DNA from: Nitrososphaeria archaeon
Lineage (GTDB): Archaea; Thermoproteota; Nitrososphaeria; JACIWG01
DNA: 64,000 bases
Direction: 5' to 3'
Assembly: GCA_050011875.1 (NCBI GenBank)
Contig: JBEKIG010000006.1
Coordinates: 32,001-96,000 of the forward strand
Shown: positions 1 through 64,000 of the stretch, piece after piece
How positions within the stretch are numbered: the stretch's first letter is position 1
Layout of the letters: the number at the start of each line of letters is the position of its first letter
Notes under the pieces: model-generated
Database searches by the model: none
Told to the model about the DNA's origin: nothing
Seen by the model: the letters and a program-made list of their open reading frames with translations, nothing else
Translations under genes and position numbers: made by a program

Positions 1-233
1 TGGATACCCTTTTCCGTCGGTTTGAGTGCATGATTTTGTTCAATAACAAGGCCTTCCCTACCTAATTCATTTAACGCTCCATCAACGTCTTTTGTTTCGA
101 CACAGATGTAGCCTTCGCAATAATTATCTAACTGATTTTTCAGGATGTCCTTATCTAAATTTTCTTCATCGGCGAGTCTAACAAGCGTAATTATCTTTAT
201 TATGTCAAGTAGCTCCTGTATCTCAAACGACAA
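1..233 (-). CDS. Winged-helix (PadR/MarR-like) domain protein, 3'-partial (runs off window)
   Basis: Not in the ORF track. Manual translation from TTG at 233 gives MSFEIQELLDIIKIITLVRLADEENLDKDILKNQLDNYCEGYICVETKDVDGALNELGREGLVIEQNHALKPTEKGI..., open to the window edge. 'L.EL.REGLV....LKPTEKG' is a wHTH wing pattern. Confidence 0.6.
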   Translation of the reverse strand, partial: MSFEIQELLDIIKIITLVRLADEENLDKDILKNQLDNYCEGYICVETKDVDGALNELGREGLVIEQNHALKPTEKGI

Positions 234-323
234 ATATATGATTCACCACAAACAAGTTAGGGTTATACCTACAGCAAGATTATATTTAGTGCGTTTATTA
301 AATTTTTGATTCTAAAACGTTAT

Positions 324-902
324 TCATCTTAGACGTGAGTTACTCCAGACATCAGCGTCGTCGCTGTAACCTCTTTTCTCCCAAAATCCTAGTTCCTTCT
401 TTTTGGTGAAGGTTATCTTCTCCACCCACATCGCACTCTTGTAGGCGTATTTGTCCGGAACTATAAGCCTAAGTGGACCCCCCAAGGGTTCGTCCAGTGG
501 TTTATCATTTAGCTTGTAGGCTAGGAGAACATCGTCTTTAAGCAGCTCCTCCAGGTTTAATGAAGTCGTATAACCATCTGAGCATTTGAAGAACACGTAT
601 TTAGCGTCCTTAGCTGGTTTAACAAGTTCGACTAATGCTTTGAAATTAACACCATACCATCTACAGTTTCTGACACTCCATCCTTCCACGCAGTGAAAGT
701 CGCTTTTTGATTCTATTGATGTAAGTTTTAGGAAGTCTCTCCACGAAAGCTTAATTGGTTTTTCGACTTCTCCATCGACTGTTAGAATCCATTTTTCAAG
801 ATCGATCCTCGGATTCGATGAAATTATTCCGGGGTGATCAATGTTCCACCTGAGGAGGTTTGTGATTTCGTACTGGTCTGGAGGTAGCTCTTCATCTGTC
901 AT
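324..902 (-). CDS. Molybdopterin-dependent oxidoreductase, sulfite-oxidase family (YuiH/MsrP-like)
   Basis: DFHCVEGWS (Mo-ligating Cys), GGPLRLIVP, YAYKSAMWV and GFWEKRGY motifs. Confidence 0.9.
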   Translation of the reverse strand: MTDEELPPDQYEITNLLRWNIDHPGIISSNPRIDLEKWILTVDGEVEKPIKLSWRDFLKLTSIESKSDFHCVEGWSVRNCRWYGVNFKALVELVKPAKDAKYVFFKCSDGYTTSLNLEELLKDDVLLAYKLNDKPLDEPLGGPLRLIVPDKYAYKSAMWVEKITFTKKKELGFWEKRGYSDDADVWSNSRLR

Positions 903-994
903 ATCATCTGATTTTGTCTGTTAGGATATTAAAGTTTTACAAAATCTGTGGAAATTTCATATATATTTTTATATACAACTTAAAACTCTCAAAA

Positions 995-1444
995 ATGATT
1001 GAAATGGAGGATATTGACGAAAGAGCGGTTTCACACTTTAAAGAAGGTTACAACTGCTGCGAATCTGTTTTGATGGGATACATGGAAACTAATAAAATAA
1101 GCAGCAATATCGTACCAAGAATCGCGACCGGTTTTGGAGGGGGAATCGCCAGAAGGGGGTCTGTCTGCGGTGCCTTGACGGGTGCAATTATGGCAATAGG
1201 TCTTATGTATGGGAGGGATAGGCTTGACCAAGACGCATATGATCTTTGTGTGGCGAAAAGTTCTGAATGTTATGAAAGGTTCAAGAAAGAGTTCGGTGAT
1301 GTTCAATGCCGTAATCTGATAGGATGCGACCTTTCCACATCCGAAGGAAGGAACCTCTTCAAAAAAATGGGGTTAAGAGAAAAAAATTGCATGAAGTATG
1401 TTAGAGGTGCTTCAACAATTCTGCTTGATCTAGCTAAACAATAA
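995..1444 (+). CDS. C_GCAxxG_C_C family putative redox-active protein
   Basis: GYNCCESV, GFGGG, CGALTG, C(RNL) and terminal C motifs. Start moved from 914 to ATG 995 (or 1004) because the upstream part is AT-rich promoter-like DNA. Confidence 0.85.
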   Translation: MIEMEDIDERAVSHFKEGYNCCESVLMGYMETNKISSNIVPRIATGFGGGIARRGSVCGALTGAIMAIGLMYGRDRLDQDAYDLCVAKSSECYERFKKEFGDVQCRNLIGCDLSTSEGRNLFKKMGLREKNCMKYVRGASTILLDLAKQ

Positions 1445-1785
1445 AGATTTCTACCAATATTTTTCCTTCCAACAGGCTCAATCCCGTGCTCCAGCGTAGC
1501 TTCATTCTAATATGAATAATGTCGGTAGAACCATTAACAGGGATGATTTAACCCCAGAGATAAGGGATGCTTTAATCTATCATGTTCCTCTATTTCTAAC
1601 CATTCAAAACATCCTTGATAAGAATAAAATAATGTCTTTTGAAATAGACGCTAGTACTTTCGACCATTGGACTACACCGCCAGAGTTAGCGATAGAATAA
1701 CATTTTACGTTATCGTAAAACAGAAAGTTAGCTCTAAAAAAGAATAGTGGCTAGTCAGATAGATTTTTGAAATAAGGTACCTTGA

Positions 1786-1825
1786 TATAATTTGTTTAAC
1801 ATTAGGGTATAATTTGTTTAACATT
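1786..1825. repeat. Two perfect 18-bp direct repeats TATAATTTGTTTAACATT, 22-bp period
   Basis: Copies at 1786-1803 and 1808-1825. Confidence 0.9.
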
Positions 1826-2161
1826 TTGGTGTAATTCTGAAAAACCTTTTAATAATTTACAATGTATTCAAATACACAAGGAGTGGAGTGAAAAGTGATA
1901 GATAAAAGGAAAACATCAATCCTGCTCTCAATGGTCGCCATACTAGCGGTATTAAGTGGTCTTTCAATTTCAATGGTTCCTAGTCTAATAGAAACAATGC
2001 TAATAACGGATTTCATATGTGCTTTTTTCCTATATAAATTGCTTATCATAAACTTAGTGTTGCCAACAACTTAGGATATTTTTTAGTTGAATAAAAAATA
2101 GAACTACCATTATAAGTATAAGTACAGCGATAAAGCATTCTTCACGAAATCTCTGAGCTAA

Positions 2162-2356
2162 ATGACAGGAACTATAAAGATCAAATTAACAGCAAGAAAA
2201 ATATCGTTTCTTTCACATCGTCACTATGCAAAGGAAAATGGCCTAAAATGTTACAAATGCCAAAGAAGTTTCAACATAGGTGAAACAATCGTCCCAAAGA
2301 GCCGTCCAAGAAAATATTACTGTCTTCAATGTGCAAAGACGTTAAATCTCATATAA
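2162..2356 (+). CDS. Small zinc-finger protein (CxxC...CxxC)
   Basis: CYKCQ and YCLQC in a basic 64-aa ORF near an integrase. Confidence 0.65.
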   Translation: MTGTIKIKLTARKISFLSHRHYAKENGLKCYKCQRSFNIGETIVPKSRPRKYYCLQCAKTLNLI

Positions 2357-2412
2357 AAGTCAAAATTGGTCATTAGCATAAAAAATAAGACAGTTGCTAG
2401 TTGTGGAGATTT

Positions 2413-2425
2413 AAAACTTTTATAA
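2413..2425 (+). promoter_or_regulatory. Archaeal BRE/TATA box upstream of the GYD gene
   Basis: AAAACTTTTATAA about 35 nt upstream of ATG 2460. Confidence 0.5.
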
Positions 2426-2459
2426 GGGAGAAGGTTCTTTCTAACACATAAGTGATAAA

Positions 2460-2726
2460 ATGATCTTTATCAGTTTATGGAAGAACAGGCAGAAGCTAAC
2501 AAAGGAAATGATTGCTGAAAGCTTGAAGCTCGGTGAAATAGAAAAGAAAGAAGGAATAAAGTATCTTGGATTTTATTATACACTAGGCAGATACGACTAC
2601 GTCGCAATATTTGAAGCGCCTGATGAAAAAGCAGCTATGAAAGCCGCGATGAGAAGCGGAGGAATAGGCCCAAGTGAGACACTCGTCGCAGTACCTGCAG
2701 AAGAAGCTAGAAAACTCGTCGAATAA
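2460..2726 (+). CDS. GYD domain protein
   Basis: YYTLGRYDYVAIFEAPD signature, 88 aa. Confidence 0.88.
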   Translation: MIFISLWKNRQKLTKEMIAESLKLGEIEKKEGIKYLGFYYTLGRYDYVAIFEAPDEKAAMKAAMRSGGIGPSETLVAVPAEEARKLVE

Positions 2727-2783
2727 GCAAGACACACCTTCACAATATTTTTTTGATATATTATAACACATAGGATATTTGAT

Positions 2784-3908
2784 TTAGTTTATCCCTTGCC
2801 TTTTCTTTTGAAGTTCTTTAACTATCTTCTCTATCTCTGAAACCTTAGAAATCTCCTTTTCCACTACTTCTAATCTATTTCTTAAACTAATATTTTCAGT
2901 AGCTAGAGAATTAACTAATGTTTGTAGTTCCTTGTTTTTCTCGCTTATCTCCTCTCTTAGCTTGTTAACATCTTCTCCAGAGCCAAAAACGGTTAAAGTG
3001 TGTTCTCCTTGCTGATAGAACTTTCCTAGATCTTCAAAGGTATATCTTCTATAAACTTCGGTAAGATAGCCTTCATGTCCCATAAGAGTTTCAACTATGT
3101 CAACGGGTATTATAGATCCTAGTCGAGTTCTAAAGAATTTTCTTAAAACGTGTGGATGAATAGTTAGCCTATTAGTTGAACTATCCTTTTTCATAAATCC
3201 CGATTTTAATAAAGCATTTTTCCATATAAAATAAGCTGTTTGCATTTCAAAAGGAAATATTCTTTCATCTTCTTTGTTTTTAGCGTATAAGTGGCTTTTC
3301 CCTATCGCAGATTTAAGATAGCCTTCTCTCACTTTCATCCATTCGTTTAGAAATAGAACGGCCTCTTTTGAAATAAAAGTTATTCTCGAATTTCCCGATT
3401 TAGAATTTTCTCCTTTAACCTTTATCCTATAAGGTTCTCCATCCTCTAAATCAGAAGATTTCAGTTTTAGACATTCTCCTATTCTCATCCCTGAACTAGC
3501 TAATATTGTGAATAATGCTTTCCCCTGAACGTTAACATGTGCAAGAATTTGTTTAAGCTCTTCATTACTTGGAACTTTATCAAGTGTTAAGGCCCTAGTT
3601 CCCTTCACTCTATTATTTAGCCTTCTCCAGAACTTATCAGAAAGTTCTATATCATTCTCTATAAGAAATACCTTTACTGAACTAAGCATAAGTCTTATAC
3701 TTTTAGGTGGCTTAGTGCTTATAGATTGAAGAAACTTATCAATATCTTCTTCAATATCCCTTTTTTCGCTGAAATATTTTTCAACTTGATCTTCTAATTT
3801 GCTTTCTCCATATATGCAATTAAAGAAGTGTTTAAGTGATAGTAGATAAGATGCTTTCGTATTTTTAGAACTGTACATGTCTAAGAACTGTTTTATTCTA
3901 TCTGTCAT
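2784..3908 (-). CDS. Tyrosine recombinase/integrase with C-terminal coiled coil
   Basis: Catalytic residues present: SSGMRIGE (R), NSKSG (K), HVLRKFF (HxxR), LMGH and VYRRY (Y). Heptad-rich tail. Confidence 0.92.
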   Translation of the reverse strand: MTDRIKQFLDMYSSKNTKASYLLSLKHFFNCIYGESKLEDQVEKYFSEKRDIEEDIDKFLQSISTKPPKSIRLMLSSVKVFLIENDIELSDKFWRRLNNRVKGTRALTLDKVPSNEELKQILAHVNVQGKALFTILASSGMRIGECLKLKSSDLEDGEPYRIKVKGENSKSGNSRITFISKEAVLFLNEWMKVREGYLKSAIGKSHLYAKNKEDERIFPFEMQTAYFIWKNALLKSGFMKKDSSTNRLTIHPHVLRKFFRTRLGSIIPVDIVETLMGHEGYLTEVYRRYTFEDLGKFYQQGEHTLTVFGSGEDVNKLREEISEKNKELQTLVNSLATENISLRNRLEVVEKEISKVSEIEKIVKELQKKRQGIN

Positions 3909-4234
3909 ATCCTATATATCAATAATCAAATTATTTATAGTTTACTGTATTATTAAAGTAGTTATTGCTTTAATTATTTTTTTCTATCTTGGCAGCCATC
4001 GTCCTTAAGATGATAAAGCAGCTAAACATTGACAACACTAATTGATCAACTGCACATTTACATTTATGTTTTTAAAGACTCATTGCATCTTAATTGTAAA
4101 TATCTTAATTATAAATAAACTTGACCTTACAATCTTAACCCAATTTTGCCTATATGACCCAAATTAGCGTGAGAAACTGTCGAGATAAAACGCCTGAAAG
4201 TTCTAAACATGTTTTGCATGGCTCTTAAAATTGT

Positions 4235-6877
4235 TCAGCCGTTAACTGATTGTTCTAGAAGATGCCAGTATCGTCTCACGAACCATCTTTTAATGACTTC
4301 AACCGACAAGAGATAAGAACCTACCACCATAATCAGGACTAAGAAGAACACAGGCGGCGGTATAGCAAATCCAAAGGGACTGGCTAACGGTGTAAATGGT
4401 ATTATTAGAGCTACAGCTATGACAGTCAGACTGCTGAAGAGTAAAAGATTGCTAGGCTTGCTCCTGTAGAATGGGGCTCTAGTCCTAATTAAAAAGATGA
4501 CCAAGGTCTGTGTTATAAAAGACTCCATAAACCATGCGGTTTGAAACTGATGGATGTACTGTGGTGAGATCGAAAATGGAATCGAAATGCTTGCATGGAA
4601 GAGATACAGCAATGCGAAGAATGTGAGGAAGTCGAAGATAGAACTCACAGGGCCAAAAATCGCCATGAATCTTATGATATAAGATATATCAAGTTTCTTT
4701 GGTCTCTCGATGTATTCTTTATCAACACTATCCGTCGGTATGGTTGTTTCAGAAACACTGTAGAGAAGGTTGTTTAGGAGAATCTGTGTTGGAAGCATTG
4801 GCAAGAACTCTAAAATGAAAGATGAACCGGCAACGCTGAACATGTTGCCAAAATTTGAGCTTATCGCCATGTTGATATATTTCATGGTGTTACCAAAGGT
4901 TTTTCGCCCTTCCAAAACTCCTTCGTTAAGCACCTTTAAGTCCTTATTCAATAGTATAATATCCGCGGATTCCTTTGCAACATCTACTGCGTTCTCAACA
5001 GATATACTCACATCAGAAATTTTCAAGGAGGGAGCGTCGTTAATTCCATCTCCTATGAAGCCGACTACATGTTTATTATTCTTAAGGGCATTTATTATTC
5101 TGTTTTTCTGTTCCGGGTTTACTCTTGCAAAGATGTTTGCTTCCTCAACTACTCTTGAGAGGGCATCATCATGCATTTCGGCAACCTCCCTTCCGAGCAC
5201 AATTCGTTTTATAGGGAAGCCTAATTGTTCGCAAACCGTCTTTGTAACTAATTCGTTGTCACCTGTAAGAATTTTAAGTTCCACATGATTCTTGATCAAC
5301 AGTTGGATAGATTCCTTAGCCGATTCTTTTGGTGGGTCTAGAAACACGGCAAAACCCAAAAAGACCATGTCGACTTCATCGTTTATTGAGTAGCTCGTCT
5401 TTTCCTCTTTTATTTTTTTGTACGAGACTCCTAGTATTCTGAATCCCTTCGAGCTCAAATCCCTGTTTTTTTCCTCAATTTTACTCAGAAATTCGTTTGT
5501 TAGATCAAATATTTTTTCATCTACTTCACAATAGCTAGAAAATTTTATGATATCTTCAGGCGCACCCTTGGTGATTAAGAATCGCTGCCCCTTATTACTA
5601 ACAACAACCGACAACCGCCTTCTAAAGAAGTCGAATGGGATTTCATCAATTTTCAAGTAGCTGCTAACATCAATATCTTTGTACTTCATTATAGCATTGT
5701 CAAGTGGACTTTTAAGTCCCGACTGAAAATAACTGTTCAGAAAGAGATACAATAGAACCTTTTCATCTTCCTTTCCTTCGAGGTTCAAGTGTTGCTCGAG
5801 TGTCAACTTGTTTTCTGTTAATGTCCCTGTCTTGTCGGTGCACAGAACATCCATATTACCAAAGTTTTGGATAGCCGCCAAACGTTTCACAATGACGCCT
5901 TTCTTGGACATTTCAATTGCTCCTTTTGAAAGGTTTATTGATAGAACCATTGGTAGAAGTTCAGGCGTCAAACCTACCGCTATAGCTACAGCGAAGAGAA
6001 GGGATTCCAGCACCCCTCTATTTGTAAAGAAAAACGCATTTATGAAAAAGACAAACAGGACGAGGAAAAGGGTGATTTCCATTATCATAGAGCCAAACCT
6101 TCTAAGCCCCCTCTCAAATTCGGTTGGAGGCGCCCTCGCAGTAATCCTTTTTGAGATTTTCCCAAACTCTGTTGAGGTCCCAGTCTCAACCACGACAGCT
6201 TCTGCTGTTCCACTCACAACAGAGGTTCCCAAAAAAATATAGTTATTCCATTCAGTAAGTTCTTCAGTCTTTGCATTTAATGATGCCTCCGTTTTTTCTA
6301 CTGGAATCGACTCCCCCGTTAGAGCTGACTGATTAATATTAAGATCCTTTACGTTGATCAATCTTGCATCGGCTGGAACCATGTCTCCAGCTGAGAGGAA
6401 TATTATGTCACCTGGGACGACATCGGATAGATTCACTTCCTTTTTACTGTTATCTCTTAGCACCGTTGCTGTTGTGGCCACCCTTTTCCTCAAAGCTTCA
6501 GCGGCATTCTCAGCTTTAGACTCCTGATAGACGTCAAGACCCACGCTGACAACTACTATCGAAAATATGATGGTAGCGTCGGTCAAGTCGCCAGTGAGAC
6601 CTGCAATCAAGCCTGCAATTAAAAGTATCAATATTAGGGGGCTTCTAAAGTGAATTAGAAGCTCAATGAAGCCTGCCCTTCTCCTTTTTTTGGCCAGTTC
6701 GTTTAGGCCATAGGTCTGAAGACGATTTTTTGCCTCTAATGATGTAAGGCCAGACTTCGAGGTCCCTAGCTTAGAGAAAACCTCTTCAATGGGGGCACTT
6801 AGGGAATCTTCTGTGCTTAGGACCACGTGTTGGTGTCCAGAATCATCTTTTGAAGTTGTTCCCTCTGTCCCACCCAT
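4235..6877 (-). CDS. mgtA: Magnesium-translocating P-type ATPase (P3B)
   Basis: TGES, PELLP, DKTGT (phospho-Asp), PFDFFRRR, KGAPE, GDGIND and SSNFGNMFS motifs. Confidence 0.9.
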   Translation of the reverse strand: MGGTEGTTSKDDSGHQHVVLSTEDSLSAPIEEVFSKLGTSKSGLTSLEAKNRLQTYGLNELAKKRRRAGFIELLIHFRSPLILILLIAGLIAGLTGDLTDATIIFSIVVVSVGLDVYQESKAENAAEALRKRVATTATVLRDNSKKEVNLSDVVPGDIIFLSAGDMVPADARLINVKDLNINQSALTGESIPVEKTEASLNAKTEELTEWNNYIFLGTSVVSGTAEAVVVETGTSTEFGKISKRITARAPPTEFERGLRRFGSMIMEITLFLVLFVFFINAFFFTNRGVLESLLFAVAIAVGLTPELLPMVLSINLSKGAIEMSKKGVIVKRLAAIQNFGNMDVLCTDKTGTLTENKLTLEQHLNLEGKEDEKVLLYLFLNSYFQSGLKSPLDNAIMKYKDIDVSSYLKIDEIPFDFFRRRLSVVVSNKGQRFLITKGAPEDIIKFSSYCEVDEKIFDLTNEFLSKIEEKNRDLSSKGFRILGVSYKKIKEEKTSYSINDEVDMVFLGFAVFLDPPKESAKESIQLLIKNHVELKILTGDNELVTKTVCEQLGFPIKRIVLGREVAEMHDDALSRVVEEANIFARVNPEQKNRIINALKNNKHVVGFIGDGINDAPSLKISDVSISVENAVDVAKESADIILLNKDLKVLNEGVLEGRKTFGNTMKYINMAISSNFGNMFSVAGSSFILEFLPMLPTQILLNNLLYSVSETTIPTDSVDKEYIERPKKLDISYIIRFMAIFGPVSSIFDFLTFFALLYLFHASISIPFSISPQYIHQFQTAWFMESFITQTLVIFLIRTRAPFYRSKPSNLLLFSSLTVIAVALIIPFTPLASPFGFAIPPPVFFLVLIMVVGSYLLSVEVIKRWFVRRYWHLLEQSVNG

Positions 6878-6986
6878 GACGTCAACGACGCATCTCCAGA
6901 AGATATTCTTATAAATCTTCTCATAAGATTGATCTACATACAGAATGAATATTTCCTGAGTTTATTTTAACCGAATAACAGCAGGA

Positions 6987-7886
6987 CTATAAGAGTTTCG
7001 CTAACAGGTCTTCGCTTATTTTCCACTCTCTTTGTGCCATATAGCTTGAATGAGGTTTAAACTTTCTTCTGATATTGTCAACGTTTTCCCCTATGACATC
7101 TATTCTTTCTAGGTTACCTTCCCCAAATCCTGTTCTTTTCAAGTAATTGAGGTACCCTATCTCATTTGGATCAAATCCCATAACGTATGCGCCGATGGTG
7201 TCCGCTGCTAATGGATCGTTGCTTGCTATAGCGATCTTCATGTCAACCTGCTCTCCGAATTCCGGTCCATTTCCCTCCATGGCTGTGAAGCCGTCGATAA
7301 CCGATAATTTTGGCCATACATGCTTTGAAAGCTTATAGAGGTTTAAGTTGATGGCTGGGTAGCCTTGATGTATCTTACGTTTGTTGCCGTTTACTAGGCT
7401 GCCGACGACCATATTCTTGATGGTCATTGTTACAATTACGTTATCGTGGGTTTTCAGCATCGCTGCTGAAATTATGTAATCGCTGTCTAAAACTGTCTGG
7501 GCGACTTCAAATGGGATTGGGGTAAAGTTTCTGTCAAATGCATAGACTTCTCTATAATTATCATTATTCAAATCGATAAGTTTTACGTTATACTTGCCTT
7601 GCAGCTGATTAAATCTGTAGTTCTTAAAAGCAGTTTGAGTGTCATATGCTGAACCTTCTCCTATCGTGATCTGTTTACCCGCTAGAGGCTCTATAAAATC
7701 AAGAATTGCCTTCACCGTATCAACGTGGGTGGCCGAAAGCTGATTATAGGATGAAACCAGATTCGGCTTTAATAATATAGACTTTTTTCCTTCTATGTCT
7801 TTGCAGATGTCTTCCCTTATAGTTTCTAGCGCTTTCTTTATATTATCATATCTGTTTTCCCCCTTGATCAATGCAACTCTGACCAT
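6987..7886 (-). CDS. DUF362 domain protein
   Basis: LLKPNLV, KTH, TIKNM and MEGNGP motifs. Likely start is MVRVALIKG (7886). Confidence 0.85.
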   Translation of the reverse strand: MVRVALIKGENRYDNIKKALETIREDICKDIEGKKSILLKPNLVSSYNQLSATHVDTVKAILDFIEPLAGKQITIGEGSAYDTQTAFKNYRFNQLQGKYNVKLIDLNNDNYREVYAFDRNFTPIPFEVAQTVLDSDYIISAAMLKTHDNVIVTMTIKNMVVGSLVNGNKRKIHQGYPAINLNLYKLSKHVWPKLSVIDGFTAMEGNGPEFGEQVDMKIAIASNDPLAADTIGAYVMGFDPNEIGYLNYLKRTGFGEGNLERIDVIGENVDNIRRKFKPHSSYMAQREWKISEDLLAKLL

Positions 7887-7983
7887 TTTGCCCCAACCGC
7901 TTTGAATTCTCTTCAATATTAAAGCTTTAGATGTATCAGTTTAAATCAGTAAAGGTCACTCTTGCTGTTGGAATAAAGGTACC

Positions 7984-9114
7984 TCACAAGAATCTAAAAA
8001 AGCCTTTTTTCCTGTCTTCCTCAATTTGGCCGAATTCTCCGCTTAATTCCTGAAGGAGTTCTTTCTGACGCTGAGTAAGTTTCTTTGGCACAGATACATT
8101 AACGTGAACCAGCAGGTCCCCTCGACCGTATCTATTCAGTCTAGGCATGCCCTTTCCAGACAGCTTCATCATTGTTCCAGGCTGTGTTCCAGCTGGTATC
8201 TTTATCCACGTGCTCCCATCTATTGTCGGAATTGATACCTCTGTTCCCAGCGCTGCTTGGGGAAAGCTAATTGATAGCTCATATAAGAGGCTGTCTCCTT
8301 CCCTTTGGAAGTATTTGTGGGGTGCAATTTTAATCTGTATAAATAAGTCGCCTGATGCTCCACCGTTGGGTAACACGTCTCCTTGGCCCTCGAGCCTCAA
8401 CTGTTGGCCATCATCTATCCCAGGAGGTACTCTTACAGAAATTTTTCGTATCTTCCTTGCCATGCCTGTTCCTCTGCATTCCCTGCAAGGGGATTCGATT
8501 ATTTTTCCTGCCCCCCTGCATGTGGAGCATGCCGATATCTGAACAAAACGACCAAAGCCGCTTGAGCGAACCTTCTGAACCTGGCCGGTTCCTCTGCACG
8601 TTGGACAGGTTTTCGGCGATGTGCCTGGGCTTGCACCCGTACCATGGCATACATCACACCTTTCAGTTCTTGGTATCTCTAACTCCTTTTCAACACCTTT
8701 TGCAGCCTCATCTAGTGTTACCTCGAGTTCGACTGAAAGGTCTCTTCCTCTCATGGGAGACCCTCCGTAGCCACCACCTCTTCCGAAGAAGATATCGAAT
8801 ACGTTATCGAATCCGAATCCAAAACCCATGTCTCTTAGGATCGATTCGAAATCCGTTCCTCTGAAGATGTCTTCTGTGCTGTACTTTTGATCAAATCCGG
8901 TGTGGCCCAATGTATCGTACTGTTGGCGTTTTTCATCGTCTGATAAAACAGCGTAGGCTTCAGAAATTTCTTTGAACTTTTCCTCTGCCTCTGGCGACTT
9001 GTTCCTGTCAGGATGGTATTGCATGGCCAATTTTCTATAAGAATCTTTGATCTGGTCCTTTGCAGCACCTCGTTGCACACCGAGTACTTCATAGTAGTCT
9101 TTCTTGTTGGACAT
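7984..9114 (-). CDS. dnaJ: Chaperone DnaJ
   Basis: J domain with HPD, G/F-rich region and four CxxCxGxG repeats. Confidence 0.97.
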
Positions 9115-9146
9115 GCCACCACCTTAGGACTATTAACGTTCTAGAG

Positions 9147-11012
9147 CTATTTTACCGTATAGCTTGTGTCAACGGTGTTATCCTTATCTTTATCCTGAGT
9201 TTGTGTTCCCGCTTCAGGTTCTTTCTGCTGTTTTGCATATTCTGAAGCAGCCTGTTGATAGATCACTGTCCCAACTTCCTGCAGAACCTTCCTTAGCCCC
9301 TCCTGCTTTTCTTTCATTTTATCAATTTCGTTTCCTGCGAGAGCCTCTTTCAGTTCGGTAACTGCTTTGTCTATTTGATCCTTCTGCTGTTGATTAAGCT
9401 TCTCTCCTAAATCCTTCTTCGTCTTATCTGACGTGTAGATCAGAGCTTCGGAATCGTTCCTTACTTCAACTTCCTCTTTCTTCTTTTTGTCTTGCTCAGC
9501 GAACTCTTCAGCCTCTTTCACCATCTTTTCCTTAGTTTCTTTTGAAAGTTTAGTCGAAGCTGTTATCGTTATTTTTCCCTCTTTACCTGTTCCTAGGTCC
9601 TTTGCGGTAACGTTGAGTATTCCGTTCGCGTCTATGTCGAATGTTACTTCTATCTGAGGCACCCCCCGTGGTGCAGGAGCTATTCCTTCGAGATTGAACA
9701 TTCCAAGAGATACATTATCGGCGGCCATCGCTCTTTCTCCCTGTAGAATATGTATTGTAACAGCTGTCTGGAAATCTGATGCGGTTGAAAAGATCTGGCT
9801 TCTTTTGGTAGGTATTGTCGTATTTTTTTCCATGATCTTGGTGGAAACTCCTCCAAGGGTTTCGACACCAAGTGAAAGCGGGGTGACGTCTAGAAGCAGG
9901 ATATCTTTTACTTCACCTGAAAGCACTGCGCCCTGTATTGATGCTCCAACTGCTACACACTCCATTGGGTCAATTCCCCTCTCAGGAGTTTTTCCGATAA
10001 TCCTTTCAACAAATTTCTGCACGAGCGGCATCCTAGTGGTTCCACCTATGAGAATTATCTTGTCTATTTCTTTCGATGTTAATTTTGAGTCGTCAAGCGC
10101 CTTTGTAATTGCTTGTCCCGTCTTCTGGACTATCGGATCGGCTAGTTCATCCAGTTTCGCCCTTGAGATGGTTATATGCAGGTTCTTTGGTCCTGATGAA
10201 TCCGCATATATAAACGGCAGATCTATATCCGTATTCAGTATTGTTGACAGCTCTATCTTTGCCTTTTCACAGGCCTCTTTAAGTCGAGCCGCAGCCATTT
10301 TATCATATCTAAGATCGACTCCCGTCTGTTTCTTGAAATCCTCAATTACGTAGTCCACCAATACCTGGTCGATGTCCGTGCCGCCGGTTTGAGTATCTCC
10401 ACTTGTGGAAAGAACCTGGAAAACGCCTTTTCCAAAGTCCATTACTGTGACATCGTGTGTTCCGCCTCCGAAGCTGAAAACCAAGATCTTCATGTCTCTA
10501 TCCAATTTGTCGATACCGTATGCAAGGCAGGCTGCTGTCGGCTCGTTTATTATTCTGAGAACCTCGAATCCTGCAATTTCCCCCGCATCTTTGGTAGCCT
10601 GTCTCTGGTTGTCATTAAAGTGGGCTGGTACTGTGATTACTGCCTTTTTCACTGGCATTCCTAGGAATGTTTCAGTATCCCTCTTTATCTTCTGCAGTAT
10701 AAAAGCAGAAATCTGTTGAGGCGTGTACTCTTTTCCATAAATTCTAACCTTATAGTCTGTACCCATTTTTCTCTTTATCTCAAATATCGTTCCCTCAGGG
10801 TTTGCAGTAGCCTGTCTTTTAGCTGGCTCTCCTACAAGAAGCTGCCCATCCTTAGTGAATGCTACAACAGACGGAAACATCTTTCCTGCAGCTGAAGGGC
10901 CTTCAACGCTTGGAATCACCGTTGCTCTGCCACCTTCGAAGATCGCTGCCGCTGAATTTGTTGTTCCTAAATCTATTCCAATAACTTTTTCGCTTGTCTG
11001 AACTTTACTCAT
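9147..11012 (-). CDS. dnaK: Chaperone DnaK (Hsp70)
   Basis: [31 protein letters not shown] and [13 protein letters not shown] motifs. Lacks the Gram-negative subdomain-IB insert. Confidence 0.97.
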
Positions 11013-11553
11013 TTATATCACCTTTAATTTCCTCATTTTTTACACCTGGCTTAATTGCTACCTTAACAATACTCGGCCTTATTATCTTATCGTTCATGAT
11101 ATATCCTTTTCTGATTTCCTCCACAACAGTGCCTTCCTCTACGTCTTCCTTTTCAACTGTGGCGACTACGTTGCACTTGGATGGATCAAAAGGCTTTCCA
11201 AGACATTCTACGGGCCTAACGTTCTCATTTATTAAAATCTTCTGTATTTTTTTAAGAGTCATCTCAACCCCCTCTATCAATACATTTGTGGAGTTCGAAT
11301 CTCGGCCAGTTTTGACGGCTATTTCTAACTCGTCGACTACTTCGAGCATCTCAATTATAAAGCGTTCGTTGGAGTATCTTTTAATATCCTCAAGTTGTCT
11401 TTCAACCCTCTTTCTGTAGTTATCAAAATCAGCTTGCAGATATTTAAGGCGCGTTAGATATTCTCCGCAGAGTTTCTTTTCTTCTTCAAGTTCTTGAATG
11501 ATCTTTTCTGTCTCATGACTCGTTTCTTCTGGCACCTGCTTTTCATCACTCAT
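11005..11553 (-). CDS. grpE: Nucleotide exchange factor GrpE
   Basis: [17 protein letters not shown] and [16 protein letters not shown] motifs. Overlaps the dnaK start. Likely start MSDEKQ (11553). Confidence 0.95.
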
Positions 11554-11685
11554 AAAATTTATCACGCAAGCATAGAGCGTTAAGCGACTTAGATATATAT
11601 TTTTCACTCTATTAGAAGGTTATATGTTAATTTGTAAGTACGGAGGCTGACATTCTGCGCAGATTTATGAGATGCCGTTTGCAGG

Positions 11686-12585
11686 CTAAGATGGTGTTAT
11701 CCTGTACCCTGAAATCTTTTCCATTGATTTGATCGCTGCCTGTGTGCCCTTTTCCCCTAGACCTTCAGCTTCAGCTATCCTAAAGATCTGATTCACTAAA
11801 GCTGTTCCAGGCAGTGGAAGATCCAGTTCAGAGGCTGTCTCGAGCACTAGTCTTAGGTCCTTTTGCTGGGTTTTCATCTTAAATCCTGGTTCGAGGTCCC
11901 CTTTTACGATCTTTGGACCTTGGTTTGCAAGTTGCCAAGAGTTTGCCGCACCACCTGTCAGTACTTCGATCAGCTTGTTAAGGTCTATTCCCGCCTTAGC
12001 GCCTAACATAAGTCCTTCACAGACGCCTTGAATGTTTAGAACACACATTATCTGGTTGCAGAGCTTAGCTATTTGGCCGTTTCCATGTGCACCCATGTAA
12101 GTTACTCTTTTTCCCAGAGCCTGGAAGATTGGAAGACACTTTTCAAAGACCTTTTCGTTTCCTCCAACCATAATAGAAAGCGTAGCATTTATCGCCCCGA
12201 TTTGACCGCCAGTAACAGGGGCATCGAGCATTTCCACATCTTTTTCTAACAACCTTTCCGCTACCTTTTTTGTGACCTTTGGAGAAATTGTGCTCATGTC
12301 TATGACAATAACCCCCTTTCTGACCCCCCTTATTACACCGCTTGGGCCGAGTATGACCTCTTCTACGTCAGGGGAGTCTGTTAACATCGTTATCACAACA
12401 TCAGTTTTTTCGGCCACCTCTTTAGGGGAACCTGCTCCCTTCGCATTTAGAGCTAAGATTTCATCCATTTTTGAAGAAGTTCTGTTCCAAACCGTCAATG
12501 AGTAGCCTGCTTTGATCAGGTTTGTTGCCATTGGTTTTCCCATCAACCCTAAACCTATGAATCCGATTTTAGTTTCCATTTTCAA
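11686..12585 (-). CDS. NAD(P)-dependent beta-hydroxyacid dehydrogenase (2-hydroxy-3-oxopropionate reductase / 3-hydroxyisobutyrate dehydrogenase family)
   Basis: GFIGLGLMG, DAPVTGG, catalytic K in AKLCNQ, and KDL. Confidence 0.9.
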   Translation of the reverse strand: MKMETKIGFIGLGLMGKPMATNLIKAGYSLTVWNRTSSKMDEILALNAKGAGSPKEVAEKTDVVITMLTDSPDVEEVILGPSGVIRGVRKGVIVIDMSTISPKVTKKVAERLLEKDVEMLDAPVTGGQIGAINATLSIMVGGNEKVFEKCLPIFQALGKRVTYMGAHGNGQIAKLCNQIMCVLNIQGVCEGLMLGAKAGIDLNKLIEVLTGGAANSWQLANQGPKIVKGDLEPGFKMKTQQKDLRLVLETASELDLPLPGTALVNQIFRIAEAEGLGEKGTQAAIKSMEKISGYRITPS

Positions 12586-12714
12586 ACCTTACCTTATATC
12601 AAATATCATGTTCATAAAGATAATTAAAACTTTCTATATATAATCAGACTCTAAAGATACGGAATTTGGTGCCCTAGTCAAAGATTTCTGTAAGTCGCCA
12701 TATGGGGTTGAGAG

Positions 12715-13464
12715 TTACACTATTGACTCCAATGCTGCAGGCAGTTCGGAGATATCATTGATTACTGCATCCGGCTTTACTTCATCACTGTCTGCCGGAG
12801 CAGCTGCTTCAGTATTCCATTTATAATTCTGAGGATTCCGCAGCAGTATAGCTTTTAGGCCGAATCTCTTGGGATAATAGACATCGTAGACATATTCGTC
12901 TCCAACCATGACCGACTGCGTTCCCTTGGAAATGAATGGTCTGAAATATTCAATTTCATTCTTATAATAACAAGTCGTATCGGGTGTTAATATATAGTCA
13001 AAATACTTTTTTAAATCGAGTTTCTCCATGATGGGATTCTGGTACTTGAAGAAGCCGTTTGTTGCCGCGCATAGAATATATCCCCTTTTCTTGAGTGTCC
13101 TAAGGGTCTGTTTTGCTCGGGGAAATAAATAGCCGTTTGATAGGGTCAACCCCTCTGTGAGCTTGCCTAAGTCTAAACTCCAGTTTGTTCCAAGCCTTTG
13201 GGCGACCTCTTTAACCATGTCATCCCAATTGTACCGTTTGTTGCTCAGGTTTCTTTCCCTGATGATTTCTTCCTCCATCATAATGTTCCTTATTTTCTCT
13301 GAACTTGTCTTAGTCCTTTTAGAGAGTTCTTGAAGTACCAATGGTAAGACTTTGCGTTTGAAAGGGAATTTCATTACGGTGCCATCAAGATCTATAAATA
13401 TAACGATACTATTTTTGGAAACCTTTGATTCAATTTTCGGATAGTTGGTTCTATGGTACGCCAT
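12715..13464 (-). CDS. HAD-superfamily hydrolase
   Basis: DLDGT (motif I), TNG, and MVGDEYVYD (motif IV). Confidence 0.88.
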   Translation of the reverse strand: MAYHRTNYPKIESKVSKNSIVIFIDLDGTVMKFPFKRKVLPLVLQELSKRTKTSSEKIRNIMMEEEIIRERNLSNKRYNWDDMVKEVAQRLGTNWSLDLGKLTEGLTLSNGYLFPRAKQTLRTLKKRGYILCAATNGFFKYQNPIMEKLDLKKYFDYILTPDTTCYYKNEIEYFRPFISKGTQSVMVGDEYVYDVYYPKRFGLKAILLRNPQNYKWNTEAAAPADSDEVKPDAVINDISELPAALESIV

Positions 13465-13689
13465 GGAGAAAAGCTCGGGTTTTACTTCTAAAAAGTTTTA
13501 CCTTGATAGCTGAGAGATTGACATTAAAAAATAGGAAGGACTGGGAAGTTTAAGCGCTTTCTATATCGATCTGTTAAAGCGGCTTCAAAATGTTCCGTCA
13601 TCGATTATGCAAATATTCTACATCGTAGGAGCCTGCGTAATAAGATAAACCCTTATATTCTTCATGGCTCCAAATATATTAAGAAGATT

Positions 13690-14901
13690 ATGAGCAACGA
13701 AAAATTTGTTAAAAAGGCTCTTGAAGAAGGAGCAGGAATTGTAAGGTTGGCACCGGCGTGGGTCCCCAGAACATCACCACCAGGAGGAAGAATGAAGCTT
13801 GCGCCCCAAGACCTCTTCGCCTTAGGCGTTGAAAGAGGCGGCTTCTGTGAAAGATGGTTCGCTTCTGCAGCAAGGGCAGACAATGGGCCTGGAACGCCTG
13901 AAGACGAAGGTATGAGTTACATCGTAATTAAAGAAGGATCAAAGTTTAATAGAGTCCTATTTAAGGATGCCGTCGGCTTCGATGGCGAGACTTTTATTGG
14001 AAAAGCGATGTTTAGGAAGTATAAGGGTTGGCCTATCTTTTCAAAGTTCTACGACTACCTGTACGCGATACCTTTCCATTTACATTTAAGAGAAGAGCAT
14101 GCTCTAAAGGTGGGTAGACAGCCGAAACCTGAAGCGTACTACTTTCCACCACAGTTGAATGCTATACCCGGCCGTTTTCCGTACACGTTCTTCGGACTGA
14201 ATTCTGGCACGACAAAGGCCGACATTAAAAGATGTCTTCAGAGGTGGAATAAGGGTGACAATGGTGTACTAAATTATTCGAGAGCCTATACGATAACTCC
14301 GGGAACTGGATGGGTGATTCCAGCAGGTATACTGCACGCGCCAGGAACCCTGGTAACCTATGAACCTCAGTGGGGGTCAGATGTGGCTTCCATGTATCAG
14401 TCGAAGGTTGAAGACAGGCTGATTCCATGGAGCAATGTGATAAAGGATGTGCCAATAGATCGTCAGAAGGATCTAGATTACATCATAGACTTGATCGACT
14501 GGGAAGTCAACCTTGATCAGAATTTCAAGGAGCATCACTATGTGGAGCCGAAACCGGTTAAAAATACAAGGGAAATGCAGGAAGAAGGCTATTTAGAAAA
14601 TTGGATTACATATGGCACAGAGCTTTTTTCTGCAAAGGAACTCACCATTCTACCGATGAAGTCCGTTAAGATCAAGGACAGCGCAGCCTACGGACTGATC
14701 GTCGTGCAGGGGCATGGGACATTTGGGGGTTTTGAAGCGGAGTCTCCCACAATGATAAGATATGAAGAAATGACAAACGATGAACTATTTGTTACAATTG
14801 GAGCCGCAAAGGATGGCATCAAGATAGAGAACAAAAGCAGCAAGGAGAATCTTGTTATCCTCAAACACTTCGGACCCGAAAACCCCGATGTACCAAAATA
14901 G
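13690..14901 (+). CDS. Cupin-fold sugar(-phosphate) isomerase, type I mannose-6-phosphate isomerase-like
   Basis: PFHLH, KPEAYYF and PAGILHAPG metal-binding pattern. Confidence 0.7.
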   Translation: MSNEKFVKKALEEGAGIVRLAPAWVPRTSPPGGRMKLAPQDLFALGVERGGFCERWFASAARADNGPGTPEDEGMSYIVIKEGSKFNRVLFKDAVGFDGETFIGKAMFRKYKGWPIFSKFYDYLYAIPFHLHLREEHALKVGRQPKPEAYYFPPQLNAIPGRFPYTFFGLNSGTTKADIKRCLQRWNKGDNGVLNYSRAYTITPGTGWVIPAGILHAPGTLVTYEPQWGSDVASMYQSKVEDRLIPWSNVIKDVPIDRQKDLDYIIDLIDWEVNLDQNFKEHHYVEPKPVKNTREMQEEGYLENWITYGTELFSAKELTILPMKSVKIKDSAAYGLIVVQGHGTFGGFEAESPTMIRYEEMTNDELFVTIGAAKDGIKIENKSSKENLVILKHFGPENPDVPK

Positions 14902-15220
14902 AACACGCAACATAGGCAAGATCTAGAAGTAACCTATCCAACACCTTTATTGCAAGTTACATCATGTAATGTATAGAATTACAGACAGGACTAGTATTAA
15001 TAATACTGGAAGGTATACCAAGCCATTAAATTAATATCAAAATTCCATTTGATTTTTAGTTATTCGATAAACTATGTTCGGTTAATCCAATTAAAGGTTT
15101 AATTATAGTAACATGTCTTCAACATTAAAAGGCATGTGATATTTTACGCCATCAACAACTTTCAAGAAACAGGTTCTAAGAATTGACCTTAAAAAGAAGA
15201 AAGTTCGTACTACATATGAA

Positions 15221-15871
15221 ATGATAGCCGTTGAAAAACCCTTTTCAATCTATGTAAATGGCAAACACATTTTTTCTACAATGATCACCCCTGGAAGTAA
15301 GAAGGCGTTTGTTTTAGGTCATATTATGGCTGAAGGCCTGATTGAAAAGATTGACGAAATAAAAAAAGTTTCGATTAACAGATCCCGAGCTGATGTCAGA
15401 CTTATTAAAGTTCGTACTGAGCGGGCCAGATTTTCTTCGAGTGCATATACGGATTCGATGATAATGGTTGAAGCTAAAGAAATAGCTAGAATTGCGGATG
15501 TGCTCAGTAGAAAAGGAAAAGTTTACCAGACAACTCATGGCACTCATTTTGCAGCTCTGGTTAAGATCGACGGCGAAATCGTATCATTTGTGGAAGACGT
15601 TGGCAGGCATAATGCAATAGACAAGGCTTTAGGTGAAGGGTTACTGAAAAAGGCCGACTTCTCCTCATGTATCCTGTTCACCTCTTGTAGGCAACAGAGG
15701 AGTACAATATCGAAGGCATCAAAAGCGGGTGTAGTCATCGTTGTTTCGATTGTTGCTCCACTGCAATCCGGTATAGATTCGGCGAAAGAAATGCGTATAA
15801 CACTAGTCTGTGTTAAACGACAGTATCTGAGTGTCTATACCCATCCTTCGAGAATTCGTACCGATTTCTGA
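15221..15871 (+). CDS. fdhD: FdhD/NarQ-family sulfurtransferase accessory protein (divergent)
   Basis: AVEKP, TxGTHFAAL and EDVGRHNAIDKALG motifs. The usual Cys-containing loop is absent. Confidence 0.8.
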   Translation: MIAVEKPFSIYVNGKHIFSTMITPGSKKAFVLGHIMAEGLIEKIDEIKKVSINRSRADVRLIKVRTERARFSSSAYTDSMIMVEAKEIARIADVLSRKGKVYQTTHGTHFAALVKIDGEIVSFVEDVGRHNAIDKALGEGLLKKADFSSCILFTSCRQQRSTISKASKAGVVIVVSIVAPLQSGIDSAKEMRITLVCVKRQYLSVYTHPSRIRTDF

Positions 15872-15958
15872 TTTAATCCTTTAACTCACATTCGTTCAAA
15901 GATAGGCCTTCCGATATACTTTTAAGAGGTATGTCTGAAACCTAAACAAGATATTGAC

Positions 15959-16651
15959 ATGACTAAGCAAGAGGAGGGGAAGAAACCATCTAGAAGAAAT
16001 TTTATAAAAAATCTTAGTGTAGGAGTTGCTGTTGGTATCGCTGCTACAGCTGGTGTAGCCAAAGTTCTGACTCCTCCAGCATCTACAACCACAACAACTG
16101 AGATGGCTACGACGACGGTAACTGCTACGACGGCGGTAACTGCTACAACAATTAGCACGGAAACTTCGACAGTTCCCCCACAGAAGCTCTTAAGGGCCGG
16201 GGTGATAAAATATTCACCCGAAAAATGTGTTGGCTGCCAGAGATGTGTGCTCGCATGCGCGTTAGTCCACGGTGGCGCCATATCGCCTCAGCTCTCTAGA
16301 ATAATGTGGACAGAAGAGTTCGTGGGGGAGGAAACATTCGAACCGATGTTCTGCGGGCAGTGTGACAGCCCTCTATGTTACTGGGCTTGCCCAAAAAAAG
16401 ACCTAGCTCTTTCAATTGATGAGGTAACAGGCGCTAGGTATATTAACGATGATAACTGCATCGGATGCCAATCATGTATCAGAGCGTGTCCCTATACTCC
16501 TCCGAGGATAAATTTTGATACAGAAAGAAAGGTTTCTATCAAATGCGATCTTTGCATGGATAGGCCGAACGGGCCAGCCTGCATAGAAGTATGCTCAAAT
16601 GTAAGCGGTGACAAAGCTCTCAGTTTTGTGAACAAGGAGGATAGACAGTAG
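15959..16651 (+). CDS. 4Fe-4S dicluster electron-transfer subunit with twin-arginine signal and Thr-rich linker
   Basis: SRRNFIK followed by a hydrophobic stretch and a poly-Thr linker. Four Cys clusters: CVGCQRCVLAC, CGQCDSPLCYWAC, CIGCQSCIRAC, KCDLC...PACIEVC. Confidence 0.9.
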   Translation: MTKQEEGKKPSRRNFIKNLSVGVAVGIAATAGVAKVLTPPASTTTTTEMATTTVTATTAVTATTISTETSTVPPQKLLRAGVIKYSPEKCVGCQRCVLACALVHGGAISPQLSRIMWTEEFVGEETFEPMFCGQCDSPLCYWACPKKDLALSIDEVTGARYINDDNCIGCQSCIRACPYTPPRINFDTERKVSIKCDLCMDRPNGPACIEVCSNVSGDKALSFVNKEDRQ

Positions 16652-16653
16652 AA

Positions 16654-18618
16654 ATGTACGGCTGGATGGGTAAAGTTCTGAGGATAGACCTGTCTTCAGG
16701 GGACATAAGCGAAATTAGCACTGGGGATTATGTCCCTGACTTTATTGGCGGGTATGGTCTTGCATTAAAGCTGATATGGGATGAAACTGTAGGTAAACAG
16801 TTCCCGAGTGAATTTGATCCAGAAGCGCCGTTAGTCCTTGCTACAGGTCCTCTTGCGGGAACTCCTTCGCCCGCCGCTGGAAGAAGCGAGGTCGGTGGGC
16901 TCGCCCCTCAGAGCTATCCTGTTGCTTGGGTCGCTGACTCAGGCTTTGGAGGCGACTTTGCTACAAAATTGAAGTTTTCAGGGTATGATGCGATACTAAT
17001 AGTTGGCAGTTCGAATACGCCAAAATACATCTATGTAGAAGATGGCGAAGCAGAAATAATTGATGCCACATATCTATGGGGACTATACACCATAAAAGCC
17101 GAGCAATTACTTCTCCAAAAACACGGCCTCGATTCTGCTGTAGCGTCGATCGGGCCTGCGGGTGAAAATCTTGTAAGAATTGCTATAATAACAACTAAAA
17201 CAGAGAATGCTTCTGGACAAGGTGGGTTCGGAGCAGTTATGGGATCAAAGAAACTGAAGGCTATAGTAGTCAAAGGCAATCAGAGGATTAGAGTTGCCGA
17301 ACCAGACATCCTAATAGACGAGGTGAAGAAGATCACCGCTGAATTTAGAAACGGGACTCCTAAAGGAACTTACATGTGGAGACCGTTATCAGAAACCGAT
17401 CCTACGTATACCGTTAAGAAGCACAGTGGTTGTACAGGCTGTGGTGAGTGCATGAGTGCCACTGATTCTTTTCCTGATTATTATGAAAACGTTCAACAAC
17501 ATTGGACTGGCACTGGTATGATATCCGGCGATATGCACTGTATTGGCCGTAATGCGTCTAACCTTATTGGCAATATCCAGAACGATACAGCTTTTGAATT
17601 CAACAAATTGGCGGAATATCTTGGGATAAACCATTGGGAGCTCTTTGCAGGAATGGGCTATTTTATTCAGAACTGCTACAAAGATGGTAAGCTTTCTGAA
17701 TTGATGGGAGAAAAGCTGAACTTGAACACAAATCCGTGGACAGTGGGATTTCCACCGGAGCTAGCTGCCAAATTTATCAATGCAATAGCCTACAGAGACG
17801 GAGATGGGGATATATTTGCAGAAGGATCCCCTAGAGCAGAGGAAAAGCTAGGTATCCAGAATGAAGCATGGAAGACTCACAAACACGGCTACGGTCCACA
17901 CTGGGATGGAAGGTACCTGCATCTGATCAACTATCCACTTTGGGTGATAGCTGCTCTTCTCTGGAGTACGTGGGGGAGAGATCCAAACAATTCAACGCAC
18001 TGCTGCGTCGAGAGCTACTATGACGGAGTCAAAGAATGGGGTGGAGGACCCATACCGTATGAACAGCTTAAGGTGATAGGTGAGAAGGTATATGGTACGG
18101 AAGATGCTTTCACGGGGTGGAAGAATGACGCTGACCTAGGCTATAAGGACAAGGAAATTGTTGTAATATATCACCAGCACAGAAGTATGATGAAGACAAG
18201 CCTTACGGTGTGTGACTGGATGTTCCCTATGACATGGTCAACAGCGACACCAGATAATGTTGGAGACTACGAAGCGGAAGTAAGATTATTCAACGCAGTA
18301 ACAGGACAAAATTATACTCTCGATGACATGCTAAATTCAGCGGAAAGATGCATGAACGTCCTGAGATCGCTCCATGTCAGACAGGGAAGGACAAGAACGG
18401 ACGACGAAAGCGTCATTAGATACTTTACGGAGCAAAAATCTGCGCATCCCGACGAAATTCAAACACTCGACCAAGCTAAATTCGGTACGTTACTAGACAA
18501 TTACTATGAAAGGAGAGGATGGGACAAGGCAACAGGATGGCCTACCGAAGATAAATTAGTTTCTCTTGGTCTCAAAGACGTTTCTGATGAGTTAGCAAGA
18601 ACAGGAAACCTACCATAA
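16654..18618 (+). CDS. Aldehyde:ferredoxin oxidoreductase (AOR/WOR family, W/Mo-bis-pterin)
   Basis: MYGWMGKVLRIDLS start, IGPAGENLV, GFGAVMGSKKLKAI, CTGCGEC, and YYERRGWD..TGWPT. Begins 2 nt after the Fe-S gene. Confidence 0.93.
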   Translation: MYGWMGKVLRIDLSSGDISEISTGDYVPDFIGGYGLALKLIWDETVGKQFPSEFDPEAPLVLATGPLAGTPSPAAGRSEVGGLAPQSYPVAWVADSGFGGDFATKLKFSGYDAILIVGSSNTPKYIYVEDGEAEIIDATYLWGLYTIKAEQLLLQKHGLDSAVASIGPAGENLVRIAIITTKTENASGQGGFGAVMGSKKLKAIVVKGNQRIRVAEPDILIDEVKKITAEFRNGTPKGTYMWRPLSETDPTYTVKKHSGCTGCGECMSATDSFPDYYENVQQHWTGTGMISGDMHCIGRNASNLIGNIQNDTAFEFNKLAEYLGINHWELFAGMGYFIQNCYKDGKLSELMGEKLNLNTNPWTVGFPPELAAKFINAIAYRDGDGDIFAEGSPRAEEKLGIQNEAWKTHKHGYGPHWDGRYLHLINYPLWVIAALLWSTWGRDPNNSTHCCVESYYDGVKEWGGGPIPYEQLKVIGEKVYGTEDAFTGWKNDADLGYKDKEIVVIYHQHRSMMKTSLTVCDWMFPMTWSTATPDNVGDYEAEVRLFNAVTGQNYTLDDMLNSAERCMNVLRSLHVRQGRTRTDDESVIRYFTEQKSAHPDEIQTLDQAKFGTLLDNYYERRGWDKATGWPTEDKLVSLGLKDVSDELARTGNLP

Positions 18619-18984
18619 ACTATGGCAGCATCAATATTAATTCGAGGAAGTGCAACTTCTACGAACATATCATTTCTGTATTTCCAGAATCAAATGAAAT
18701 GAGAAACGAATTTTGGAAAGCACATCTTGCAATATATGGTTCTAAGACCTATTGTCGTAGTTCCTTAACAGTGTCTTCTAATCTAAGATGTGAGCACAGA
18801 AAGTATGTTCAAATTCAAGCCGTTTAATCTTTCGATAACCTCACTCCTAATAGGTGTTAGATCTTAAGCCCCTATTCTCTATATAATTGTGAAGGAATGA
18901 CATCAAACGTGCTGTACTAAATAGGATGCTCTTCCATTTTGCGACAATAAAGTTAATATCTATGTTTTTCATATACATATTAAA

Positions 18985-19218
18985 ATGGCTTTAGCATTTG
19001 TTTTAATAAATTCGGAATTAGGTGCTGAAAGTGAAATAATTAAGGAACTGAAAAAGATCGAGGAAATAAAAGAAGTATATCCGGTCTACGGCGTTTACGA
19101 TATTATAGTTAAAGTTCAAGCAGACGCTCTTGATAAGGTAAAGGACATAATAACTTGGAAGATCAGACGCCTAGATAAAATACGTTCGACCCTAACAATG
19201 ATCGCTATCGAAGAATAG
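18985..19218 (+). CDS. Stand-alone Lrp/AsnC ligand-binding (RAM) domain protein
   Basis: AFVLIN...VYGVYDIIVKV...STLTMI, 77 aa. Confidence 0.9.
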   Translation: MALAFVLINSELGAESEIIKELKKIEEIKEVYPVYGVYDIIVKVQADALDKVKDIITWKIRRLDKIRSTLTMIAIEE

Positions 19219-19387
19219 AATAAAAATCTAATGAAAGAAATAAGTTTACCTAATTATTATTATATTCTTTCTATCTGAACATTTTTCCATATTGCCTCAA
19301 GAGCTCAAGCTTCTCAATCGTTCACTTCTGTTCTAACGATTTAATAAATGGGATATAAGACCCATTTTATAGCAGTAGGCAAATTGA

Positions 19388-20734
19388 TTAAAGAATCGAA
19401 TAAAGCTCCTTAACGTATCTCTCAACAATTATGTCCCAGGAAAATTGCTGAGCAAATGGAACAGTATTTTCAGCCATCTCGTCCCTATTTGCTATAACAT
19501 ATTCTAATCCACTTGCTATGGATGATGTATCACTGCCGTCCACCAACACCCCCGTCTTCTTATCTATGATGTTCTCTGGTAGTCCACCCACATTTCCGAC
19601 GACTACGGGTAGGCCGCAGGCCTGAGCTTCGACAGCGACTAGACCGAACGCTTCCTTGGTTGAAGGGAATGCTCCTACGGACGCTGATCTGATCAATGAA
19701 AGGAGTACGTCGTCTGGTAATTGCTCCGTATAAATCTTAACCCTCGATCTAATGTCTGCTGGGAGGTCATTATATTTATCCAAGACATCAGTATGGTAAT
19801 ACTCCCAGTTAGAGGGTATGCCAAAGATCGCTAGGTCGTATTCTGTTTGGGACTTGTAATAAAGCTTATCGTATGCTAGTATCAGATTTGATATACCTTT
19901 CACAGGGTCTATTCTCCCCCAGAAAGCGATGTACTTCCTTTTAAGGCCATATCTTTGAAGTATTTCCACATCTTTCTTCTTTTCCTCCTCCGTCGGTGGT
20001 CTGAATTTTTTCAGGTCTATTCCGTTCGGGATGCAGACCAGCTTGTCAGACCTTATTCTATACTGAGTTCTTATTATCCTCTCTTGGCTCTTGGACATTA
20101 CGTGCACCTTGTCAGCAAGCTTACACCCCTTTTGCTCCCACTGAAGTCTTTCATCTCTTTTAACCTCATCATCTTTTCTATCAGAACTCATATGGACGGA
20201 CAGAATGCATTTTGAGTCCGGCATAGCTCGAGCAGTCTTCAGATTGTAAATGAATTGAGCGCCATAGAAGTCGTGTCCGTGGATAATTGTGCTCTCATCA
20301 AACATCTTTCGGCACAGTTCACCGTTAGAATCGTAAATATAATTAAGTGTTGTAAATATATGGTCCCAAGTTACTATGCAATCAAGTGGATTGTCAATAT
20401 AGAGGCTGCCGCTTTTTGCTTGGATCTTATCACCTAGGCCGCTGCATGGAGGAACGGCATAGACGTCCACGTTTGATATCGGCCTATATTGAACGACGTT
20501 TTCTGGGTTATAGTAGGATTTGGGAAAGATGGGTGAGCCGCTCAAACCCTTCTTCCTCGCAAGAACGGTTACATTGTAACCGAATGATGGAAGACGCTCG
20601 GAGACTTCGGCTACAACCCTTCCCATCCCACCCCACTTTTCTATATCTTCCACTTTCCCCTTTAAGACTTCACCCTTCCCTACGTTCCACCAGTATTCCG
20701 GGGAAAACATTATGATTTCCTTGTCAACCGGCAT
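19388..20734 (-). CDS. GT-B glycosyltransferase family 4 (glycogen-synthase-like)
   Basis: GGMGRVV, HGHDF, IPNGID, GRIDPVKG and EAFGLVAVEAQACG motifs. Confidence 0.9.
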   Translation of the reverse strand: MPVDKEIIMFSPEYWWNVGKGEVLKGKVEDIEKWGGMGRVVAEVSERLPSFGYNVTVLARKKGLSGSPIFPKSYYNPENVVQYRPISNVDVYAVPPCSGLGDKIQAKSGSLYIDNPLDCIVTWDHIFTTLNYIYDSNGELCRKMFDESTIIHGHDFYGAQFIYNLKTARAMPDSKCILSVHMSSDRKDDEVKRDERLQWEQKGCKLADKVHVMSKSQERIIRTQYRIRSDKLVCIPNGIDLKKFRPPTEEEKKKDVEILQRYGLKRKYIAFWGRIDPVKGISNLILAYDKLYYKSQTEYDLAIFGIPSNWEYYHTDVLDKYNDLPADIRSRVKIYTEQLPDDVLLSLIRSASVGAFPSTKEAFGLVAVEAQACGLPVVVGNVGGLPENIIDKKTGVLVDGSDTSSIASGLEYVIANRDEMAENTVPFAQQFSWDIIVERYVKELYSIL

Positions 20735-20833
20735 CGAATCGTCTATCGGATGTTTAATAGGTATATTTAACTTTCTTTCCTTTTGTAGTCAAAAATTTAT
20801 ATAAAAGGCGATTCTGAGCAAAAACCGAAAATA

Positions 20834-21562
20834 TTGGTGGAAACTTCATTTCAATGCGAGCTCGAAAATGCCGCTAGAGAACTTGGAGCGGATTTATTCG
20901 GTGTGGCAGACCTTACGGAAGCACAAGATTTTGTATGTAACCAGGGAGGGGAGTACCTGAGGAAGTTCCCTAGGGCTATCTCAATAGGTATTCGTCTGAT
21001 GGACGCCGTTGTCGACGAGCTACACAGACACGAGGAGCGCTCCGTAATCTTCACTTACAGGGCACTATATAATTCCGTTAACTCTAGGTTAGACCATATC
21101 GGGCTGCTCTTGGCTAGAAGGATCCAAAAAGAAGGCTTCCAAGCATATCCGATTCCGGCATCTCAGGTCATCGATAATGACAGACTCGTGGGGACGGTTT
21201 CCAACAAACTTGCACCGAATCTGGCTGGGCTAGGATGGATCGGAAAAAGCTGTCTTCTAGTAACCCCAGAATACGGTCCAAGAGTAAGATTTGCAACCAT
21301 TCTCACGGATGCTAAATTGAAGGCTGGTTCTTCTATAAAAGTGCGGTGTGGGGAGTGCAGGGCGTGTGTAAACATATGTCCACCTAAGGCGTTTTCAGGG
21401 GTTCCGTTTGATCCTAAAGAGCCTAGGGAAATCAGATTTAATGCGCACGCGTGCTACGATTACATGAAAAGAAGGGAGCAGAAGTTAGGTGAACAGCTCT
21501 GCGGATTATGTGTCTACATCTGTCCATACGGTAAAGGGGAAAGGTTAAGGAAATCTTCCTAG
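20834..21562 (+). CDS. QueG/reductive-dehalogenase-like 4Fe-4S double-cluster protein
   Basis: AGLGWIGKS.LLVTPEYGPRVRFATILTD, CGECRACVNICP and CGLCVYICP motifs. Confidence 0.85.
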   Translation: MVETSFQCELENAARELGADLFGVADLTEAQDFVCNQGGEYLRKFPRAISIGIRLMDAVVDELHRHEERSVIFTYRALYNSVNSRLDHIGLLLARRIQKEGFQAYPIPASQVIDNDRLVGTVSNKLAPNLAGLGWIGKSCLLVTPEYGPRVRFATILTDAKLKAGSSIKVRCGECRACVNICPPKAFSGVPFDPKEPREIRFNAHACYDYMKRREQKLGEQLCGLCVYICPYGKGERLRKSS

Positions 21563-21714
21563 GGAGAGTATTTACCAAAGCAGTTACGAAGATGAAGTAA
21601 AACAATCTCATAGAAGATGAATCTTGCATATTAAACTTTTCCGTGTAACTTGGATGAGTTTGGAAAGGTTAATATTGGGTAGCAGGCTATAGAAAGAGTG
21701 AGGTTGTAGAAAGC

Positions 21715-22719
21715 TTGAAAGCACAAGTTTGCAGTCGTATTGGTCCGATTGAAAGCGGGGTAATGTCTTACGAATCTGTTCCGGACCCTAAATTTGAGCC
21801 TAACAAGGTACTTATTAGAATAAAAGCCTGCGGTGTTTGCCATTCGAACCTCAGTATGATAGAGGGAGAATTTCAGATTTTCGGCGTTCCCTCTAAACTC
21901 CCAATAATCCCTGGTCACGAAATAACTGGAGTTATTGAGAAAGTAGGGAAGGATACGAAGGGAGTTCGAGAAGGACAGAGGGTGGGCGTTCAGGTACTAT
22001 ATGACAGCTGTGGCAAATGTGATTACTGTTTGACCGGAAACGAAAACCTGTGTTTGACAAAAAATGCGACAGGAGAAACCGTCGATGGGGGCTACGCCGA
22101 ATACATTGCTGCACCATATGATTACATTTACGAGCTGCCGGACAATGTGGGGTATGAAGAAGGGGCGCCTCTCTTTTGCCCCGGTGTAACAGCATACCGC
22201 GCTGTAAGGAGGGCTGGTATAAAACCCGGGCAAAGCGTTGCAGTAATAGGCATAGGCGGCGTAGGCCACATGTCCCTGCAGTTCGCAAAATTAGCTGGCG
22301 CTGAAACGATAGCCATTGACAAGTCTGAAGGCCAGTTAAAACTCGCTGAGGAACTTGGAGCCGATCACGTCCTTCTGTCAGAAGATGTCAAGGATTACAT
22401 ATCAAAAAAAGAAAAGGTGGACGTAGCAATGGTTCACGCGCCCTCACAAAAAGCAGTTGACCAAGCGTTGAGCATTGTCAAACACGGTGGGGTCGTGCTG
22501 ATGGGCGTGTTAGGCAACGTCAACGTAGTCTTTCCGGAAGAAATTTCTATTGTATCAAGTGTAATAGGCTCGAGACATGAAATGAGAGAGGTTCTAAAGA
22601 TCGCGTCAATGGGAAAAGTGAAGGTTAAATGGACAGCATATAAGCTCAGAGAAGCGAACAATGTACTCAAAAAGTTGAAACAGGGTCAGATAGTGGGAAG
22701 AGCGGTCTTAGTTCCATAA
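21715..22719 (+). CDS. Zinc-dependent alcohol dehydrogenase (MDR family)
   Basis: CGVCHS, GHE, CGKCDYC...C and GIGGVG motifs. Confidence 0.93.
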   Translation: MKAQVCSRIGPIESGVMSYESVPDPKFEPNKVLIRIKACGVCHSNLSMIEGEFQIFGVPSKLPIIPGHEITGVIEKVGKDTKGVREGQRVGVQVLYDSCGKCDYCLTGNENLCLTKNATGETVDGGYAEYIAAPYDYIYELPDNVGYEEGAPLFCPGVTAYRAVRRAGIKPGQSVAVIGIGGVGHMSLQFAKLAGAETIAIDKSEGQLKLAEELGADHVLLSEDVKDYISKKEKVDVAMVHAPSQKAVDQALSIVKHGGVVLMGVLGNVNVVFPEEISIVSSVIGSRHEMREVLKIASMGKVKVKWTAYKLREANNVLKKLKQGQIVGRAVLVP

Positions 22720-22874
22720 GATAATCAATCTCTCAAATGAATTTCAATCCCACTTTTTTTGAGCTCACGCGTACGATTGTTTCCGATTTTTTTATTTAAT
22801 AATATGCCAGAAAGCCTCAAACAGAGTAGTATTGCCTAAGAAAAAAAGGTGGGCCTGCGACTACAACGATACCT

Positions 22875-24182
22875 TTAGAGTTTGTGAGAAGCTAATTCAA
22901 CAATGTCCTCGTAGTTCTGTAAGAAGCAATTCGTGTAAATCATGTGGGGTGGAATGACAAGGCCGGGGTTGACCCTTGTCTGAATGAGACTGCAGCCCGC
23001 CCCTATGCGTACTGCGTTGCCTATGACCGATCCCGATCCGATATACGTGGAATTTTCAAGGGTTGACTCTATAACGACCTTTCTGCCAACTATGCTGTCC
23101 GAAACCTTGGCGTAATTTTCAATTCTCACAGCGTCTAAGATCGCTGACCTTTCTACTTCTACATGATCACGTAATATGCAGAAGTTGTCGATGTTAGAAT
23201 CCGAGATCCTAGAGTTGTCCCCTATTCTTGTGTGTCTACCTATTAGGGCAGCGCCTTCTATAGACAATTTTTTTTCATTGTACTTTTTGATGATTTCTTC
23301 CCTTCTCTTGACTGATTCTTCACTGTATCCTTGAATCCAGACGTTCCTGCCCGGTATAGCCCTTTCTTCTGTGATTCTTATGTTCAGGTTTCCATAAAGC
23401 ACATCATGCATTGCCTTCAAATATCTTCCAGGTGTGCCTATATCATACCAGACATTTAATTCGTAGGAGTAGACGGGATAGTTTTTCTCAATAAAGTATG
23501 GTATGATGTCATATCCGAAGTCTAGCCTCTTTCTCTCCTCCAGCATTTTCCTTATTTCTTCGCTTTCAACTATTGTTCGAACTTCTGGAGAAAGCAGGTA
23601 TAGGCCAGCGTTTGCAAGATTGCTCGGTGCTTTACCTGCAGAAGGTTTTTCAACAAAATTTTTGATCCGAAAGTCATCGGCTACATCGGCTATGCCGAAC
23701 TCTTCAGTATTGTCGACTCTAGCAAGGGCGATGGTCATAATCGCTTTAGTGTCTACATGCCTTTTTACGAACCCTTTCAGGTCGATGTTGAAAACATTGT
23801 CTCCTTGAACTACCAACACCGGGTCGCGGACGTCATAGTATCCGATGTTAAGCCTATACGAGTCAGCGCTTCCTAGATCGTCAAGGTTCGGTTGATGTTT
23901 TATGTGCGCCCTCGGCTGGATCCTATACTTAGCTGAGAATCCTACTCCCTCCCCATATTGATCAAAAAGGTTTGAATAATTTGTGTAACCATTTTCCCCA
24001 AAAATAAAGCTCTTTATTCCCTGTTCAGCCAAGGTTGCCATAGCGAATTCGATTAACGGTCTATTCAGGAATCTAATACAAGGCTTCGAAATATCCTGCG
24101 TTAAAGGCCTTAATCTTTTGGCTTGGCCTCCTACAGGGATAAAGCACTTGATCTTTCCTATATCCACGCTATATCTTAGCAC
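22875..24182 (-). CDS. NDP-sugar pyrophosphorylase (glucose-1-P adenylyltransferase / mannose-1-P guanylyltransferase-like)
   Basis: GGQAKRLRPLT..ISKP, QGD, FVEKP and WYDIGT motifs, plus a C-terminal left-handed beta-helix. Confidence 0.88.
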   Translation of the reverse strand: MLRYSVDIGKIKCFIPVGGQAKRLRPLTQDISKPCIRFLNRPLIEFAMATLAEQGIKSFIFGENGYTNYSNLFDQYGEGVGFSAKYRIQPRAHIKHQPNLDDLGSADSYRLNIGYYDVRDPVLVVQGDNVFNIDLKGFVKRHVDTKAIMTIALARVDNTEEFGIADVADDFRIKNFVEKPSAGKAPSNLANAGLYLLSPEVRTIVESEEIRKMLEERKRLDFGYDIIPYFIEKNYPVYSYELNVWYDIGTPGRYLKAMHDVLYGNLNIRITEERAIPGRNVWIQGYSEESVKRREEIIKKYNEKKLSIEGAALIGRHTRIGDNSRISDSNIDNFCILRDHVEVERSAILDAVRIENYAKVSDSIVGRKVVIESTLENSTYIGSGSVIGNAVRIGAGCSLIQTRVNPGLVIPPHMIYTNCFLQNYEDIVELASHKL

Positions 24183-24345
24183 AGCACAATAATTTAAACC
24201 ATGCTAGCAGCATAAAACGTCATATTTCATCTTCTCCTTGGTCATGATGGGTGTATCAGAGCGAAGCCAGCTGAATTTCAGTAAACGGTGTTTAAATAAA
24301 GCTATAACTTTATCACCCTATTCTGAGTATTCTAGGCGATGGTTT

Positions 24346-24849
24346 ATGGTAGAAATTAAGTCACTTTTTGAATATAACTGGTATTGTAGGGCCAAGTTCC
24401 TCGACGCAATGTCGAAGCTTCCTTGGGAAAAAGTTGTAGAGAACCGTGAAGCGAGCTTCAACTCTATGAGAAACGTCTTCCTCCACAGCCTTGGAGCTGA
24501 GGAGGGCTGGTTGAAGCGCATTACTCTTGGAAAAATGGATTTTTGGCCGGTCCACGATTATGACAAGGACTTCAAAGGCATAGAAGAAATGAGAAAATAC
24601 ATGGTGAAGGTTGAGACAGAGAGCCGAGCCTACCTTGCAAAGCTCACGCCGCAGGATCTCGACAGGACGGTCTCTTGGCTGGGCAAAGACAATACAATGA
24701 ACAGTTTCCGAGTTGAGGACATACTGTTACATGTTATAGAAGAGGAAATACACCACAGAGGAGAAATTCTCTGCCTCATGTGGCAGATCAACGCTACGCC
24801 GCCATACACAAGCTACACCCAATATCTGAAAGATACAAAGAAGGTATAG
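24346..24849 (+). CDS. DinB/YfiT family protein
   Basis: FLHSLGAEEGW and HVIEEEIHHRGE His motifs. Likely start MVEIKSL (24346). Confidence 0.85.
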   Translation: MVEIKSLFEYNWYCRAKFLDAMSKLPWEKVVENREASFNSMRNVFLHSLGAEEGWLKRITLGKMDFWPVHDYDKDFKGIEEMRKYMVKVETESRAYLAKLTPQDLDRTVSWLGKDNTMNSFRVEDILLHVIEEEIHHRGEILCLMWQINATPPYTSYTQYLKDTKKV

Positions 24850-24958
24850 TGGCTTCAAACAAAATTAGAGATTTTCATGACCAAAGTTTTCCTTTTAAAT
24901 TAAGTGTCGAAATTTTAAATACCTATATTCAAAGTAATCGTAATTGAGTGTGATGTAA

Positions 24959-26317
24959 ATGAGTTCGGTCATGAGACTTAGGCTTAATGAAAGGGAAGAA
25001 AACGGTAATCCTGTAAAGGTGGGCGTTATTGGCGCGGGCTTCTTTGGTTGTTCTGCAATAGGGCAGGTATCAAGAATACCAGGAATCAAGGTCTCCATCA
25101 TAGCAGACGTCTACAGAGATAAGGCGCTCCGCGCGTACGTAAAATTTGCTCGATGTAACCCAAAGAATGTCGTAGAGGTCAAGGATGTTGACACAGCGAA
25201 CCATTACATAGAGAAGGGTACCCCCGCGATTACAACCAATAGCAGAGTATTGATAGACAGCAACTTGGACGTCATCCTTGAATCAACCGGTATTCCAGAA
25301 GTAGCTGCTAGGCACGCTTACGATGCGATAAACAAGAAAAAGAACATCGTCATGGCTACGGTTGAAGCTGAATGCGTAGTTGGGCCACTTTTGGCCAAGA
25401 TGGCACAAGAAAAAGGTGTTGTCTATAGCCAAGCTTTTGGAGACCAACCAGCTTTGATAGCAGAGCTTTATGATTGGGCGACATCCTGTGGATTTAAAGT
25501 CGTAGCTGCCGGTGAAGGAACCGCGGCAAGGCTCGAATGGAGACATTTAAGCCCTGATGACGCGTTAAAGCGATTCGGTTTTACACAGGAAGAAATAGTT
25601 CGTCTAAGACTGAACCCAAAGATGTACAACTCTTTCCTTGACACGACGAAATGTGCAGTAGAAATGGTCGCTGTCTGCAATGCGACAGGATTGAAGCCGG
25701 ATGTTAGAGGCATGCACTTTCCCTTAGGTTCGATGAAAGATGTGCCCAGGCTCCTAAGTTTGAAGAAGGATGGAGGAATTTTAGAAAATGAGGGTATCGT
25801 CGATGTGATCACCCGCGTACGTCCGAATGGAAAAAGAATCAGACGCGATATACGCTGGGGTGTATTTGTCGTGGTCACTACTGATAGCAGAGATGTCAGA
25901 GGTCTCTTCAAGACCTACGAAGCACCAAGAGGTGGAAGGGGTAAAAATGCCCTATTCTATAGACCGTCTCATTGGGCTGGCCTTGAAGCATCGATGTCCT
26001 TGATTCAAGTAGCACTATACCATGAGCCGACTGGAGTGCCACTTCCTAAGGCACCTTCTGCGGAGGTTCTAGCTGCAGCCAAGAAGACACTGAAGCCTGG
26101 AGAAACATTGGATGGCGGGGGAGGGCACTCAGTCTATGGTATTGCTGAAAGAGCAGATATGGCAAGAAAGGAAGATCTGTTGCCTCTTGGACTTGCCGAA
26201 GGCATTCATCTTGTCAAAGAGGTTCCTCCAGATGGGATAATAAGATACGAGGATGTCGAACTGAACGAGGACTCCTTCCTTCTCAAGCTGAGACGGATAC
26301 AAGACAAGGCATTCTAG
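24959..26317 (+). CDS. NAD(P)-dependent oxidoreductase, homoserine-dehydrogenase-like with C-terminal SAF domain
   Basis: GVIGAGFFG, GDQP, SFLDTTK..VEM and AKKTLKPGETLDGGGG (SAF) motifs. Confidence 0.85.
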   Translation: MSSVMRLRLNEREENGNPVKVGVIGAGFFGCSAIGQVSRIPGIKVSIIADVYRDKALRAYVKFARCNPKNVVEVKDVDTANHYIEKGTPAITTNSRVLIDSNLDVILESTGIPEVAARHAYDAINKKKNIVMATVEAECVVGPLLAKMAQEKGVVYSQAFGDQPALIAELYDWATSCGFKVVAAGEGTAARLEWRHLSPDDALKRFGFTQEEIVRLRLNPKMYNSFLDTTKCAVEMVAVCNATGLKPDVRGMHFPLGSMKDVPRLLSLKKDGGILENEGIVDVITRVRPNGKRIRRDIRWGVFVVVTTDSRDVRGLFKTYEAPRGGRGKNALFYRPSHWAGLEASMSLIQVALYHEPTGVPLPKAPSAEVLAAAKKTLKPGETLDGGGGHSVYGIAERADMARKEDLLPLGLAEGIHLVKEVPPDGIIRYEDVELNEDSFLLKLRRIQDKAF

Positions 26318-26368
26318 GAAGATATGAAGTTTCCAGTGTCTTGATTAGTCTATATATTGTGGTCTTTT

Positions 26369-26599
26369 CTATAGTTCGAATTCTTCAATAAGACCTTTCT
26401 CCTTGAGCCTTCTTAAAGCATAAGAAATCTCCCATAGATGGCAGTCTGTTGAGCGCCAGAGTTCCGAAAGGTTAACCTTTCCTTCTTTTCTGATCTTTTG
26501 GAGAAGCTCCTTTTCAAGTTCCTCGACATTTCTTCTGTTCTCTAGCGTTCGATGTGGCCCAACTACAATGTTCATAAACTCTTCAGGAAGCTCCTCCAT
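26369..26599 (-). CDS. Small winged-helix protein
   Basis: LSELWR...LWEISYALRRLKEKGLIE pattern, 76 aa. Confidence 0.6.
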   Translation of the reverse strand: MEELPEEFMNIVVGPHRTLENRRNVEELEKELLQKIRKEGKVNLSELWRSTDCHLWEISYALRRLKEKGLIEEFEL

Positions 26600-26881
26600 A
26601 TAATCTGTTAGATAGAGGAGATGCCTCTCTTTTAAGAGTTTACAGGGACACCATTATCGCAGGTTTGGCCTTATTTAATTCCTACACAGTTGACATGAAG
26701 TCAAAGGTTCAGGACGAGGTGATAATTGCATAGAAAAAAAGGATCTTATTCTTATTACATAGAAAGGATTTGTTAGACCCCCTTAAACATTCTGAATGTC
26801 ACGGAAGCAGGATATAAGTTAGTTAAAAATATAGAAAACATATAAATATTTTTATATGAGAAACTTATCTCACCCCAAAAT

Positions 26882-27385
26882 ATGGGTTCAAAATCAAAGC
26901 CGACTACCGCTTACGTATTATCGCTTATTTCTGGGGTTCTGATTTTTATAGGAGGCATATGTAACTTAATAGTCAGTGTTTTAGTAAGAGCCTACATTAG
27001 AACATTTTTAGGCCGATACAGACCGCCGTTGATGCTGATCTGGCGACCCGGTTTGGGTATTGTATGGAGCATAGTTGGAATGGCGTTCGGGGTCATCGTC
27101 ATATATTCGGCTTTAATGCTCAACTCGGCACCCAAGAACCATACTATGTGGGGAACGCTCATCTTAGTGTTCTCCCTACTAAGCTTCATGGGTGCTTTAG
27201 CTGGTCTCGGAGCAGGTCTTATCCTTGGAGTAGTCGGTGGTGTTCTAGTGATTAATTGGAAAGAACCTGCCTTAACTCCAACTGCTGTCCTAGGGTTAAC
27301 TGTTAAATACTGCGTACAGTGTGGCCAAGCTATACCCGCAGATGCCAAGTTTTGTCCACATTGCGGAAAAGAGGCACCAGCATAG
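26882..27385 (+). CDS. Multi-pass membrane protein (DUF6114-like) with C-terminal zinc ribbon
   Basis: Gly-rich TM helices and CVQCG...CPHCG. Paralog of 61173-61559. Confidence 0.75.
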   Translation: MGSKSKPTTAYVLSLISGVLIFIGGICNLIVSVLVRAYIRTFLGRYRPPLMLIWRPGLGIVWSIVGMAFGVIVIYSALMLNSAPKNHTMWGTLILVFSLLSFMGALAGLGAGLILGVVGGVLVINWKEPALTPTAVLGLTVKYCVQCGQAIPADAKFCPHCGKEAPA

Positions 27386-27445
27386 TATCATAATGCCACA
27401 TCTTGTACGAAAAAGATGGGGTGAGGCATGCCAAATAGGATTTGC

Positions 27446-28618
27446 CTACTCGTAGGTCCTTATGCCTGTCCTGTGTTTCTCTATGAAATCCCAATTCAGT
27501 TCCACGCCAAGGCCAGGCCCCTCGGTGATCTTAATATTCCCTTCACTGTCGATGGCGTTAAGTCCCTGCTTGTGCCCACTGAGATAGAGTTCCTCGGGCT
27601 CCCATATGTCAACCTTCGGGTGAACCAGTCCCCATTCTAAGAAGTTGGTGTTCCTAATCGCGGCCATACACTGCTGACAGGTGATGCCTCCTCCATGCAT
27701 CTCTACATCTAGACCGAAGCCCTCTGCCGCGTGGGCTACCTTCATGACCCCAGTAATGCCTCCATCTTTGTCGACATCTCCTCGGACGAAGTCTGTGCCT
27801 TCGGCGACGATGAAGTCGACCTTTGGATAGACAGTGCGGAGATGCTCGGTTTGGAGCAGAGGAGTCTTCAGCAGTTGGCGGAGCTTGCGGTGGGCGAAGG
27901 CAGAGATTCCCCCGTCCCTGAACGGGTCCTCTAGCCAGAAGAAGTTCTCCTCATCACAGGCCCTCCCGATCTCTAGGGCATTCGCCCATGTCGGGTACTC
28001 GCAGGCAGGGTCAATCATGAGCTTCATCTTGTCACCAATCCGTTCCCCAACGGCATGTATCGTCGCGATCTCCTGTTTGATGCGTTTAGGCGTGTCAAAG
28101 CCCCACCCGTGGATCTTGAAGCCAGTGTACCCCATCTTCAAGCACTGCTCAGCGAAATCGGCGTAGGCATCAGGGCTGTCAAGACCTCCTTTCAGATTGT
28201 CGGCATGCATAGTACTAGCGTAGGCTGGCAGGGTTTTCCGGTAGTAGCCTAGAAGTTCGTATATCGGCGCATCGAAGTACTTTCCGGCCAAATCCCAAAG
28301 GGCAACATCTATCGGCGCCAGCCCTAGGCCTGCAAAATGCCTGAGGCCCCGCCAAATGTTTGACCAGAGATACTCCCGTTCAAGGGCGTTCTTGCCTATG
28401 AGGAAACGCGAGATAATGGGGATGGTGAAGAGGTCTCCTGTCAAGAATTCTCCGATTTGTCCACCGTCCGTGAAGATCCTGAGCACGCTGCCTTGACTCT
28501 TGATTACATTACCTGGTCTCCAGACCATGTTGAAGCCGTAGTCATAGCCTACATTTCGTCTCTTGTATTCAAACTCGTCCACCACTATTTTCTTTATCAA
28601 TAGTTTTTCCTTAGTCAA
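27446..28618 (-). CDS. Mandelate racemase / muconate lactonizing enzyme family (enolase superfamily)
   Basis: IDVALWDLAGK, FKIH, LMIDP, WLEDP, GGITG and GPGLGVE motifs. Confidence 0.92.
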   Translation of the reverse strand: MTKEKLLIKKIVVDEFEYKRRNVGYDYGFNMVWRPGNVIKSQGSVLRIFTDGGQIGEFLTGDLFTIPIISRFLIGKNALEREYLWSNIWRGLRHFAGLGLAPIDVALWDLAGKYFDAPIYELLGYYRKTLPAYASTMHADNLKGGLDSPDAYADFAEQCLKMGYTGFKIHGWGFDTPKRIKQEIATIHAVGERIGDKMKLMIDPACEYPTWANALEIGRACDEENFFWLEDPFRDGGISAFAHRKLRQLLKTPLLQTEHLRTVYPKVDFIVAEGTDFVRGDVDKDGGITGVMKVAHAAEGFGLDVEMHGGGITCQQCMAAIRNTNFLEWGLVHPKVDIWEPEELYLSGHKQGLNAIDSEGNIKITEGPGLGVELNWDFIEKHRTGIRTYE

Positions 28619-28832
28619 ATATAGACACTATCAAACTATCTTCAATTCCCAACTTATTATTATTTATAAAAAGTTTTATTCCACTATTTCGGATCTCACA
28701 TTATAGATCATATTGATGGAATATAATTCGACGAAGTTATCAAAGTTAGTTATATTGTGGACTAGTGGAGATTGAGAAGTGGCATTGAAAATGACTTCAA
28801 GCCTTAAATACCTTGTGTTCTAATATTTTAAT

Positions 28833-29858
28833 TTGTTGTCAGCCCAGAAATCTGAGGACGACGGCCTTCAGAAGGAATGGGATGCCGCCAGGGACGTGCT
28901 TAAGGCCTTTGACGACCGTATTGATGCGCTCAGGAGGAATGGTTTCAGTTTCGTCACAGCCCTGTTAGCAGCACAGTCTCTCCTCATCCCTTATGTTGCA
29001 GGAAGCACTGGTAATAGCAGTTCACTTCCAGATAACGTCAAATTCGTTATCGTGTCTGTTACGATGTTGCTCGTATTCACATTGAAGCTAATCGAAGGCG
29101 GGTATCAGTCATTTGAACGTGCAGCAACTACCAGGGCATTAGTTATCGAAAAGAAACTGAATATAGAATTGACTGAAATCATCGACTTAAGATTTAGAAA
29201 GGATCACATCCGATTGTGGATGACTCTCGTATACGTGCTTTTCATAATCGGCGCTCTACTTGTCGGTTGGTTCAGCATCATTGATCCATACTGGAAGAAT
29301 CTTCTCATCCTCTCTACAACAATGGCTATAATCGGCACGGTGGCCCTAAACTGGGTGTTCAATTTGAAGTTCCCCTATGGTGAAGAGGACTGGACAATAG
29401 AGAAGTTGGAATGCGGTCTAAACGACGAAGTCGGAATAACAATGACTAACCTGAGCGGACACAGAGTAATTGAATTGAATGAAGAAGATCTGCTATGGGA
29501 AATCAGACCTGAAGGCTATGATCGTCCGGTCCACATAGAGAAGGCAAAGGTCCATTCTGTAATTCCCCCTAAAGCCTGCTTCACTTGGTCTTGGAAGGTC
29601 AAGAGCGAAGAAGGGTGCCTGCCGGTCGTGCCTGGAGTATATTGGGTATTCCCGACTCAATCCAAAAGAGATGGACGCGAGAGGTATCGGGACTATCGGA
29701 GGCTTGGGGAAGCTCCTCTCACTAATGTGAAGAACAAACTATTGCGAAGAAAAGTCAAGGGGATTCCAATGCCACTCCCAAGAGCGGTTAGAGTCGTAGA
29801 CACATCCAAGACTGAACCAGCCATGGATAACACGAAAGCCCAAGTTCAGACTAATTAA
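28833..29858 (+). CDS. Hypothetical membrane protein (about 4 TM) with soluble beta-rich C-terminal domain
   Basis: 341-aa ORF with hydrophobic segments in the N-terminal half. TTAAATA box about 25 nt upstream of the TTG start. Confidence 0.75.
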   Translation: MLSAQKSEDDGLQKEWDAARDVLKAFDDRIDALRRNGFSFVTALLAAQSLLIPYVAGSTGNSSSLPDNVKFVIVSVTMLLVFTLKLIEGGYQSFERAATTRALVIEKKLNIELTEIIDLRFRKDHIRLWMTLVYVLFIIGALLVGWFSIIDPYWKNLLILSTTMAIIGTVALNWVFNLKFPYGEEDWTIEKLECGLNDEVGITMTNLSGHRVIELNEEDLLWEIRPEGYDRPVHIEKAKVHSVIPPKACFTWSWKVKSEEGCLPVVPGVYWVFPTQSKRDGRERYRDYRRLGEAPLTNVKNKLLRRKVKGIPMPLPRAVRVVDTSKTEPAMDNTKAQVQTN

Positions 29859-30103
29859 GATATAACGAAACCGAGACGGTTTAACACCCAAATATGACAT
29901 CTAACATAACCCTGCTCCCAAGTAATTCTCTTCTCGATATGATTGGAGGTGGTCATCTTCGTTTCACCAGGTACCACTCTCCATTTCGCCCTTGTTAGGC
30001 GGTTTGACTTTAGGTAGTTCGCACTTGAGGATACCACACTAGATTTAATCAAAAGATGATGTCAAGAAAATATGAATGGATGAGAGAAGATTCTACTTCA
30101 ATT

Positions 30104-30141
30104 AGATTATAAGGAGATATATGAGATTATAAGAAGATATA
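30104..30141. repeat. Tandem 18-bp repeat AGATTATAAG(G/A)AGATATA, 20-bp period
   Basis: Copies at 30104-30121 and 30124-30141, one mismatch. Confidence 0.8.
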
Positions 30142-30413
30142 GTTGGGTTTTGGGGCTAAACTTTTATTTGATTTCTTCAATTCCCAACTTATTAGTTTTG
30201 CCAGAACTGAGGACAATATAAGACACCCCCGATCACTAGGGGTGATCTTGAAACAATAAGGCTCCGAATAACTAATCCACATCTTTTGTGAGAGAACCGT
30301 TTAGAGCATGCTTACTCTTTCTCGAAGATCAGTGCACATGTCACAAATATTAGGTATCTGCTCATTGGAACTCTAACACTTGCTCTAATCATCGAAATAG
30401 ATTGATATCTGTC

Positions 30414-31415
30414 CTATGTAAAGTATGGGCCTTTCGGAGGAACTATTTGGTCAATCCTTTCTAGATCCTCTTTACCTAAAACAAGCTCGGTAGCGCCAAA
30501 GCTTTCTTCAAATTGCTGAACACTTGACGCGCCTACAATTGGTGCTGTGATAGCGGGATTAGCCAACATCCAAGCTAGAGCAACCTGAATCAACGGCCGT
30601 CCAAGTTGCTTAGAAAAGTCTTCCAGTTTCTGTACTATTTTGGTGTTGTTAGGATTTTCCCAAGATAACCCTTTGTACATCTTAAAGAACGTAGGGCTGG
30701 TGGTGGCTCTACTACCAGCAGGAGGTGGAGCATCAGCTTTGTATTTTCCTGACAGAACTCCGCCAGCAAATGGGGCGTAAGGCACGATACCGATTCCTTG
30801 ATCCATGCATAATGGTATTATTTCTCGTTCAATCTCTCTGTTAAGAAGGTTATAGAGAGGTTCTATAACTACAAAGCTTTCAAGATCGTAGACCTCACTA
30901 GTCCATAAAGCTTTGCATAGTAGCCAAGCTGAAAAGTTCGAACATCCAATATAATGAACCTTACCACAGCGAACTAGATCAGAAAGAGCACCAAGGGTCT
31001 CTTCTAAGGGAACAGGCTCCCCAACAATCCCCTTAATGTTATCGACGTTACTTTCCCTATGAAGGTATAAAATATCGATGTAATCGGTGTCCAGCCTTCT
31101 AAGGCTTTCTTTTACAGCGTACATTATATGCTTGCGACTTAATCCTTCATCGTTGGGGCCTTCGCCCATGCGGTGTCTTACCTTTGTAGCTAGGACAATC
31201 TGTTCTCTCATGCCTTTGATCGCTCTGCCGATGATCTCTTCAGATCTTCCTTTAGCGTAGATGTTTGCTGTGTCGATAAAGTTTACACCGAGGTCTACAG
31301 CTCTTTTTATGATACTAGTTGCTGTAGTTTCATCGACAGTAGAACCGAAATATGCGGTCCCCAAGCAGATTTCTGAAACATTGACGCCACACTTTCCAAG
31401 ACGCTTGTACTTCAT
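30414..31415 (-). CDS. Aldo/keto reductase
   Basis: FIDTANIY, LATK, DYIDILYLH, YIGCSNF and PIVGA motifs. Confidence 0.95.
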   Translation of the reverse strand: MKYKRLGKCGVNVSEICLGTAYFGSTVDETTATSIIKRAVDLGVNFIDTANIYAKGRSEEIIGRAIKGMREQIVLATKVRHRMGEGPNDEGLSRKHIMYAVKESLRRLDTDYIDILYLHRESNVDNIKGIVGEPVPLEETLGALSDLVRCGKVHYIGCSNFSAWLLCKALWTSEVYDLESFVVIEPLYNLLNREIEREIIPLCMDQGIGIVPYAPFAGGVLSGKYKADAPPPAGSRATTSPTFFKMYKGLSWENPNNTKIVQKLEDFSKQLGRPLIQVALAWMLANPAITAPIVGASSVQQFEESFGATELVLGKEDLERIDQIVPPKGPYFT

Positions 31416-31804
31416 TAATATTCACTGAATTGATTGGAAGTGTTGCTGTAACTTATTTAAGTCTTGTCAATTCTTGGAATAGAGAGTTTTTTTAGCCTAT
31501 TTCCTTTATCTATGATTCTATGCTAATATATTTTTTCAATATATTTACATAATGTTTGTAGTTATTAAATGAGACATCAAATAGAACTTTGTGATCAACA
31601 CTCGCTATGAATCCTCCTTCTTCGACAAGAGATGAGATTTTTCTTTTTACTTCTTCGTCTATTTCTGAGCCGCCTTTTATTAATATCCTCTTATCAATGT
31701 CTCCTATCAGAGGGAGCTTATGCCTAAAGTTACAAACATTGTTGATGTCCCCATATTTACATTAGAAAAGTTAAGTACAAGATATTAAATAAAGAAGTGA
31801 TTGT

Positions 31805-33043
31805 ATGTCGGAGAAAAGGGCTAAAGTGGGTGTTATTGGATGCGGTTTGATTGGTCAATGGCACCTCCGGACCATCGCGGAATTGCATGCTGGAGGACTT
31901 ATAGAGCTCGCCGCAGTCTGCGACATTGTCGAAGATAGGGCGAAGGCTATTGGCGAGAAGTATCACGTACCCTATTTCACATCAGCAGAGAAGATGTTGG
32001 ACAATGATCTAGACTTCGTATACATTGCAACTGGAGACTTCACTCATCACGCTATAGCGAAGTTGGCGGCCGAGCACGGGAAGTCCGTCCTCGTCGAGAA
32101 GCCATTCGCAATGTCGCTCCCATGCTTCGATATGGTCATAAACGCATGTAAGAAAGCTAGTGTCTACTGGGAGTGTGCTGAGAACTACTGGGGAACGACC
32201 TTGGAGCTGGCTATGAAGAAGGTAATAGACCAAGGTGTGATCGGAGACGTCACTAGGACCTATGCCATTGACCCTTCTCCAGCTATTGGAAAGGGGCCTG
32301 CTTTCAGCGCTCACTCAGCTGCATTTAGACTGCATGACTGGGGTGTGCACCGCATGTCTCAAATACGTAGATTCGCTGGAAGCGACGCCAAAAAAGTCGT
32401 TGCAAAGACGAAGGTCTGTACGCCAGGAGAAGAATTCGATGATTGGGGCCACGCAATCGTGGAATTCGAGAACGGAGCTGTCGGCATCTGCGAGCTCGGA
32501 ATAGGAACAGCGGGCAAGGTCAATTACAGGGAAGTTGTAGGTACAAAGGGAATCATCCACATGCGGGGCATAAGAAACAATGGGCCTACCGAGCTTACAT
32601 TGCTTTCTGAAAATAAAGCCGTGCTCGAGGATAAGAACACGCGCGCGACGATAAGGCGCCCGACGATAAGGAACATCGATATACCTGTACAAACACTGTA
32701 CTGGGCGCCTGGTGCCGTAGCAGACTTGTCCGTCGAGAAGGTTGTAGTGTGGACGGATCCGCCGATCGTCTACGAAAACCCCTATGCCGATGTGGTTTCT
32801 ACAGAGTGGGGTACTGGATTTGCTAACTGTGTGATGAGTATAGCGAATGCTTGTGTCAAGGATAAATCACCAGTCTATGGTATCCAAGGTAGAAAGGATG
32901 TCGAGATGTGCGTTGCCATGTACGAGTCTAGTCTCAAAGGCATGGCGCCAATAAGTCTGCCGATAACGAGCTTGACCTCTTGGGAGCGGAATCTCCACGC
33001 GCTCTACAGGAAGACCTTCGGTAAAGATCCGACAGACGTTTAG
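31805..33043 (+). CDS. Gfo/Idh/MocA family oxidoreductase
   Basis: GVIGCGLIG, VLVEKP and DWGVH motifs. Confidence 0.92.
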   Translation: MSEKRAKVGVIGCGLIGQWHLRTIAELHAGGLIELAAVCDIVEDRAKAIGEKYHVPYFTSAEKMLDNDLDFVYIATGDFTHHAIAKLAAEHGKSVLVEKPFAMSLPCFDMVINACKKASVYWECAENYWGTTLELAMKKVIDQGVIGDVTRTYAIDPSPAIGKGPAFSAHSAAFRLHDWGVHRMSQIRRFAGSDAKKVVAKTKVCTPGEEFDDWGHAIVEFENGAVGICELGIGTAGKVNYREVVGTKGIIHMRGIRNNGPTELTLLSENKAVLEDKNTRATIRRPTIRNIDIPVQTLYWAPGAVADLSVEKVVVWTDPPIVYENPYADVVSTEWGTGFANCVMSIANACVKDKSPVYGIQGRKDVEMCVAMYESSLKGMAPISLPITSLTSWERNLHALYRKTFGKDPTDV

Positions 33044-33422
33044 GAACTCCGGTAAGGAGTAGGGGACCTGCATTTCGGCTCCTTGGGCAAAGTGGCCCGC
33101 TTGCTAATTGAACGCCGTAGGGTCAGCACCGAGTCTTTTGTAAGGGTTTCGGAGTTAAAGCTAGAAGATGGGCATTAATGTTGGTTTGTATTAAAGAAAT
33201 AGAAATTTTGTCATACCAGAGAAGGGGTGACCTTAGGCTCTTTTCCTTAGGGCTTTTCCTAAGGCTTTAAAATACAATATGTCGACAGATAATTTTTCAA
33301 CCATCATCAATTATCAACACCTATAATCAGTAACCATTAGCCAATTACATAATATACAACTTTCTATTCTCCTGAAGTATGACAGTATAGAAACTTTAAA
33401 GTAAAATGGAAAGTATGGTCTG

Positions 33423-35435
33423 TTGTTGCAGACAAAGGAAAAGGAACTAAAAGCTGAAAGAAGATCTAATACTAGTATTCGCGAAATTATCTTAGAGAAC
33501 TTCATGTCATACGAATATGCACGTGTTCCGCTTATCAAGGGATTGAATATCATCTGTGGCCCTAACGGGTCAGGAAAATCCTCCATATTATTGGGGATAT
33601 CCGTTGCAATGGGCCAGATCTACACTGAGCGGTCGAGAAAGTTAAGCGACCTAATAAGGCGCGATAAGGATCTAGGAAGGGTTACAATAGTCTTCGACAA
33701 TAAGCCTGTTGACGGTAAAAGGCCTGTTCCATACTCTAGGTCTGACTCCTTTATGCTCTCCAGATATTTGAGGAAGGATGGGTCGTACTGGTTTGAAGCA
33801 GACTACAAAGAGGTGAGCTCCGCCGAAGTTAAGGAAATCCTGGCGGGTCTGAACATCAACCCAGACAACATGCTGCTAATAATGCATCAGGGTATGGTTG
33901 AAGAATTTGCCATAGTCGACGCAGGGGACAAGTTAAGGATGGTCGAAGAAGTGGTTGGGTTAACGGGATACAGGGAGAAGGTTCTAGACTCCCAGAAAAG
34001 GCTTCAGACTTTGGTCAGCGAAGAGAGCTCAATAAAGCAGCTGATGGGAATGGCTGAAGAGACTTTAACTCATTGGAAGGACGTTTACGCGCGATTCCTA
34101 AAGAAACAGGAGCTTGTTACAAGGAGAGAAGCACTGACCAAAGAAAAGTTCTGGGTTCAAATGGCACGAGTGGAAAAAAGCATCGACGTTACCTTGAACA
34201 GGCTGGATATCAAGAAAAGAGACGTGGGTGAACTCTCATCGAAGGTGAAAGGGTCGGAGGAAAGGTCAAAGAATCTAGAAACGGATTTCCACACGTCATA
34301 CAATCAGCTTAAGAAGTCCTTTAGCGCGTTGACTTTTCTCGGATCCGATAAAAGCTCTTCTGATGCAAGAAGAAAAGCACTTTCTGAGATCATCAAGTCC
34401 TTTGAAATGATATCGAGCACAGTTGAGAAATATCTTGTAAACAGCAGGACCGAAGCAAGCGATCTTAAGACGTTACAAAGGGATCTGACCTTGCTGGTTG
34501 ATTCATGGAATAAAGAAGTGGAAATAGAGGCTCGAAAGGGCGTGGATACGTCTAATGAGATAGAAATGATCGAAAAATCCCTTTCTCAGAATGAAGAGGG
34601 GATGTTCAACCTAGTAAAGGAATACGCGGAAGAAAGTGCGAACCTCACACTTCTATCCTATAAAAGAAAGCAGTTAGAGACAGAGCTGGCTGAACTGGAA
34701 CGAGGTCTTCGAGAACTTAAGGAGGAGTTGGCTGCCCTCGAACTTCAAAAACCATCGATGGAAGCAAGAGTGGCTCCAAATAGGCAGCTGAACGAAATCG
34801 ACTCGGAACTTTCGTCGGTTAACGCGCAGATAGAAGTTTACGCTGATGTGCCGGATGAAGCGAAGAACATATTCGAAACCTATTCGTCTAAGTTCAACGA
34901 ACTGAAGGGGAGGCTGGAACTGGTTCTTGAGAACAAGAAGGTCATCTTGGCAGAACTCGAGGAGAGGAAGAAGGTCTGGCGTGAAGGCATAAACATGGTT
35001 CTTGAGTCCGTGAACCCGGTATATCAGGAAATCCTAAGAGGGCTGAACGCCTTCGGATACATCAGGATCGTCTACGAAGAAGAGTTCGAAAGGACGGGGC
35101 TTGAGCTTCTCATAGGGTTCAGGGGGACAACGCCTGCCATTTTGGACGCGTATACCCTGAGCGGAGGAGAAAGAAGCACAGCTACAATATCGTTCCTGCT
35201 GGCCCTTCAGAGGCTCTCCTCCTCACCTATCGTGGCCGTTGACGAATTCGATGTCCACATGGACCCCATCAACAGAGAGAGAATCTTCAGGTCGATATTC
35301 CAGAGGGCACAGGACGATGAAAAGCAGTACGTGATCATCACGCCGAGCCAAGTCAAGATCATGGGCGAAGACATAAACTACGTTGTTACCCAAACGATCG
35401 AAGGTAAGACGGAGGTCGGTGTAATTGCCAAATGA
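33423..35435 (+). CDS. Short SMC-family ATPase with SMC5/6-type head motifs
   Basis: LENFMS, Walker A GPNGSGKS, Q-loop MHQG, coiled coils, signature LSGGERS, Walker B/D-loop VDEFDVHMD, and QYVIITP. Confidence 0.9.
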   Translation: MLQTKEKELKAERRSNTSIREIILENFMSYEYARVPLIKGLNIICGPNGSGKSSILLGISVAMGQIYTERSRKLSDLIRRDKDLGRVTIVFDNKPVDGKRPVPYSRSDSFMLSRYLRKDGSYWFEADYKEVSSAEVKEILAGLNINPDNMLLIMHQGMVEEFAIVDAGDKLRMVEEVVGLTGYREKVLDSQKRLQTLVSEESSIKQLMGMAEETLTHWKDVYARFLKKQELVTRREALTKEKFWVQMARVEKSIDVTLNRLDIKKRDVGELSSKVKGSEERSKNLETDFHTSYNQLKKSFSALTFLGSDKSSSDARRKALSEIIKSFEMISSTVEKYLVNSRTEASDLKTLQRDLTLLVDSWNKEVEIEARKGVDTSNEIEMIEKSLSQNEEGMFNLVKEYAEESANLTLLSYKRKQLETELAELERGLRELKEELAALELQKPSMEARVAPNRQLNEIDSELSSVNAQIEVYADVPDEAKNIFETYSSKFNELKGRLELVLENKKVILAELEERKKVWREGINMVLESVNPVYQEILRGLNAFGYIRIVYEEEFERTGLELLIGFRGTTPAILDAYTLSGGERSTATISFLLALQRLSSSPIVAVDEFDVHMDPINRERIFRSIFQRAQDDEKQYVIITPSQVKIMGEDINYVVTQTIEGKTEVGVIAK

Positions 35436-36195
35436 TGAAAAGATAGAAAGGGTGCTGAGGGTTGTCGAAGCCCTGAGAACCGTCATTGGAAGCAGCTCCG
35501 ACCCGTTTAACGTCGACGTCAAAGCCCAAGTGGAGACCCTAAGGAAGCTTCTTCCGGAATGGAAGGAGCTCGGAGAAATCCTCATGGACGTCGAAGCGTT
35601 GAACCTGCTGTCGAGGGTCGTTGAGCTTCAGGAAAAATGGGTCAGATACCAGGCGTCATCCCTCTATGTTGACCCACTGCTCGTCGAGTTGAAGATAGTT
35701 GCGTCAGCTCCGGAGAAGCTGGCCGAAGTATTCACGGGGAGCTGGCACCCGATACTCAAGGTGGAACAGGTCTCTACAAGAGAACTGATGCGGGCCGTCG
35801 ACTACTGGAATGTCCTCCTACCCTTGGGGGAGCGGTACAGGGAAGAATTTGGTCAAGAAAGGGGACTTGCCTCTCTGAATGCGATGAGTCTGGTTGAGAT
35901 GAAGGTCTTGACAGAAGAGGAACTCAACAGGAGGATAGAAGAGGTCTACGGGGAGCTGGTTTCTCTGCTCGAGACACAGGGAAAGGTTGACTACTGGAAG
36001 TTCATACGTGGAAAAGACCTGAACGAGACGGTCACAAGGGCCGTGATACTTTCTCATGTAATATCTTCTGGACGCGCAAGCCTAGAGATCAAGCCTCTGG
36101 AAGAGAACATTTTCATCGTAAAGCATAACGCTGACAAGTACCCCAAATCTATGGCGATAGCCATTTCACCGACAAGAGGTGTAAGGGAAGAATGA
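35425..36195 (+). CDS. Kleisin (ScpA/Nse4-like) candidate
   Basis: Overlaps the SMC gene. N-terminal DPFNVDV resembles archaeal ScpA DPW.IDI. Helical N-domain and a C-terminal wHTH-like segment ending LEIKPLEENIFI. Confidence 0.65.
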   Translation: MPNDEKIERVLRVVEALRTVIGSSSDPFNVDVKAQVETLRKLLPEWKELGEILMDVEALNLLSRVVELQEKWVRYQASSLYVDPLLVELKIVASAPEKLAEVFTGSWHPILKVEQVSTRELMRAVDYWNVLLPLGERYREEFGQERGLASLNAMSLVEMKVLTEEELNRRIEEVYGELVSLLETQGKVDYWKFIRGKDLNETVTRAVILSHVISSGRASLEIKPLEENIFIVKHNADKYPKSMAIAISPTRGVREE

Positions 36196-36782
36196 GCGAT
36201 GAAGCAGAAGTAGCGATAAAAACCAAGAAGGCGCTCCAGGTCATACTTACGCCGAAGGCCAGAGCCCCCGGTGTCAAGGGCTGGGAACTGAAAAGGACGG
36301 TTGGGAAAGACTACTACTCAATAATCCAAGTCCTCGGCACTGAGCTGGACAAACTCGGTCTTTTAATTATGGTGGTGGGAGAAACCGGTGAACTGCCCCC
36401 TCAGGCCGAACCCGAACAGCTGGATGATGCGAGGTACTACATAGTATTCAAGGAACCTCTATCAACAAGGGAGGCCAGCCCTTCAGGGATGAGCGTCGAC
36501 GATATGGCCGCGTTAGCGATCACCCTGAGCTATCTGACATCCAAACGAGGAAAGGCGCCTGCGAACGAAGTGGAGAGGATGCTGAAAGATAAGCTGCCAA
36601 AGTGGAAGGTTGAATGGAACATGAGAAGGTTCGTCAGAAAGGGGTACATTATACATAACGATGATGATACACTTTCGATAGGTTGGAGGAGCCTAGTGGA
36701 AGTGGACTTCAAGTCTCTTCTGACATTACTGCTCGCGACTCCACAGGGGGAACCGAAAGAGCAAGAAACAAGTGAATCTTAG
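36192..36782 (+). CDS. KITE (ScpB/Nse1/Nse3-like) tandem winged-helix candidate
   Basis: ATGA overlap with the kleisin-like gene. 196 aa with two apparent wHTH units; the second ends RRFVRKGYI...LSIGWRSLVE, similar to the MAGE/Nse-type G.R..E wing. Confidence 0.6.
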   Translation: MSDEAEVAIKTKKALQVILTPKARAPGVKGWELKRTVGKDYYSIIQVLGTELDKLGLLIMVVGETGELPPQAEPEQLDDARYYIVFKEPLSTREASPSGMSVDDMAALAITLSYLTSKRGKAPANEVERMLKDKLPKWKVEWNMRRFVRKGYIIHNDDDTLSIGWRSLVEVDFKSLLTLLLATPQGEPKEQETSES

Positions 36783-37013
36783 AAACAGTTCCATAACCCT
36801 TTGGTAGATGTACATTGAGCTGTCTTGGCTTGTTTCTAAACTCAAAAGAGAAGATAGGAGCATACATCTCCAAACTATCAGGCGACAAAGAAGACTTCAT
36901 CAGCCGAAAGAATAAGCTGAAAAGGTTTATTTCCTCAAAGGGAAAACAAAATTATTTTTAATCTAGTTTAATTTCCAAAAATTCTTAAATATTGATGTAA
37001 ACTGAAGAATCCT

Positions 37014-37988
37014 ATGCCAGCAGATAAGATGAAAAAAATTCTGGTGACTGGTTCAACAGGTCAGATCGGTTCCGAACTTTCGATTGAATTACGAAGAAAA
37101 TATGGTAGCGAGAATGTAGTCACTGCAGGGCATAGGCGACAACTCGATGAGAAGTTGAAGTCTGGCCCATTCGAGTACATCGATGTCACTGATAAGGGTA
37201 GTATAGAAAAAATTATCAAAGAACATGATATTGACACGATCTATCATCTAGCAGCTATTCTCTCAGCAACAGGTGAAAAGGATCCTAAACTCGCCTGGAA
37301 TGTTAACATGACTGGGCTCTACAACATACTTGAAATATCAAAGGAGCGGGGACTGTATCGAGTCTTTTGGCCCAGCTCTATTGCAGTCTTCGGCCCTTCA
37401 GCACCACGCGTTAACACACCTCAGGAGACAGTTTTGATCCCAGGAACTATGTATGGCGTGTCGAAAGTGGCAGGAGAACTGTTGTGCAACTATTATCACC
37501 AAAAGTATGGGTTGGATATCCGTAGTGTTCGCTACCCTGGTATAGTAAGCAGCGAAACACCTCCAGGTGGAGGTACTACGGACTATGCTGTAGAAATATT
37601 TTACAAAGCTCTTAAGGATAAAAGGTATACATGCTTTGTAAGAGGGGATACAGTCCTACCTATGATGTATATGCCTGATTGCATCAAAGCGACCTTGGAT
37701 TTGATGGAAGCTGATACTTCAAGCATAAAGTGTCGTACTTCGTACAATCTGGCTGGAATGAGCTTTTCTGCAAGCGAATTGGCGTTGGAAATCAAAAGAT
37801 ATGTTCCCGATTTCGAATGCGATTACAAACCTGATTTCAGGCAGAAGATTGCCGATTCGTGGCCGATGTCTCTAGACGATGGTGTGGCAAGGAAAGAATG
37901 GGGTTGGAAGCCCCGCTACAACATGGCTTCCATGGTGAAGGATATGATTGAAAAGCTGGGAAAACGCTTCGCTGACGGAAATGCTTAG
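37014..37988 (+). CDS. tdh: L-threonine 3-dehydrogenase (SDR type)
   Basis: TGSTGQIG, LSATGE, PSSIAVFG, YGVSK and PGGGTTDYAV motifs. Adjacent to kbl. Confidence 0.9.
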   Translation: MPADKMKKILVTGSTGQIGSELSIELRRKYGSENVVTAGHRRQLDEKLKSGPFEYIDVTDKGSIEKIIKEHDIDTIYHLAAILSATGEKDPKLAWNVNMTGLYNILEISKERGLYRVFWPSSIAVFGPSAPRVNTPQETVLIPGTMYGVSKVAGELLCNYYHQKYGLDIRSVRYPGIVSSETPPGGGTTDYAVEIFYKALKDKRYTCFVRGDTVLPMMYMPDCIKATLDLMEADTSSIKCRTSYNLAGMSFSASELALEIKRYVPDFECDYKPDFRQKIADSWPMSLDDGVARKEWGWKPRYNMASMVKDMIEKLGKRFADGNA

Positions 37989-38026
37989 AAATAAATTATA
38001 AATAGGGGCTGTGCTCCAAGTAAGCC

Positions 38027-39229
38027 ATGTCTTCTCAGACTCCACCTAATAGAGATTTTCATTCATACATCAGGCAGAAATTAAAGGATATGGAAGTAAA
38101 TAACCTTCTTTGGAGGCCTAGAACGTTAGAGGGCCCCTCTGCTGTCTGGGCTGAGGTGCAAGGAAGAAAAGTTTTGGTTTTATCTTCAAACAATTATTTG
38201 AGCCTCTCAACTCATCCCAAATTGATCAAGGCAGCTAGGGAAGCTATCAGCAAATATGGTGTAGGTTCTGGCTCTGTTAGGCCGATCTCAGGAACCATGC
38301 GGTTACATCTAGAATTAGAGGAGAAGCTTGCAGAATATAAGAAAAAAGAGGCTTCGATAGTCTTCCCCTCAGGTTTCATGGTCAATTCTGGATCAATCCC
38401 TGCACTAGCAGGGCAAGGGGATCTCATAATAAGCGACGAGCTAAACCATGGGTCAATAATAGACGGGGTCAGATTATCTAGGGCAGAAAGAATGATCTAC
38501 CCTCACAAAAATTTTGGGAAACTGGAGGAGCTGCTTGAACAGAACGGTTCAAAGTATAACAGGATATTCATTATAACGGACGCTGTCTTTAGTATGGACG
38601 GAGATATCGCTCCAGTACCTCAATTAAATAAGGTTGCCAAACAGTACGGTGCCGCTCTTTATGTAGATGATGCACACGGTGATGGCGTTCTAGGTGAAGC
38701 AGGAAGAGGAGTTGTAAACCATTTCGGGCTAGAAGGAGAAGATATAATCGAAATGGGTACATTCAGCAAAGCATATGGTGTCGTAGGAGGATATCTTGCA
38801 GCAGGCAAAGATGTAGTTGATTATTTGAAGAATACCGCTAGAACCTATCTGTTGACGGGGTCAACACCTCCTCCGATAGCTGCAGCATGCAGGGCAGCTC
38901 TAGAAGTATGTGAAGAAGAACCACAGCTTATAGAATCGTTGTGGAAAAATACAAAATACTTCAAAGAAGGACTGAAGAAACTAGGCTTCAACACTGGCCA
39001 AAGCGAGACACCAATAACCCCAATCATAGTCGGCGATAACACGCGCGCAAACCAAATGGCAGAAGAAATATTCAAAGAGGATATCTACGCACTACCGATA
39101 GTCCATCCTATGGTTGCACAAGGAAGCGCAAGAATAAGAACTCAAGTCAACGCAAAGCACACCACAGAAGATTTGGACATAGCTCTAAGAGCGTTTGAGA
39201 AAGTAGGTAAGAGATTAGGGGTAATATAA
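38027..39229 (+). CDS. kbl: Glycine C-acetyltransferase (2-amino-3-ketobutyrate CoA ligase), PLP-dependent
   Basis: SNNYL, SDELNHGSIIDG, FSMDGD, DDAHG and TFSKA motifs. Paired with tdh. Confidence 0.88.
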   Translation: MSSQTPPNRDFHSYIRQKLKDMEVNNLLWRPRTLEGPSAVWAEVQGRKVLVLSSNNYLSLSTHPKLIKAAREAISKYGVGSGSVRPISGTMRLHLELEEKLAEYKKKEASIVFPSGFMVNSGSIPALAGQGDLIISDELNHGSIIDGVRLSRAERMIYPHKNFGKLEELLEQNGSKYNRIFIITDAVFSMDGDIAPVPQLNKVAKQYGAALYVDDAHGDGVLGEAGRGVVNHFGLEGEDIIEMGTFSKAYGVVGGYLAAGKDVVDYLKNTARTYLLTGSTPPPIAAACRAALEVCEEEPQLIESLWKNTKYFKEGLKKLGFNTGQSETPITPIIVGDNTRANQMAEEIFKEDIYALPIVHPMVAQGSARIRTQVNAKHTTEDLDIALRAFEKVGKRLGVI

Positions 39230-39389
39230 TATATAGTATTGGAAAAACTGCGAAGGGAAAGCCCAAAACATTCTGAGGTTCCTAAAAGGTTCAAGCAGCA
39301 TACATTTTCCTCCAACCTTCAAGACCCGAAAGATTTCTTCTATTGCTAAAAAAAGAAGAGGGATGACTCCAGAGATTCAAGCCTGAAAT

Positions 39390-39734
39390 TTACTTTGGAG
39401 CCGCTTGGGCTAACATCATCTGCAAGAGAGATGTAACGTACTCCATGGTTGGTGGATAGCTCTGCACGACAGGCACGAACTCGGTTCCTTTCTTCAGTAC
39501 CGGGCAGTATTTTCCGAATAGTTGTTCAAGGGTAGCAGGGTTAGGAGCAACCCAGACACAGAAAGCTCCATTAGGCGTTATATTATTATAGGAGAAGAGT
39601 AGATCAACACCTTTCGCGAGTTTTCCTTCTGAAAAAGCTTTGAAGAGCGCTAGAGTCTCTTTTGTGATAGCTGCGAATTGTTCAGGTTTCCATTTATGTA
39701 CGGCAACAAATAAAGCCATATCACTCGACAACAA
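39390..39734 (-). CDS. Small hypothetical protein, ferredoxin-like/dimeric alpha-beta barrel
   Basis: FVAVHKW...AFCVWVAP pattern. Likely start is the second Met (MALFV). Confidence 0.65.
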   Translation of the reverse strand: MLSSDMALFVAVHKWKPEQFAAITKETLALFKAFSEGKLAKGVDLLFSYNNITPNGAFCVWVAPNPATLEQLFGKYCPVLKKGTEFVPVVQSYPPTMEYVTSLLQMMLAQAAPK

Positions 39735-40057
39735 TTATTTTAAAATGATATATAAATGTTGTTAATTTTTTTGTTTTAAATCTTGTTATTTTTTTATATT
39801 TTTTATTTAATTACATTTAATTTGCAAAAAACCCTATTCTGATGATTCTTTGTAAGATACTAGGATAAATCAAACTTAGGTACATTTATATTCGCAAGCT
39901 TGTGTGGCGGGATTTCCTTCTGCCTGAACAAACAATGTTAACATTGTTTTAGCTATTGCAGTGGAATGTTGAGTAACTCGTGGAAAATGTTCTAAAATGG
40001 AACATTTAGATCAGGAAAGTTTCGTTCAATTATGCCCAACTCAGATGAGTAAAAATT

Positions 40058-40558
40058 TCAGTTATCTTGGTGTGTCGCTTCGTTCATCTGTTTGATTATT
40101 GCATCGGCGAACTGCCTCACTTTGTCGAGGTAAGTTTCTGTTTTCACTTCTTGCTTTTGTCTTAACATAAGCGCTGCTAACGGTTTCCTTTCGCATAGAG
40201 CCTCCATTTCTTCGAATGGGGCTTTCCCAGAGCCTCCCTGCGTGGTGAAGAATGCGACTTGTCTGAAGCTTTGTTTGTACTGTGTTATGTATGTCCTGAT
40301 GGGCGTAGACAATGTGCCACCCCAAACAGGGGTTCCGATTATAACCGCGTCATATGAGCCTGGGTCTTTCTTTGGGGGTTTAATTACGGTGAGTTTTTTT
40401 GCGCGGGCATCCCTGCCTGACCGCAGCCAGCCAAGGGCGCCTGCCCTTTTTTTTGTGTCGAACACTTCTTCAATGTCACTTCCCAAGATGTTTGAAATTG
40501 CCTCTGCAACCTTTTTCGTTGTCCCACTCCTAGAGAAGAACACTACTAGTGTTTTCAT
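40058..40558 (-). CDS. Flavodoxin family protein
   Basis: FSRSGTTKKVAE, IGTPVWGG and FFTTQGG motifs. Confidence 0.92.
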   Translation of the reverse strand: MKTLVVFFSRSGTTKKVAEAISNILGSDIEEVFDTKKRAGALGWLRSGRDARAKKLTVIKPPKKDPGSYDAVIIGTPVWGGTLSTPIRTYITQYKQSFRQVAFFTTQGGSGKAPFEEMEALCERKPLAALMLRQKQEVKTETYLDKVRQFADAIIKQMNEATHQDN

Positions 40559-40792
40559 AAAATCACCGTGAAAGTCTTATCGCGCTGTAAACTTGGCCGG
40601 AAATATGGTAATATTCAAGAATGCATTGATTCTGGCATGCTCCGCTTTGTCTAATACTGAAAGCCAGCCATTTCTTAATTTCCGAACCCCCTGCCGATGC
40701 TGAAAGGTTTCTCAAGTTTAACATCCAAAAATCACTAAACACAGATAATATAAATATTGGCTTTAAACCCAAAGCTTTGATGACGTGATAGA

Positions 40793-41464
40793 ATGAACGA
40801 AAATTTTCCGCCGGTAACAATCCGTGATTCAGAATTGAGGTTCCTTAAATCGACATTGTTGGGAAAAGAGTACAAGATTCAGGTCGCATTACCGGCAGGT
40901 TACGCTGAGAGCAAAGAAACGTATCCTGTTCTCTACCTGTTGGACGCAGATGTCTGCTTCGGCGATATCACTGAAACCGTTCGGTTCCTGGCAGCCTTTA
41001 GGAAAATGGCACGTATCGAGGTGCCCGATATGATCGTCGTCGGCATTGGGTATCCACTTGATCCTGCGAAGCCATCCGAATACTATGCAGGATGGTTTAA
41101 CGCGCGTGCTAAAGACCTTACGCCGACTAAGGACCCTACAGGTGAGTACAGTCCTTCCGGCGGAGCCAACGACTTTATGGCCTTCATCCGGGATGACCTC
41201 AAACCCTTGATCAACTCGAACTACAGAGCCAACCCAGAAGATAATACCATATATGGAGCTTCATATGGTGCTCTGTTTGCGCTATACGTACTCTTCCATA
41301 GGCCAGACACTTTCAATCGTTACATCGTCATAAGCCCATCATTATGGTGGGACAAGAAGGTAACATTCGATTATGAGCGTAAGTACGCCAATGAGCACAC
41401 TGAACTCCCCGCGAGACTGTTTCTATCCATAGGCTCACTAGAAAAAGAGGATTCGCAAGGTTAA
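40793..41464 (+). pseudogene. IroE/BesA-like alpha/beta esterase, 3'-truncated
   Basis: YPVLYLLD, VGIGYP, SGGA..F, GASYGA nucleophile and SPSLWW motifs. Stops right after SIGSLE, before the segment that carries the catalytic His. Confidence 0.7.
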
Positions 41465-41658
41465 GTAGCACAGAACATTCCTGACAGCATCAACCAGGCT
41501 TATGCCCCCGTCGAAGGTTAGCCGTGTTGCAAAGGAATTGTAATATCTACTGCCATTCTCCTAAATCTTCAGACTCTATTCCCTAACCAATCATCGTATT
41601 ATTTATAAAAGCTTAAATCTTAAGATGAAATTATTATATATTGGATTAGCGAGTTAAG

Positions 41659-42243
41659 ATGACTGAACAACCCAAGCCGGACACTTCAAAAGTGGAAAAA
41701 GTAGAAGTAGATAAGTGGAACGAGGAGACTAAAAAGGGTCTCAGGAACCTGCAGGTAGCCATAGAAAACCTGGCGGACAGCAAGCACGAGAAGCTTGAAG
41801 CCAACGCCGCAAGAACCTTCAAAGAACTTCGATGGATGATTTGGATAACGTTCGCCTTCGGACTTGGATTAGTATTAACTTCCGTTGTGTTCTTTGTTGC
41901 GGGCAAAGGGACCTTATCTGTGCTCGGCCTCGGCAGCTTGGGGGTAGCGGATTGGTTAGCCCTATTCTTCTACAAGCCGATGGACCGATTGCAAGAAGCC
42001 GACAAGGATTACCTCCAACAAATGATAGTCGTAAAGGGCTGGGCACTGTCAATCAGTCTGGAGATGCTCGCCATGAAAGTCGATAATTATCAAAGCATGA
42101 TCGCCGCCTCGAAGAACATCCGATCTGCGACCTACTTTGCTGTTTGTTCGCTTAATGAATTCGTTTTGCCAACTCAGCCTCCTCAGGAAGGAGAGAGCAG
42201 TACGCAACCAACCCAGACGACACCTCCTAGCAAAAAGCTCTGA
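41659..42243 (+). CDS. Hypothetical two-TM membrane protein
   Basis: Helical N-terminus, two adjacent hydrophobic helices and a low-complexity tail. Confidence 0.7.
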   Translation: MTEQPKPDTSKVEKVEVDKWNEETKKGLRNLQVAIENLADSKHEKLEANAARTFKELRWMIWITFAFGLGLVLTSVVFFVAGKGTLSVLGLGSLGVADWLALFFYKPMDRLQEADKDYLQQMIVVKGWALSISLEMLAMKVDNYQSMIAASKNIRSATYFAVCSLNEFVLPTQPPQEGESSTQPTQTTPPSKKL

Positions 42244-42512
42244 CTGGTTGATCCACATAGACATCTGTTGATAGCGGGATTGGTGGGATTAATGATCATA
42301 TCGGTCTAATTTTGGGATTCAAATTAGAACCACAAATAAGTTATTGAGTTGACTCCCAGAACGAAAGTCGCCTGCTTATTTTCTGCGAATCTTCCTCATT
42401 TATAGACTGCGTAATATGATGTCGTAAAAAAGTAACCTATTAATCCGCAAAACATTTCTAGTATTGTCTATTAATGGCCATATTGTACCAGCTGTCTGGG
42501 GATGAGTCGAAT

Positions 42513-43010
42513 ATGGATTTTTTTGAAGTGGTAGAGAGAAGGAGAAGTATACGAAAGTTCAAGCCTGAGCCGATATCAACAACCGATCTGAAAAAGATTC
42601 TGGAAGCCGCACGCCTGGCGCCTTCAGGCAGTAACCGCCAAGCGTGGTCTTTTATAGTGATAAGGGACTTGGAGACAAAGAAGCTAATATCCGTCGCTGC
42701 CAACAATCAAACCTTCATCGCCGACGCGGACACAATAATCGTAGCGCTAGCTAGATTACCGCACAGAAAAGATCCAATGATAGCCGTAGAGCACATGGTT
42801 CTGGCTGCGACAGCGCTCGGCTATGGAACATGTTGGATTGGGGCATTCGATGAGAGAAAGGTTAAGGATATTTTGAAAGTTCCTGAAGGCTGGGAAGTCA
42901 TCGCCCTTCTTCCTGTCGGTGTTCCTGACGAGACTCCATTTGCCACACAAAGAAAAGCGTTCTCAGAAGTTTTTTTCAAAGAATCTTATGGGGTTCCATT
43001 AAAACTGTAA
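42513..43010 (+). CDS. Nitroreductase family protein
   Basis: RRSIRKF, APSGSNRQ and LGYGTCWIGAF motifs. Likely start MDFFE (42513). Confidence 0.93.
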   Translation: MDFFEVVERRRSIRKFKPEPISTTDLKKILEAARLAPSGSNRQAWSFIVIRDLETKKLISVAANNQTFIADADTIIVALARLPHRKDPMIAVEHMVLAATALGYGTCWIGAFDERKVKDILKVPEGWEVIALLPVGVPDETPFATQRKAFSEVFFKESYGVPLKL

Positions 43011-43047
43011 CTAGTACGTATTATTAGAACTGTAACTGGTATGTATT
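43003..43047. repeat. Imperfect 20-bp tandem repeat covering the nitroreductase stop codon
   Basis: AACTGTAACTAGTACGTATT (43003-43022) and AACTGTAACTGGTATGTATT (43028-43047), two mismatches. Confidence 0.75.
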
Positions 43048-43191
43048 TTTTCCATCTCGAAGATCTTTACCCACAGCGATGAGACTTTTAGAAAAAGAAC
43101 CTTTTCCAGCGATAATTATCAGGATGCTTGAAACTATTATTACGACTGTTCTAAATATAGAACTATAATCTAGCGTCTCAATATTTGGTGC

Positions 43192-43839
43192 ATGAGCAAA
43201 AGCAGGGTAGGTTTCCTTTTAGCACTAGTCTTAGTTGTTATTGTAGTAGCCACGGCGATCATTGCCACAGATTTATTTCTGTCTAACATGCATGTCTCCG
43301 TACCACCCCAGCCTACTGCCGCGTCCTCCTTCGACAGTGTAAACGGATTGAACCTCACACTTTCTTTGAGCTCGGTTTCCATCCAACATGGGCAGGTCGT
43401 CGATATAGTAACAGATCTGACCAACACGCTGGACCACAACCAGACCCTGACAGAAGTCAACCGTTGGCCTTCAGCTCCAGGGCTGAGTTTAACACCCTGC
43501 CCAAACGTACAGTATCCCTTGGGGGTTGCGATCTACCGGGGACACTTTACGAACCAGAACATCTCTACTGCAACTTCTCTCTGGATGTTTGGACCTGCAT
43601 CCTGTCCCCTTTACGTTATGGCCGTAGACGGGTACCGGTTCTTGCCCAACAGTAATCTCGCGTTCCCCATGTTCCAAAATAGCACATCCACAAGTCAGCC
43701 TATGCGGATGGGCGCCGATTTCAACCTGAGTGGTCACTACGTCAACGGAACCTTGAAGGTCTTTCCTGCCGGCGAATATACAGTGGTCTCAGGCACCATG
43801 TGGGGAGACATCGCAGTACTTCACTTCACGGTGATTTAG
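43192..43839 (+). CDS. Membrane-anchored/secreted hypothetical protein, beta-sandwich-like
   Basis: N-terminal signal anchor, several N-x-S/T sequons, one Cys pair and a GEYTVV...WG tail. Confidence 0.75.
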   Translation: MSKSRVGFLLALVLVVIVVATAIIATDLFLSNMHVSVPPQPTAASSFDSVNGLNLTLSLSSVSIQHGQVVDIVTDLTNTLDHNQTLTEVNRWPSAPGLSLTPCPNVQYPLGVAIYRGHFTNQNISTATSLWMFGPASCPLYVMAVDGYRFLPNSNLAFPMFQNSTSTSQPMRMGADFNLSGHYVNGTLKVFPAGEYTVVSGTMWGDIAVLHFTVI

Positions 43840-44062
43840 AGGAAATTCAGGAGTCTACACCCTCTTTTGAGATGCATAATTTTTTATCCCTTTTAAAAGA
43901 TCGATTGACTTATGTAGTGATGGTTAATTTAGGAAGTTGTAAGATTAACTTCGACATGCTTCCATTCTCTTCTGTTCTGATAGCTCTTTGGGAGATATCC
44001 TCTGAATTATCCTGATGCCATTCTTTCTTCTTTTAAAGGCCACTATTCCATGTTTTCTTTTC

Positions 44063-45070
44063 CTATGTTTTCTTACCTATTTTAATTCCGTTTAATCTCG
44101 AGCAGATCTCACATCTCCCCTTCAGAGGTTCACCAGAAGCTATCCTCAGTACGATCTTTGATAACAATTCATCTGCTAACTTTTTTGTATCATAATACTT
44201 CGACTCTACTTTAATCCTCTCATCAATCATCTCATTCAACTTCGCATCAGTTCTCAGCTTATCTAAGAAGCTTCGAACCTCTTCCCCGTACCCTTTGGCA
44301 GAAATCTCTTTATTGCCTAAGGAATCGTAGACAGGACTTGAAGTGTCGATCGCCCTATCTAATCCTTCGAACTTGTATCCCCTGAGCCTGTTCTCGATTG
44401 CTACATAAACTAGTTCTGCAGAGCCTTCAAGTGCATCCTTTGGAACCTTAAGTTCATCAAACCTTTCTCTTATCCGGTGCTCGATTTCTTCTTTTAGGAG
44501 TTTTTCCTTCTGCTTCCTTTCGGCCGTAAGTGATATTGCTTCTTCAACCTTCTCCTTTTCCATAGGATATGCTTGTAGATGTGACATAACATGCGGTTTA
44601 GTCTGCGACATATAACGTAAGCTGAATTGCAATTCGGATGATCTTACAACCTTCAAATCGGTTGTTACTGCAGACTTCATATAAGTTGTTTCTGTCACAG
44701 GCTGGCCCTCTGGTTTCATAACATAGTCTCTTAGGATATTGGGGGAAATGAATTCTTCAAGTATTCCGCCGTAATCATGGGATAGGGATATGAATCCCGC
44801 CACCAAGTTTTTGCTGTGTTCTAGCAAGGCTTGATACTTCTCACCTGTAGCGAACGGTTCAACTGATTCGAACCACTTATAGACCCCTCTTTCCTTCTTT
44901 ACGAGAACCCCTGATTCAACAAGGGTTTTTAGACATCTTTCAATAGTTCTTTTAAGGCCTTTTTTTCCTTTGATCTCTTTTGAAAGAATATCTACTAACT
45001 CGTCATGCTTCATTTCCCCGCGCGTTCTCAGATTACCGATGATCAATTTAATTGCTTCTTCCCATTTCAT
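44063..45070 (-). CDS. Hypothetical protein with N-terminal winged helix and C-terminal CxxC
   Basis: TIERCLKTLVESGVLVKKERGVY (wHTH) and LKGRCEIC near the C-terminus. Confidence 0.75.
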   Translation of the reverse strand: MKWEEAIKLIIGNLRTRGEMKHDELVDILSKEIKGKKGLKRTIERCLKTLVESGVLVKKERGVYKWFESVEPFATGEKYQALLEHSKNLVAGFISLSHDYGGILEEFISPNILRDYVMKPEGQPVTETTYMKSAVTTDLKVVRSSELQFSLRYMSQTKPHVMSHLQAYPMEKEKVEEAISLTAERKQKEKLLKEEIEHRIRERFDELKVPKDALEGSAELVYVAIENRLRGYKFEGLDRAIDTSSPVYDSLGNKEISAKGYGEEVRSFLDKLRTDAKLNEMIDERIKVESKYYDTKKLADELLSKIVLRIASGEPLKGRCEICSRLNGIKIGKKT

Positions 45071-45194
45071 TTGTCGCTACCGTATACTGTAAATTGGAAC
45101 TTTGTTAATAAAATTTTCGCATCAGAACTTAAAGCGACAAAAATCAAGCGACAAAAGTTTAAAAAGGTGGCCATAAATCCAGAAGTGATATTAA

Positions 45195-46247
45195 ATGATA
45201 AAAATAAAAAATAAGAATCCGGTGTCCGGACAGAACACCGGAAAGGAGGACATTAGTGAAGATAATCCTGGCTCAGAGAAGCAGAGCGGGGCATCCGAGC
45301 TAGATGTCGCACAATTGAAGCGTCTTCTGAAAGAAGGAAAGTTACCATCAGGAAGAAGTCCTGAGGAACATCAGCAGTTCTTTGAAGAATTGCGTAGATC
45401 TGCTGAAGTTCTCGGACACTTACATCCAGTCCTAAGGACGCAATTTGGCATAGCTGCAGGTAGTTCACGGCTTGAAGCTGATCCCAACTGGCCTGTAAGG
45501 GACGTCCCAGTAAAAAACCCTTACAATTATTACCGATTGATGGCAGGTGATAATCAACGGGAAGAAAAGACAAACGAATGGTGGAAAGCGGTCATAATAC
45601 TAGCGGCTAACGAACTTGTGGAAAGGGGCATTCCAAAGGGCGAGATATCGAAAAAGTTGTATAAAGACTTCCCAATTGGAAGGGCCAGACTGTTAAGGCT
45701 ACTTCCCGCGGAGTTCAAGGATTTGCATCAATCAAATGCGGCTCAGGCTTCAGCGCAAAAGAGACAGGCAGAGGCTTACAGGAAACTTATGGAAAGGGAA
45801 AAGTTCGAAAAGGAAAGAAGACGGAAGGAGGAGGAAAGGGAAGCGGCGATGGCTATGGGGAAATTCGTCCGCTACAGTGACAGATTTCCTTCAGATGTTT
45901 CAGATGTAAGGGTGTCCATAGAAGAAACAACTCCAACGGAAACCGAGAATATGATAGTGTCTGAGCTTGTAAATGTTGGGATCAGGTACATACCATCGGC
46001 GGTTTTTCCATATAGAGACAAATCACAGGAGGAGACAGCTCCCCATAAGGTGTATGTGATCCCCATATACATTGAAAGAGGTAAACATGCCATAGGTTTG
46101 GATGTCGAAGGAAGTCCTGCATCCAAAGATGAAGAAGCCCGTTCAAAATATTTCAAGAAACGCGGCATCAGCTTGGTATGGATCCCTAAAGAATTTGCCG
46201 TAAAATATTCAGATATCTTGGCGCAAATCATTAGGGCGTTGATCTAA
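45195..46247 (+). CDS. ParB/Srx-like N-terminal domain + HTH + degenerate DUF559/Vsr-like C-terminal domain
   Basis: EELRRSAEVLGHLHPVL...IAAGSSRLEA...DNQRE (ParB-N pattern). TPTETENMIV...GLDVEG...RSKYFKKRGISLVWIP (DUF559-like pattern). Confidence 0.65.
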   Translation: MIKIKNKNPVSGQNTGKEDISEDNPGSEKQSGASELDVAQLKRLLKEGKLPSGRSPEEHQQFFEELRRSAEVLGHLHPVLRTQFGIAAGSSRLEADPNWPVRDVPVKNPYNYYRLMAGDNQREEKTNEWWKAVIILAANELVERGIPKGEISKKLYKDFPIGRARLLRLLPAEFKDLHQSNAAQASAQKRQAEAYRKLMEREKFEKERRRKEEEREAAMAMGKFVRYSDRFPSDVSDVRVSIEETTPTETENMIVSELVNVGIRYIPSAVFPYRDKSQEETAPHKVYVIPIYIERGKHAIGLDVEGSPASKDEEARSKYFKKRGISLVWIPKEFAVKYSDILAQIIRALI

Positions 46248-46349
46248 AATGGTGGAATTTTTAAAGCCATAATGTGATAAGGTAGATAAACTCGTAGCAC
46301 TTCATCCAGTTATAAGAATGCACGAAATTGCTGCAGGAGAAATTAGGCT

Positions 46350-46538
46350 TCAAGCGTTTTCTTCTATGTGTTCAGTTTCTTCAACATTTTCTTCAAATTC
46401 GTCGGAATTTTCTGTCTCAGTTTCTTCGTCCTCTTCTGTGTCTTCCATATCTTTTTCCCAATTTTCTTCTTCCTGTTTTTCAGATTTACTATTTTTTTTC
46501 ACAGGTTTTTTGCTGTCTTTAACCTCTGCATTAGGCAT
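46350..46538 (-). CDS. Small disordered protein with basic N-terminus and highly acidic C-terminus
   Basis: 62 aa, K-rich then E/D-rich. CTTTAAATA box upstream on the minus strand. Confidence 0.55.
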   Translation of the reverse strand: MPNAEVKDSKKPVKKNSKSEKQEEENWEKDMEDTEEDEETETENSDEFEENVEETEHIEENA

Positions 46539-47020
46539 AAGATCGCAATTAAGCGGTTTATTGTTTTATTTAAAGTTAATTTTAAAAAGAAAGCTGTTAC
46601 TGGTTTCTTGCTCGCAGTTAAACCGCATAAGAATCTCTATTTAACTGGTGAATAAGGGCTCCTTTATATAGGGGGACCACTATTAGAAATCGATAGATAT
46701 GTGCCTTAACGGAACTTACATTAAAGAAGAATACCTGAACGGGAGCATAGGCTATCAGCGTCGACTTAGAAGCTATAGGAACGGATAGCGAGCCTTAATT
46801 TTTGTCCACGAAGTTAATGAGAGCCAAAAGTTGTTATGACTTTTTGCTAATCTGTTTTTAATTTTTTTTATGGATAAATCGTTACCTGATCTTTATGAGC
46901 ATGTTATCTAATGATTGTTCATTATATATTATATGATAGCGTTGGGAAGAGAAAAGGACGACTTTATAGGTAGTAAACAATTTCAGATACTACTTCATAT
47001 ATTAGGAAACATTTGAAAAG

Positions 47021-47539
47021 TTAGGGAATGTTTCTAGATGTAACATTTACGATTTCAGCGAAGTAGCACGTGTGATAGTCTCCTTTGTCGTAGAATCTTT
47101 TTTTCATATCACTTGGAATATCCTTTTTAACAATCCTTTTCTTGAACATAACTTTACATTCCAACGTGACGAGACAATCGGATAAGGTTGGGCTCTTCAC
47201 CGCTTTCGAAGGCTGAACCTTAAGGCCGAGCTTTTTAATTTTATCAACTTTTCTTCCTGTCTCAGTGCCGCAAAAGTCTATGACCTTTTTAAATCCTTCA
47301 GGAGGAACGTTTACCGTAAAATCGCCGGATTGCTCGATCAGTTCATATGTATACCTCGACTTCCTTATGAAGGCGATAAAGAAAGGCTTCGACCAGAGTA
47401 CCCCTACTTCGCCCCACCCGATCGTCATGACGTTGCTTTTTCCGTCTGCTCCGGATGATGCGACCAGTAGGCCTTCTTTTGCAAGAGTGGTATTGATCAA
47501 AGATGAAAATTTATAAACATTTGAGAGATTTGATGGCAT
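47021..47539 (-). CDS. Flavin reductase-like FMN-binding protein (flavoredoxin-like)
   Basis: NVMTIGWG, SRYTYE, DFTVNVP, CGTETGRKVDK and GDYH motifs. Confidence 0.9.
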   Translation of the reverse strand: MPSNLSNVYKFSSLINTTLAKEGLLVASSGADGKSNVMTIGWGEVGVLWSKPFFIAFIRKSRYTYELIEQSGDFTVNVPPEGFKKVIDFCGTETGRKVDKIKKLGLKVQPSKAVKSPTLSDCLVTLECKVMFKKRIVKKDIPSDMKKRFYDKGDYHTCYFAEIVNVTSRNIP

Positions 47540-48058
47540 ATTAAATTTTTTAGCGAGTTATCATAATAAAGGTTTCTTTAAAAGAAGATATGTGCAAAGC
47601 GTTTGATAGGACCCAGATAGGGAAAGGGGGTAAATGCAAAGCGGTGACGTTTACCTTTTTGGTTGATTGACTGTTTTTTTATCATTGTTGTTCGGCTCAA
47701 ACGGAAAATCGGCAAAAAAGTTTGCGCAAACGCTTTTTGTCGGCTCAAATTAATATCGTCATGCATGAGAGCAACATATGAATAAATAATGCACAGGGGG
47801 ATTTGCTTGAGCATATCAGCAGAACTTTAGCGTTAATTGTGCATGATATTTTTTGTTTGAGCCGGAATTATCCAAGGTTATCAAATGATATTATAAAACG
47901 ATATTTTATAATTATAACATTAACCAATTTGGTATAATAATTATGATGTCATTGAATTCAGGGAACCTTGGGATGAACTCAGGTTTCGCTAGGCCCCTAA
48001 GGTCTAACCAGACTCTCTGAGCTTCTTTACCTTCTTTCTGACCCAACCAATCAGGGTA

Positions 48059-48940
48059 TCAGATAAGTTTTCCTTTTGCTATCATAGTTACTTTACCACC
48101 AACATTAACGTCTATCCACTTTTTTTTATCTTCAGCTTTAATGAGAAGCAGAGAAGGCCTTCCTATTTCATAACCTTGTTCCACTCGGATATTTATCCGA
48201 TCTTTACTAAAATATTTGTATTTAACTAAATATCCAGCCAGACAGCCATTTGCACTACCGGTAGCCGGATCCTCATGTACGCCATAATAATCAGCAAAAA
48301 ATCGTGCACTAAGATTATTTTTTTTCTTGCGGGTTTCTGAACAAAAAATTAGTATACCTTTTGCCGATAAATTTTCTATCAAATCGAAGTATTTCTGCAT
48401 ATCAATTTTAGCTCTTTTTAAAGCGTCCAAAGATCTTAATGGAACTATTATTGAAGGAAGACCAGTGGAAACTTCTTGGATAGGAAACCTATCATCTAAA
48501 TCAGCCTTATTAAGGGATAAAACTTCTGACAAAGATTCTGCCTCTAAAATACGCCCAAATGTAGGTTGTGGTTGTTTCATCCAAAGAATATCTTTTTCAT
48601 GGCTCAGCCGACCAAATGTCACAGTAATTTTTCCCGCTTTCAAATTTAAGATAATGTTGTTGACATCCGATTTAATAATTTCTTGTCTTATCACGTAGGC
48701 TGTACCAAGAGTCGGGTGGCCCGCAAAAGGGGCCTCTTTTTCTGGTGTAAAGATACGAACATTATATCCGGCATCTTTTTTTCTACTTGAAAATATAAAT
48801 GTCGTCTCAGAATAATGCATTTCTTGGGCAATTTTCTGCATTTCAGTACCATTGAGTGTTTTTGAACTAATAACAACTGCCAATTGGTTGCCTGAATACT
48901 TTGTTACAGCAAAAACATCTAGTATATAGAAGTTTAGCAT
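48059..48940 (-). CDS. PhzF family epimerase/isomerase
   Basis: DVF...GNQLAV, SETTF, RIFTP..E.PFAGHPTLG and EDPATGSA motifs. Confidence 0.95.
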   Translation of the reverse strand: MLNFYILDVFAVTKYSGNQLAVVISSKTLNGTEMQKIAQEMHYSETTFIFSSRKKDAGYNVRIFTPEKEAPFAGHPTLGTAYVIRQEIIKSDVNNIILNLKAGKITVTFGRLSHEKDILWMKQPQPTFGRILEAESLSEVLSLNKADLDDRFPIQEVSTGLPSIIVPLRSLDALKRAKIDMQKYFDLIENLSAKGILIFCSETRKKKNNLSARFFADYYGVHEDPATGSANGCLAGYLVKYKYFSKDRINIRVEQGYEIGRPSLLLIKAEDKKKWIDVNVGGKVTMIAKGKLI

Positions 48941-49250
48941 CTATATTGCTAATATTATCTTGAAGATATAAAGCTAATATTATGTAAAGTTTATGCGTAT
49001 GACAACACTTGAATCCCTCATAAAAATATGATAATTTAAGACATCAGAAAGAACAAAAAAATCAGACAGAAACTTCCCATCAGTCTAAACGCGTCCAGAA
49101 GCGACTGCGGAATTCGTTTGAGATGCACTATTCTTAAGGAAGAAAGAATGCCTATCCAAATAATTTATTTCTAATATCATATGTATAATAGAAATGGGCT
49201 GGCTCTGGGCGAAAGTCTGATCGAAGGTGCAGGGGGTGAGATTTCAGCAG

Positions 49251-49268
49251 TAATTTACCGGTAAATTA
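49251..49268. promoter_or_regulatory. Perfect 18-bp palindrome TAATTTACCGGTAAATTA, candidate operator
   Basis: Self-complementary sequence about 140 bp upstream of the NTPase gene, in the divergent intergenic region. Confidence 0.5.
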
Positions 49269-49410
49269 TTAGGAGAACCACTAGGTTCAAGTTTGGTGTG
49301 TTCTATACCTAAATTGATTTAAGTTTTTGAGATTCTATAATGTCCCGAATTGAATAAGGTTCTCTGAAAAAATAAAGTTTAAATTTGCCCTCTTTCTAAA
49401 CAAAGCTAAA

Positions 49411-52365
49411 TTGGATAGAAGTGAACTGATAAGAGGTTTTATACGTGACAATCTAGGCTTGTTGACTCTAAAGTCTTTCCCAGTCGAATTGTATAAGAAA
49501 GCAAAGCAAAAATATTTCATTGAAAGACATGGTAACTCTCAGCAAGGTGTACCCCGAGACTCAGAAATAGCTAGTGAGACCATTTGGTTCCTTATAAGGA
49601 GAAACCAAATACAATCACAGGATGAACTTGACAAAATTCTATCTGTTGGTCTAATGGCTGAGAAACTTAAAAATAAACAAACATTCTACGAATTTATCGA
49701 GTCAAGAAAGCCGTCTGAGCCTATTGTAGATTTTTCAAAGGTAAAACAAGCAGATTTCTTGGCTGGGATGCGTGAACAGATTAGGAAAGAACTTGAAAGC
49801 GAAATGAAAGTTTCCAATGTTTATAGAATAGAAGAACTAGATAAAGAAATCCAACGAAAAGTTGAAGAATATCAGTCTATTCCTTCGGTGATAGATGGTA
49901 AGGAATTCCCTGAACCTCCTCAACCCGTAATTGAGCTTGAAGCTCAGACATATATACCTTGGTGGAGGCAATTAAATCTAACCAAGGATCCATTCCCAGT
50001 AACAGAGGGATTGAGACGAATAGACCCTTCCTCATATGAAAGTGTAATAGTGAAAACACAAACCTTCCAGAAGTATTTGTCATATTTAGACGAAGCTCCT
50101 GAAGAATTGTTTAAGAACACAATCTTTTTCGGTGAATTTGGGTCGGGTAAGACTACCCTTTTTGAATATTTAACGAAAGCTTTTTCATCCAAAGAGATAT
50201 ATTCTATATATGTACAGTTATATTCTGAGAAAGATCTCCAAAGTCTGAAGATTAAATTTAAGGAGAAAATGATTGAAGAACTTCAAGAAATTCTTAATGA
50301 ACATGAAGGCGATGTATTAAGTATAGGAACAGCCAATATGGATATGACCTTAAGAACTCTTCTAAATAAGCTTGAGTCCAAATTGAATTCAAGAGGACTG
50401 ATAATTTTCGTTGACGATCTACACAAGAATAAAGAAGATTATCCCGTATCTTTAGAATTCCTTAGTTATTTGCAAATATTTACATCAGAGATAGTGAAAA
50501 AAACAGGTTTTCAAGATATTGCCTTCTACGTAGCAGGTGCCCTTCCATGGGAGCATGAAATAAGGACCCAACCAAGATATTCTGGTTCATTGGCTCGTCG
50601 TGAAACTATACCAGATATAACAGAAGAAGAGGCTTGGCAAATGCTTAATAAACGATTAGAGGCATTTTATCCCAACCCTGAAGTGAAGAGGACAGTAGAC
50701 AGAAAATTTGTTGCTCAAGTTTATAAAGACTTGAAAATAAACAAATTTGAATTAACGTTCCGTGGTTTCATACGGCGTCTGGTAGATGAATTCAAAATAG
50801 GTGACTTTCATGCTCTTACTAGTGACCCAGTTCATATACAACAAGATGTATTAGATCATATTAAAAAAGATCTCGAATCAAATACAATACTTAAAGAAAG
50901 GTTCAATACCCTATTGCAGGAGAAAATTCAAGGAGTTGAACAAAGAGTTGCATCCCTTCGCCTTCTTGCTGATATATTCTTAAAAAAGTCGGTAAAAGAC
51001 CAAGACTTAACTGAAAACAAATACTTCTGCTTGAAACAACTTAGTGACACTAGGCTTATCATCAAACAAAGAGAGAAGGAACATGACTTTTCATGGATCA
51101 TTTGTCCCGAGTTATCTGAGCGCGTTCGCTTCATTGCTTCCAATTATTCTCTATCACTCGAAGATTATATACTAAAAATATATGGTTTAACCCCAGGAAA
51201 ACGTAAAGGTCTAAATGAAGAAATTCAACAAACAAAGACTTTTATCGATGAAAGTGTTGTGGAAGGTAAAGATATACTAGAAGGAGCATTAAAATTGCAC
51301 AAAGAAATAATTGAAATTATGGAGAATTATAACCTAGAAATATCTGAAATCGAACTTGCAAGTAAGTGCAGACAATCATTAGAACTGTTAACTAGATTTT
51401 ATCTAACACAAGTTGAGCCAATCGATGAATCTAGCCCCTTTACTATTGGACTGGAATTCTGGAAGGATTACTGGTATTCTCCTAGAGAAATGGCACAATT
51501 CCAAAATGTGATATCTGACGAATATGAAATCAGACAGAGAATATGGCATGTTTGTAGTATTTATAGACAAGCTTACAGCTCAATTTTCGTGTTTATTACT
51601 AGAGAATATCAGTTCCTCACGTCTGTGCGTATACCTTCATTGCATCTAGATAATAGTGATATAAAACAGTTAGTCGAAGCGAGAGACTGGTGGTCGAATC
51701 AGAATTACGAGCGATGCGTTCAGTGCCTATATGGTTCTATACAATCCAAGCTTAGAACATTTGTTCAGAACATTTTTACTTTAATTTATGGTGATATAGA
51801 TGACCGCTTTAATCATGTAGCAGAGCCTTTGCGTTCGCGAATAAGAGATAGTCTTCCTTCAAAACCTTCTTCGCTAATACAAGAATTTTCCACTTTGACC
51901 TTAAAAGAAATTGGAGAGCTTATGACAGATGCCAATGCTAACAGAGAGATCAATAATTGGAACTGCCTTTTTTCAAAGCTTTTTCAACCTTTAACCAAAG
52001 ATGAAATAACGGGATATATCAATAGATTATCGTCTCTGAAACTGCAATGTGACAACATGGAAGAGTTTGGCAAAGATATTTCTCTCGAATTGAGAGAACT
52101 ACTGCTCTTCATGCGTGACCTTAGTTGCAAATCCAATATGGCATACGTCAATCTCTTACGTGAAGGTTTACAGATACGATTGAATGTAACGAGTGCTATG
52201 CTATACATCACGCCAATTAACGAAATTGAAAAACTGAAAACAATTGGCCTGTCTTTTAGGCCGGAAGTGTTCCAAGCTCTTGATACACACCTTTCATCTG
52301 GGACAATTAGTTTAAGTGATCAGAGTTATGCTAGAGAATATGAAGAAATCCCTGTACGACACTGA
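49411..52365 (+). CDS. Large P-loop NTPase (AAA+/STAND-like) with a C-terminal Swt1-like HEPN-type helical region; N-terminal part of an interrupted NTPase-TIR frame
   Basis: LNLTKDPF, Walker A GEFGSGKTT and Walker B IIFVDDLH. The region IQSKLRTFV...IYG...TLKEIGELM...NNWNCLFSKLF resembles Swt1-like HEPN. Confidence 0.75.
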   Translation: MDRSELIRGFIRDNLGLLTLKSFPVELYKKAKQKYFIERHGNSQQGVPRDSEIASETIWFLIRRNQIQSQDELDKILSVGLMAEKLKNKQTFYEFIESRKPSEPIVDFSKVKQADFLAGMREQIRKELESEMKVSNVYRIEELDKEIQRKVEEYQSIPSVIDGKEFPEPPQPVIELEAQTYIPWWRQLNLTKDPFPVTEGLRRIDPSSYESVIVKTQTFQKYLSYLDEAPEELFKNTIFFGEFGSGKTTLFEYLTKAFSSKEIYSIYVQLYSEKDLQSLKIKFKEKMIEELQEILNEHEGDVLSIGTANMDMTLRTLLNKLESKLNSRGLIIFVDDLHKNKEDYPVSLEFLSYLQIFTSEIVKKTGFQDIAFYVAGALPWEHEIRTQPRYSGSLARRETIPDITEEEAWQMLNKRLEAFYPNPEVKRTVDRKFVAQVYKDLKINKFELTFRGFIRRLVDEFKIGDFHALTSDPVHIQQDVLDHIKKDLESNTILKERFNTLLQEKIQGVEQRVASLRLLADIFLKKSVKDQDLTENKYFCLKQLSDTRLIIKQREKEHDFSWIICPELSERVRFIASNYSLSLEDYILKIYGLTPGKRKGLNEEIQQTKTFIDESVVEGKDILEGALKLHKEIIEIMENYNLEISEIELASKCRQSLELLTRFYLTQVEPIDESSPFTIGLEFWKDYWYSPREMAQFQNVISDEYEIRQRIWHVCSIYRQAYSSIFVFITREYQFLTSVRIPSLHLDNSDIKQLVEARDWWSNQNYERCVQCLYGSIQSKLRTFVQNIFTLIYGDIDDRFNHVAEPLRSRIRDSLPSKPSSLIQEFSTLTLKEIGELMTDANANREINNWNCLFSKLFQPLTKDEITGYINRLSSLKLQCDNMEEFGKDISLELRELLLFMRDLSCKSNMAYVNLLREGLQIRLNVTSAMLYITPINEIEKLKTIGLSFRPEVFQALDTHLSSGTISLSDQSYAREYEEIPVRH

Positions 52366-52410
52366 ATAATATACTTAGCCTTAGCTACAAATGAAGGAAA
52401 GGCTTACATT

Positions 52411-52881
52411 TTGAATATCAAATCCAAATATACTATTGAAAAAGACAAGGGATCAACAATATCAATCAGGAGGGTGTTTAAATTTGCTGAAAAGCCTCCG
52501 AGGGTATTTATTTGTTATTCTAGCAAAGATAGGGATTTTGCCCAAAAGCTAGCAAAAGATCTGACAACGTATGGAATAATGGTGTGGTATGATGAATACG
52601 AGATAAAAGTCGGTGACTCGATTACAGAAAAGATTAGCAAAGCTCTTCAAGAATGTGATTATCTCTGTATTATATTGTCTCCAGATTCCGTTAATTCAGA
52701 ATGGGTTAAGAGAGAGCTGTCTGTAGCACTATTGGATGAGCTAGATCATAAGCGTGTTAAAGTCCTTCCAATCCTTTGGAAAGACTGCCAAGTTCCCCCA
52801 CTTATTCAGGATAAAAGACGAGCAAACTTCAGTCATATTTATGAAAAGGGACTTGAGGAACTGTTAGACCGTTTTTCCTAA
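52411..52881 (+). CDS. TIR domain (TIR_2-type) protein, in frame with the upstream NTPase
   Basis: VFICYSSKD, VWYDEYEI.VGDS and LSPDSVNSEWVKREL (catalytic Glu). Same frame as 49411, with a single TGA between them. Confidence 0.9.
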   Translation: MNIKSKYTIEKDKGSTISIRRVFKFAEKPPRVFICYSSKDRDFAQKLAKDLTTYGIMVWYDEYEIKVGDSITEKISKALQECDYLCIILSPDSVNSEWVKRELSVALLDELDHKRVKVLPILWKDCQVPPLIQDKRRANFSHIYEKGLEELLDRFS

Positions 52882-53386
52882 ACCAATGGAGAAAAATCTT
52901 TTATTTTATTATTGAGTAATAGAACACTTTGCTATTTGGCATGTATTGCTGACCAAAGGATGATTATTTATCTTCTCTAATGAAAAACCTAACCTGTTCA
53001 GTGAAACGGTATAGCCATTCCAGTAAAGAAACTCATGTATGGATCTTTGGTCTAGACCGATTATTGATAGAATTTTGGATTTTTCGAATAATAGACCAAA
53101 ATCATGAAAATTTATCTGAACTTCATGGACAAAATTCTTAGTCAGATGGTGCCCCCATCCCATGCTGACAACTTTTTTAGTCTAAAATCGGCTGATCTAG
53201 CGGTTAAGATTCCTTTGGCTTTTAAAAAGTTAGGGGGAGGCTAACAGAAGATAATAATGGTGAAAGGGAGACCTTAAATTTGGAATCCCAACCATGGCCA
53301 TCATTCATTTCCATTCATTCATGACCAGAGTTCCCACAATATGGGTAGAAGTCTATAATAATCAGTGTCATCAATCTGGTAGTGGT

Positions 53387-54922
53387 ATGCCAGTTCAGGA
53401 GAAACTCTTCAACGAAGATAAGATGACCAATAATAACATTGAGAAGCGATTGTGGGATATTGCAAACAATCTGAGGGCAAATTCCAAGCTGAGCTCTTCC
53501 GAGTACTCCACCCCTGTGCTTGGGCTTATTTTCCTGCGTCATGCTGCCTTCAAATTTACCAAGAAACAAAAGGAGCTAGAAAAAAATGTACAAGGCTCAA
53601 GAAGGCAGGTAGGTAAGCTGGATTTTCAGGCAGAGGGCGTACTTTACCTTCCGGAAAAAGCCAGATACTCCTACTTACTCAACCTACCAGAAGGTGATGA
53701 TATCGGCAAGGCCATGGATACGGCGATGGATGCTATTGAAGATGAGAATCCTGATCTTAAAGGAACGCTTCCTAGAGGTTATTCCAAGTTCTCAAATGAT
53801 TTGCTTGTCACGCTCTTGAGAGCGTTCTCACAGATAGCCGATGATATTGAGGGAGACGTTTTCGGAAGGATCTACGAGTACTTTCTTGGCGAGTTTGCGA
53901 TGACTGAAGGCCAGAAGGGTGGCGAGTTCTACACACCAATATCACTGGTCAAACTGATTGTCGAAGTGATTGAACCATTCCACGGCAAGATTCTTGACCC
54001 AGCATGTGGTTCAGGCGGTATGTTTGTTCAAAGTGCACGTTTCGTTGAAGAGCGAAAAAGGAATCCAAGTGAGGAATTGTCCATCTATGGCCAAGAAAGA
54101 GTCACAGGCACAGTAAATCTGTGCAAGATGAACCTTGCAGTCCACGGATTATCAGGCGATATAAGAGAGGGCAACAGCTACTATGAAGACATTCACAAAA
54201 GCACCGGTAAATTCGACTATGTTATGGCCAATCCCCCATTCAACGTCAAGAAAGTTGACTACGAAAAAGTCAAAGGAGATCATCGCTGGCCTTTCGGGTT
54301 ACCATCGACTGATAATGCCAACTATCTGTGGATTCAGCTATTCTATTCTGCTTTAAATGACAAAGGCAGAGCAGGATTTGTCATGGCAAATTCTGCGGCA
54401 GATGCAAGAGGTGCTGAGTTAGAAATAAGAAAGAAACTGATTCAGTCAGATGCCATAGACGTAATGATTTCGATAAGTCCAAACTTCTTTTACACTGTAA
54501 CACTACCATGCACATTATGGTTCTTGGACAAGGACAAAGTTAACACAAAAAGGAAAGGAAATATTCTTTTCATAGATGCTCGCAGTATCTTCAATCAAGT
54601 CGACAGGGCTCATAGAGAATTTGTTCCAGAGCAAATTGACCAAATAGCAGGAATAGTTAGAAGTTATCGTGAAGAGAAAGGAGCAAAGTCGTATAAGGAT
54701 GTTCAAGGACTTTGTAAGATTACAACTCTCAAAGAAATAGAGGAACAAGGTTGGTCTTTGAATCCTGGCAGATATATTGGGGTCTCTGAAAAAAAGGAAG
54801 AAGATTATGATTTCAATGAGAGGATTGAAGAGTTTGATGAAGAACTTGAAACACTTAACGAAGAAGCACATCAGCTTGAAAAACAAATATCGGAGAACGT
54901 GAACAAATTATTAGGGGATTAA
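53387..54922 (+). CDS. hsdM: Type I restriction-modification methyltransferase subunit
   Basis: [16 protein letters not shown] and NPPF motifs. Likely start MPVQEK (53387). Confidence 0.95.
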
Positions 54923-54923
54923 A

Positions 54924-56201
54924 GTGACATCACAAGAATATGAAGTCAAATTGGGTGACTGCATTGAAACTTTAAAAGGATTTGCATTCAAAAGTCAATG
55001 GTATACAGATAAAGGCGTCCCTTTGATAAAAGTGAGTGATTTTTCCGATGATTCAATATCAACAGAAAACATAACCTTTATACCTGAACACATTGCCAAG
55101 GATTTTGACAGATATAGAATCCGAGAAAACGATATAATCATTCAAACAGTGGGCTCCTGGCCGAGAAACCCAAAATCTGTTGTTGGAAAAGCAATTCTGG
55201 TTCCAAGAAACTGCAATAATTCTCTACTCAATCAGAATGCTGTTAAAATCATTCCAAATCGGAACATTGATAACAATTTTCTTTTCTATTTATTGAGGTC
55301 GAAGCAATTTAAAGACTACATTATAAACACAGCGCAAGGAGCTGCAAATCAAGCAAGCATAACATTGGAATCGATTAAGAACTTTAAATTTGTTTTGCCT
55401 GATTTCGATTCACAGAAAAAAATTGGCGCACAAATACGAAATTATGACGACCTCATCAAGAACAATTCTCGTCGTATTCAACTTCTCGAACATATAGCAA
55501 AACTTATCTATGATGAATGGTTTGTCAGATTCAAATTTCCGGGACATGAAAATATCGGGATAGTTGAATCTGAATTAGGAGATATCCCAAAGGGATGGAA
55601 GGTCTCCAAATTGAGTGAAGTAATAGATATCGACCCGAAAATGGCATTTCTAAAAAATTCAGAAAAAGTCTATGTTCCAATGAGTGCGTTATCCCCGAAC
55701 TCAATGTTAATTGACGAGTTTGAATTTCGAAGAGGTAATGATGGTTCGAAATTCAAGAATGGGGATACTTTATTCGCTCGCATTACTCCTAGTCTTGAAC
55801 ATGGTAAGACTGCCTTCGTTCAGTTCCTTGGCCCAGACGAAGTTGCGTTAGGCTCTACAGAGTTCATTGTTTTCAGATCGAGAACTCTGAACCCATATTA
55901 TGTTTACTTTATTGCACGTAACGAAAATTTGCGGCAGCACGCAATTAAGAGTATGACTGGGGCGTCTGGTCGACAGAGGGTTCAATCGTCTTGTTTTGAC
56001 AGTTTCTATTTCCCACGTCCCGAAGAAGATACATTAACAAAGTTCGCTTCAATAGTAGCACCGATGTTTCATGAAATCCAAGTCCTTTGTAGGAAGAATC
56101 AAATATTGCAACACATGCGGAATCTGCTTCTACCAAAGTTGATTTCTGGTGAGATTAATGTTTCAGAATTGGATATTAAGGTTCCTGAAGTGGAAGCATG
56201 A
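54924..56201 (+). CDS. hsdS: Type I restriction-modification specificity subunit
   Basis: Two TRDs with conserved spacers (P...QKKI..., IYDEWFVRFKFPG, IPKGW, RNLLLPKLISGE). Confidence 0.95.
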   Translation: MTSQEYEVKLGDCIETLKGFAFKSQWYTDKGVPLIKVSDFSDDSISTENITFIPEHIAKDFDRYRIRENDIIIQTVGSWPRNPKSVVGKAILVPRNCNNSLLNQNAVKIIPNRNIDNNFLFYLLRSKQFKDYIINTAQGAANQASITLESIKNFKFVLPDFDSQKKIGAQIRNYDDLIKNNSRRIQLLEHIAKLIYDEWFVRFKFPGHENIGIVESELGDIPKGWKVSKLSEVIDIDPKMAFLKNSEKVYVPMSALSPNSMLIDEFEFRRGNDGSKFKNGDTLFARITPSLEHGKTAFVQFLGPDEVALGSTEFIVFRSRTLNPYYVYFIARNENLRQHAIKSMTGASGRQRVQSSCFDSFYFPRPEEDTLTKFASIVAPMFHEIQVLCRKNQILQHMRNLLLPKLISGEINVSELDIKVPEVEA

Positions 56202-59200
56202 CTGACTACTCGGAAGATGAATTGATCGAGCGTTCAGCAATAAAGGTCCTAACTCAGGATTTGCATTATGAGTATCTAAACAGCTATGAAGAGAAGTTTC
56301 CTCAGACTCTTGGCAGGGAAACAAAGTCAGACGTTGTTCTTGTCAATAGACTATCCAAGGCCATCAACAAACTGAATGAGGGATTGTCAGAGGAAGCCAA
56401 GAAAGAAGCTATCTCAGAATTACTGCAAGATAGAAGCAGGCTTTCCTTGGTCAAGGCCAATCAAGAATTCTACCAAATCATCAAAGATGGTGTCAAGGTC
56501 AAGACTAAGAATAACAGGGGAGAATACGAATACCGTAACGTAAAAATTATCGACTTCAACAATCCTGAAGCCAATGACTTCTTCCTTGCTTCGCAATTCT
56601 GGGTTTGTGGCGAAATCTATACAAGAAGACCTGACTTGGTGTGCTTCGTAAATGGCGTACCTCTTGTTATGATAGAGTTGAAAGCAAGAAGTGTGGATGT
56701 CAAGAGGGCATTTGACGATAACATTACAGATTACAAGGATACGATCCCGCAGCTCTTCTGGTATAATGCATTTGTTATCATCTCAAACGGCAGAGATGCA
56801 AAGATAGGTAGCATCACAAGTGGATATGAACACTTCTCTGAATGGAAGAAGGTTGACGCAGAAAAGGAGGTCGGTATCGTATCACTGGAAAGAGTCCTGA
56901 AGGGAACTTGCGACAAGAATAGACTCATAGACTTATTTGAGAATTTCATTCTCTTTACAACAATCGAAGGAAAACAGGTCAAGCTGATTGCAAAGAACCA
57001 TCAATACCTCGGTGTCAACAATGCCATTGAGGTCTTCAAGAATAGGAAGATGAACAACGGCAGATTGGGCGTCTTCTGGCACACACAGGGCTCAGGTAAA
57101 AGCTATTCCATGATATTCTTCTCACAGAAAGTGCTCAGAAAATTTGAGGGACACTACACTTTTGTCATTGTCACAGACCGTCAGGAGCTCGACCAGCAGA
57201 TTTACCAGAACTTCCAAAACGCTGGCGTGGTTACTGAAGAAAAGGTTCAAGCCGAAAGCGGTGAACATCTGAAGAGACTTTTGAGAGAAGACCATAGACT
57301 CGTATTCACGTTGATTCACAAATTCAATACCGAGAAGGGAGAAACCTATCCCAAGCTGTCTGATAGAGACGACATCATTGTCATGACGGATGAGGCTCAC
57401 CGGACACAATACGATATTCTTGCTCTAAATATGAGGAATGCTTTGCCCAATGCCTCATTCATTGCATTCACAGGAACGCCACTCATGAAAGAAGGTGAAG
57501 AAAAGACGAGGGCCACTTTCGGTGATTACGTTAGTATCTACAACTTCAGAGAAAGCGTCGAAGACCAAGCCACCGTTCCACTCTACTATGAGAATAGAGT
57601 TCCTGAACTACAAATCATCAACCCAAACCTAAACGATGACATATACAACGTAATTGAAGAAGCGGACTTGGATACGGCTCAGGAAGAGAAGCTGGCCCGA
57701 GAGTTTGATAGAGAATACCACATTTTAACGAGAGAAGACCGCCTCAACACCATCGCTGAAGATATCGTTAATCATTTCATCAACAGAGGCTATGGAGGCA
57801 AGGCCATGGTGGTATCAATTGATAAAATCACCACTGTTAAAATGTACGATAAGGTCCAATACTATTGGCAGAAATATATCAATACCCTCAAAGCAAAAGC
57901 AGACAAAGCAAAATATGAGGATGCAACGCCAATAAATGACAAGATCGCACAGCAGAAAAAGGTAGACATGGCAGTAGTCATCAGCCAAGAACAGAACGAA
58001 GTCAAGAAATTCAAAGAAAAAGGCCTTGACATCGCTAAACATAGAAAGCGAATGGTCAATGAAGACCTGGCAACCATCTTCAAAGACCCCGACAGTCACT
58101 TCAAGATAGTCTTCGTCTGCAATATGTGGATGACAGGATTTGACGTTCCATGTCTTTCCACAATTTACCTGGATAAACCGATGAAGAACCACACGCTAAT
58201 GCAGGCAATCGCAAGAGCGAATAGAGTCTTCAAAGAGAAACAGGCAGGCTTCATTGTTGATTATGCCAACATCTTCAAGAATCTAAAGAAAGCACTCGCA
58301 ATCTATGCAGCACCAATCCCAGGCGGACAAGTAGACCTGCCAATCCAATCAAAAGACGAACTCGTGCAGGTCTTGAGAGACTACATCAAAGAACTGAACA
58401 AGTTCTTAGGGGAACAAGGCATTAACCAAGTGAAGATTATCACTAGCAAGGGAATAGAAAAGAATGCCCTACTTGATGCAGCGTTATCAGCTCTCGTCAT
58501 CAATGACAACGTTAAGAACAACTTCCTACAGAAGACAGGAATCGCAATTAAAACATACAGTGCAATATTACCTCATAAAGACGCATCAGAATTCAGCGCT
58601 GACATTACGCTCTACCTAGAACTTGTCAGAGAAATACGCTCACTCGACCCAGAAGTTGATATAAACGCAGTCATGCAAAACGTAGAGACTGTCCTCGACA
58701 AATCGATAGCCTCAAAAAGCTACGTAATCAGCGAGTCAACTAAAAAAACTATTGACCTTAGCAAGATTGACTTTGAGGCATTGAGGAAAAAGTTCGAGAA
58801 GAAAAAGAGCAACGCAGACGTTGAACGTCTCAAGAACATTATCACATTCAAATTGAAAGAGATGGTACGACTAAATAGCATAAGGATTGATTATCAAACA
58901 AGATTCCAGCAGCTTATTGACGACTATAATTCAGGTTCGATGAATCAAGAGACATTCTTCGATGAACTGGTTAGGTTTAGCATCGGTTTGGACAAGGAAG
59001 AAAGAAGAACATTGGTGGAAGGTTTAACCGAAGAAGAACTTGTTCTCTTCGATAAACTGAATAAACCAAATCTTCCAGAGAAAGACAAAAACCAAATCAA
59101 GAAAGTGGCAAAAGACTTGCTACATAGACTCCAACCTGTGAAACTCGTACTTGATTGGAGAAAGAAACAGCAGACAAGAGCATCAGTCAGACTTGAAATC

Positions 59201-59362
59201 GAAAAAGAACTCGATGTTGGTCTACCAAAGATTTACACGCAAGAAGATTACCAACAAAAGTGTCAAGAGGTTTTCCAACACTTCTATGACAATTACTTTG
59301 GAGATGGCCTAAGTGTATTCAACACAGGCTTTGGAGTTAATTTCCAGAGGAGGCTTGGATAG
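56198..59362 (+). CDS. hsdR: Type I restriction endonuclease/translocase subunit
   Basis: RPD...IELK nuclease motif, HTQGSGKS, DEAHR, FTGTP, TGFDVP and QAIARANR motifs. Confidence 0.96.
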   Translation: MTDYSEDELIERSAIKVLTQDLHYEYLNSYEEKFPQTLGRETKSDVVLVNRLSKAINKLNEGLSEEAKKEAISELLQDRSRLSLVKANQEFYQIIKDGVKVKTKNNRGEYEYRNVKIIDFNNPEANDFFLASQFWVCGEIYTRRPDLVCFVNGVPLVMIELKARSVDVKRAFDDNITDYKDTIPQLFWYNAFVIISNGRDAKIGSITSGYEHFSEWKKVDAEKEVGIVSLERVLKGTCDKNRLIDLFENFILFTTIEGKQVKLIAKNHQYLGVNNAIEVFKNRKMNNGRLGVFWHTQGSGKSYSMIFFSQKVLRKFEGHYTFVIVTDRQELDQQIYQNFQNAGVVTEEKVQAESGEHLKRLLREDHRLVFTLIHKFNTEKGETYPKLSDRDDIIVMTDEAHRTQYDILALNMRNALPNASFIAFTGTPLMKEGEEKTRATFGDYVSIYNFRESVEDQATVPLYYENRVPELQIINPNLNDDIYNVIEEADLDTAQEEKLAREFDREYHILTREDRLNTIAEDIVNHFINRGYGGKAMVVSIDKITTVKMYDKVQYYWQKYINTLKAKADKAKYEDATPINDKIAQQKKVDMAVVISQEQNEVKKFKEKGLDIAKHRKRMVNEDLATIFKDPDSHFKIVFVCNMWMTGFDVPCLSTIYLDKPMKNHTLMQAIARANRVFKEKQAGFIVDYANIFKNLKKALAIYAAPIPGGQVDLPIQSKDELVQVLRDYIKELNKFLGEQGINQVKIITSKGIEKNALLDAALSALVINDNVKNNFLQKTGIAIKTYSAILPHKDASEFSADITLYLELVREIRSLDPEVDINAVMQNVETVLDKSIASKSYVISESTKKTIDLSKIDFEALRKKFEKKKSNADVERLKNIITFKLKEMVRLNSIRIDYQTRFQQLIDDYNSGSMNQETFFDELVRFSIGLDKEERRTLVEGLTEEELVLFDKLNKPNLPEKDKNQIKKVAKDLLHRLQPVKLVLDWRKKQQTRASVRLEIEKELDVGLPKIYTQEDYQQKCQEVFQHFYDNYFGDGLSVFNTGFGVNFQRRLG

Positions 59363-59741
59363 CTGAGAAGCATAGGTTACGGACCCCCCTCATTATTATG
59401 TTGCACATTGGCCTGATATTATAGCAATAGACGTAGATAGACCAGATGACCGATATGTTATTGAGTATGTCAACAGCGCGAGACAATTCCTTTTGACTTG
59501 AGAGGGTATAAATGCTCTATCAACAGTAATGACCAGAGGTCTTATTGCTGATTTTTTTATAAAGTAAAGCTTTGCGGATAAGGAGTTTGCTTCATGGACT
59601 CCTTTAAGCTTATTGAGAAAATATTCAATTTAGGTTAATGATTCTAGTCAATGCTTTAACTGCTTTTTCCCTTCGATCATAAGCCTGATCTTCGATAAGG
59701 GAAATCAAAGTATTAACTAAACGTTTTACTCGATACTTGGT

Positions 59742-60530
59742 CTAGGCCTTAAGATTTCTCTCGAAGAAGCCCACCGTGTAGTCGATCACCTTCCACTGCC
59801 ACTCCCACTTGTTGTATGTGTGATCTGCGCCATCGACAAAGAACGTTTCCTTCGGCTCACCTGCCGCATTAAACAGCTTCTCTGCATGGGAAAATGGAAC
59901 CGACTGATCTCTAGTGCCATGCACTATCAAGAGCGGCCTAGGCGATATTCTCGCAACGGCCTTTAGAACATCCTTTTTCATTGCATCAAGCAGGAAACCC
60001 CTTCCAATACGATCGCCTGCAAGCAAGTCGATGTAGTCTTCCTTAATCAGCTTATCGAAATTTGTCTCTCTGAAGATGTTTTTTGCATTTTCCTTAAACA
60101 ACCTGAGGTCAGCCGGGCTACTCCAGGTGCAGACAGCTTTGAACCTCTTATCTTTTGCAGCAGTTAACAGGGAGACCGCACCTCCCAGACTTAAGCCGAC
60201 AACTCCGATCTGCTCTTTTAAGACATCAGTTCTATCCTGAATCCAATCCAACGCATTCTCCAAGTCCTCCACTTCACGAGATACCGTCATTGAGTCGAAT
60301 GTGCCCTCACTCTCACCAGAACCTCGAAAATCGAACCGCAACACGACAAAACCTTTCCTGCAAAACTCCCTTGCCGCATAGATGAAGAGTCGATGAGATT
60401 CTATCCTGTGTCCTGTGAAGCCATGACAAAATATTATCGCTGGAGCAGGCGTCTTCTCCGGAATGTGAAGCATACCAGCGATCTTTTCTCCTCCACTTAT
60501 GAAGTTAACAAATAGTTCCTCCATGTGCAA
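59742..60530 (-). CDS. Alpha/beta hydrolase (acyl esterase/peptidase-like)
   Basis: HGFTG, FDFRGSGESEG, GLSLGG, HGTRD and GADH (Ser-Asp-His triad). Confidence 0.92.
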   Translation of the reverse strand: MHMEELFVNFISGGEKIAGMLHIPEKTPAPAIIFCHGFTGHRIESHRLFIYAAREFCRKGFVVLRFDFRGSGESEGTFDSMTVSREVEDLENALDWIQDRTDVLKEQIGVVGLSLGGAVSLLTAAKDKRFKAVCTWSSPADLRLFKENAKNIFRETNFDKLIKEDYIDLLAGDRIGRGFLLDAMKKDVLKAVARISPRPLLIVHGTRDQSVPFSHAEKLFNAAGEPKETFFVDGADHTYNKWEWQWKVIDYTVGFFERNLKA

Positions 60531-60782
60531 ATAAAGACCTTCGATAAATAAAAATATTTTGGTTCAAACGCTACACCGAAAAAGGGAGATTCTATAGCGA
60601 CATACATGATAGGGTATTGTGCGACTGTCCCAGACGCGATCGTTGAAGAGACGAAGAAAAAGGGTAAGAAATTTCTTAAGATGGACAGGAAACAGCGAAG
60701 GGAATTCCTAAAGAAGAAATTGATAGAATAAGTTCCATATTCTTTGAAAGAGCGATTCCGATGATGTGGAAAAAGGTCTAAT

Positions 60783-61058
60783 TTATTTATTGAAAGAAGT
60801 ATATAAAATTAAAGCGGTTATGGCTATCATCAGCCCCAACCAGAAGACGAGGTCGATGATTAGAGATGTAATGTCTACGCTCCATCGATCTACGGGTCCT
60901 GCGATCGTGTTTGTGGTATGCGTGCCCCAATCTAATGGAAAGCCGTAATCGGTGTGAAGGTTGTCCGGGAAATTCACAGTATTCCCCAATGTAAGTGTAA
61001 GAGTTGTCACTGCCGACAAAATTATTATAAAAGACAGCGTCAAAATATTCTTATTCAT
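60783..61058 (-). CDS. Small two-TM membrane protein
   Basis: TM, YGFPLDW loop, then TM (LIIDLVFWLG). Confidence 0.7.
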   Translation of the reverse strand: MNKNILTLSFIIILSAVTTLTLTLGNTVNFPDNLHTDYGFPLDWGTHTTNTIAGPVDRWSVDITSLIIDLVFWLGLMIAITALILYTSFNK

Positions 61059-61107
61059 ACCAGTAAAGGGAAAACTGTTTCTGCTATTTAAGTTGTATAA
61101 GACATAT

Positions 61108-61132
61108 AGGTTACCATAACTGTCGGTAACCT
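61108..61132. promoter_or_regulatory. 8-bp inverted repeat AGGTTACC-N9-GGTAACCT
   Basis: Intergenic, between two minus-strand membrane-protein genes and just upstream of a TATA-like box. Confidence 0.35.
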
Positions 61133-61172
61133 TATCAGGTTAGAGACTTAACTTTATTGACGTAGTCTTTTC

Positions 61173-61559
61173 TTACACCTTAATGGAGGGTCTCCAGCTG
61201 AGCGCGAAGGCTCCACCGATTATTCCCAATATTGCACCAACAAAAAATCCTCCCATGCCCAAGAAACTGATTATCGAGAAGACGAGTACTATGATGCCCC
61301 AGATGGTATGCTCTGATGGACGCGTATCAAGCATCACCGCAGCGATTATCACAAGTACACCGGACATTAGCCCTATAAGGGAGAGGCCCACCATGGAACC
61401 GAAGGGAAATCCAAAGCCACCCATCATTCCCCTATATCCGCCCATCATACCGAATCCTGTGAAACCGAACATCGAAAACACTGCTCCGCTTAAGACCATT
61501 AGAATGCCACCGATGAGTGACAGTATTGCTGCAAGAGTGGGCCTATTTTCTGAACTCAT
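61173..61559 (-). CDS. Multi-pass Gly-rich membrane protein (DUF6114-like)
   Basis: PTLAAILSLIGG...HTIWGIIVLVFSIISF...GAILGIIGG. Paralog of 26882-27385. Confidence 0.75.
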   Translation of the reverse strand: MSSENRPTLAAILSLIGGILMVLSGAVFSMFGFTGFGMMGGYRGMMGGFGFPFGSMVGLSLIGLMSGVLVIIAAVMLDTRPSEHTIWGIIVLVFSIISFLGMGGFFVGAILGIIGGAFALSWRPSIKV

Positions 61560-62282
61560 TTATCTTACCTAACTCTTGAAGCACGTTCCTAACATAAAAG
61601 ACTTGGCTTTTCCAGTATTAACTTTGATAGTTTTAAGAATACATTTATAGCAAATGTGTGTGTGTTTCAATAATTTTTTATCCTGTATGGTGTCACGATC
61701 TATCCCTCTTTGCATTAAGATAGATGGAACTGAAATGACTTACGACACTAACAAGATGCAGAAAGTCTATTTCACGTGATGACATGAAGTCTCTCAAAAA
61801 GTAAAGAAACAGGTCTCTTAAGGGAGGCCTTACCAAATTTTTTATTAGCAAAAGATGCAAGAGGGACTCGAACCCGTTTAGGTATGAATCCAACCCGGTC
61901 CACTTTCCAGTAAGACATCAATCCTTATGTTGAATTTTTTTCTATAAAATTTAATGTAATTATATAAAGCTGTCATAGCGTCTTCTATCTGCGGGCCCTT
62001 TCTATGATATCGAAATCTTAAAGCTTTTTCTGGGTTCAACTTAAACCTAAACGCCCTTTTTAATCGCTATCTTAGATTTTTAAAAAAATGACCTTCTCTA
62101 ATTTGACGACAGGATGCAGGGTAGAATCCCTACTCTCAGCAGTCGTAAGGCCAGAAGGCTCGTGATCAAGGCGACGGCTGTAGTTGGGCTCGGAGTGAAC
62201 CTTACAATACTCGGTCAGCTCCCCAGCAGCTCCGCGAGTATTTCACCACGACCATGTCGACCCTCTTAAGGAAGCTAGGTGG

Positions 62283-63761
62283 CTACCCTCCTTTTCTCAT
62301 GCTCCCCCGCTGTATGCAAGTGAAGAAGCCCACCGTCGCGATGACTGCGGAAACTATGAAGGCTCTCCTCATGCCCTCGACGAAGGACTCCGCGGCCACG
62401 TTCAGTTGGGGAATCGCCACGCCAATGAACAGCGAAGAAAGAAGGCCCGCGGAGGCTGCGCTGGCCACCACGGCCCCCATCAACGCGAGGCTCAGGGACT
62501 GGCCGCTGAACCTCATCGTAGCTAGCGTCCCGCTGGCGACCCCCAGCCTATCCCTCTCCACCGAGCCCATCACGGCGCTCGTGTTGGGGGAGGAGAAGAG
62601 CCCCATGCCGACGCCTATGACGAGGAGGCCGAGGATCACCTGGGTCAAAGGCGAGGAGAGGCCCAGAGTGCTCATCACGAGGAGCCCTGAGGTGATCAAG
62701 GCCATGCCCAGCGAGCTGAAGCCGCGCGACCCGAACCTGTCCGACAGCCAACCGCTGACGGGAGAGAGCAACGCCATGGAGACCGGCATCACGAGGAGCA
62801 CCAGGCCTGCCCGGAGAACGTCGTATCCAAGGATCCTCTGAAGGTAGAAGGAGATGAAGAAGCTGACCCCGAAGAAGGAGGTGTAGTTAAGCAGGGCCGA
62901 AAGGTTGGCTGCCGCGAATAGTCGATTGCCGGTGAAGAGGGAAAGGTCGAGCATGGCCTTTGTCTTCCTTCCCCTCTCGATGGCGGCAAAGGAAATCAGC
63001 AGGAGCCCGCCGGCCGTCAGTAGCCCGATTATGAAAGGCGTCTCCCAGCCCAAGAAATCCCCCAACGTCAGGCCGACGAGGACGGCGACGAGCCCGGCGG
63101 AGAACGTGCCTGCCCCTAGGAGGTCTAACCCCTTCTTGGAGCCGACGATGGGCGGTTCCTTCAGCTTGATGAGCGCGAGTACTATCACGAGCAGCCCGAT
63201 GGGCACGTTGACGTAGAAGATCGAGCGCCAGCCGTAGGCGAACGTCAGGAAGCCTCCTAGGCTGGGGCCCACCGAGAGACCCACGTAGGTGGACATTGAG
63301 TTGATCCCCAACGCCTTCCCCCTCTCACTCGCAGGGAAGGTGTCCGTGACTATCGCCGTCGACGTGGCCCCTATGAATGCCGCCCCAGCCCCCTCGATGA
63401 CCCTGAACAAGATCAGCTCGGGGCCGCTGGAAGCGTTACCGCAGAGGAAGGAGGCCACCGCGAAGATGGCGAAGCCAGAGACGAAGATCGGCTTCCTTCC
63501 CCTACTGTCGGAGAGCCTCCCCAAGCTCAGGAGGAGCACGGTCAAAGCGACAAGGTACGAAGTAGGTACCCATATGACCGCCTCGTAGCCCATCTTCAGC
63601 CCTTCGGCGATGGAGGGCAGAGAAACGCTCACTATGGTGCTGTCGAGCGGCGCCATGAAAGCCCCGATGGACGTTATCAGGAGCACAATCCACTTGTACA
63701 GCCCCCCCTGTTCTGCCCTCACAAAGTCGCGGTCGACGAGGGAAAAACGCTTCTTTGTCAT
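62283..63761 (-). CDS. MFS transporter, DHA2/EmrB-QacA type (14 TM)
   Basis: LDSTIVSVSLP, GRLSDSRGRK (motif A), WRSIFYVNVPIG and LDL.G motifs. Confidence 0.93.
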   Translation of the reverse strand: MTKKRFSLVDRDFVRAEQGGLYKWIVLLITSIGAFMAPLDSTIVSVSLPSIAEGLKMGYEAVIWVPTSYLVALTVLLLSLGRLSDSRGRKPIFVSGFAIFAVASFLCGNASSGPELILFRVIEGAGAAFIGATSTAIVTDTFPASERGKALGINSMSTYVGLSVGPSLGGFLTFAYGWRSIFYVNVPIGLLVIVLALIKLKEPPIVGSKKGLDLLGAGTFSAGLVAVLVGLTLGDFLGWETPFIIGLLTAGGLLLISFAAIERGRKTKAMLDLSLFTGNRLFAAANLSALLNYTSFFGVSFFISFYLQRILGYDVLRAGLVLLVMPVSMALLSPVSGWLSDRFGSRGFSSLGMALITSGLLVMSTLGLSSPLTQVILGLLVIGVGMGLFSSPNTSAVMGSVERDRLGVASGTLATMRFSGQSLSLALMGAVVASAASAGLLSSLFIGVAIPQLNVAAESFVEGMRRAFIVSAVIATVGFFTCIQRGSMRKGG

Positions 63762-64000
63762 CGCTATCTATCAGATGAACTAAGGCGATAAAAAAGCTTT
63801 GGCCCTTCCTTGCCCTTCACGAGCAATCTGCCCTGCAAGTCGATCTGGGTGGAACGGGCCGAGGTTTCTATTGATAGGCTATTTGCATTATATACTATGC
63901 TATTGGTCTAGACCGAGTTTATGACAACAGGAAGATGGAAGGGTGTAATGGAATTGGTAGGGTTCCTAATACGCTGGAATCCTTCGAGTTCTGATGGTCT

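Follow-up and report, generated by a model that had tools for sequence, protein, structure and literature searches.

Three overlapping genes lie on the forward strand of the window, i.e. the 64,000-nucleotide stretch of an archaeal contig (JBEKIG010000006.1) analysed here, and encode proteins of 670, 256 and 196 amino acids, referred to as P0001, P0002 and P0003 (Table 1). The stop codon TGA of the SMC gene at 35433-35435 follows the TTG start of the kleisin gene at 35425, which gives an overlap of 11 nt, and the kleisin and kite genes overlap by the 4 nt ATGA at 36192-36195, so that the overlaps originally described are found both in the open reading frame listing and in the DNA itself. Neither the SMC nor the kleisin gene has an in-frame ATG ahead of its conserved core, so that in each case the TTG codon is the earliest start that could be used downstream of the preceding stop. 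The position of TTTAAA, a candidate TATA box, would imply that the transcript of the SMC operon is possibly leaderless or near-leaderless.

Table 1. Features of the three-gene locus, in coordinates of the window
Feature	Coordinates	Strand	Details and basis
TTTAAA, candidate archaeal TATA box	33395..33400	+	23-28 nt upstream of SMC TTG; direct sequence reading
SMC5/6-related SMC ATPase P0001	33423..35435	+	670 aa, TTG start; Pfam SMC_N, PDB sequence matches, AF2 model
N-terminal half of ATPase head, residues 19-178	33477..33956	+	Invariant alignment columns, AF2 model
Ascending arm helix, residues 183-340	33969..34442	+	DSSP on AF2 model
Five-residue apex turn, residues 341-345, at the hinge's expected place	34443..34457	+	AF2 model, conservation
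Descending arm, residues 346-539, helix breaks at 442-455 and 473-479	34458..35039	+	AF2 model
C-terminal half of head, residues 543-668	35049..35426	+	Motifs, alignment, PDB comparison
Nse4-type kleisin P0002	35425..36195	+	256 aa, TTG start; family profile, conserved position
Nse4_C-like C-terminal winged-helix region, about residues 140-250	35842..36174, approximate	+	Family profile
KITE subunit P0003, Nse1/Nse3-like	36192..36782	+	196 aa, ATG start; AF2 model, Foldseek, VIA-align
Kite winged-helix domain 1, residues 3-86	36198..36449	+	AF2 model
Kite winged-helix domain 2, residues 102-181	36495..36734	+	AF2 model

P0001 belongs to the SMC superfamily, as it has a split ABC-type head with Walker A in the N-terminal half and signature, Walker B and D-loop in the C-terminal half, and matches Pfam SMC_N with 115.8 bits against a cut-off of 40. 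The N-terminal half carries the Walker A sequence GPNGSGKS (residues 46-53), the R-loop region YTERSRKL and the Q-loop MHQG (154-157), and the C-terminal half the signature LSGGERS (579-585), the Walker B and D-loop stretch VAVDEFDVHMD (604-614) and ITP (639-641). The motifs from which the original prediction had read an Smc5/6-like protein (ENFMS, GPNGSGKSSI, TERSRKLSDLIR, LSGGERSTATISFLLALQ, SSPIVAVDEFDVHMDPINRERIF and QYVIITP) were all located in the translation, where they form invariant or near-invariant columns of a family alignment of 38 sequences. The ATPase motifs, among them the Walker B glutamate E608, are invariant throughout this alignment, the members of which are 40-97% identical to P0001. 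In printed PDB alignments human Smc6 reads DEFDVYMD and RQFILLTP and yeast Smc5 DEINQGMDSRNE and SQYFLITP, and the canonical Smc of the host has DEIDAHLD and ILITL at the corresponding motifs. The Smc6 pattern given in the original prediction, DEFDV[F/Y]MD with QFIxxTP, is indeed that of the human protein, but the Smc5 pattern MDPxN given there is only an approximate rendering of the yeast sequence.

Searching the PDB with P0001 by phmmer places five Smc5 chains at the top (1.1e-28 to 2.1e-26), with archaeal Smc behind at 2.9e-22 and Rad50 weak at 1.2e-6 and worse. The top ten matches of the 38-sequence profile are likewise all Smc5 or Smc6 (6.8e-49 to 1.7e-38), followed by Pyrococcus yayanosii Smc at 2e-38, with which human Smc5 (1.7e-38) is tied. 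As a control, the host genome's own 1179-aa Smc finds archaeal Smc at 1e-88 but Smc5 only at 1.5e-7, and Smc6 is absent from its best 60 PDB matches. No NCBIfam model scores above its cut-off for P0001, the best being SMC_prok_A with 167.5 bits against 729, and structure comparison does not separate canonical Smc from Smc6, since Foldseek with the predicted P0001 model lists Pyrococcus yayanosii Smc first (1.6e-25) and Smc6 close behind (6.1e-24). The PDB rankings and the reciprocal control bear out the earlier view that P0001 resembles Smc5/6 rather than canonical Smc or Rad50, and its closer affinity to Smc5 and Smc6 is supported at the sequence level by a placement that rests on the ranking of HMM scores and on published trees, in which the archaeal SMC5/6-related family is reported to group with the Smc5 and Smc6 clan (PMC8665677; bioRxiv 10.1101/2024.01.07.573240).

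P0002 has no Pfam match of its own, being below detection as a single sequence. The profile of its family, however, matches yeast Nse4 (8.3e-5) and human EID3 (3e-4) in the PDB, with profile positions 146-254 aligned to Nse4 residues 266-371, and Pfam Nse4_C is detected in 14 of 31 family members (best 1.4e-6), while PF08743 is precomputed on 5 of 35 kleisin matches. Archaeal clusters carrying Nse4_C are among the ESM Atlas neighbours, and so, at rank 13 (0.90), is a eukaryotic Nse4 cluster, which is to be taken as a lead only. The most conserved part of the family is the N-terminal 130 residues. The Nse4/EID3 profile matches together with the Nse4_C-type C-terminal region seen in the family support the assignment of P0002 as an Nse4-type kleisin, as had been anticipated for the second gene.

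The AF2 model of P0003 (pLDDT 80.5) has two winged-helix domains in tandem, and the gene adjoins those of an SMC and a kleisin, as is expected of a KITE. The five best Foldseek matches of the model are all Nse1 or Nse3 (MAGE-G1) chains (1.5e-5 to 4.4e-4), and VIA-align gives Z scores of 11.3, 9.9, 9.8, 9.8 and 9.6 over 157-176 residues for Nse3 and Nse1 chains, a small margin over the other KITEs JetB (9.0) and ScpB (8.6) when set against the best score of 11.3. Matches at the sequence level are weak, SMC_Nse1 being found in 4 and MAGE in 3 of 33 family members. Since P0003 contains no cysteine at all, it also lacks an Nse1-type RING. The modelled fold and its top matches support P0003 as a KITE that has two winged-helix domains in tandem and most resembles Nse1/Nse3, and the third gene has accordingly turned out as predicted.

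The arms of P0001 form one helical hairpin in the AF2 model (mean pLDDT 83.8), a long antiparallel intramolecular coiled coil of two helical stretches (183-340 and 346-539, pLDDT mostly 82-89) closed by the five-residue turn. The ascending arm of 158 residues corresponds to about 23 nm as an α-helix at 0.15 nm per residue, and the turn lies within the least conserved and indel-rich stretch of the protein (conservation 0.33-0.41 over residues 321-370). In SMC proper, i.e. Smc1-6 and the bacterial and archaeal Smc, a globular hinge domain dimerises two SMCs. Since the approximately 360 residues between the heads of P0001 are all helical, a hinge, which takes about 150 residues, could not be accommodated, and indeed Pfam SMC_hinge was found neither in P0001 nor in the precomputed domains of the 120 homologues listed. 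A zinc hook is likewise missing, as none of the 38 family members has CxxC in its arm, and P0001 is consequently an SMC with neither hinge nor hook. The absence of a hinge from a 670-aa SMC had been passed over in the earlier reading. Neither the short arms nor the lack of a hinge is remarked on in the main texts of PMC8665677 and bioRxiv 10.1101/2024.01.07.573240, which mention the hinge only in their general introductions, though the supplements may cover these points.

Two copies of residues 255-432 folded together by ESMFold2 score 0.49 as the median of three runs, against 0.00 for the best of three controls. Among proteins of known structure, 20 of 30 that were solved as same-chain pairs attained this ESMFold2 mark, compared with 1 of 23 that were solved as single chains; these counts hold only roughly for the arm fragment since its fold used a custom alignment. 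The runs have at least 95% of contacts in common with a partner pLDDT of at least 79. This prediction supports a parallel arm-arm pairing of two P0001 copies, although it concerns shortened pieces of coiled coil and may reflect SMC rods already solved. Against it, conservation is only marginally higher in the predicted interface than in the remainder of the fragment (0.523 vs 0.475), and 511 of 10000 random subsets were at least as conserved.

The size and missing hinge of P0001 are shared with Rad50/SbcC, the ASRPs (ClsN/coalescin, Sph) and LmuB, all of which have a short antiparallel coiled coil, and P0001 could accordingly be taken as an ASRP or a Rad50-like repair ATPase followed by unrelated small proteins, particularly in view of NCBIfam matches to ASRP (3e-18) and Rad50 (5.3e-19). 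These scores are however far below the cut-offs (65.7 vs 300 bits for ASRP, NF045487, and 67.7 vs 700 for Rad50), and the PDB matches to Rad50 are weak as given above. In addition, Rad50/SbcC, ASRPs and LmuB are described as dimerising by way of a zinc hook (PMC9389158; PMC10586767), in contrast to the P0001 family with its lack of CxxC, and ASRP genes are described as having no conserved neighbours (PMC9389158). None of these proteins has kleisin and KITE partners, whereas the P0001 family has both, in conserved synteny, and such an identity is the least credible of the alternatives and can practically be disregarded.

Searches of 201 genomes of the class recovered the SMC from 59, the kleisin from 58 and the kite from 59, in the same families, and the order SMC-kleisin-kite on one strand is kept in 57 of the 59 positive genomes, as read off the tables of the three family searches. 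Sampling of the phylum showed the SMC in 201 of 401 genomes, usually at one locus each, with open frames of about 550 to 790 aa among the matches listed, and the full trio was present at 27 of 29 loci that were fetched. A Thaumarchaeota MAG and a Thermofilales MAG (loci L011 and L012) also have the trio. The conservation across genomes that the original prediction proposed to examine is evident within this class and phylum, with two breaks in synteny, namely a genome (G057) in which the SMC is on a different contig from the kleisin and kite, and a locus (L141) where the partners are absent within 1.5 kb downstream of the SMC. Presence of the SMC is all-or-none by family, e.g. 24/24 and 17/17 vs 0/115.

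The host genome has a canonical operon as well, on a separate contig (C9), which comprises Smc, a 215-aa ScpA-like gene and ScpB (PF04079, 88 bits) and has the same one-operon SMC/kleisin/KITE architecture with 4-nt overlaps. The canonical Smc differs from P0001 in being 1179 aa long and in having a hinge, as its residues 525-638 match Thermotoga maritima hinge structures (5e-10), and its heads are 28-31% identical to those of P0001. With such a complete-looking operon already in place, and with the arms of P0001 shortened and its hinge gone, the trio might be seen as a degenerate and redundant duplicate of Smc-ScpAB with no function of its own. This is however highly improbable in view of the invariant ATPase motifs, the intact frames and the gene order kept in both class and phylum. 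Furthermore, the accessory subunits have no detectable similarity to the ScpA-like protein and ScpB (hhalign probabilities of 1.5% and 0.1%), which means that the duplication is ancient and that both copies have been kept. The present data establish what the three proteins are, that their order is fixed and that they are distributed widely and by lineage, and we can conclude with considerable confidence that the locus encodes an archaeal SMC5/6-related complex, i.e. an operon of SMC ATPase, Nse4-type kleisin and Nse1/Nse3-type KITE, beside a canonical Smc-ScpA-like-ScpB.

Defence islands typically have a patchy distribution, which is unlike that of the SMC, present in half of the genomes sampled from the phylum and in either all or none of a family. 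The SMC pattern also speaks against reading the trio as a Wadjet (JetABC) or Lamassu (LmuB) type system that senses or restricts plasmids or viruses, a reading which stems from PADLOC matches of P0001 to mad3 (3.8e-30, N-terminal head only), LmuB (8.2e-19, full length, 66 bits) and JetC (2.5e-11, coiled coil) and from the likeness of the kite model to the KITE JetB. LmuB is also described as about 650 aa long, and its coiled coils as short, about 20 nm, and eukaryotic Smc5/6 restricts extrachromosomal DNA (PMC10586767). The genes flanking the trio, however, encode by Pfam an enolase-superfamily enzyme, an aldo/keto reductase, a GFO/IDH/MocA oxidoreductase, an NAD epimerase, a class I/II aminotransferase-fold enzyme and a flavodoxin, and no effector nuclease or protease was found among them. 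A Wadjet (JetABCD) was rejected since the JetD Toprim nuclease is not among the neighbours, just as originally stated, and since PADLOC has nothing for P0002 and P0003 and only the coiled-coil match to JetC. Lamassu, described as LmuB with the effector LmuA and LmuC, where LmuB usually has an E-to-Q change in Walker B and often a zinc hook (PMC10586767), was rejected in view of the invariant E608, the missing hook and the missing effector neighbour. Defence of either type is consequently unlikely, although a nuclease-free silencing role as in human Smc5/6 is conceivable.

The trio is not a discovery but a further member of a kind of operon already published. Operons of an SMC5/6-related SMC, an Nse4-related kleisin and an Nse1/3-like kite are reported from TACK and Asgard archaea by van Hooff, Raas, Tromer and Eme (bioRxiv 10.1101/2024.01.07.573240), and a clade of 'SMC5/6-related aSMC homologs', with Thaumarchaeota among the named lineages, by Yoshinaga and Inagaki in 2021 (PMC8665677). 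The earlier reservation about the novelty of the lineage was accordingly right but understated, as the operon itself is in print. The present locus shows no difference in kind from these complexes, having the same three subunit types, operon arrangement and second canonical operon, and a homodimeric SMC is deduced in both cases.

The eukaryotic Smc5/6-Nse4-Nse1-Nse3 core (e.g. PDB 7qcd, 7tve, 7ylm, 9lwi) provides the best sequence matches of the P0001 heads, and it shares with the archaeal trio the Smc6 motifs DEFDV(H/Y)MD and (I/L)TP, the C-terminal domain of an Nse4-type kleisin and the tandem winged-helix kite of Nse1/Nse3 type. It differs in having Smc5+Smc6 and Nse1+Nse3 pairs, where one SMC gene and one kite gene are found here, and in SMCs of about 1100 aa against the 670 aa and hinge-less P0001. 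The eukaryotic holocomplex has, in addition to the Smc5-Smc6 and Nse1-Nse3 heterodimers, the Nse1 RING, the SUMO ligase Nse2 on the arm and Nse5/6. The RING, Nse2, Nse5 and Nse6 are all missing from among the genes of the archaeal operon.

With the SMC and the kite each encoded by a single gene, the complex is most simply taken to be homodimeric. By analogy to Smc-ScpAB, MukBEF and Smc5/6, the heads of two SMC copies would form an ATP-sandwich dimer, the single kleisin would connect these heads by binding one at the neck and the other at the cap, and a kite dimer would be seated on the middle of the kleisin, and as in known SMC complexes the assembly would go through an ATP-driven cycle in which DNA is clamped or entrapped. 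The hinge-less SMCs would be joined through the bridge of kleisin and kite and along the outer half of their arms, where they would lie side by side in parallel. It is possible, though we regard it as tentative and rather doubtful, that the Thermoproteota lineage of Smc5/6-related proteins is a naturally hinge-less 'mini' SMC, in which the arms would run parallel in a rod and heads, kleisin and kite would make up the sole closed DNA compartment, so that the complex would act as an ATP-gated DNA clamp and not as a hinge-closed ring or a long-range loop extruder.

The host is a soil or peat thaumarchaeon, and its trio is an archaeal relative of the eukaryotic Smc5/6 genome-maintenance complex, the canonical function of which is still debated. 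Judged from the sequence data, the most likely role is housekeeping genome maintenance, be it repair, replication-associated junctions or chromosome folding, and not that of a mobile defence system. The archaeal SMC5/6-related complex has been singled out as one to characterise (bioRxiv 10.1101/2024.01.07.573240). The present locus adds nothing to the catalogue, but the Thermoproteota version is uniformly small in the data presented here and raises the matter of how an SMC complex works with no hinge. Being small, hinge-less and presumably homomeric, and having no RING, SUMO ligase or Nse5/6, it is a stripped-down system in which DNA clamping by heads, kleisin and kite could be studied. If indeed the 'mini' SMC reading is true, it would bear on the activity of the ancestor of eukaryotic Smc5/6 and would furthermore provide a small, homomeric and possibly thermostable model for Smc5/6 biochemistry.

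The genes of the SMC ATPase P0001, the Nse4-type kleisin P0002 and the KITE P0003 make up a genuine locus, rightly interpreted as belonging to the published family of archaeal SMC5/6-related complexes. The original prediction had proposed such an operon with coordinates that the ORF listing, which places all three genes on the plus strand, reproduces exactly, and the 11-nt overlap between the first two genes as well as the ATGA overlap between the last two can be read in the DNA. Not a single in-frame ATG occurs upstream of the conserved cores of P0001 and P0002, whose start codons are TTG, and the lengths of both proteins agree with those of their homologues among the database relatives. Furthermore, every motif that had been quoted for P0001 is found in its translation and, when 38 sequences are aligned, falls on invariant or nearly invariant columns. 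Judged by its letters, the TTTAAA element 5' of P0001 could serve as TATA box for a leaderless transcript. Rfam and tRNA scans over the whole window gave no match.

Coordinates of the three operon genes and of a candidate promoter element in the window
Feature	Position	Strand	Remarks
P0001, SMC gene	33423-35435	+	670 aa, TTG start
P0002, kleisin gene	35425-36195	+	256 aa, TTG start
P0003, kite gene	36192-36782	+	196 aa
TTTAAA, candidate TATA box	33395-33400		23-28 nt 5' of the P0001 TTG; sequence reading

P0001 passes the Pfam SMC_N profile (115.8 bits, cut-off 40) and reaches none of the NCBIfam cut-offs (SMC_prok_A 167.5 vs 729, ASRP 65.7 vs 300, Rad50 67.7 vs 700). Among all PDB sequences its top five matches are Smc5 entries (1.1e-28 to 2.1e-26), followed by Pyrococcus yayanosii Smc (2.9e-22) and then Smc6 (2.3e-18), with Rad50 at 1.2e-6 at best. 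The ten top matches of the 38-member family profile are likewise all Smc5 or Smc6 (6.8e-49 to 1.7e-38), archaeal Smc coming next at 2e-38, and since human Smc5 stands at 1.7e-38 it can only be said to tie with archaeal Smc in this ranking. The 1179-aa canonical Smc of the same genome served as control and finds archaeal Smc at 1e-88 but Smc5 merely at 1.5e-7, with Smc6 not among its best 60 PDB matches. The SMC5/6 relationship claimed for P0001 is thus upheld, since Smc5/Smc6 entries come first with both the protein and its family profile, unlike with the control. The Smc6 motifs quoted for comparison are indeed seen in the printed PDB alignments (DEFDVYMD and FILLTP), and the Smc5 motif quoted as MDPxN is so only roughly, its letters being MDSRN there. 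Foldseek, run on the AF2 model of P0001, bears out the predicted SMC fold, but it places P. yayanosii Smc (1.6e-25) narrowly above Smc6 (6.1e-24), and structural search was dropped as a means of separating Smc5/6 from canonical Smc, since this ranking does not discriminate.

P0002 by itself has no match in Pfam. A precomputed Nse4_C domain is however present in 5 of its 35 database relatives, and Nse4_C is matched by 14 of the 31 aligned family members (best 1.4e-6). The only significant PDB sequences for the kleisin-family profile are yeast Nse4 (8.3e-5) and human EID3/NSE4 (3e-4), the match spanning the C-terminal winged-helix region. At the level of the family, and for this C-terminal region, the second gene can therefore be taken to encode a kleisin as proposed. 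The ESM Atlas neighbours of P0002 are archaeal clusters, some of them with Nse4_C, and rank 13 is taken by a eukaryotic Nse4 cluster, which may serve as a lead towards the Nse4 type.

Pfam matches of the kite family are weak, with 4 of its 33 members matching SMC_Nse1 and 3 matching MAGE, and a PDB sequence search gave no match. The AF2 model of P0003 (pLDDT 80.5) has two winged-helix domains, and its top five PDB matches in Foldseek are all Nse1 or Nse3/MAGE-G1 chains (1.5e-5 to 4.4e-4), in agreement with the KITE-like protein expected from the third gene. VIA-align gives Z scores of 11.3, 9.9, 9.8, 9.8 and 9.6 against Nse3/Nse1 chains (157-176 aligned residues), compared with 9.0 for JetB (161 residues) and 8.6 for ScpB (136 residues). 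From the model and these scores, membership of P0003 among the KITEs is therefore firmly predicted, and a closer relationship to Nse1/3 than to other KITEs is suggested with moderate confidence. Since P0003 has no cysteines at all, it lacks an Nse1-type RING.

In the AF2 model of P0001 (pLDDT 83.8) the head is joined to a single 158-residue helix (183-340), which passes through a turn of five residues into a return arm (346-539) interrupted twice, and there is no globular hinge. Pfam SMC_hinge is likewise found neither in P0001 nor among the precomputed domains of the 120 relatives listed, and a CxxC zinc hook occurs in the arm of none of the 38 aligned family members. A conserved dimerisation motif was looked for at the arm apex and none was found, the apex being the least conserved and indel-rich stretch. 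P0001 differs in this respect from its canonical counterpart in this genome, which matches solved hinge domains. The main texts of PMC8665677 and bioRxiv 10.1101/2024.01.07.573240 speak of the hinge in their general introductions only and make no mention of short arms, although their supplements may cover these, and our literature search found no statement that archaeal SMC5/6-related proteins lack a hinge.

Dimerisation without a hinge was probed with ESMFold2, using our family alignment A3 and two copies of P0001 residues 255-432. The pair score was 0.49 (median of 0.45, 0.49 and 0.51) against 0.00 for the best of three controls. Of proteins solved as pairs of one chain, 20 of 30 attained this mark, compared with 1 of 23 of those solved as single chains, counts that hold only roughly here because our own alignment was used. 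The runs have at least 95% of contacts in common, with partner pLDDT of at least 79, and the predicted contacts are self-pairs (300-300, 315-315, 402-402 and 405-405), describing a parallel side-by-side packing of the outer arms as a putative four-helix arrangement, not a tip-to-tip one. The prediction is to be read with caution, as it concerns truncated coiled-coil fragments and the model may remember solved SMC rods. A further reservation is that conservation of the interface is only marginally higher than that of the rest of the fragment (0.523 vs 0.475; equalled by 511 of 10000 random subsets). Taken as it stands, this lends modest support to a rod-shaped P0001 homodimer.

The database relatives of P0001 are labelled Nitrososphaeria or Thaumarchaeota. 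The class sample comprises 201 genomes, of which 59 have the SMC, 58 the kleisin and 59 the kite, invariably in the same families. Conservation of the trio had been suggested as a check, and by a side-by-side reading of the three class-level search tables the genes are indeed consecutive and on one strand in 57 of the 59 SMC-positive genomes, in 5 of which a contig end truncates one gene. The exceptions are G017, with an SMC fragment alone at a contig end, and G057, with the SMC at C22:4680-6611, kleisin and kite at C60:6347-7649 and 8% genome contamination. In the phylum sample the SMC is present at E <= 1e-25 in 201 of 401 genomes (151 of 335 high-quality genomes; 89 of 162 genera), with open frames of about 550-790 aa among the matches listed, frames cut by contig ends excepted. 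Profile search recovers the full trio in 27 of 29 fetched phylum loci, the remaining two being one cut by a contig end and L141 (G387:C29), which has no partners within 1.5 kb; at a canonical Smc locus (L052) the profiles match neither kleisin nor kite. Rearrangement, mis-binning or a second locus overlooked in scoring might account for the deviating order in G057 and L141. One genome of the class, G030, holds two complete copies on separate contigs (C17:18052-20937 and C36:6950-9862). A head-motif locus search drew mostly canonical bacterial SMCs, family members being found only at L011 and L012 of 78 loci, and synteny was for this reason taken from the genome-sample searches; the trio is present in both of these named records (Thaumarchaeota and Thermofilales, respectively). 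All three genes are absent from one large family of the class (0 of 115 genomes, mostly about 99% complete and about 1.6 Mb) and from three smaller ones (0/14, 0/5 and 0/2), which looks as if the entire complex had been cleanly lost across these lineages.

The contig of the trio (C6) belongs to a 2.64-Mb genome (97% complete), and the DNA sequencing runs with large shares for this organism are peat and soil metagenomes, of which two may be its source; no RNA run is among those listed. An Lhr-helicase neighbour was looked for and rejected, as both DEAD_assoc (Lhr-type) genes of the genome are located elsewhere, on contigs C4 and C10. The same genome carries a canonical operon on contig C9 (L010, 2219-6950, minus strand) with 4-nt overlaps, encoding the 1179-aa Smc, a 215-aa protein and a 183-aa ScpB (PF04079, 88 bits). 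The 215-aa protein, which occupies the ScpA position, has no Pfam match at E <= 0.001, and PF02616 (SMC_ScpA) has none in the entire genome; it is possibly a strongly diverged ScpA. The two SMC heads are 28-31% identical, and the accessory subunits of the two operons have no detectable similarity. The genes flanking the trio encode metabolic enzymes and no nuclease, in agreement with the earlier statement that no JetD/MksG nuclease lies nearby.

Elsewhere in the window, a 341-aa ORF (28833-29858, plus strand) for which membrane-spanning stretches are predicted, but which matches nothing in Pfam, lies between sugar-acid metabolism genes. Two small glycine/hydrophobic-rich membrane proteins of 167 aa (26882-27385, plus) and 128 aa (61173-61559, minus) have cores that look related (LIGGIL...SLL/ISFxG...GGxLxxxW), the former with a zinc-ribbon-like C-terminal tail (CxxC...CxxC). 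At 62001-64000 the G+C content reaches 0.57, compared with about 0.42 elsewhere; rRNA was rejected here, Rfam having no match, and the region holds a gene for a 492-aa protein that resembles a multi-pass membrane transporter (62283-63761, minus).

SMC5/6-related aSMC homologs in TACK archaea including Thaumarchaeota are described in PMC8665677 as the sister of eukaryotic Smc5 and Smc6, and PMC9389158 sets this clade apart from the zinc-hook ASRPs (ClsN, Sph). According to 10.1101/2024.01.07.573240, many archaea of the TACK and Asgard groups possess two operons, one condensin/cohesin-related and one SMC5/6-related, the latter including a kleisin related to Nse4 and a kite resembling Nse1/3; homodimers are inferred there, the archaeal kites are without RING, and experimental characterisation is called for. 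From what PMC8665677 and this preprint report, the original interpretation is therefore correct and already in print. Our literature search found no functional study of an archaeal SMC5/6-related complex. Gene structure, the three family assignments, synteny and coexistence with canonical Smc-ScpB are observed here for the trio, and so is the lack of hinge and zinc hook in P0001 and of RING in P0003. The proteins would form a 2:1:2 assembly in which the P0001 arms may pair with each other, and the complex would putatively clamp DNA in an ATP-driven manner. Since the trio follows a lineage-wise single-locus pattern and PADLOC has no match for kleisin or kite, it is probably a housekeeping complex and not a mobile defence system.

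Follow-up and report, generated by a model that had tools for sequence, protein, structure and literature searches.

Orc/Cdc6-family ATPases are presented as a mainstay of conflict systems, some of them fused to TIR domains, in the portions of a recent survey drawn on here, which also cover a class of effectors joining a Cdc6/Orc NTPase to a C-terminal restriction-endonuclease domain (Aravind group, NAR 2024, PMC10853773). Swt1-like HEPN domains are recorded, in the portions of a second survey used here, as partners in fusions with STAND ATPases and with an AAA+ ATPase, Ava_2192, found in restriction-modification operons, and HEPN families which have the His of the active-site motif but lack its Arg (c2405, fused to AbiTii) are listed in the same source (Anantharaman et al., 2013, PMC3710099).

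Investigation of a 64,000-nucleotide stretch of an archaeal genome (the window) revealed at 49411-52881, on the forward strand, a single reading frame of 1,156 codons interrupted by one TGA at 52363-52365, with the domain order N-terminal helical part, Orc1/Cdc6-like AAA+ NTPase, helical bundle, Swt1-like HEPN domain, small alpha/beta domain and TIR domain. The best explanation, to which we give a probability of roughly 0.6, is that the two open reading frames together make up a single gene, encoding a single-chain defence protein of about 1,156 aa and inactivated, or at least split, by a recent nonsense codon. The following features were assigned:

49411..52365, +, upstream piece, TTG start, 984 codons (984 aa), ending at the in-frame TGA
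49411..49875, +, N-terminal helical domain (residues 1-100) and long helix (residues 111-155), from the secondary structure of the model
49954..50823, +, AAA+ NTPase of the Orc1/Cdc6 kind (residues 182-471), from Pfam, Foldseek and VIA-align
50842..51195, +, helical region with a beta-hairpin (residues 478-595; model strands 550-556 and 559-564)
51208..51630, +, helical bundle (residues 600-740), residues 1-141 of the model of residues 600-1030
51640..52161, +, Swt1-like HEPN domain, catalytically degenerate (residues 744-917; model residues 145-318), from hhalign, VIA-align and the motif table
52165..52500, +, last core domain, alpha/beta with a helix-helix-hairpin end (residues 919-1030), from model residues 320-431 and the family alignment
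52363..52365, +, in-frame TGA (codon 985) splitting the gene; the frame continues for 171 codons to a TAA at 52879-52881
52366..52881, +, downstream piece, 171 codons plus TAA, remainder of the last core domain followed by the TIR domain
52501..52878, +, TIR domain (residues 1031-1156), from Pfam TIR_2 and VIA-align
53294..59362, +, neighbouring type I restriction-modification system (hsdM, hsdS, hsdR), from Pfam and PADLOC

Regarding the stop codon, the upstream piece extends from the N-terminal domain through the NTPase, helical bundle and HEPN into the beginning of the last core domain, and homologues align with the window protein from residue 1 onward. The closest relatives, at 54% identity, are uninterrupted fusions of 1,157-1,172 aa which align across the stop position, the column of the TGA being occupied in the 17 closest homologues by F (13), V (2), C (1) or S (1), and all 10 invariant residues of the family are kept in the window copy. 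The 69 short sequences related to the downstream piece include just one that extends over the stretch ahead of the TIR domain, the window's own; all 68 other short matches in the protein collection cover TIR only, and no free-standing relative covering the pre-TIR stretch was found there. Since the closest relatives are uninterrupted and that collection yielded no free-standing counterpart of the downstream piece, the window copy is most likely a recent nonsense mutant and, being interrupted, is thus probably inactive.

It is improbable that the split is functional, either as a two-gene system in which the NTPase-HEPN protein of 984 aa works with a TIR piece of about 156 aa translated on its own, or through useful read-through of the TGA. 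Both pieces are otherwise intact, in a frame without further stops or frameshifts, gene callers annotate the downstream piece as a protein of 156 aa starting at an in-frame TTG at 52411, and the identical split is found, letter for letter, in three assemblies; these are evidently of one strain, however, and add no evolutionary weight because they are letter-identical. Besides the fused state of all close relatives and the TIR-only short matches, the position of the stop within a core domain (residues 919-1030) that is conserved and modelled with confidence, and not in a linker, speaks against a working split, as does the use of TGA as a normal stop in the source genome, where six further long ORFs in the window end with it. 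Three species genomes in the sample of the class have the NTPase part, two of them with in-frame stops and one as a fragment, and the interrupted window copy, if a nonsense mutant, is a reminder that such genes are frequently lost or silenced.

Regarding the NTPase, the P-loop protein recognised from its motifs in a preliminary description of the locus was confirmed. Walker A (GEFGSGKTT, residues 241-249, at 50131-50157) and Walker B (IIFVDD, at 50401-50418, within IIFVDDLHK, residues 331-339) are intact, DPFP is found at residues 193-196, and Pfam ATPase_2 is matched at E 4.6e-9 (36.8 bits, cut-off 33.2), with AAA_22 also matched. The GxxGxGKT and hhhhDD motifs are invariant in the family alignment, in which the invariant columns of the NTPase are G241, G244, G246, K247, D335, K339, Q355, R415 and R451. 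The further proposal of a sensor NTPase of the Avs/STAND type stood only in part: there is similarity of fold to STAND proteins of the Avs-type/NLR kind, including CED-4, NRC2, ZAR1 and MalT (VIA-align Z 11.8 to 11.2), but the fold is nearer to Orc1/Cdc6, BrxC and TnsC (Z 14.5 to 12.4). The archaeal Orc1/Cdc6 structure 2qby_A is matched by Foldseek (E 2.4e-7) and by VIA-align (Z 14.5, rmsd 3.7, 234 aligned), with 1w5s_A at Z 14.4, while Pfam nSTAND3 and NB-ARC matches are below their cut-offs. Comparison of the family profile with the sequences of all solved structures gave nothing meaningful (best E 0.0015, over 25 P-loop residues).

Residues 478-595 may correspond to the winged helix found after the lid of Orc/Cdc6 and STAND proteins, an assignment kept tentative because the alignments of ORC chains reach about residue 595 at an rmsd of about 18. 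The N-terminal domain is conserved across the family, with F36, I53, A54 and L73 nearly invariant; the N-terminal region has no Pfam match, and the ESM Atlas gave nothing for residues 1-180. As the preliminary description had it, no obvious repeat sensor is present: none of the TPR/WD kind was seen in the structure model or by Pfam.

The helical bundle gave unspecific helical matches only (VIA-align Z 8.5 or less). The HEPN domain that follows it had first been called Swt1-like by eye, and both profile and fold comparison bear this out. Local hhalign of the family columns of window residues 740-930 against eight Swt1-HEPN segments gave a probability of 96.6% (E 5.5e-10, 120 columns), against 2.1% or less for nine other 190-residue slices used as controls, and 81.2% with the TIR clade alone. 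Pfam HEPN was matched at E<=1 neither by the window protein nor elsewhere in the genome; weak direct matches to Pfam HEPN_Swt1 (PF18731) occur in the family members P0167 (E 3.6e-4; 21.2 bits against a cut-off of 27.5) and P0092. With the model of residues 600-1030 (pLDDT 94.3), HEPN chains occupied 11 of the 11 top rows of VIA-align (Z 10.0 to 8.5), the domain aligning with 1wwp_B at Z 10.0 (rmsd 2.6, 109 aligned) and further with the HEPN of AbiA (9.4), Csm6 (8.9) and Swt1 4pqz_A (7.9), Z values under about 13 carrying little weight by themselves for helical bundles. Foldseek of this model against the PDB gave nothing at E<=0.001 (HEPN 2hsb only at E 1.3), and residues 430-984 gave sub-threshold leads only in the ESM Atlas, including a Swt1-HEPN cluster at TM 0.23/0.32. 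The R-x4-H motif, already reported as missing, is not present in the window HEPN, which has K877 and N882, within LKLQCDN (52036-52056), at the positions occupied by R/N and H in the family or in HEPN. The last core domain, in which the stop codon lies, is found in every family member and has a pLDDT mostly above 90. A two-copy complex prediction for the module of residues 598-1030 of the intact homologue P0002 scored 0.01 (mark 0.42).

The TIR domain, which had been described as in frame, C-terminal and with an intact Glu, matches the whole Pfam TIR_2 profile (PF13676, positions 1-122) at E 1e-29 (104 bits, cut-off 28), a match confirmed genome-wide, and aligns with 4w8h_A (VIA-align Z 12.6, rmsd 3.4, 119 aligned). 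The Glu that follows the conserved Trp in SEWVKRELS (residues 1096-1104), namely residue 1102 at 52714-52716, is presumably the catalytic residue; the family alignment has 19 TIR rows, with Glu in this column in 13 and Asp in 6. That the domain makes a signalling nucleotide for a separate effector, as ThsB does in Thoeris, and does not kill by its own depletion of NAD+, seems quite improbable. The TIR piece is matched by PADLOC ThsB models (E 6.2e-13) and by PDC-S66, both over the TIR part only, and by NCBIfam Thoeris type III ThcB4 at E 2.3e-11, far below its cut-off, and the fold matches ThsB 6lhy_A at VIA-align Z 11.3; it is, however, equally close to the NAD+-consuming bacterial TIR NADases 8g83_A and 3h16_A (Z 11.5, 30% identity), no partner adjoins the gene, and the source genome (97% complete) has the window TIR as its single TIR_2 match and no match to SIR2_2, one ThsA-type family.

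At E<=1e-30 the family forms 263 clusters, and its roughly 500 members have in common a constant core of about 1,030 aa, consisting of the N-terminal domain, the AAA+ NTPase, the helical bundle, the Swt1-like HEPN and the small alpha/beta domain. The named members are archaeal and the named close relatives belong to the ammonia-oxidiser lineage; defence systems of archaea, especially of this lineage, are far less charted than those of bacteria. The spread of the family is patchy, with none detected in nine other genomes of the same taxonomic family or in a sample of 400 other genomes of the phylum (E<=1e-20), and no member was found on viral contigs, where the sole match had 24% identity over residues 84-271.

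The commonest form, of about 1,040 aa, has no added effector and a HEPN with conserved (N/D)-x4-H. The search for other effectors on the same NTPase core, which the preliminary description had suggested, found members with TIR, with TIR and Schlafen/AlbA_2, with TIR and a second TIR-like domain, and with an N-terminal Metallophos (phosphoesterase) domain. The tails of about 170 aa of P0022, P0039, P0041 and P0092 look PD-(D/E)xK nuclease-like by eye only, and Pfam at E<=1 gave no family for them; they were rejected as TIR relatives, hhalign against the family TIR alignment giving a probability of only 0.1%.

The HEPN His is found in 0 of 21 TIR-bearing rows compared with 118 of 124 rows without an extension. 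In the motif table it is missing from all 18 rows of the TIR clade, and in the remaining, mostly effector-less rows N or D replaces the Arg and the His is present in 38 of 43. Among five independent contrasts of the link between His and TIR, three were as expected, two showed no difference and none was opposed (sign test p 0.25). The alignments suggest that TIR-bearing members have lost the HEPN His, a link supported by few independent events. A full R-x4-H is missing from both clades, and HEPN activity in the effector-less members is therefore uncertain. Since the usual form is effector-less with its HEPN His conserved, the TIR forms are, judged by sequence, a derived minority of the family; the order NTPase, degenerate HEPN and C-terminal TIR put forward at the outset was confirmed, but it is not the usual form of the family.

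Regarding novelty, the expectation that this was an undescribed candidate was upheld: neither PADLOC nor NCBIfam has a model of the family, and these and Pfam gave no end-to-end match. The PADLOC matches of the NTPase piece (LeoBC 6.4e-4, mad8 5.9e-3, VakA E 1) all lie over the P-loop stretch, and among the relatives P0019 matched 0 families and P0002 TIR models only, a TIR-NLR model being aligned over the TIR part alone. No description of the family was found in those parts of the full-text literature that were searched, and the six supplementary files of PMC13581612 are without MDV3278033, Nitrososphaer, Thaumarchaeo or Swt1, although the family may be listed there under other identifiers. 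The family appears to be undescribed; it is of a kind that combines an NTPase with a swappable effector, and is likely antiviral.

Regarding the genomic setting, the adjoining type I restriction-modification system proved real, with PADLOC matches to MTase_I (3.4e-219), Specificity_I (3.1e-82) and REase_I (1.9e-175), and PhzF and a flavin reductase are further neighbours. Defence genes are neighbours at five of the eight loci examined, as the proposed link to defence neighbourhoods would have it, a raw count on short contigs without a background rate; the five are the window and the loci of relatives L011, L012, L015 and L017. G+C is low in the gene region (0.358, against 0.422 for the window), there are no flanking direct repeats of note, and the window has no Rfam RNA and no tRNA; a sigma-70 promoter scan of the window is uninformative, the host being an archaeon. 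A role outside defence, as an Orc1/Cdc6-like protein by which a mobile element is replicated or maintained, or as a regulator carrying a TIR by chance, would fit the archaeal Cdc6/Orc1 proteins as best fold matches, the low G+C and the patchy distribution, but is very improbable given the core HEPN and the variable ends (TIR, Schlafen/AlbA_2 and, by eye, nuclease-like tails), all typical of conflict systems, the lack of integrase or replication genes near the gene (nearest integrase 45 kb away) and the lack of members on viral contigs.

The antiviral sensor-effector function first suggested for this protein would agree with architecture and setting but would probably not extend to the window copy, which is interrupted and probably inactive. 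In an intact single-chain protein, a viral cue would be sensed by the N-terminal or helical parts, or via DNA binding of the Orc-like module, upon which the ATP-bound NTPase would oligomerise and gather the effector domains, switching them on. The HEPN with conserved (N/D)-x4-H would serve as effector in most members; in the TIR clade the C-terminal TIR would take this role, depleting NAD+ and stopping the infected cell, and the HEPN, its His lost, may be kept as a scaffold.

A more far-reaching proposal, which as a whole we consider unlikely, is that these are new, mainly archaeal immune ATPases, Orc1/Cdc6-like and not classical STAND, on whose common scaffold one effector has succeeded another. 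The series would have begun with an ancestral HEPN RNase of the Swt1 type whose (N/D)-x4-H site was unusual, continued with gain of the C-terminal TIR and loss of the HEPN His, and led, in a sub-clade, to a change of the TIR Glu to Asp once a further Schlafen/AlbA_2 or second TIR-like domain had been added; the Orc-like module would sense invading DNA directly, for example at replication origins or intermediates. If the family is antiviral, an Orc1/Cdc6-like switch joins the immune NTPases, an archaeal TIR effector is found in a layout opposite to that of Avs/NLR proteins, and HEPN with His, HEPN without His plus TIR, and TIR with Asp plus Schlafen/AlbA_2 form a natural effector-replacement series.

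Compared with known systems, the window protein resembles Thoeris ThsB and stand-alone TIR defence proteins in having a TIR with a conserved Glu, but its TIR is fused to an NTPase core of 1,030 aa and no SIR2_2 partner of the ThsA type was found in the genome. It resembles BrxC of BREX in its NTPase fold (9zdx_A, Z 13.9, rmsd 5.1, 265 aligned), with a weak Pfam BrxC_BrxD match over the P-loop region only (E 0.015; 14.6 bits, below the cut-off of 22.2), but no BREX genes adjoin it. The Orc/Cdc6 fusions in the consulted portions of PMC10853773 have the same general build, but their operons there include either a second Orc/Cdc6 together with a KAP NTPase, or HerA/FtsK, whereas the window gene stands alone; its family, with a core Swt1-like HEPN and archaeal named members, is set apart from them by description only. 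In the Swt1/Abi2-type fusions of PMC3710099, as far as the portions used here extend, the HEPN is N-terminal and mostly active, whereas in the window protein it follows the NTPase and in both clades of the family the full R-x4-H is missing. Unlike Avs and bacterial NLR-like proteins, the window protein has its effector at the C-terminus rather than the N-terminus, no repeat sensor of the TPR/WD type, an NTPase matched by no PADLOC Avs/NLR model and closer in fold to Orc1/Cdc6, and an internal HEPN as part of the constant core. Like them, it is a large single chain in which a P-loop switch NTPase is joined to a swappable effector (TIR or nucleases), and the same logic, in which a cue leads to oligomerisation and this to activation of the effector, would be expected here too.

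The interrupted gene and the short motifs discussed here are laid out along a 1,156-codon frame as follows.

49411 to 52365, plus strand, upstream open reading frame (TTG at 49411, TGA at 52363-52365), 984 aa
to 52881, plus strand, downstream piece in the same frame, 171 codons without a further stop (TAA at 52879-52881)
residues 193-196, motif DPFP
residues 241-249, motif GEFGSGKTT
residues 331-339, motif IIFVDDLHK
residues 1096-1104, motif SEWVKRELS

All four motifs had been quoted in the preliminary description. Alignment of the frame with its 17 closest relatives placed the stop inside a conserved stretch (PVRH-stop in the window, PYRE[F] in the relatives), at a column holding F in 13, V in 2, C in one and S in one of them, and the closest relatives (54% identity; 1,157 and 1,172 aa) have the TIR domain fused in frame. 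The split form (984 aa + 156 aa) is recorded in three assemblies, on contigs of 107,585, 95,247 and 309,168 bases, and the stop is thus real in the Nitrososphaeria archaeon strain; start-codon translation aside, the three sets of split proteins are letter-identical and carry no evolutionary information. TGA terminates six other long open reading frames of the window and is therefore not read as sense in this genome, and when the 171-aa downstream piece was used as query against proteins of 94-300 aa (E<=1e-10), 69 matches emerged, none of them a natural two-gene form: the 45 residues ahead of the TIR domain were covered by the window's own protein alone (91% coverage), the other 68 (78% or less) matching the TIR alone. 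All ten invariant family columns are retained in the window copy. It is improbable that the split works as two pieces or that the TGA is partly read through, and we conclude that a once-fused gene has recently been interrupted by a nonsense mutation, the window's own copy probably being dead.

Regarding domain content, the upstream piece matched the Pfam models AAA_22 and ATPase_2 (E 4.6e-9; 36.8 bits, with the cut-off at 33.2), and the downstream piece matched TIR_2 (E 1e-29), which with SEWVKRELS bears out the in-frame C-terminal TIR and its Glu. Comparison with PADLOC, proposed earlier as a check for a described system, and with NCBIfam gave matches restricted to the TIR part, the NTPase piece having P-loop-only matches (best LeoBC, E 6.4e-4). 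The whole frame (1,156 residues, X at the stop position) was modeled with AlphaFold2 from a 61-row family alignment (mean pLDDT 85.3, pTM 0.54), and Foldseek against the PDB ranked archaeal Cdc6/Orc1 proteins first (2qby_A, E 2.4e-7; then 1w5t and 1fnn), above ZAR1, NLRC4, Apaf-1 and CED-4. In VIA-align comparison against 48,161 chains, residues 182-471 matched 2qby_A (Z 14.5, rmsd 3.7, 234 aligned), 1w5s_A (14.4), the BREX ATPase BrxC (13.9), TnsC (12.7 to 12.4), CED-4 (11.8), NRC2 (11.7), ZAR1 (11.3) and MalT (11.2), and residues 1027-1156 matched TIR domains (4w8h_A, Z 12.6; Cat1, 12.3; AbTir and PdTIR, 11.5 at 30% identity; ThsB, 11.3).

A second model, of residues 600-1030 from 92 rows (pLDDT 94.3, pTM 0.92), had no Foldseek match at E<=0.001; in VIA-align its 11 highest rows were HEPN proteins, over model positions 145-318 (window residues 744-917), including 1wwp_B (Z 10.0, rmsd 2.6, 109 aligned), the AbiA HEPN domain (9.4), 4nqf_B (9.0), a HEPN toxin and Csm6 (both 8.9), with yeast Swt1 (7.9), sacsin HEPN (7.8) and AbiF (7.7) lower. 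As Z values at this level are modest when helical bundles are compared, the HEPN call was also put to profile-profile comparison. Pfam HEPN_Swt1 matched neither the window protein nor any other protein of the genome, and reached P0167 and P0092, proteins of the family, only below its cut-off (E 3.6e-4, 21.2 bits against 27.5, and E 0.13, respectively). With eight segments found by this model in 301 same-phylum genomes as reference, hhalign gave a probability of 96.6% (E 5.5e-10, 120 columns) for the part of the family alignment that corresponds to window residues 740-930; the two slices overlapping the HEPN region scored 90.6% and 96.6%, and nine 190-residue control slices from elsewhere in that alignment 2.1% or less. 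When the alignment was divided, the 18 TIR-clade rows scored 81.2% by themselves and the 42 remaining rows 96.5%. The window protein has a Swt1-like HEPN domain, as had been recognized by eye; the per-domain fold checks suggested at that stage recovered the Cdc6/Orc1 NTPase, HEPN and TIR.

The first homologue search found 61 relatives at E<=0.001 among 7,999 candidates scored in a protein collection. When 1.84 billion cluster representatives were searched exhaustively with the profile, 510 proteins matched at E<=0.001, of which 404 remained at 1e-10 and 263 at 1e-30; most are of about 1,040 aa and align over the full length of the profile. The forms were as follows.

Architectures in the family
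core without addition: commonest form
core + TIR: 16 of the 30 closest proteins scanned
core + TIR + Schlafen/AlbA_2: P0004, P0006, P0010, P0011
core + Schlafen/AlbA_2, no TIR recognizable by Pfam: P0021, weakly P0072
core + TIR + second TIR-like or nucleoside deoxyribosyltransferase-like domain: P0017
N-terminal calcineurin-like phosphoesterase + core: P0188 and the member at locus L015

The TIR forms are a derived minority of the family, and the homologues show TIR, Schlafen/AlbA_2 and phosphoesterase domains swapped on the same NTPase core. The last ~170 aa of P0022, P0039, P0041 and P0092 show by eye D...E-x-K-like patterns, typical of restriction-endonuclease-like nucleases; these tails had no Pfam match at E<=1, and the patterns suggest restriction-endonuclease-fold nucleases. 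The TIR Glu column holds Glu in 13 and Asp in six of 19 family rows, all six (P0004, P0006, P0010, P0011, P0016, P0017) in a sub-clade with a further C-terminal domain. Members with a domain beyond the TIR (Schlafen/AlbA_2 or second TIR-like) have Asp for Glu in 6/7, which may point to effectors having been replaced a second time.

Named members come from Nitrososphaerales (P0017, P0038), Nitrososphaerota and Thorarchaeota MAGs, with a Thermoplasmata MAG as a more distant source; a search of viral contigs gave no true member. Reference genomes rarely carry the family: it occurred in 0/9 other genomes of the same taxonomic family and, at E<=1e-20, in 0/400 others of a phylum sample, and the NTPase part occurred in only three of 401 genomes sampled from the class (the present one, with one TGA; G274, with two stops; G092, a fragment). 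The in-frame stops of G274 (L002:1549-3879) are one TAG and one TAA, and decay of the gene may be recurrent.

The absence of RxxxxH from the HEPN domain, remarked on in the preliminary description, was confirmed: the window has LKLQCDN at this site (K877, N882). Across the TIR clade (18 rows including the window) the Arg position holds K in seven and R in six, and His is found in none; of the 43 remaining rows, 26 have N and nine have D there, and 38 have His, and the full R...H is present in the distant member P0167. Among 150 proteins covering the motif and the core end, His was present in 0/21 TIR-bearing proteins, 118/124 without extension and 3/5 with a different extension (110 aa or longer). 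A FastTree phylogeny of 152 rows, the HEPN region omitted, requires five changes for TIR and nine for His; of five independent contrasts about three fell as expected (TIR present, His absent), two showed no difference and none was opposed (sign test p 0.25). The pairing of TIR gain with HEPN His loss is therefore suggestive, and the succession from HEPN to TIR offers an attractive lead for evolutionary study.

Regarding genomic setting, the gene (35.8% G+C, window 42.2%) lies in a low-G+C stretch at 46000-53300, at whose edge (44063-46644) are three open reading frames (335, 350 and 108 aa) without Pfam or PADLOC match. Eight loci were compared, the window's own and those of seven relatives, the latter on short contigs, and neighbors matched defence models at five; this count has no background control and is no claim of statistical enrichment.

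Defence-model matches beside the family gene
window, 53294-59362: complete type I restriction-modification system (hsdM, hsdS, hsdR) directly downstream, as previously noted
L011: type I R-subunit fragment and pPIWI-associated nuclease domain
L012: IetA
L015: SAVED effector and Avs4-like protein
L017: AbiTii

Neighbors at L010 and L019 (short contigs) had no defence-model match, and those at L002 an HTH match only. At L015:122-11497 the distant phosphoesterase-bearing member adjoins the SAVED-domain effector and a 1,753-aa phosphoesterase-STAND protein matching PADLOC Avs4 (2.7e-27). Elsewhere in the window, 33423-36782 (plus strand) encodes a 670-aa SMC/RecF-like ATPase (Pfam SMC_N; PADLOC mad3 3.8e-30, LmuB 8.2e-19) followed by two overlapping small open reading frames without family match. 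Situated 13 kb upstream of the gene, this set is a possible further defence system, of Lamassu type or akin to it. A tyrosine integrase (2784-3908, minus strand; Phage_integrase 1.4e-16) lies 45 kb from the gene with no link seen, and G+C of 0.57-0.62 at 62000-64000, where an MFS transporter gene lies (62283-63761, minus strand), against the window average of 0.42, may mark foreign DNA or an assembly join.

For a protein with this domain set, intact nucleotide-binding motifs, an intact TIR Glu and a degenerate HEPN motif, interrupted here, a mechanism can be proposed from established knowledge of Orc/Cdc6, STAND and TIR proteins. An invader cue would lead to ATP-dependent oligomerization that brings the TIR domains together; TIR NADases require self-association, so that clustering would turn on NAD+ breakdown and the infected cell would be arrested. 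A Thoeris-like signaling role of the TIR is less likely, this being the only TIR_2 match in the genome, with no SIR2_2 partner, the sole partner type searched. Candidate sensors are the Orc-like module, through DNA binding, the conserved N-terminal domain (1-155) and the helical bundle (600-740). Most members carry no added effector, and in them the HEPN, with (N/D)-x4-H conserved, would be the obvious candidate for that role; HEPN RNases, too, work as dimers.

Full-text literature searches found no published description of the family, nor did the word-searchable supplements of a 2026 survey of ~90 STAND families (PMC13581612), where other identifiers could conceal it. Anantharaman et al. (2013; PMC3710099) describe Swt1-type HEPN domains fused, N-terminally, to AAA+ or STAND ATPases and record HEPN families with His but without Arg. 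According to a 2024 study (NAR; PMC10853773), Orc/Cdc6 ATPases occur widely among conflict systems, a number of them TIR-fused inside multi-gene operons; the study also describes an effector class in which a C-terminal nuclease is joined to a Cdc6/Orc NTPase. We read the present family as a probable new version of an already known type of defence protein; a defence specialist would wish to see it tested, although its principle is familiar. The preliminary description is borne out in each of its observations, and the archaeal sensor-effector of non-standard layout that it envisaged stands in outline, with three amendments: the TIR forms are a derived minority, the copy here is interrupted, and the switch is Orc-like, not Avs-like. 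Avs, NLR-like and other NTPase-effector defence proteins follow the same logic; compared with Avs and NLR-like proteins, however, the effector sits at the C-terminus, a repeat sensor is lacking, the HEPN lies within the core and the NTPase is nearer Orc1/Cdc6.
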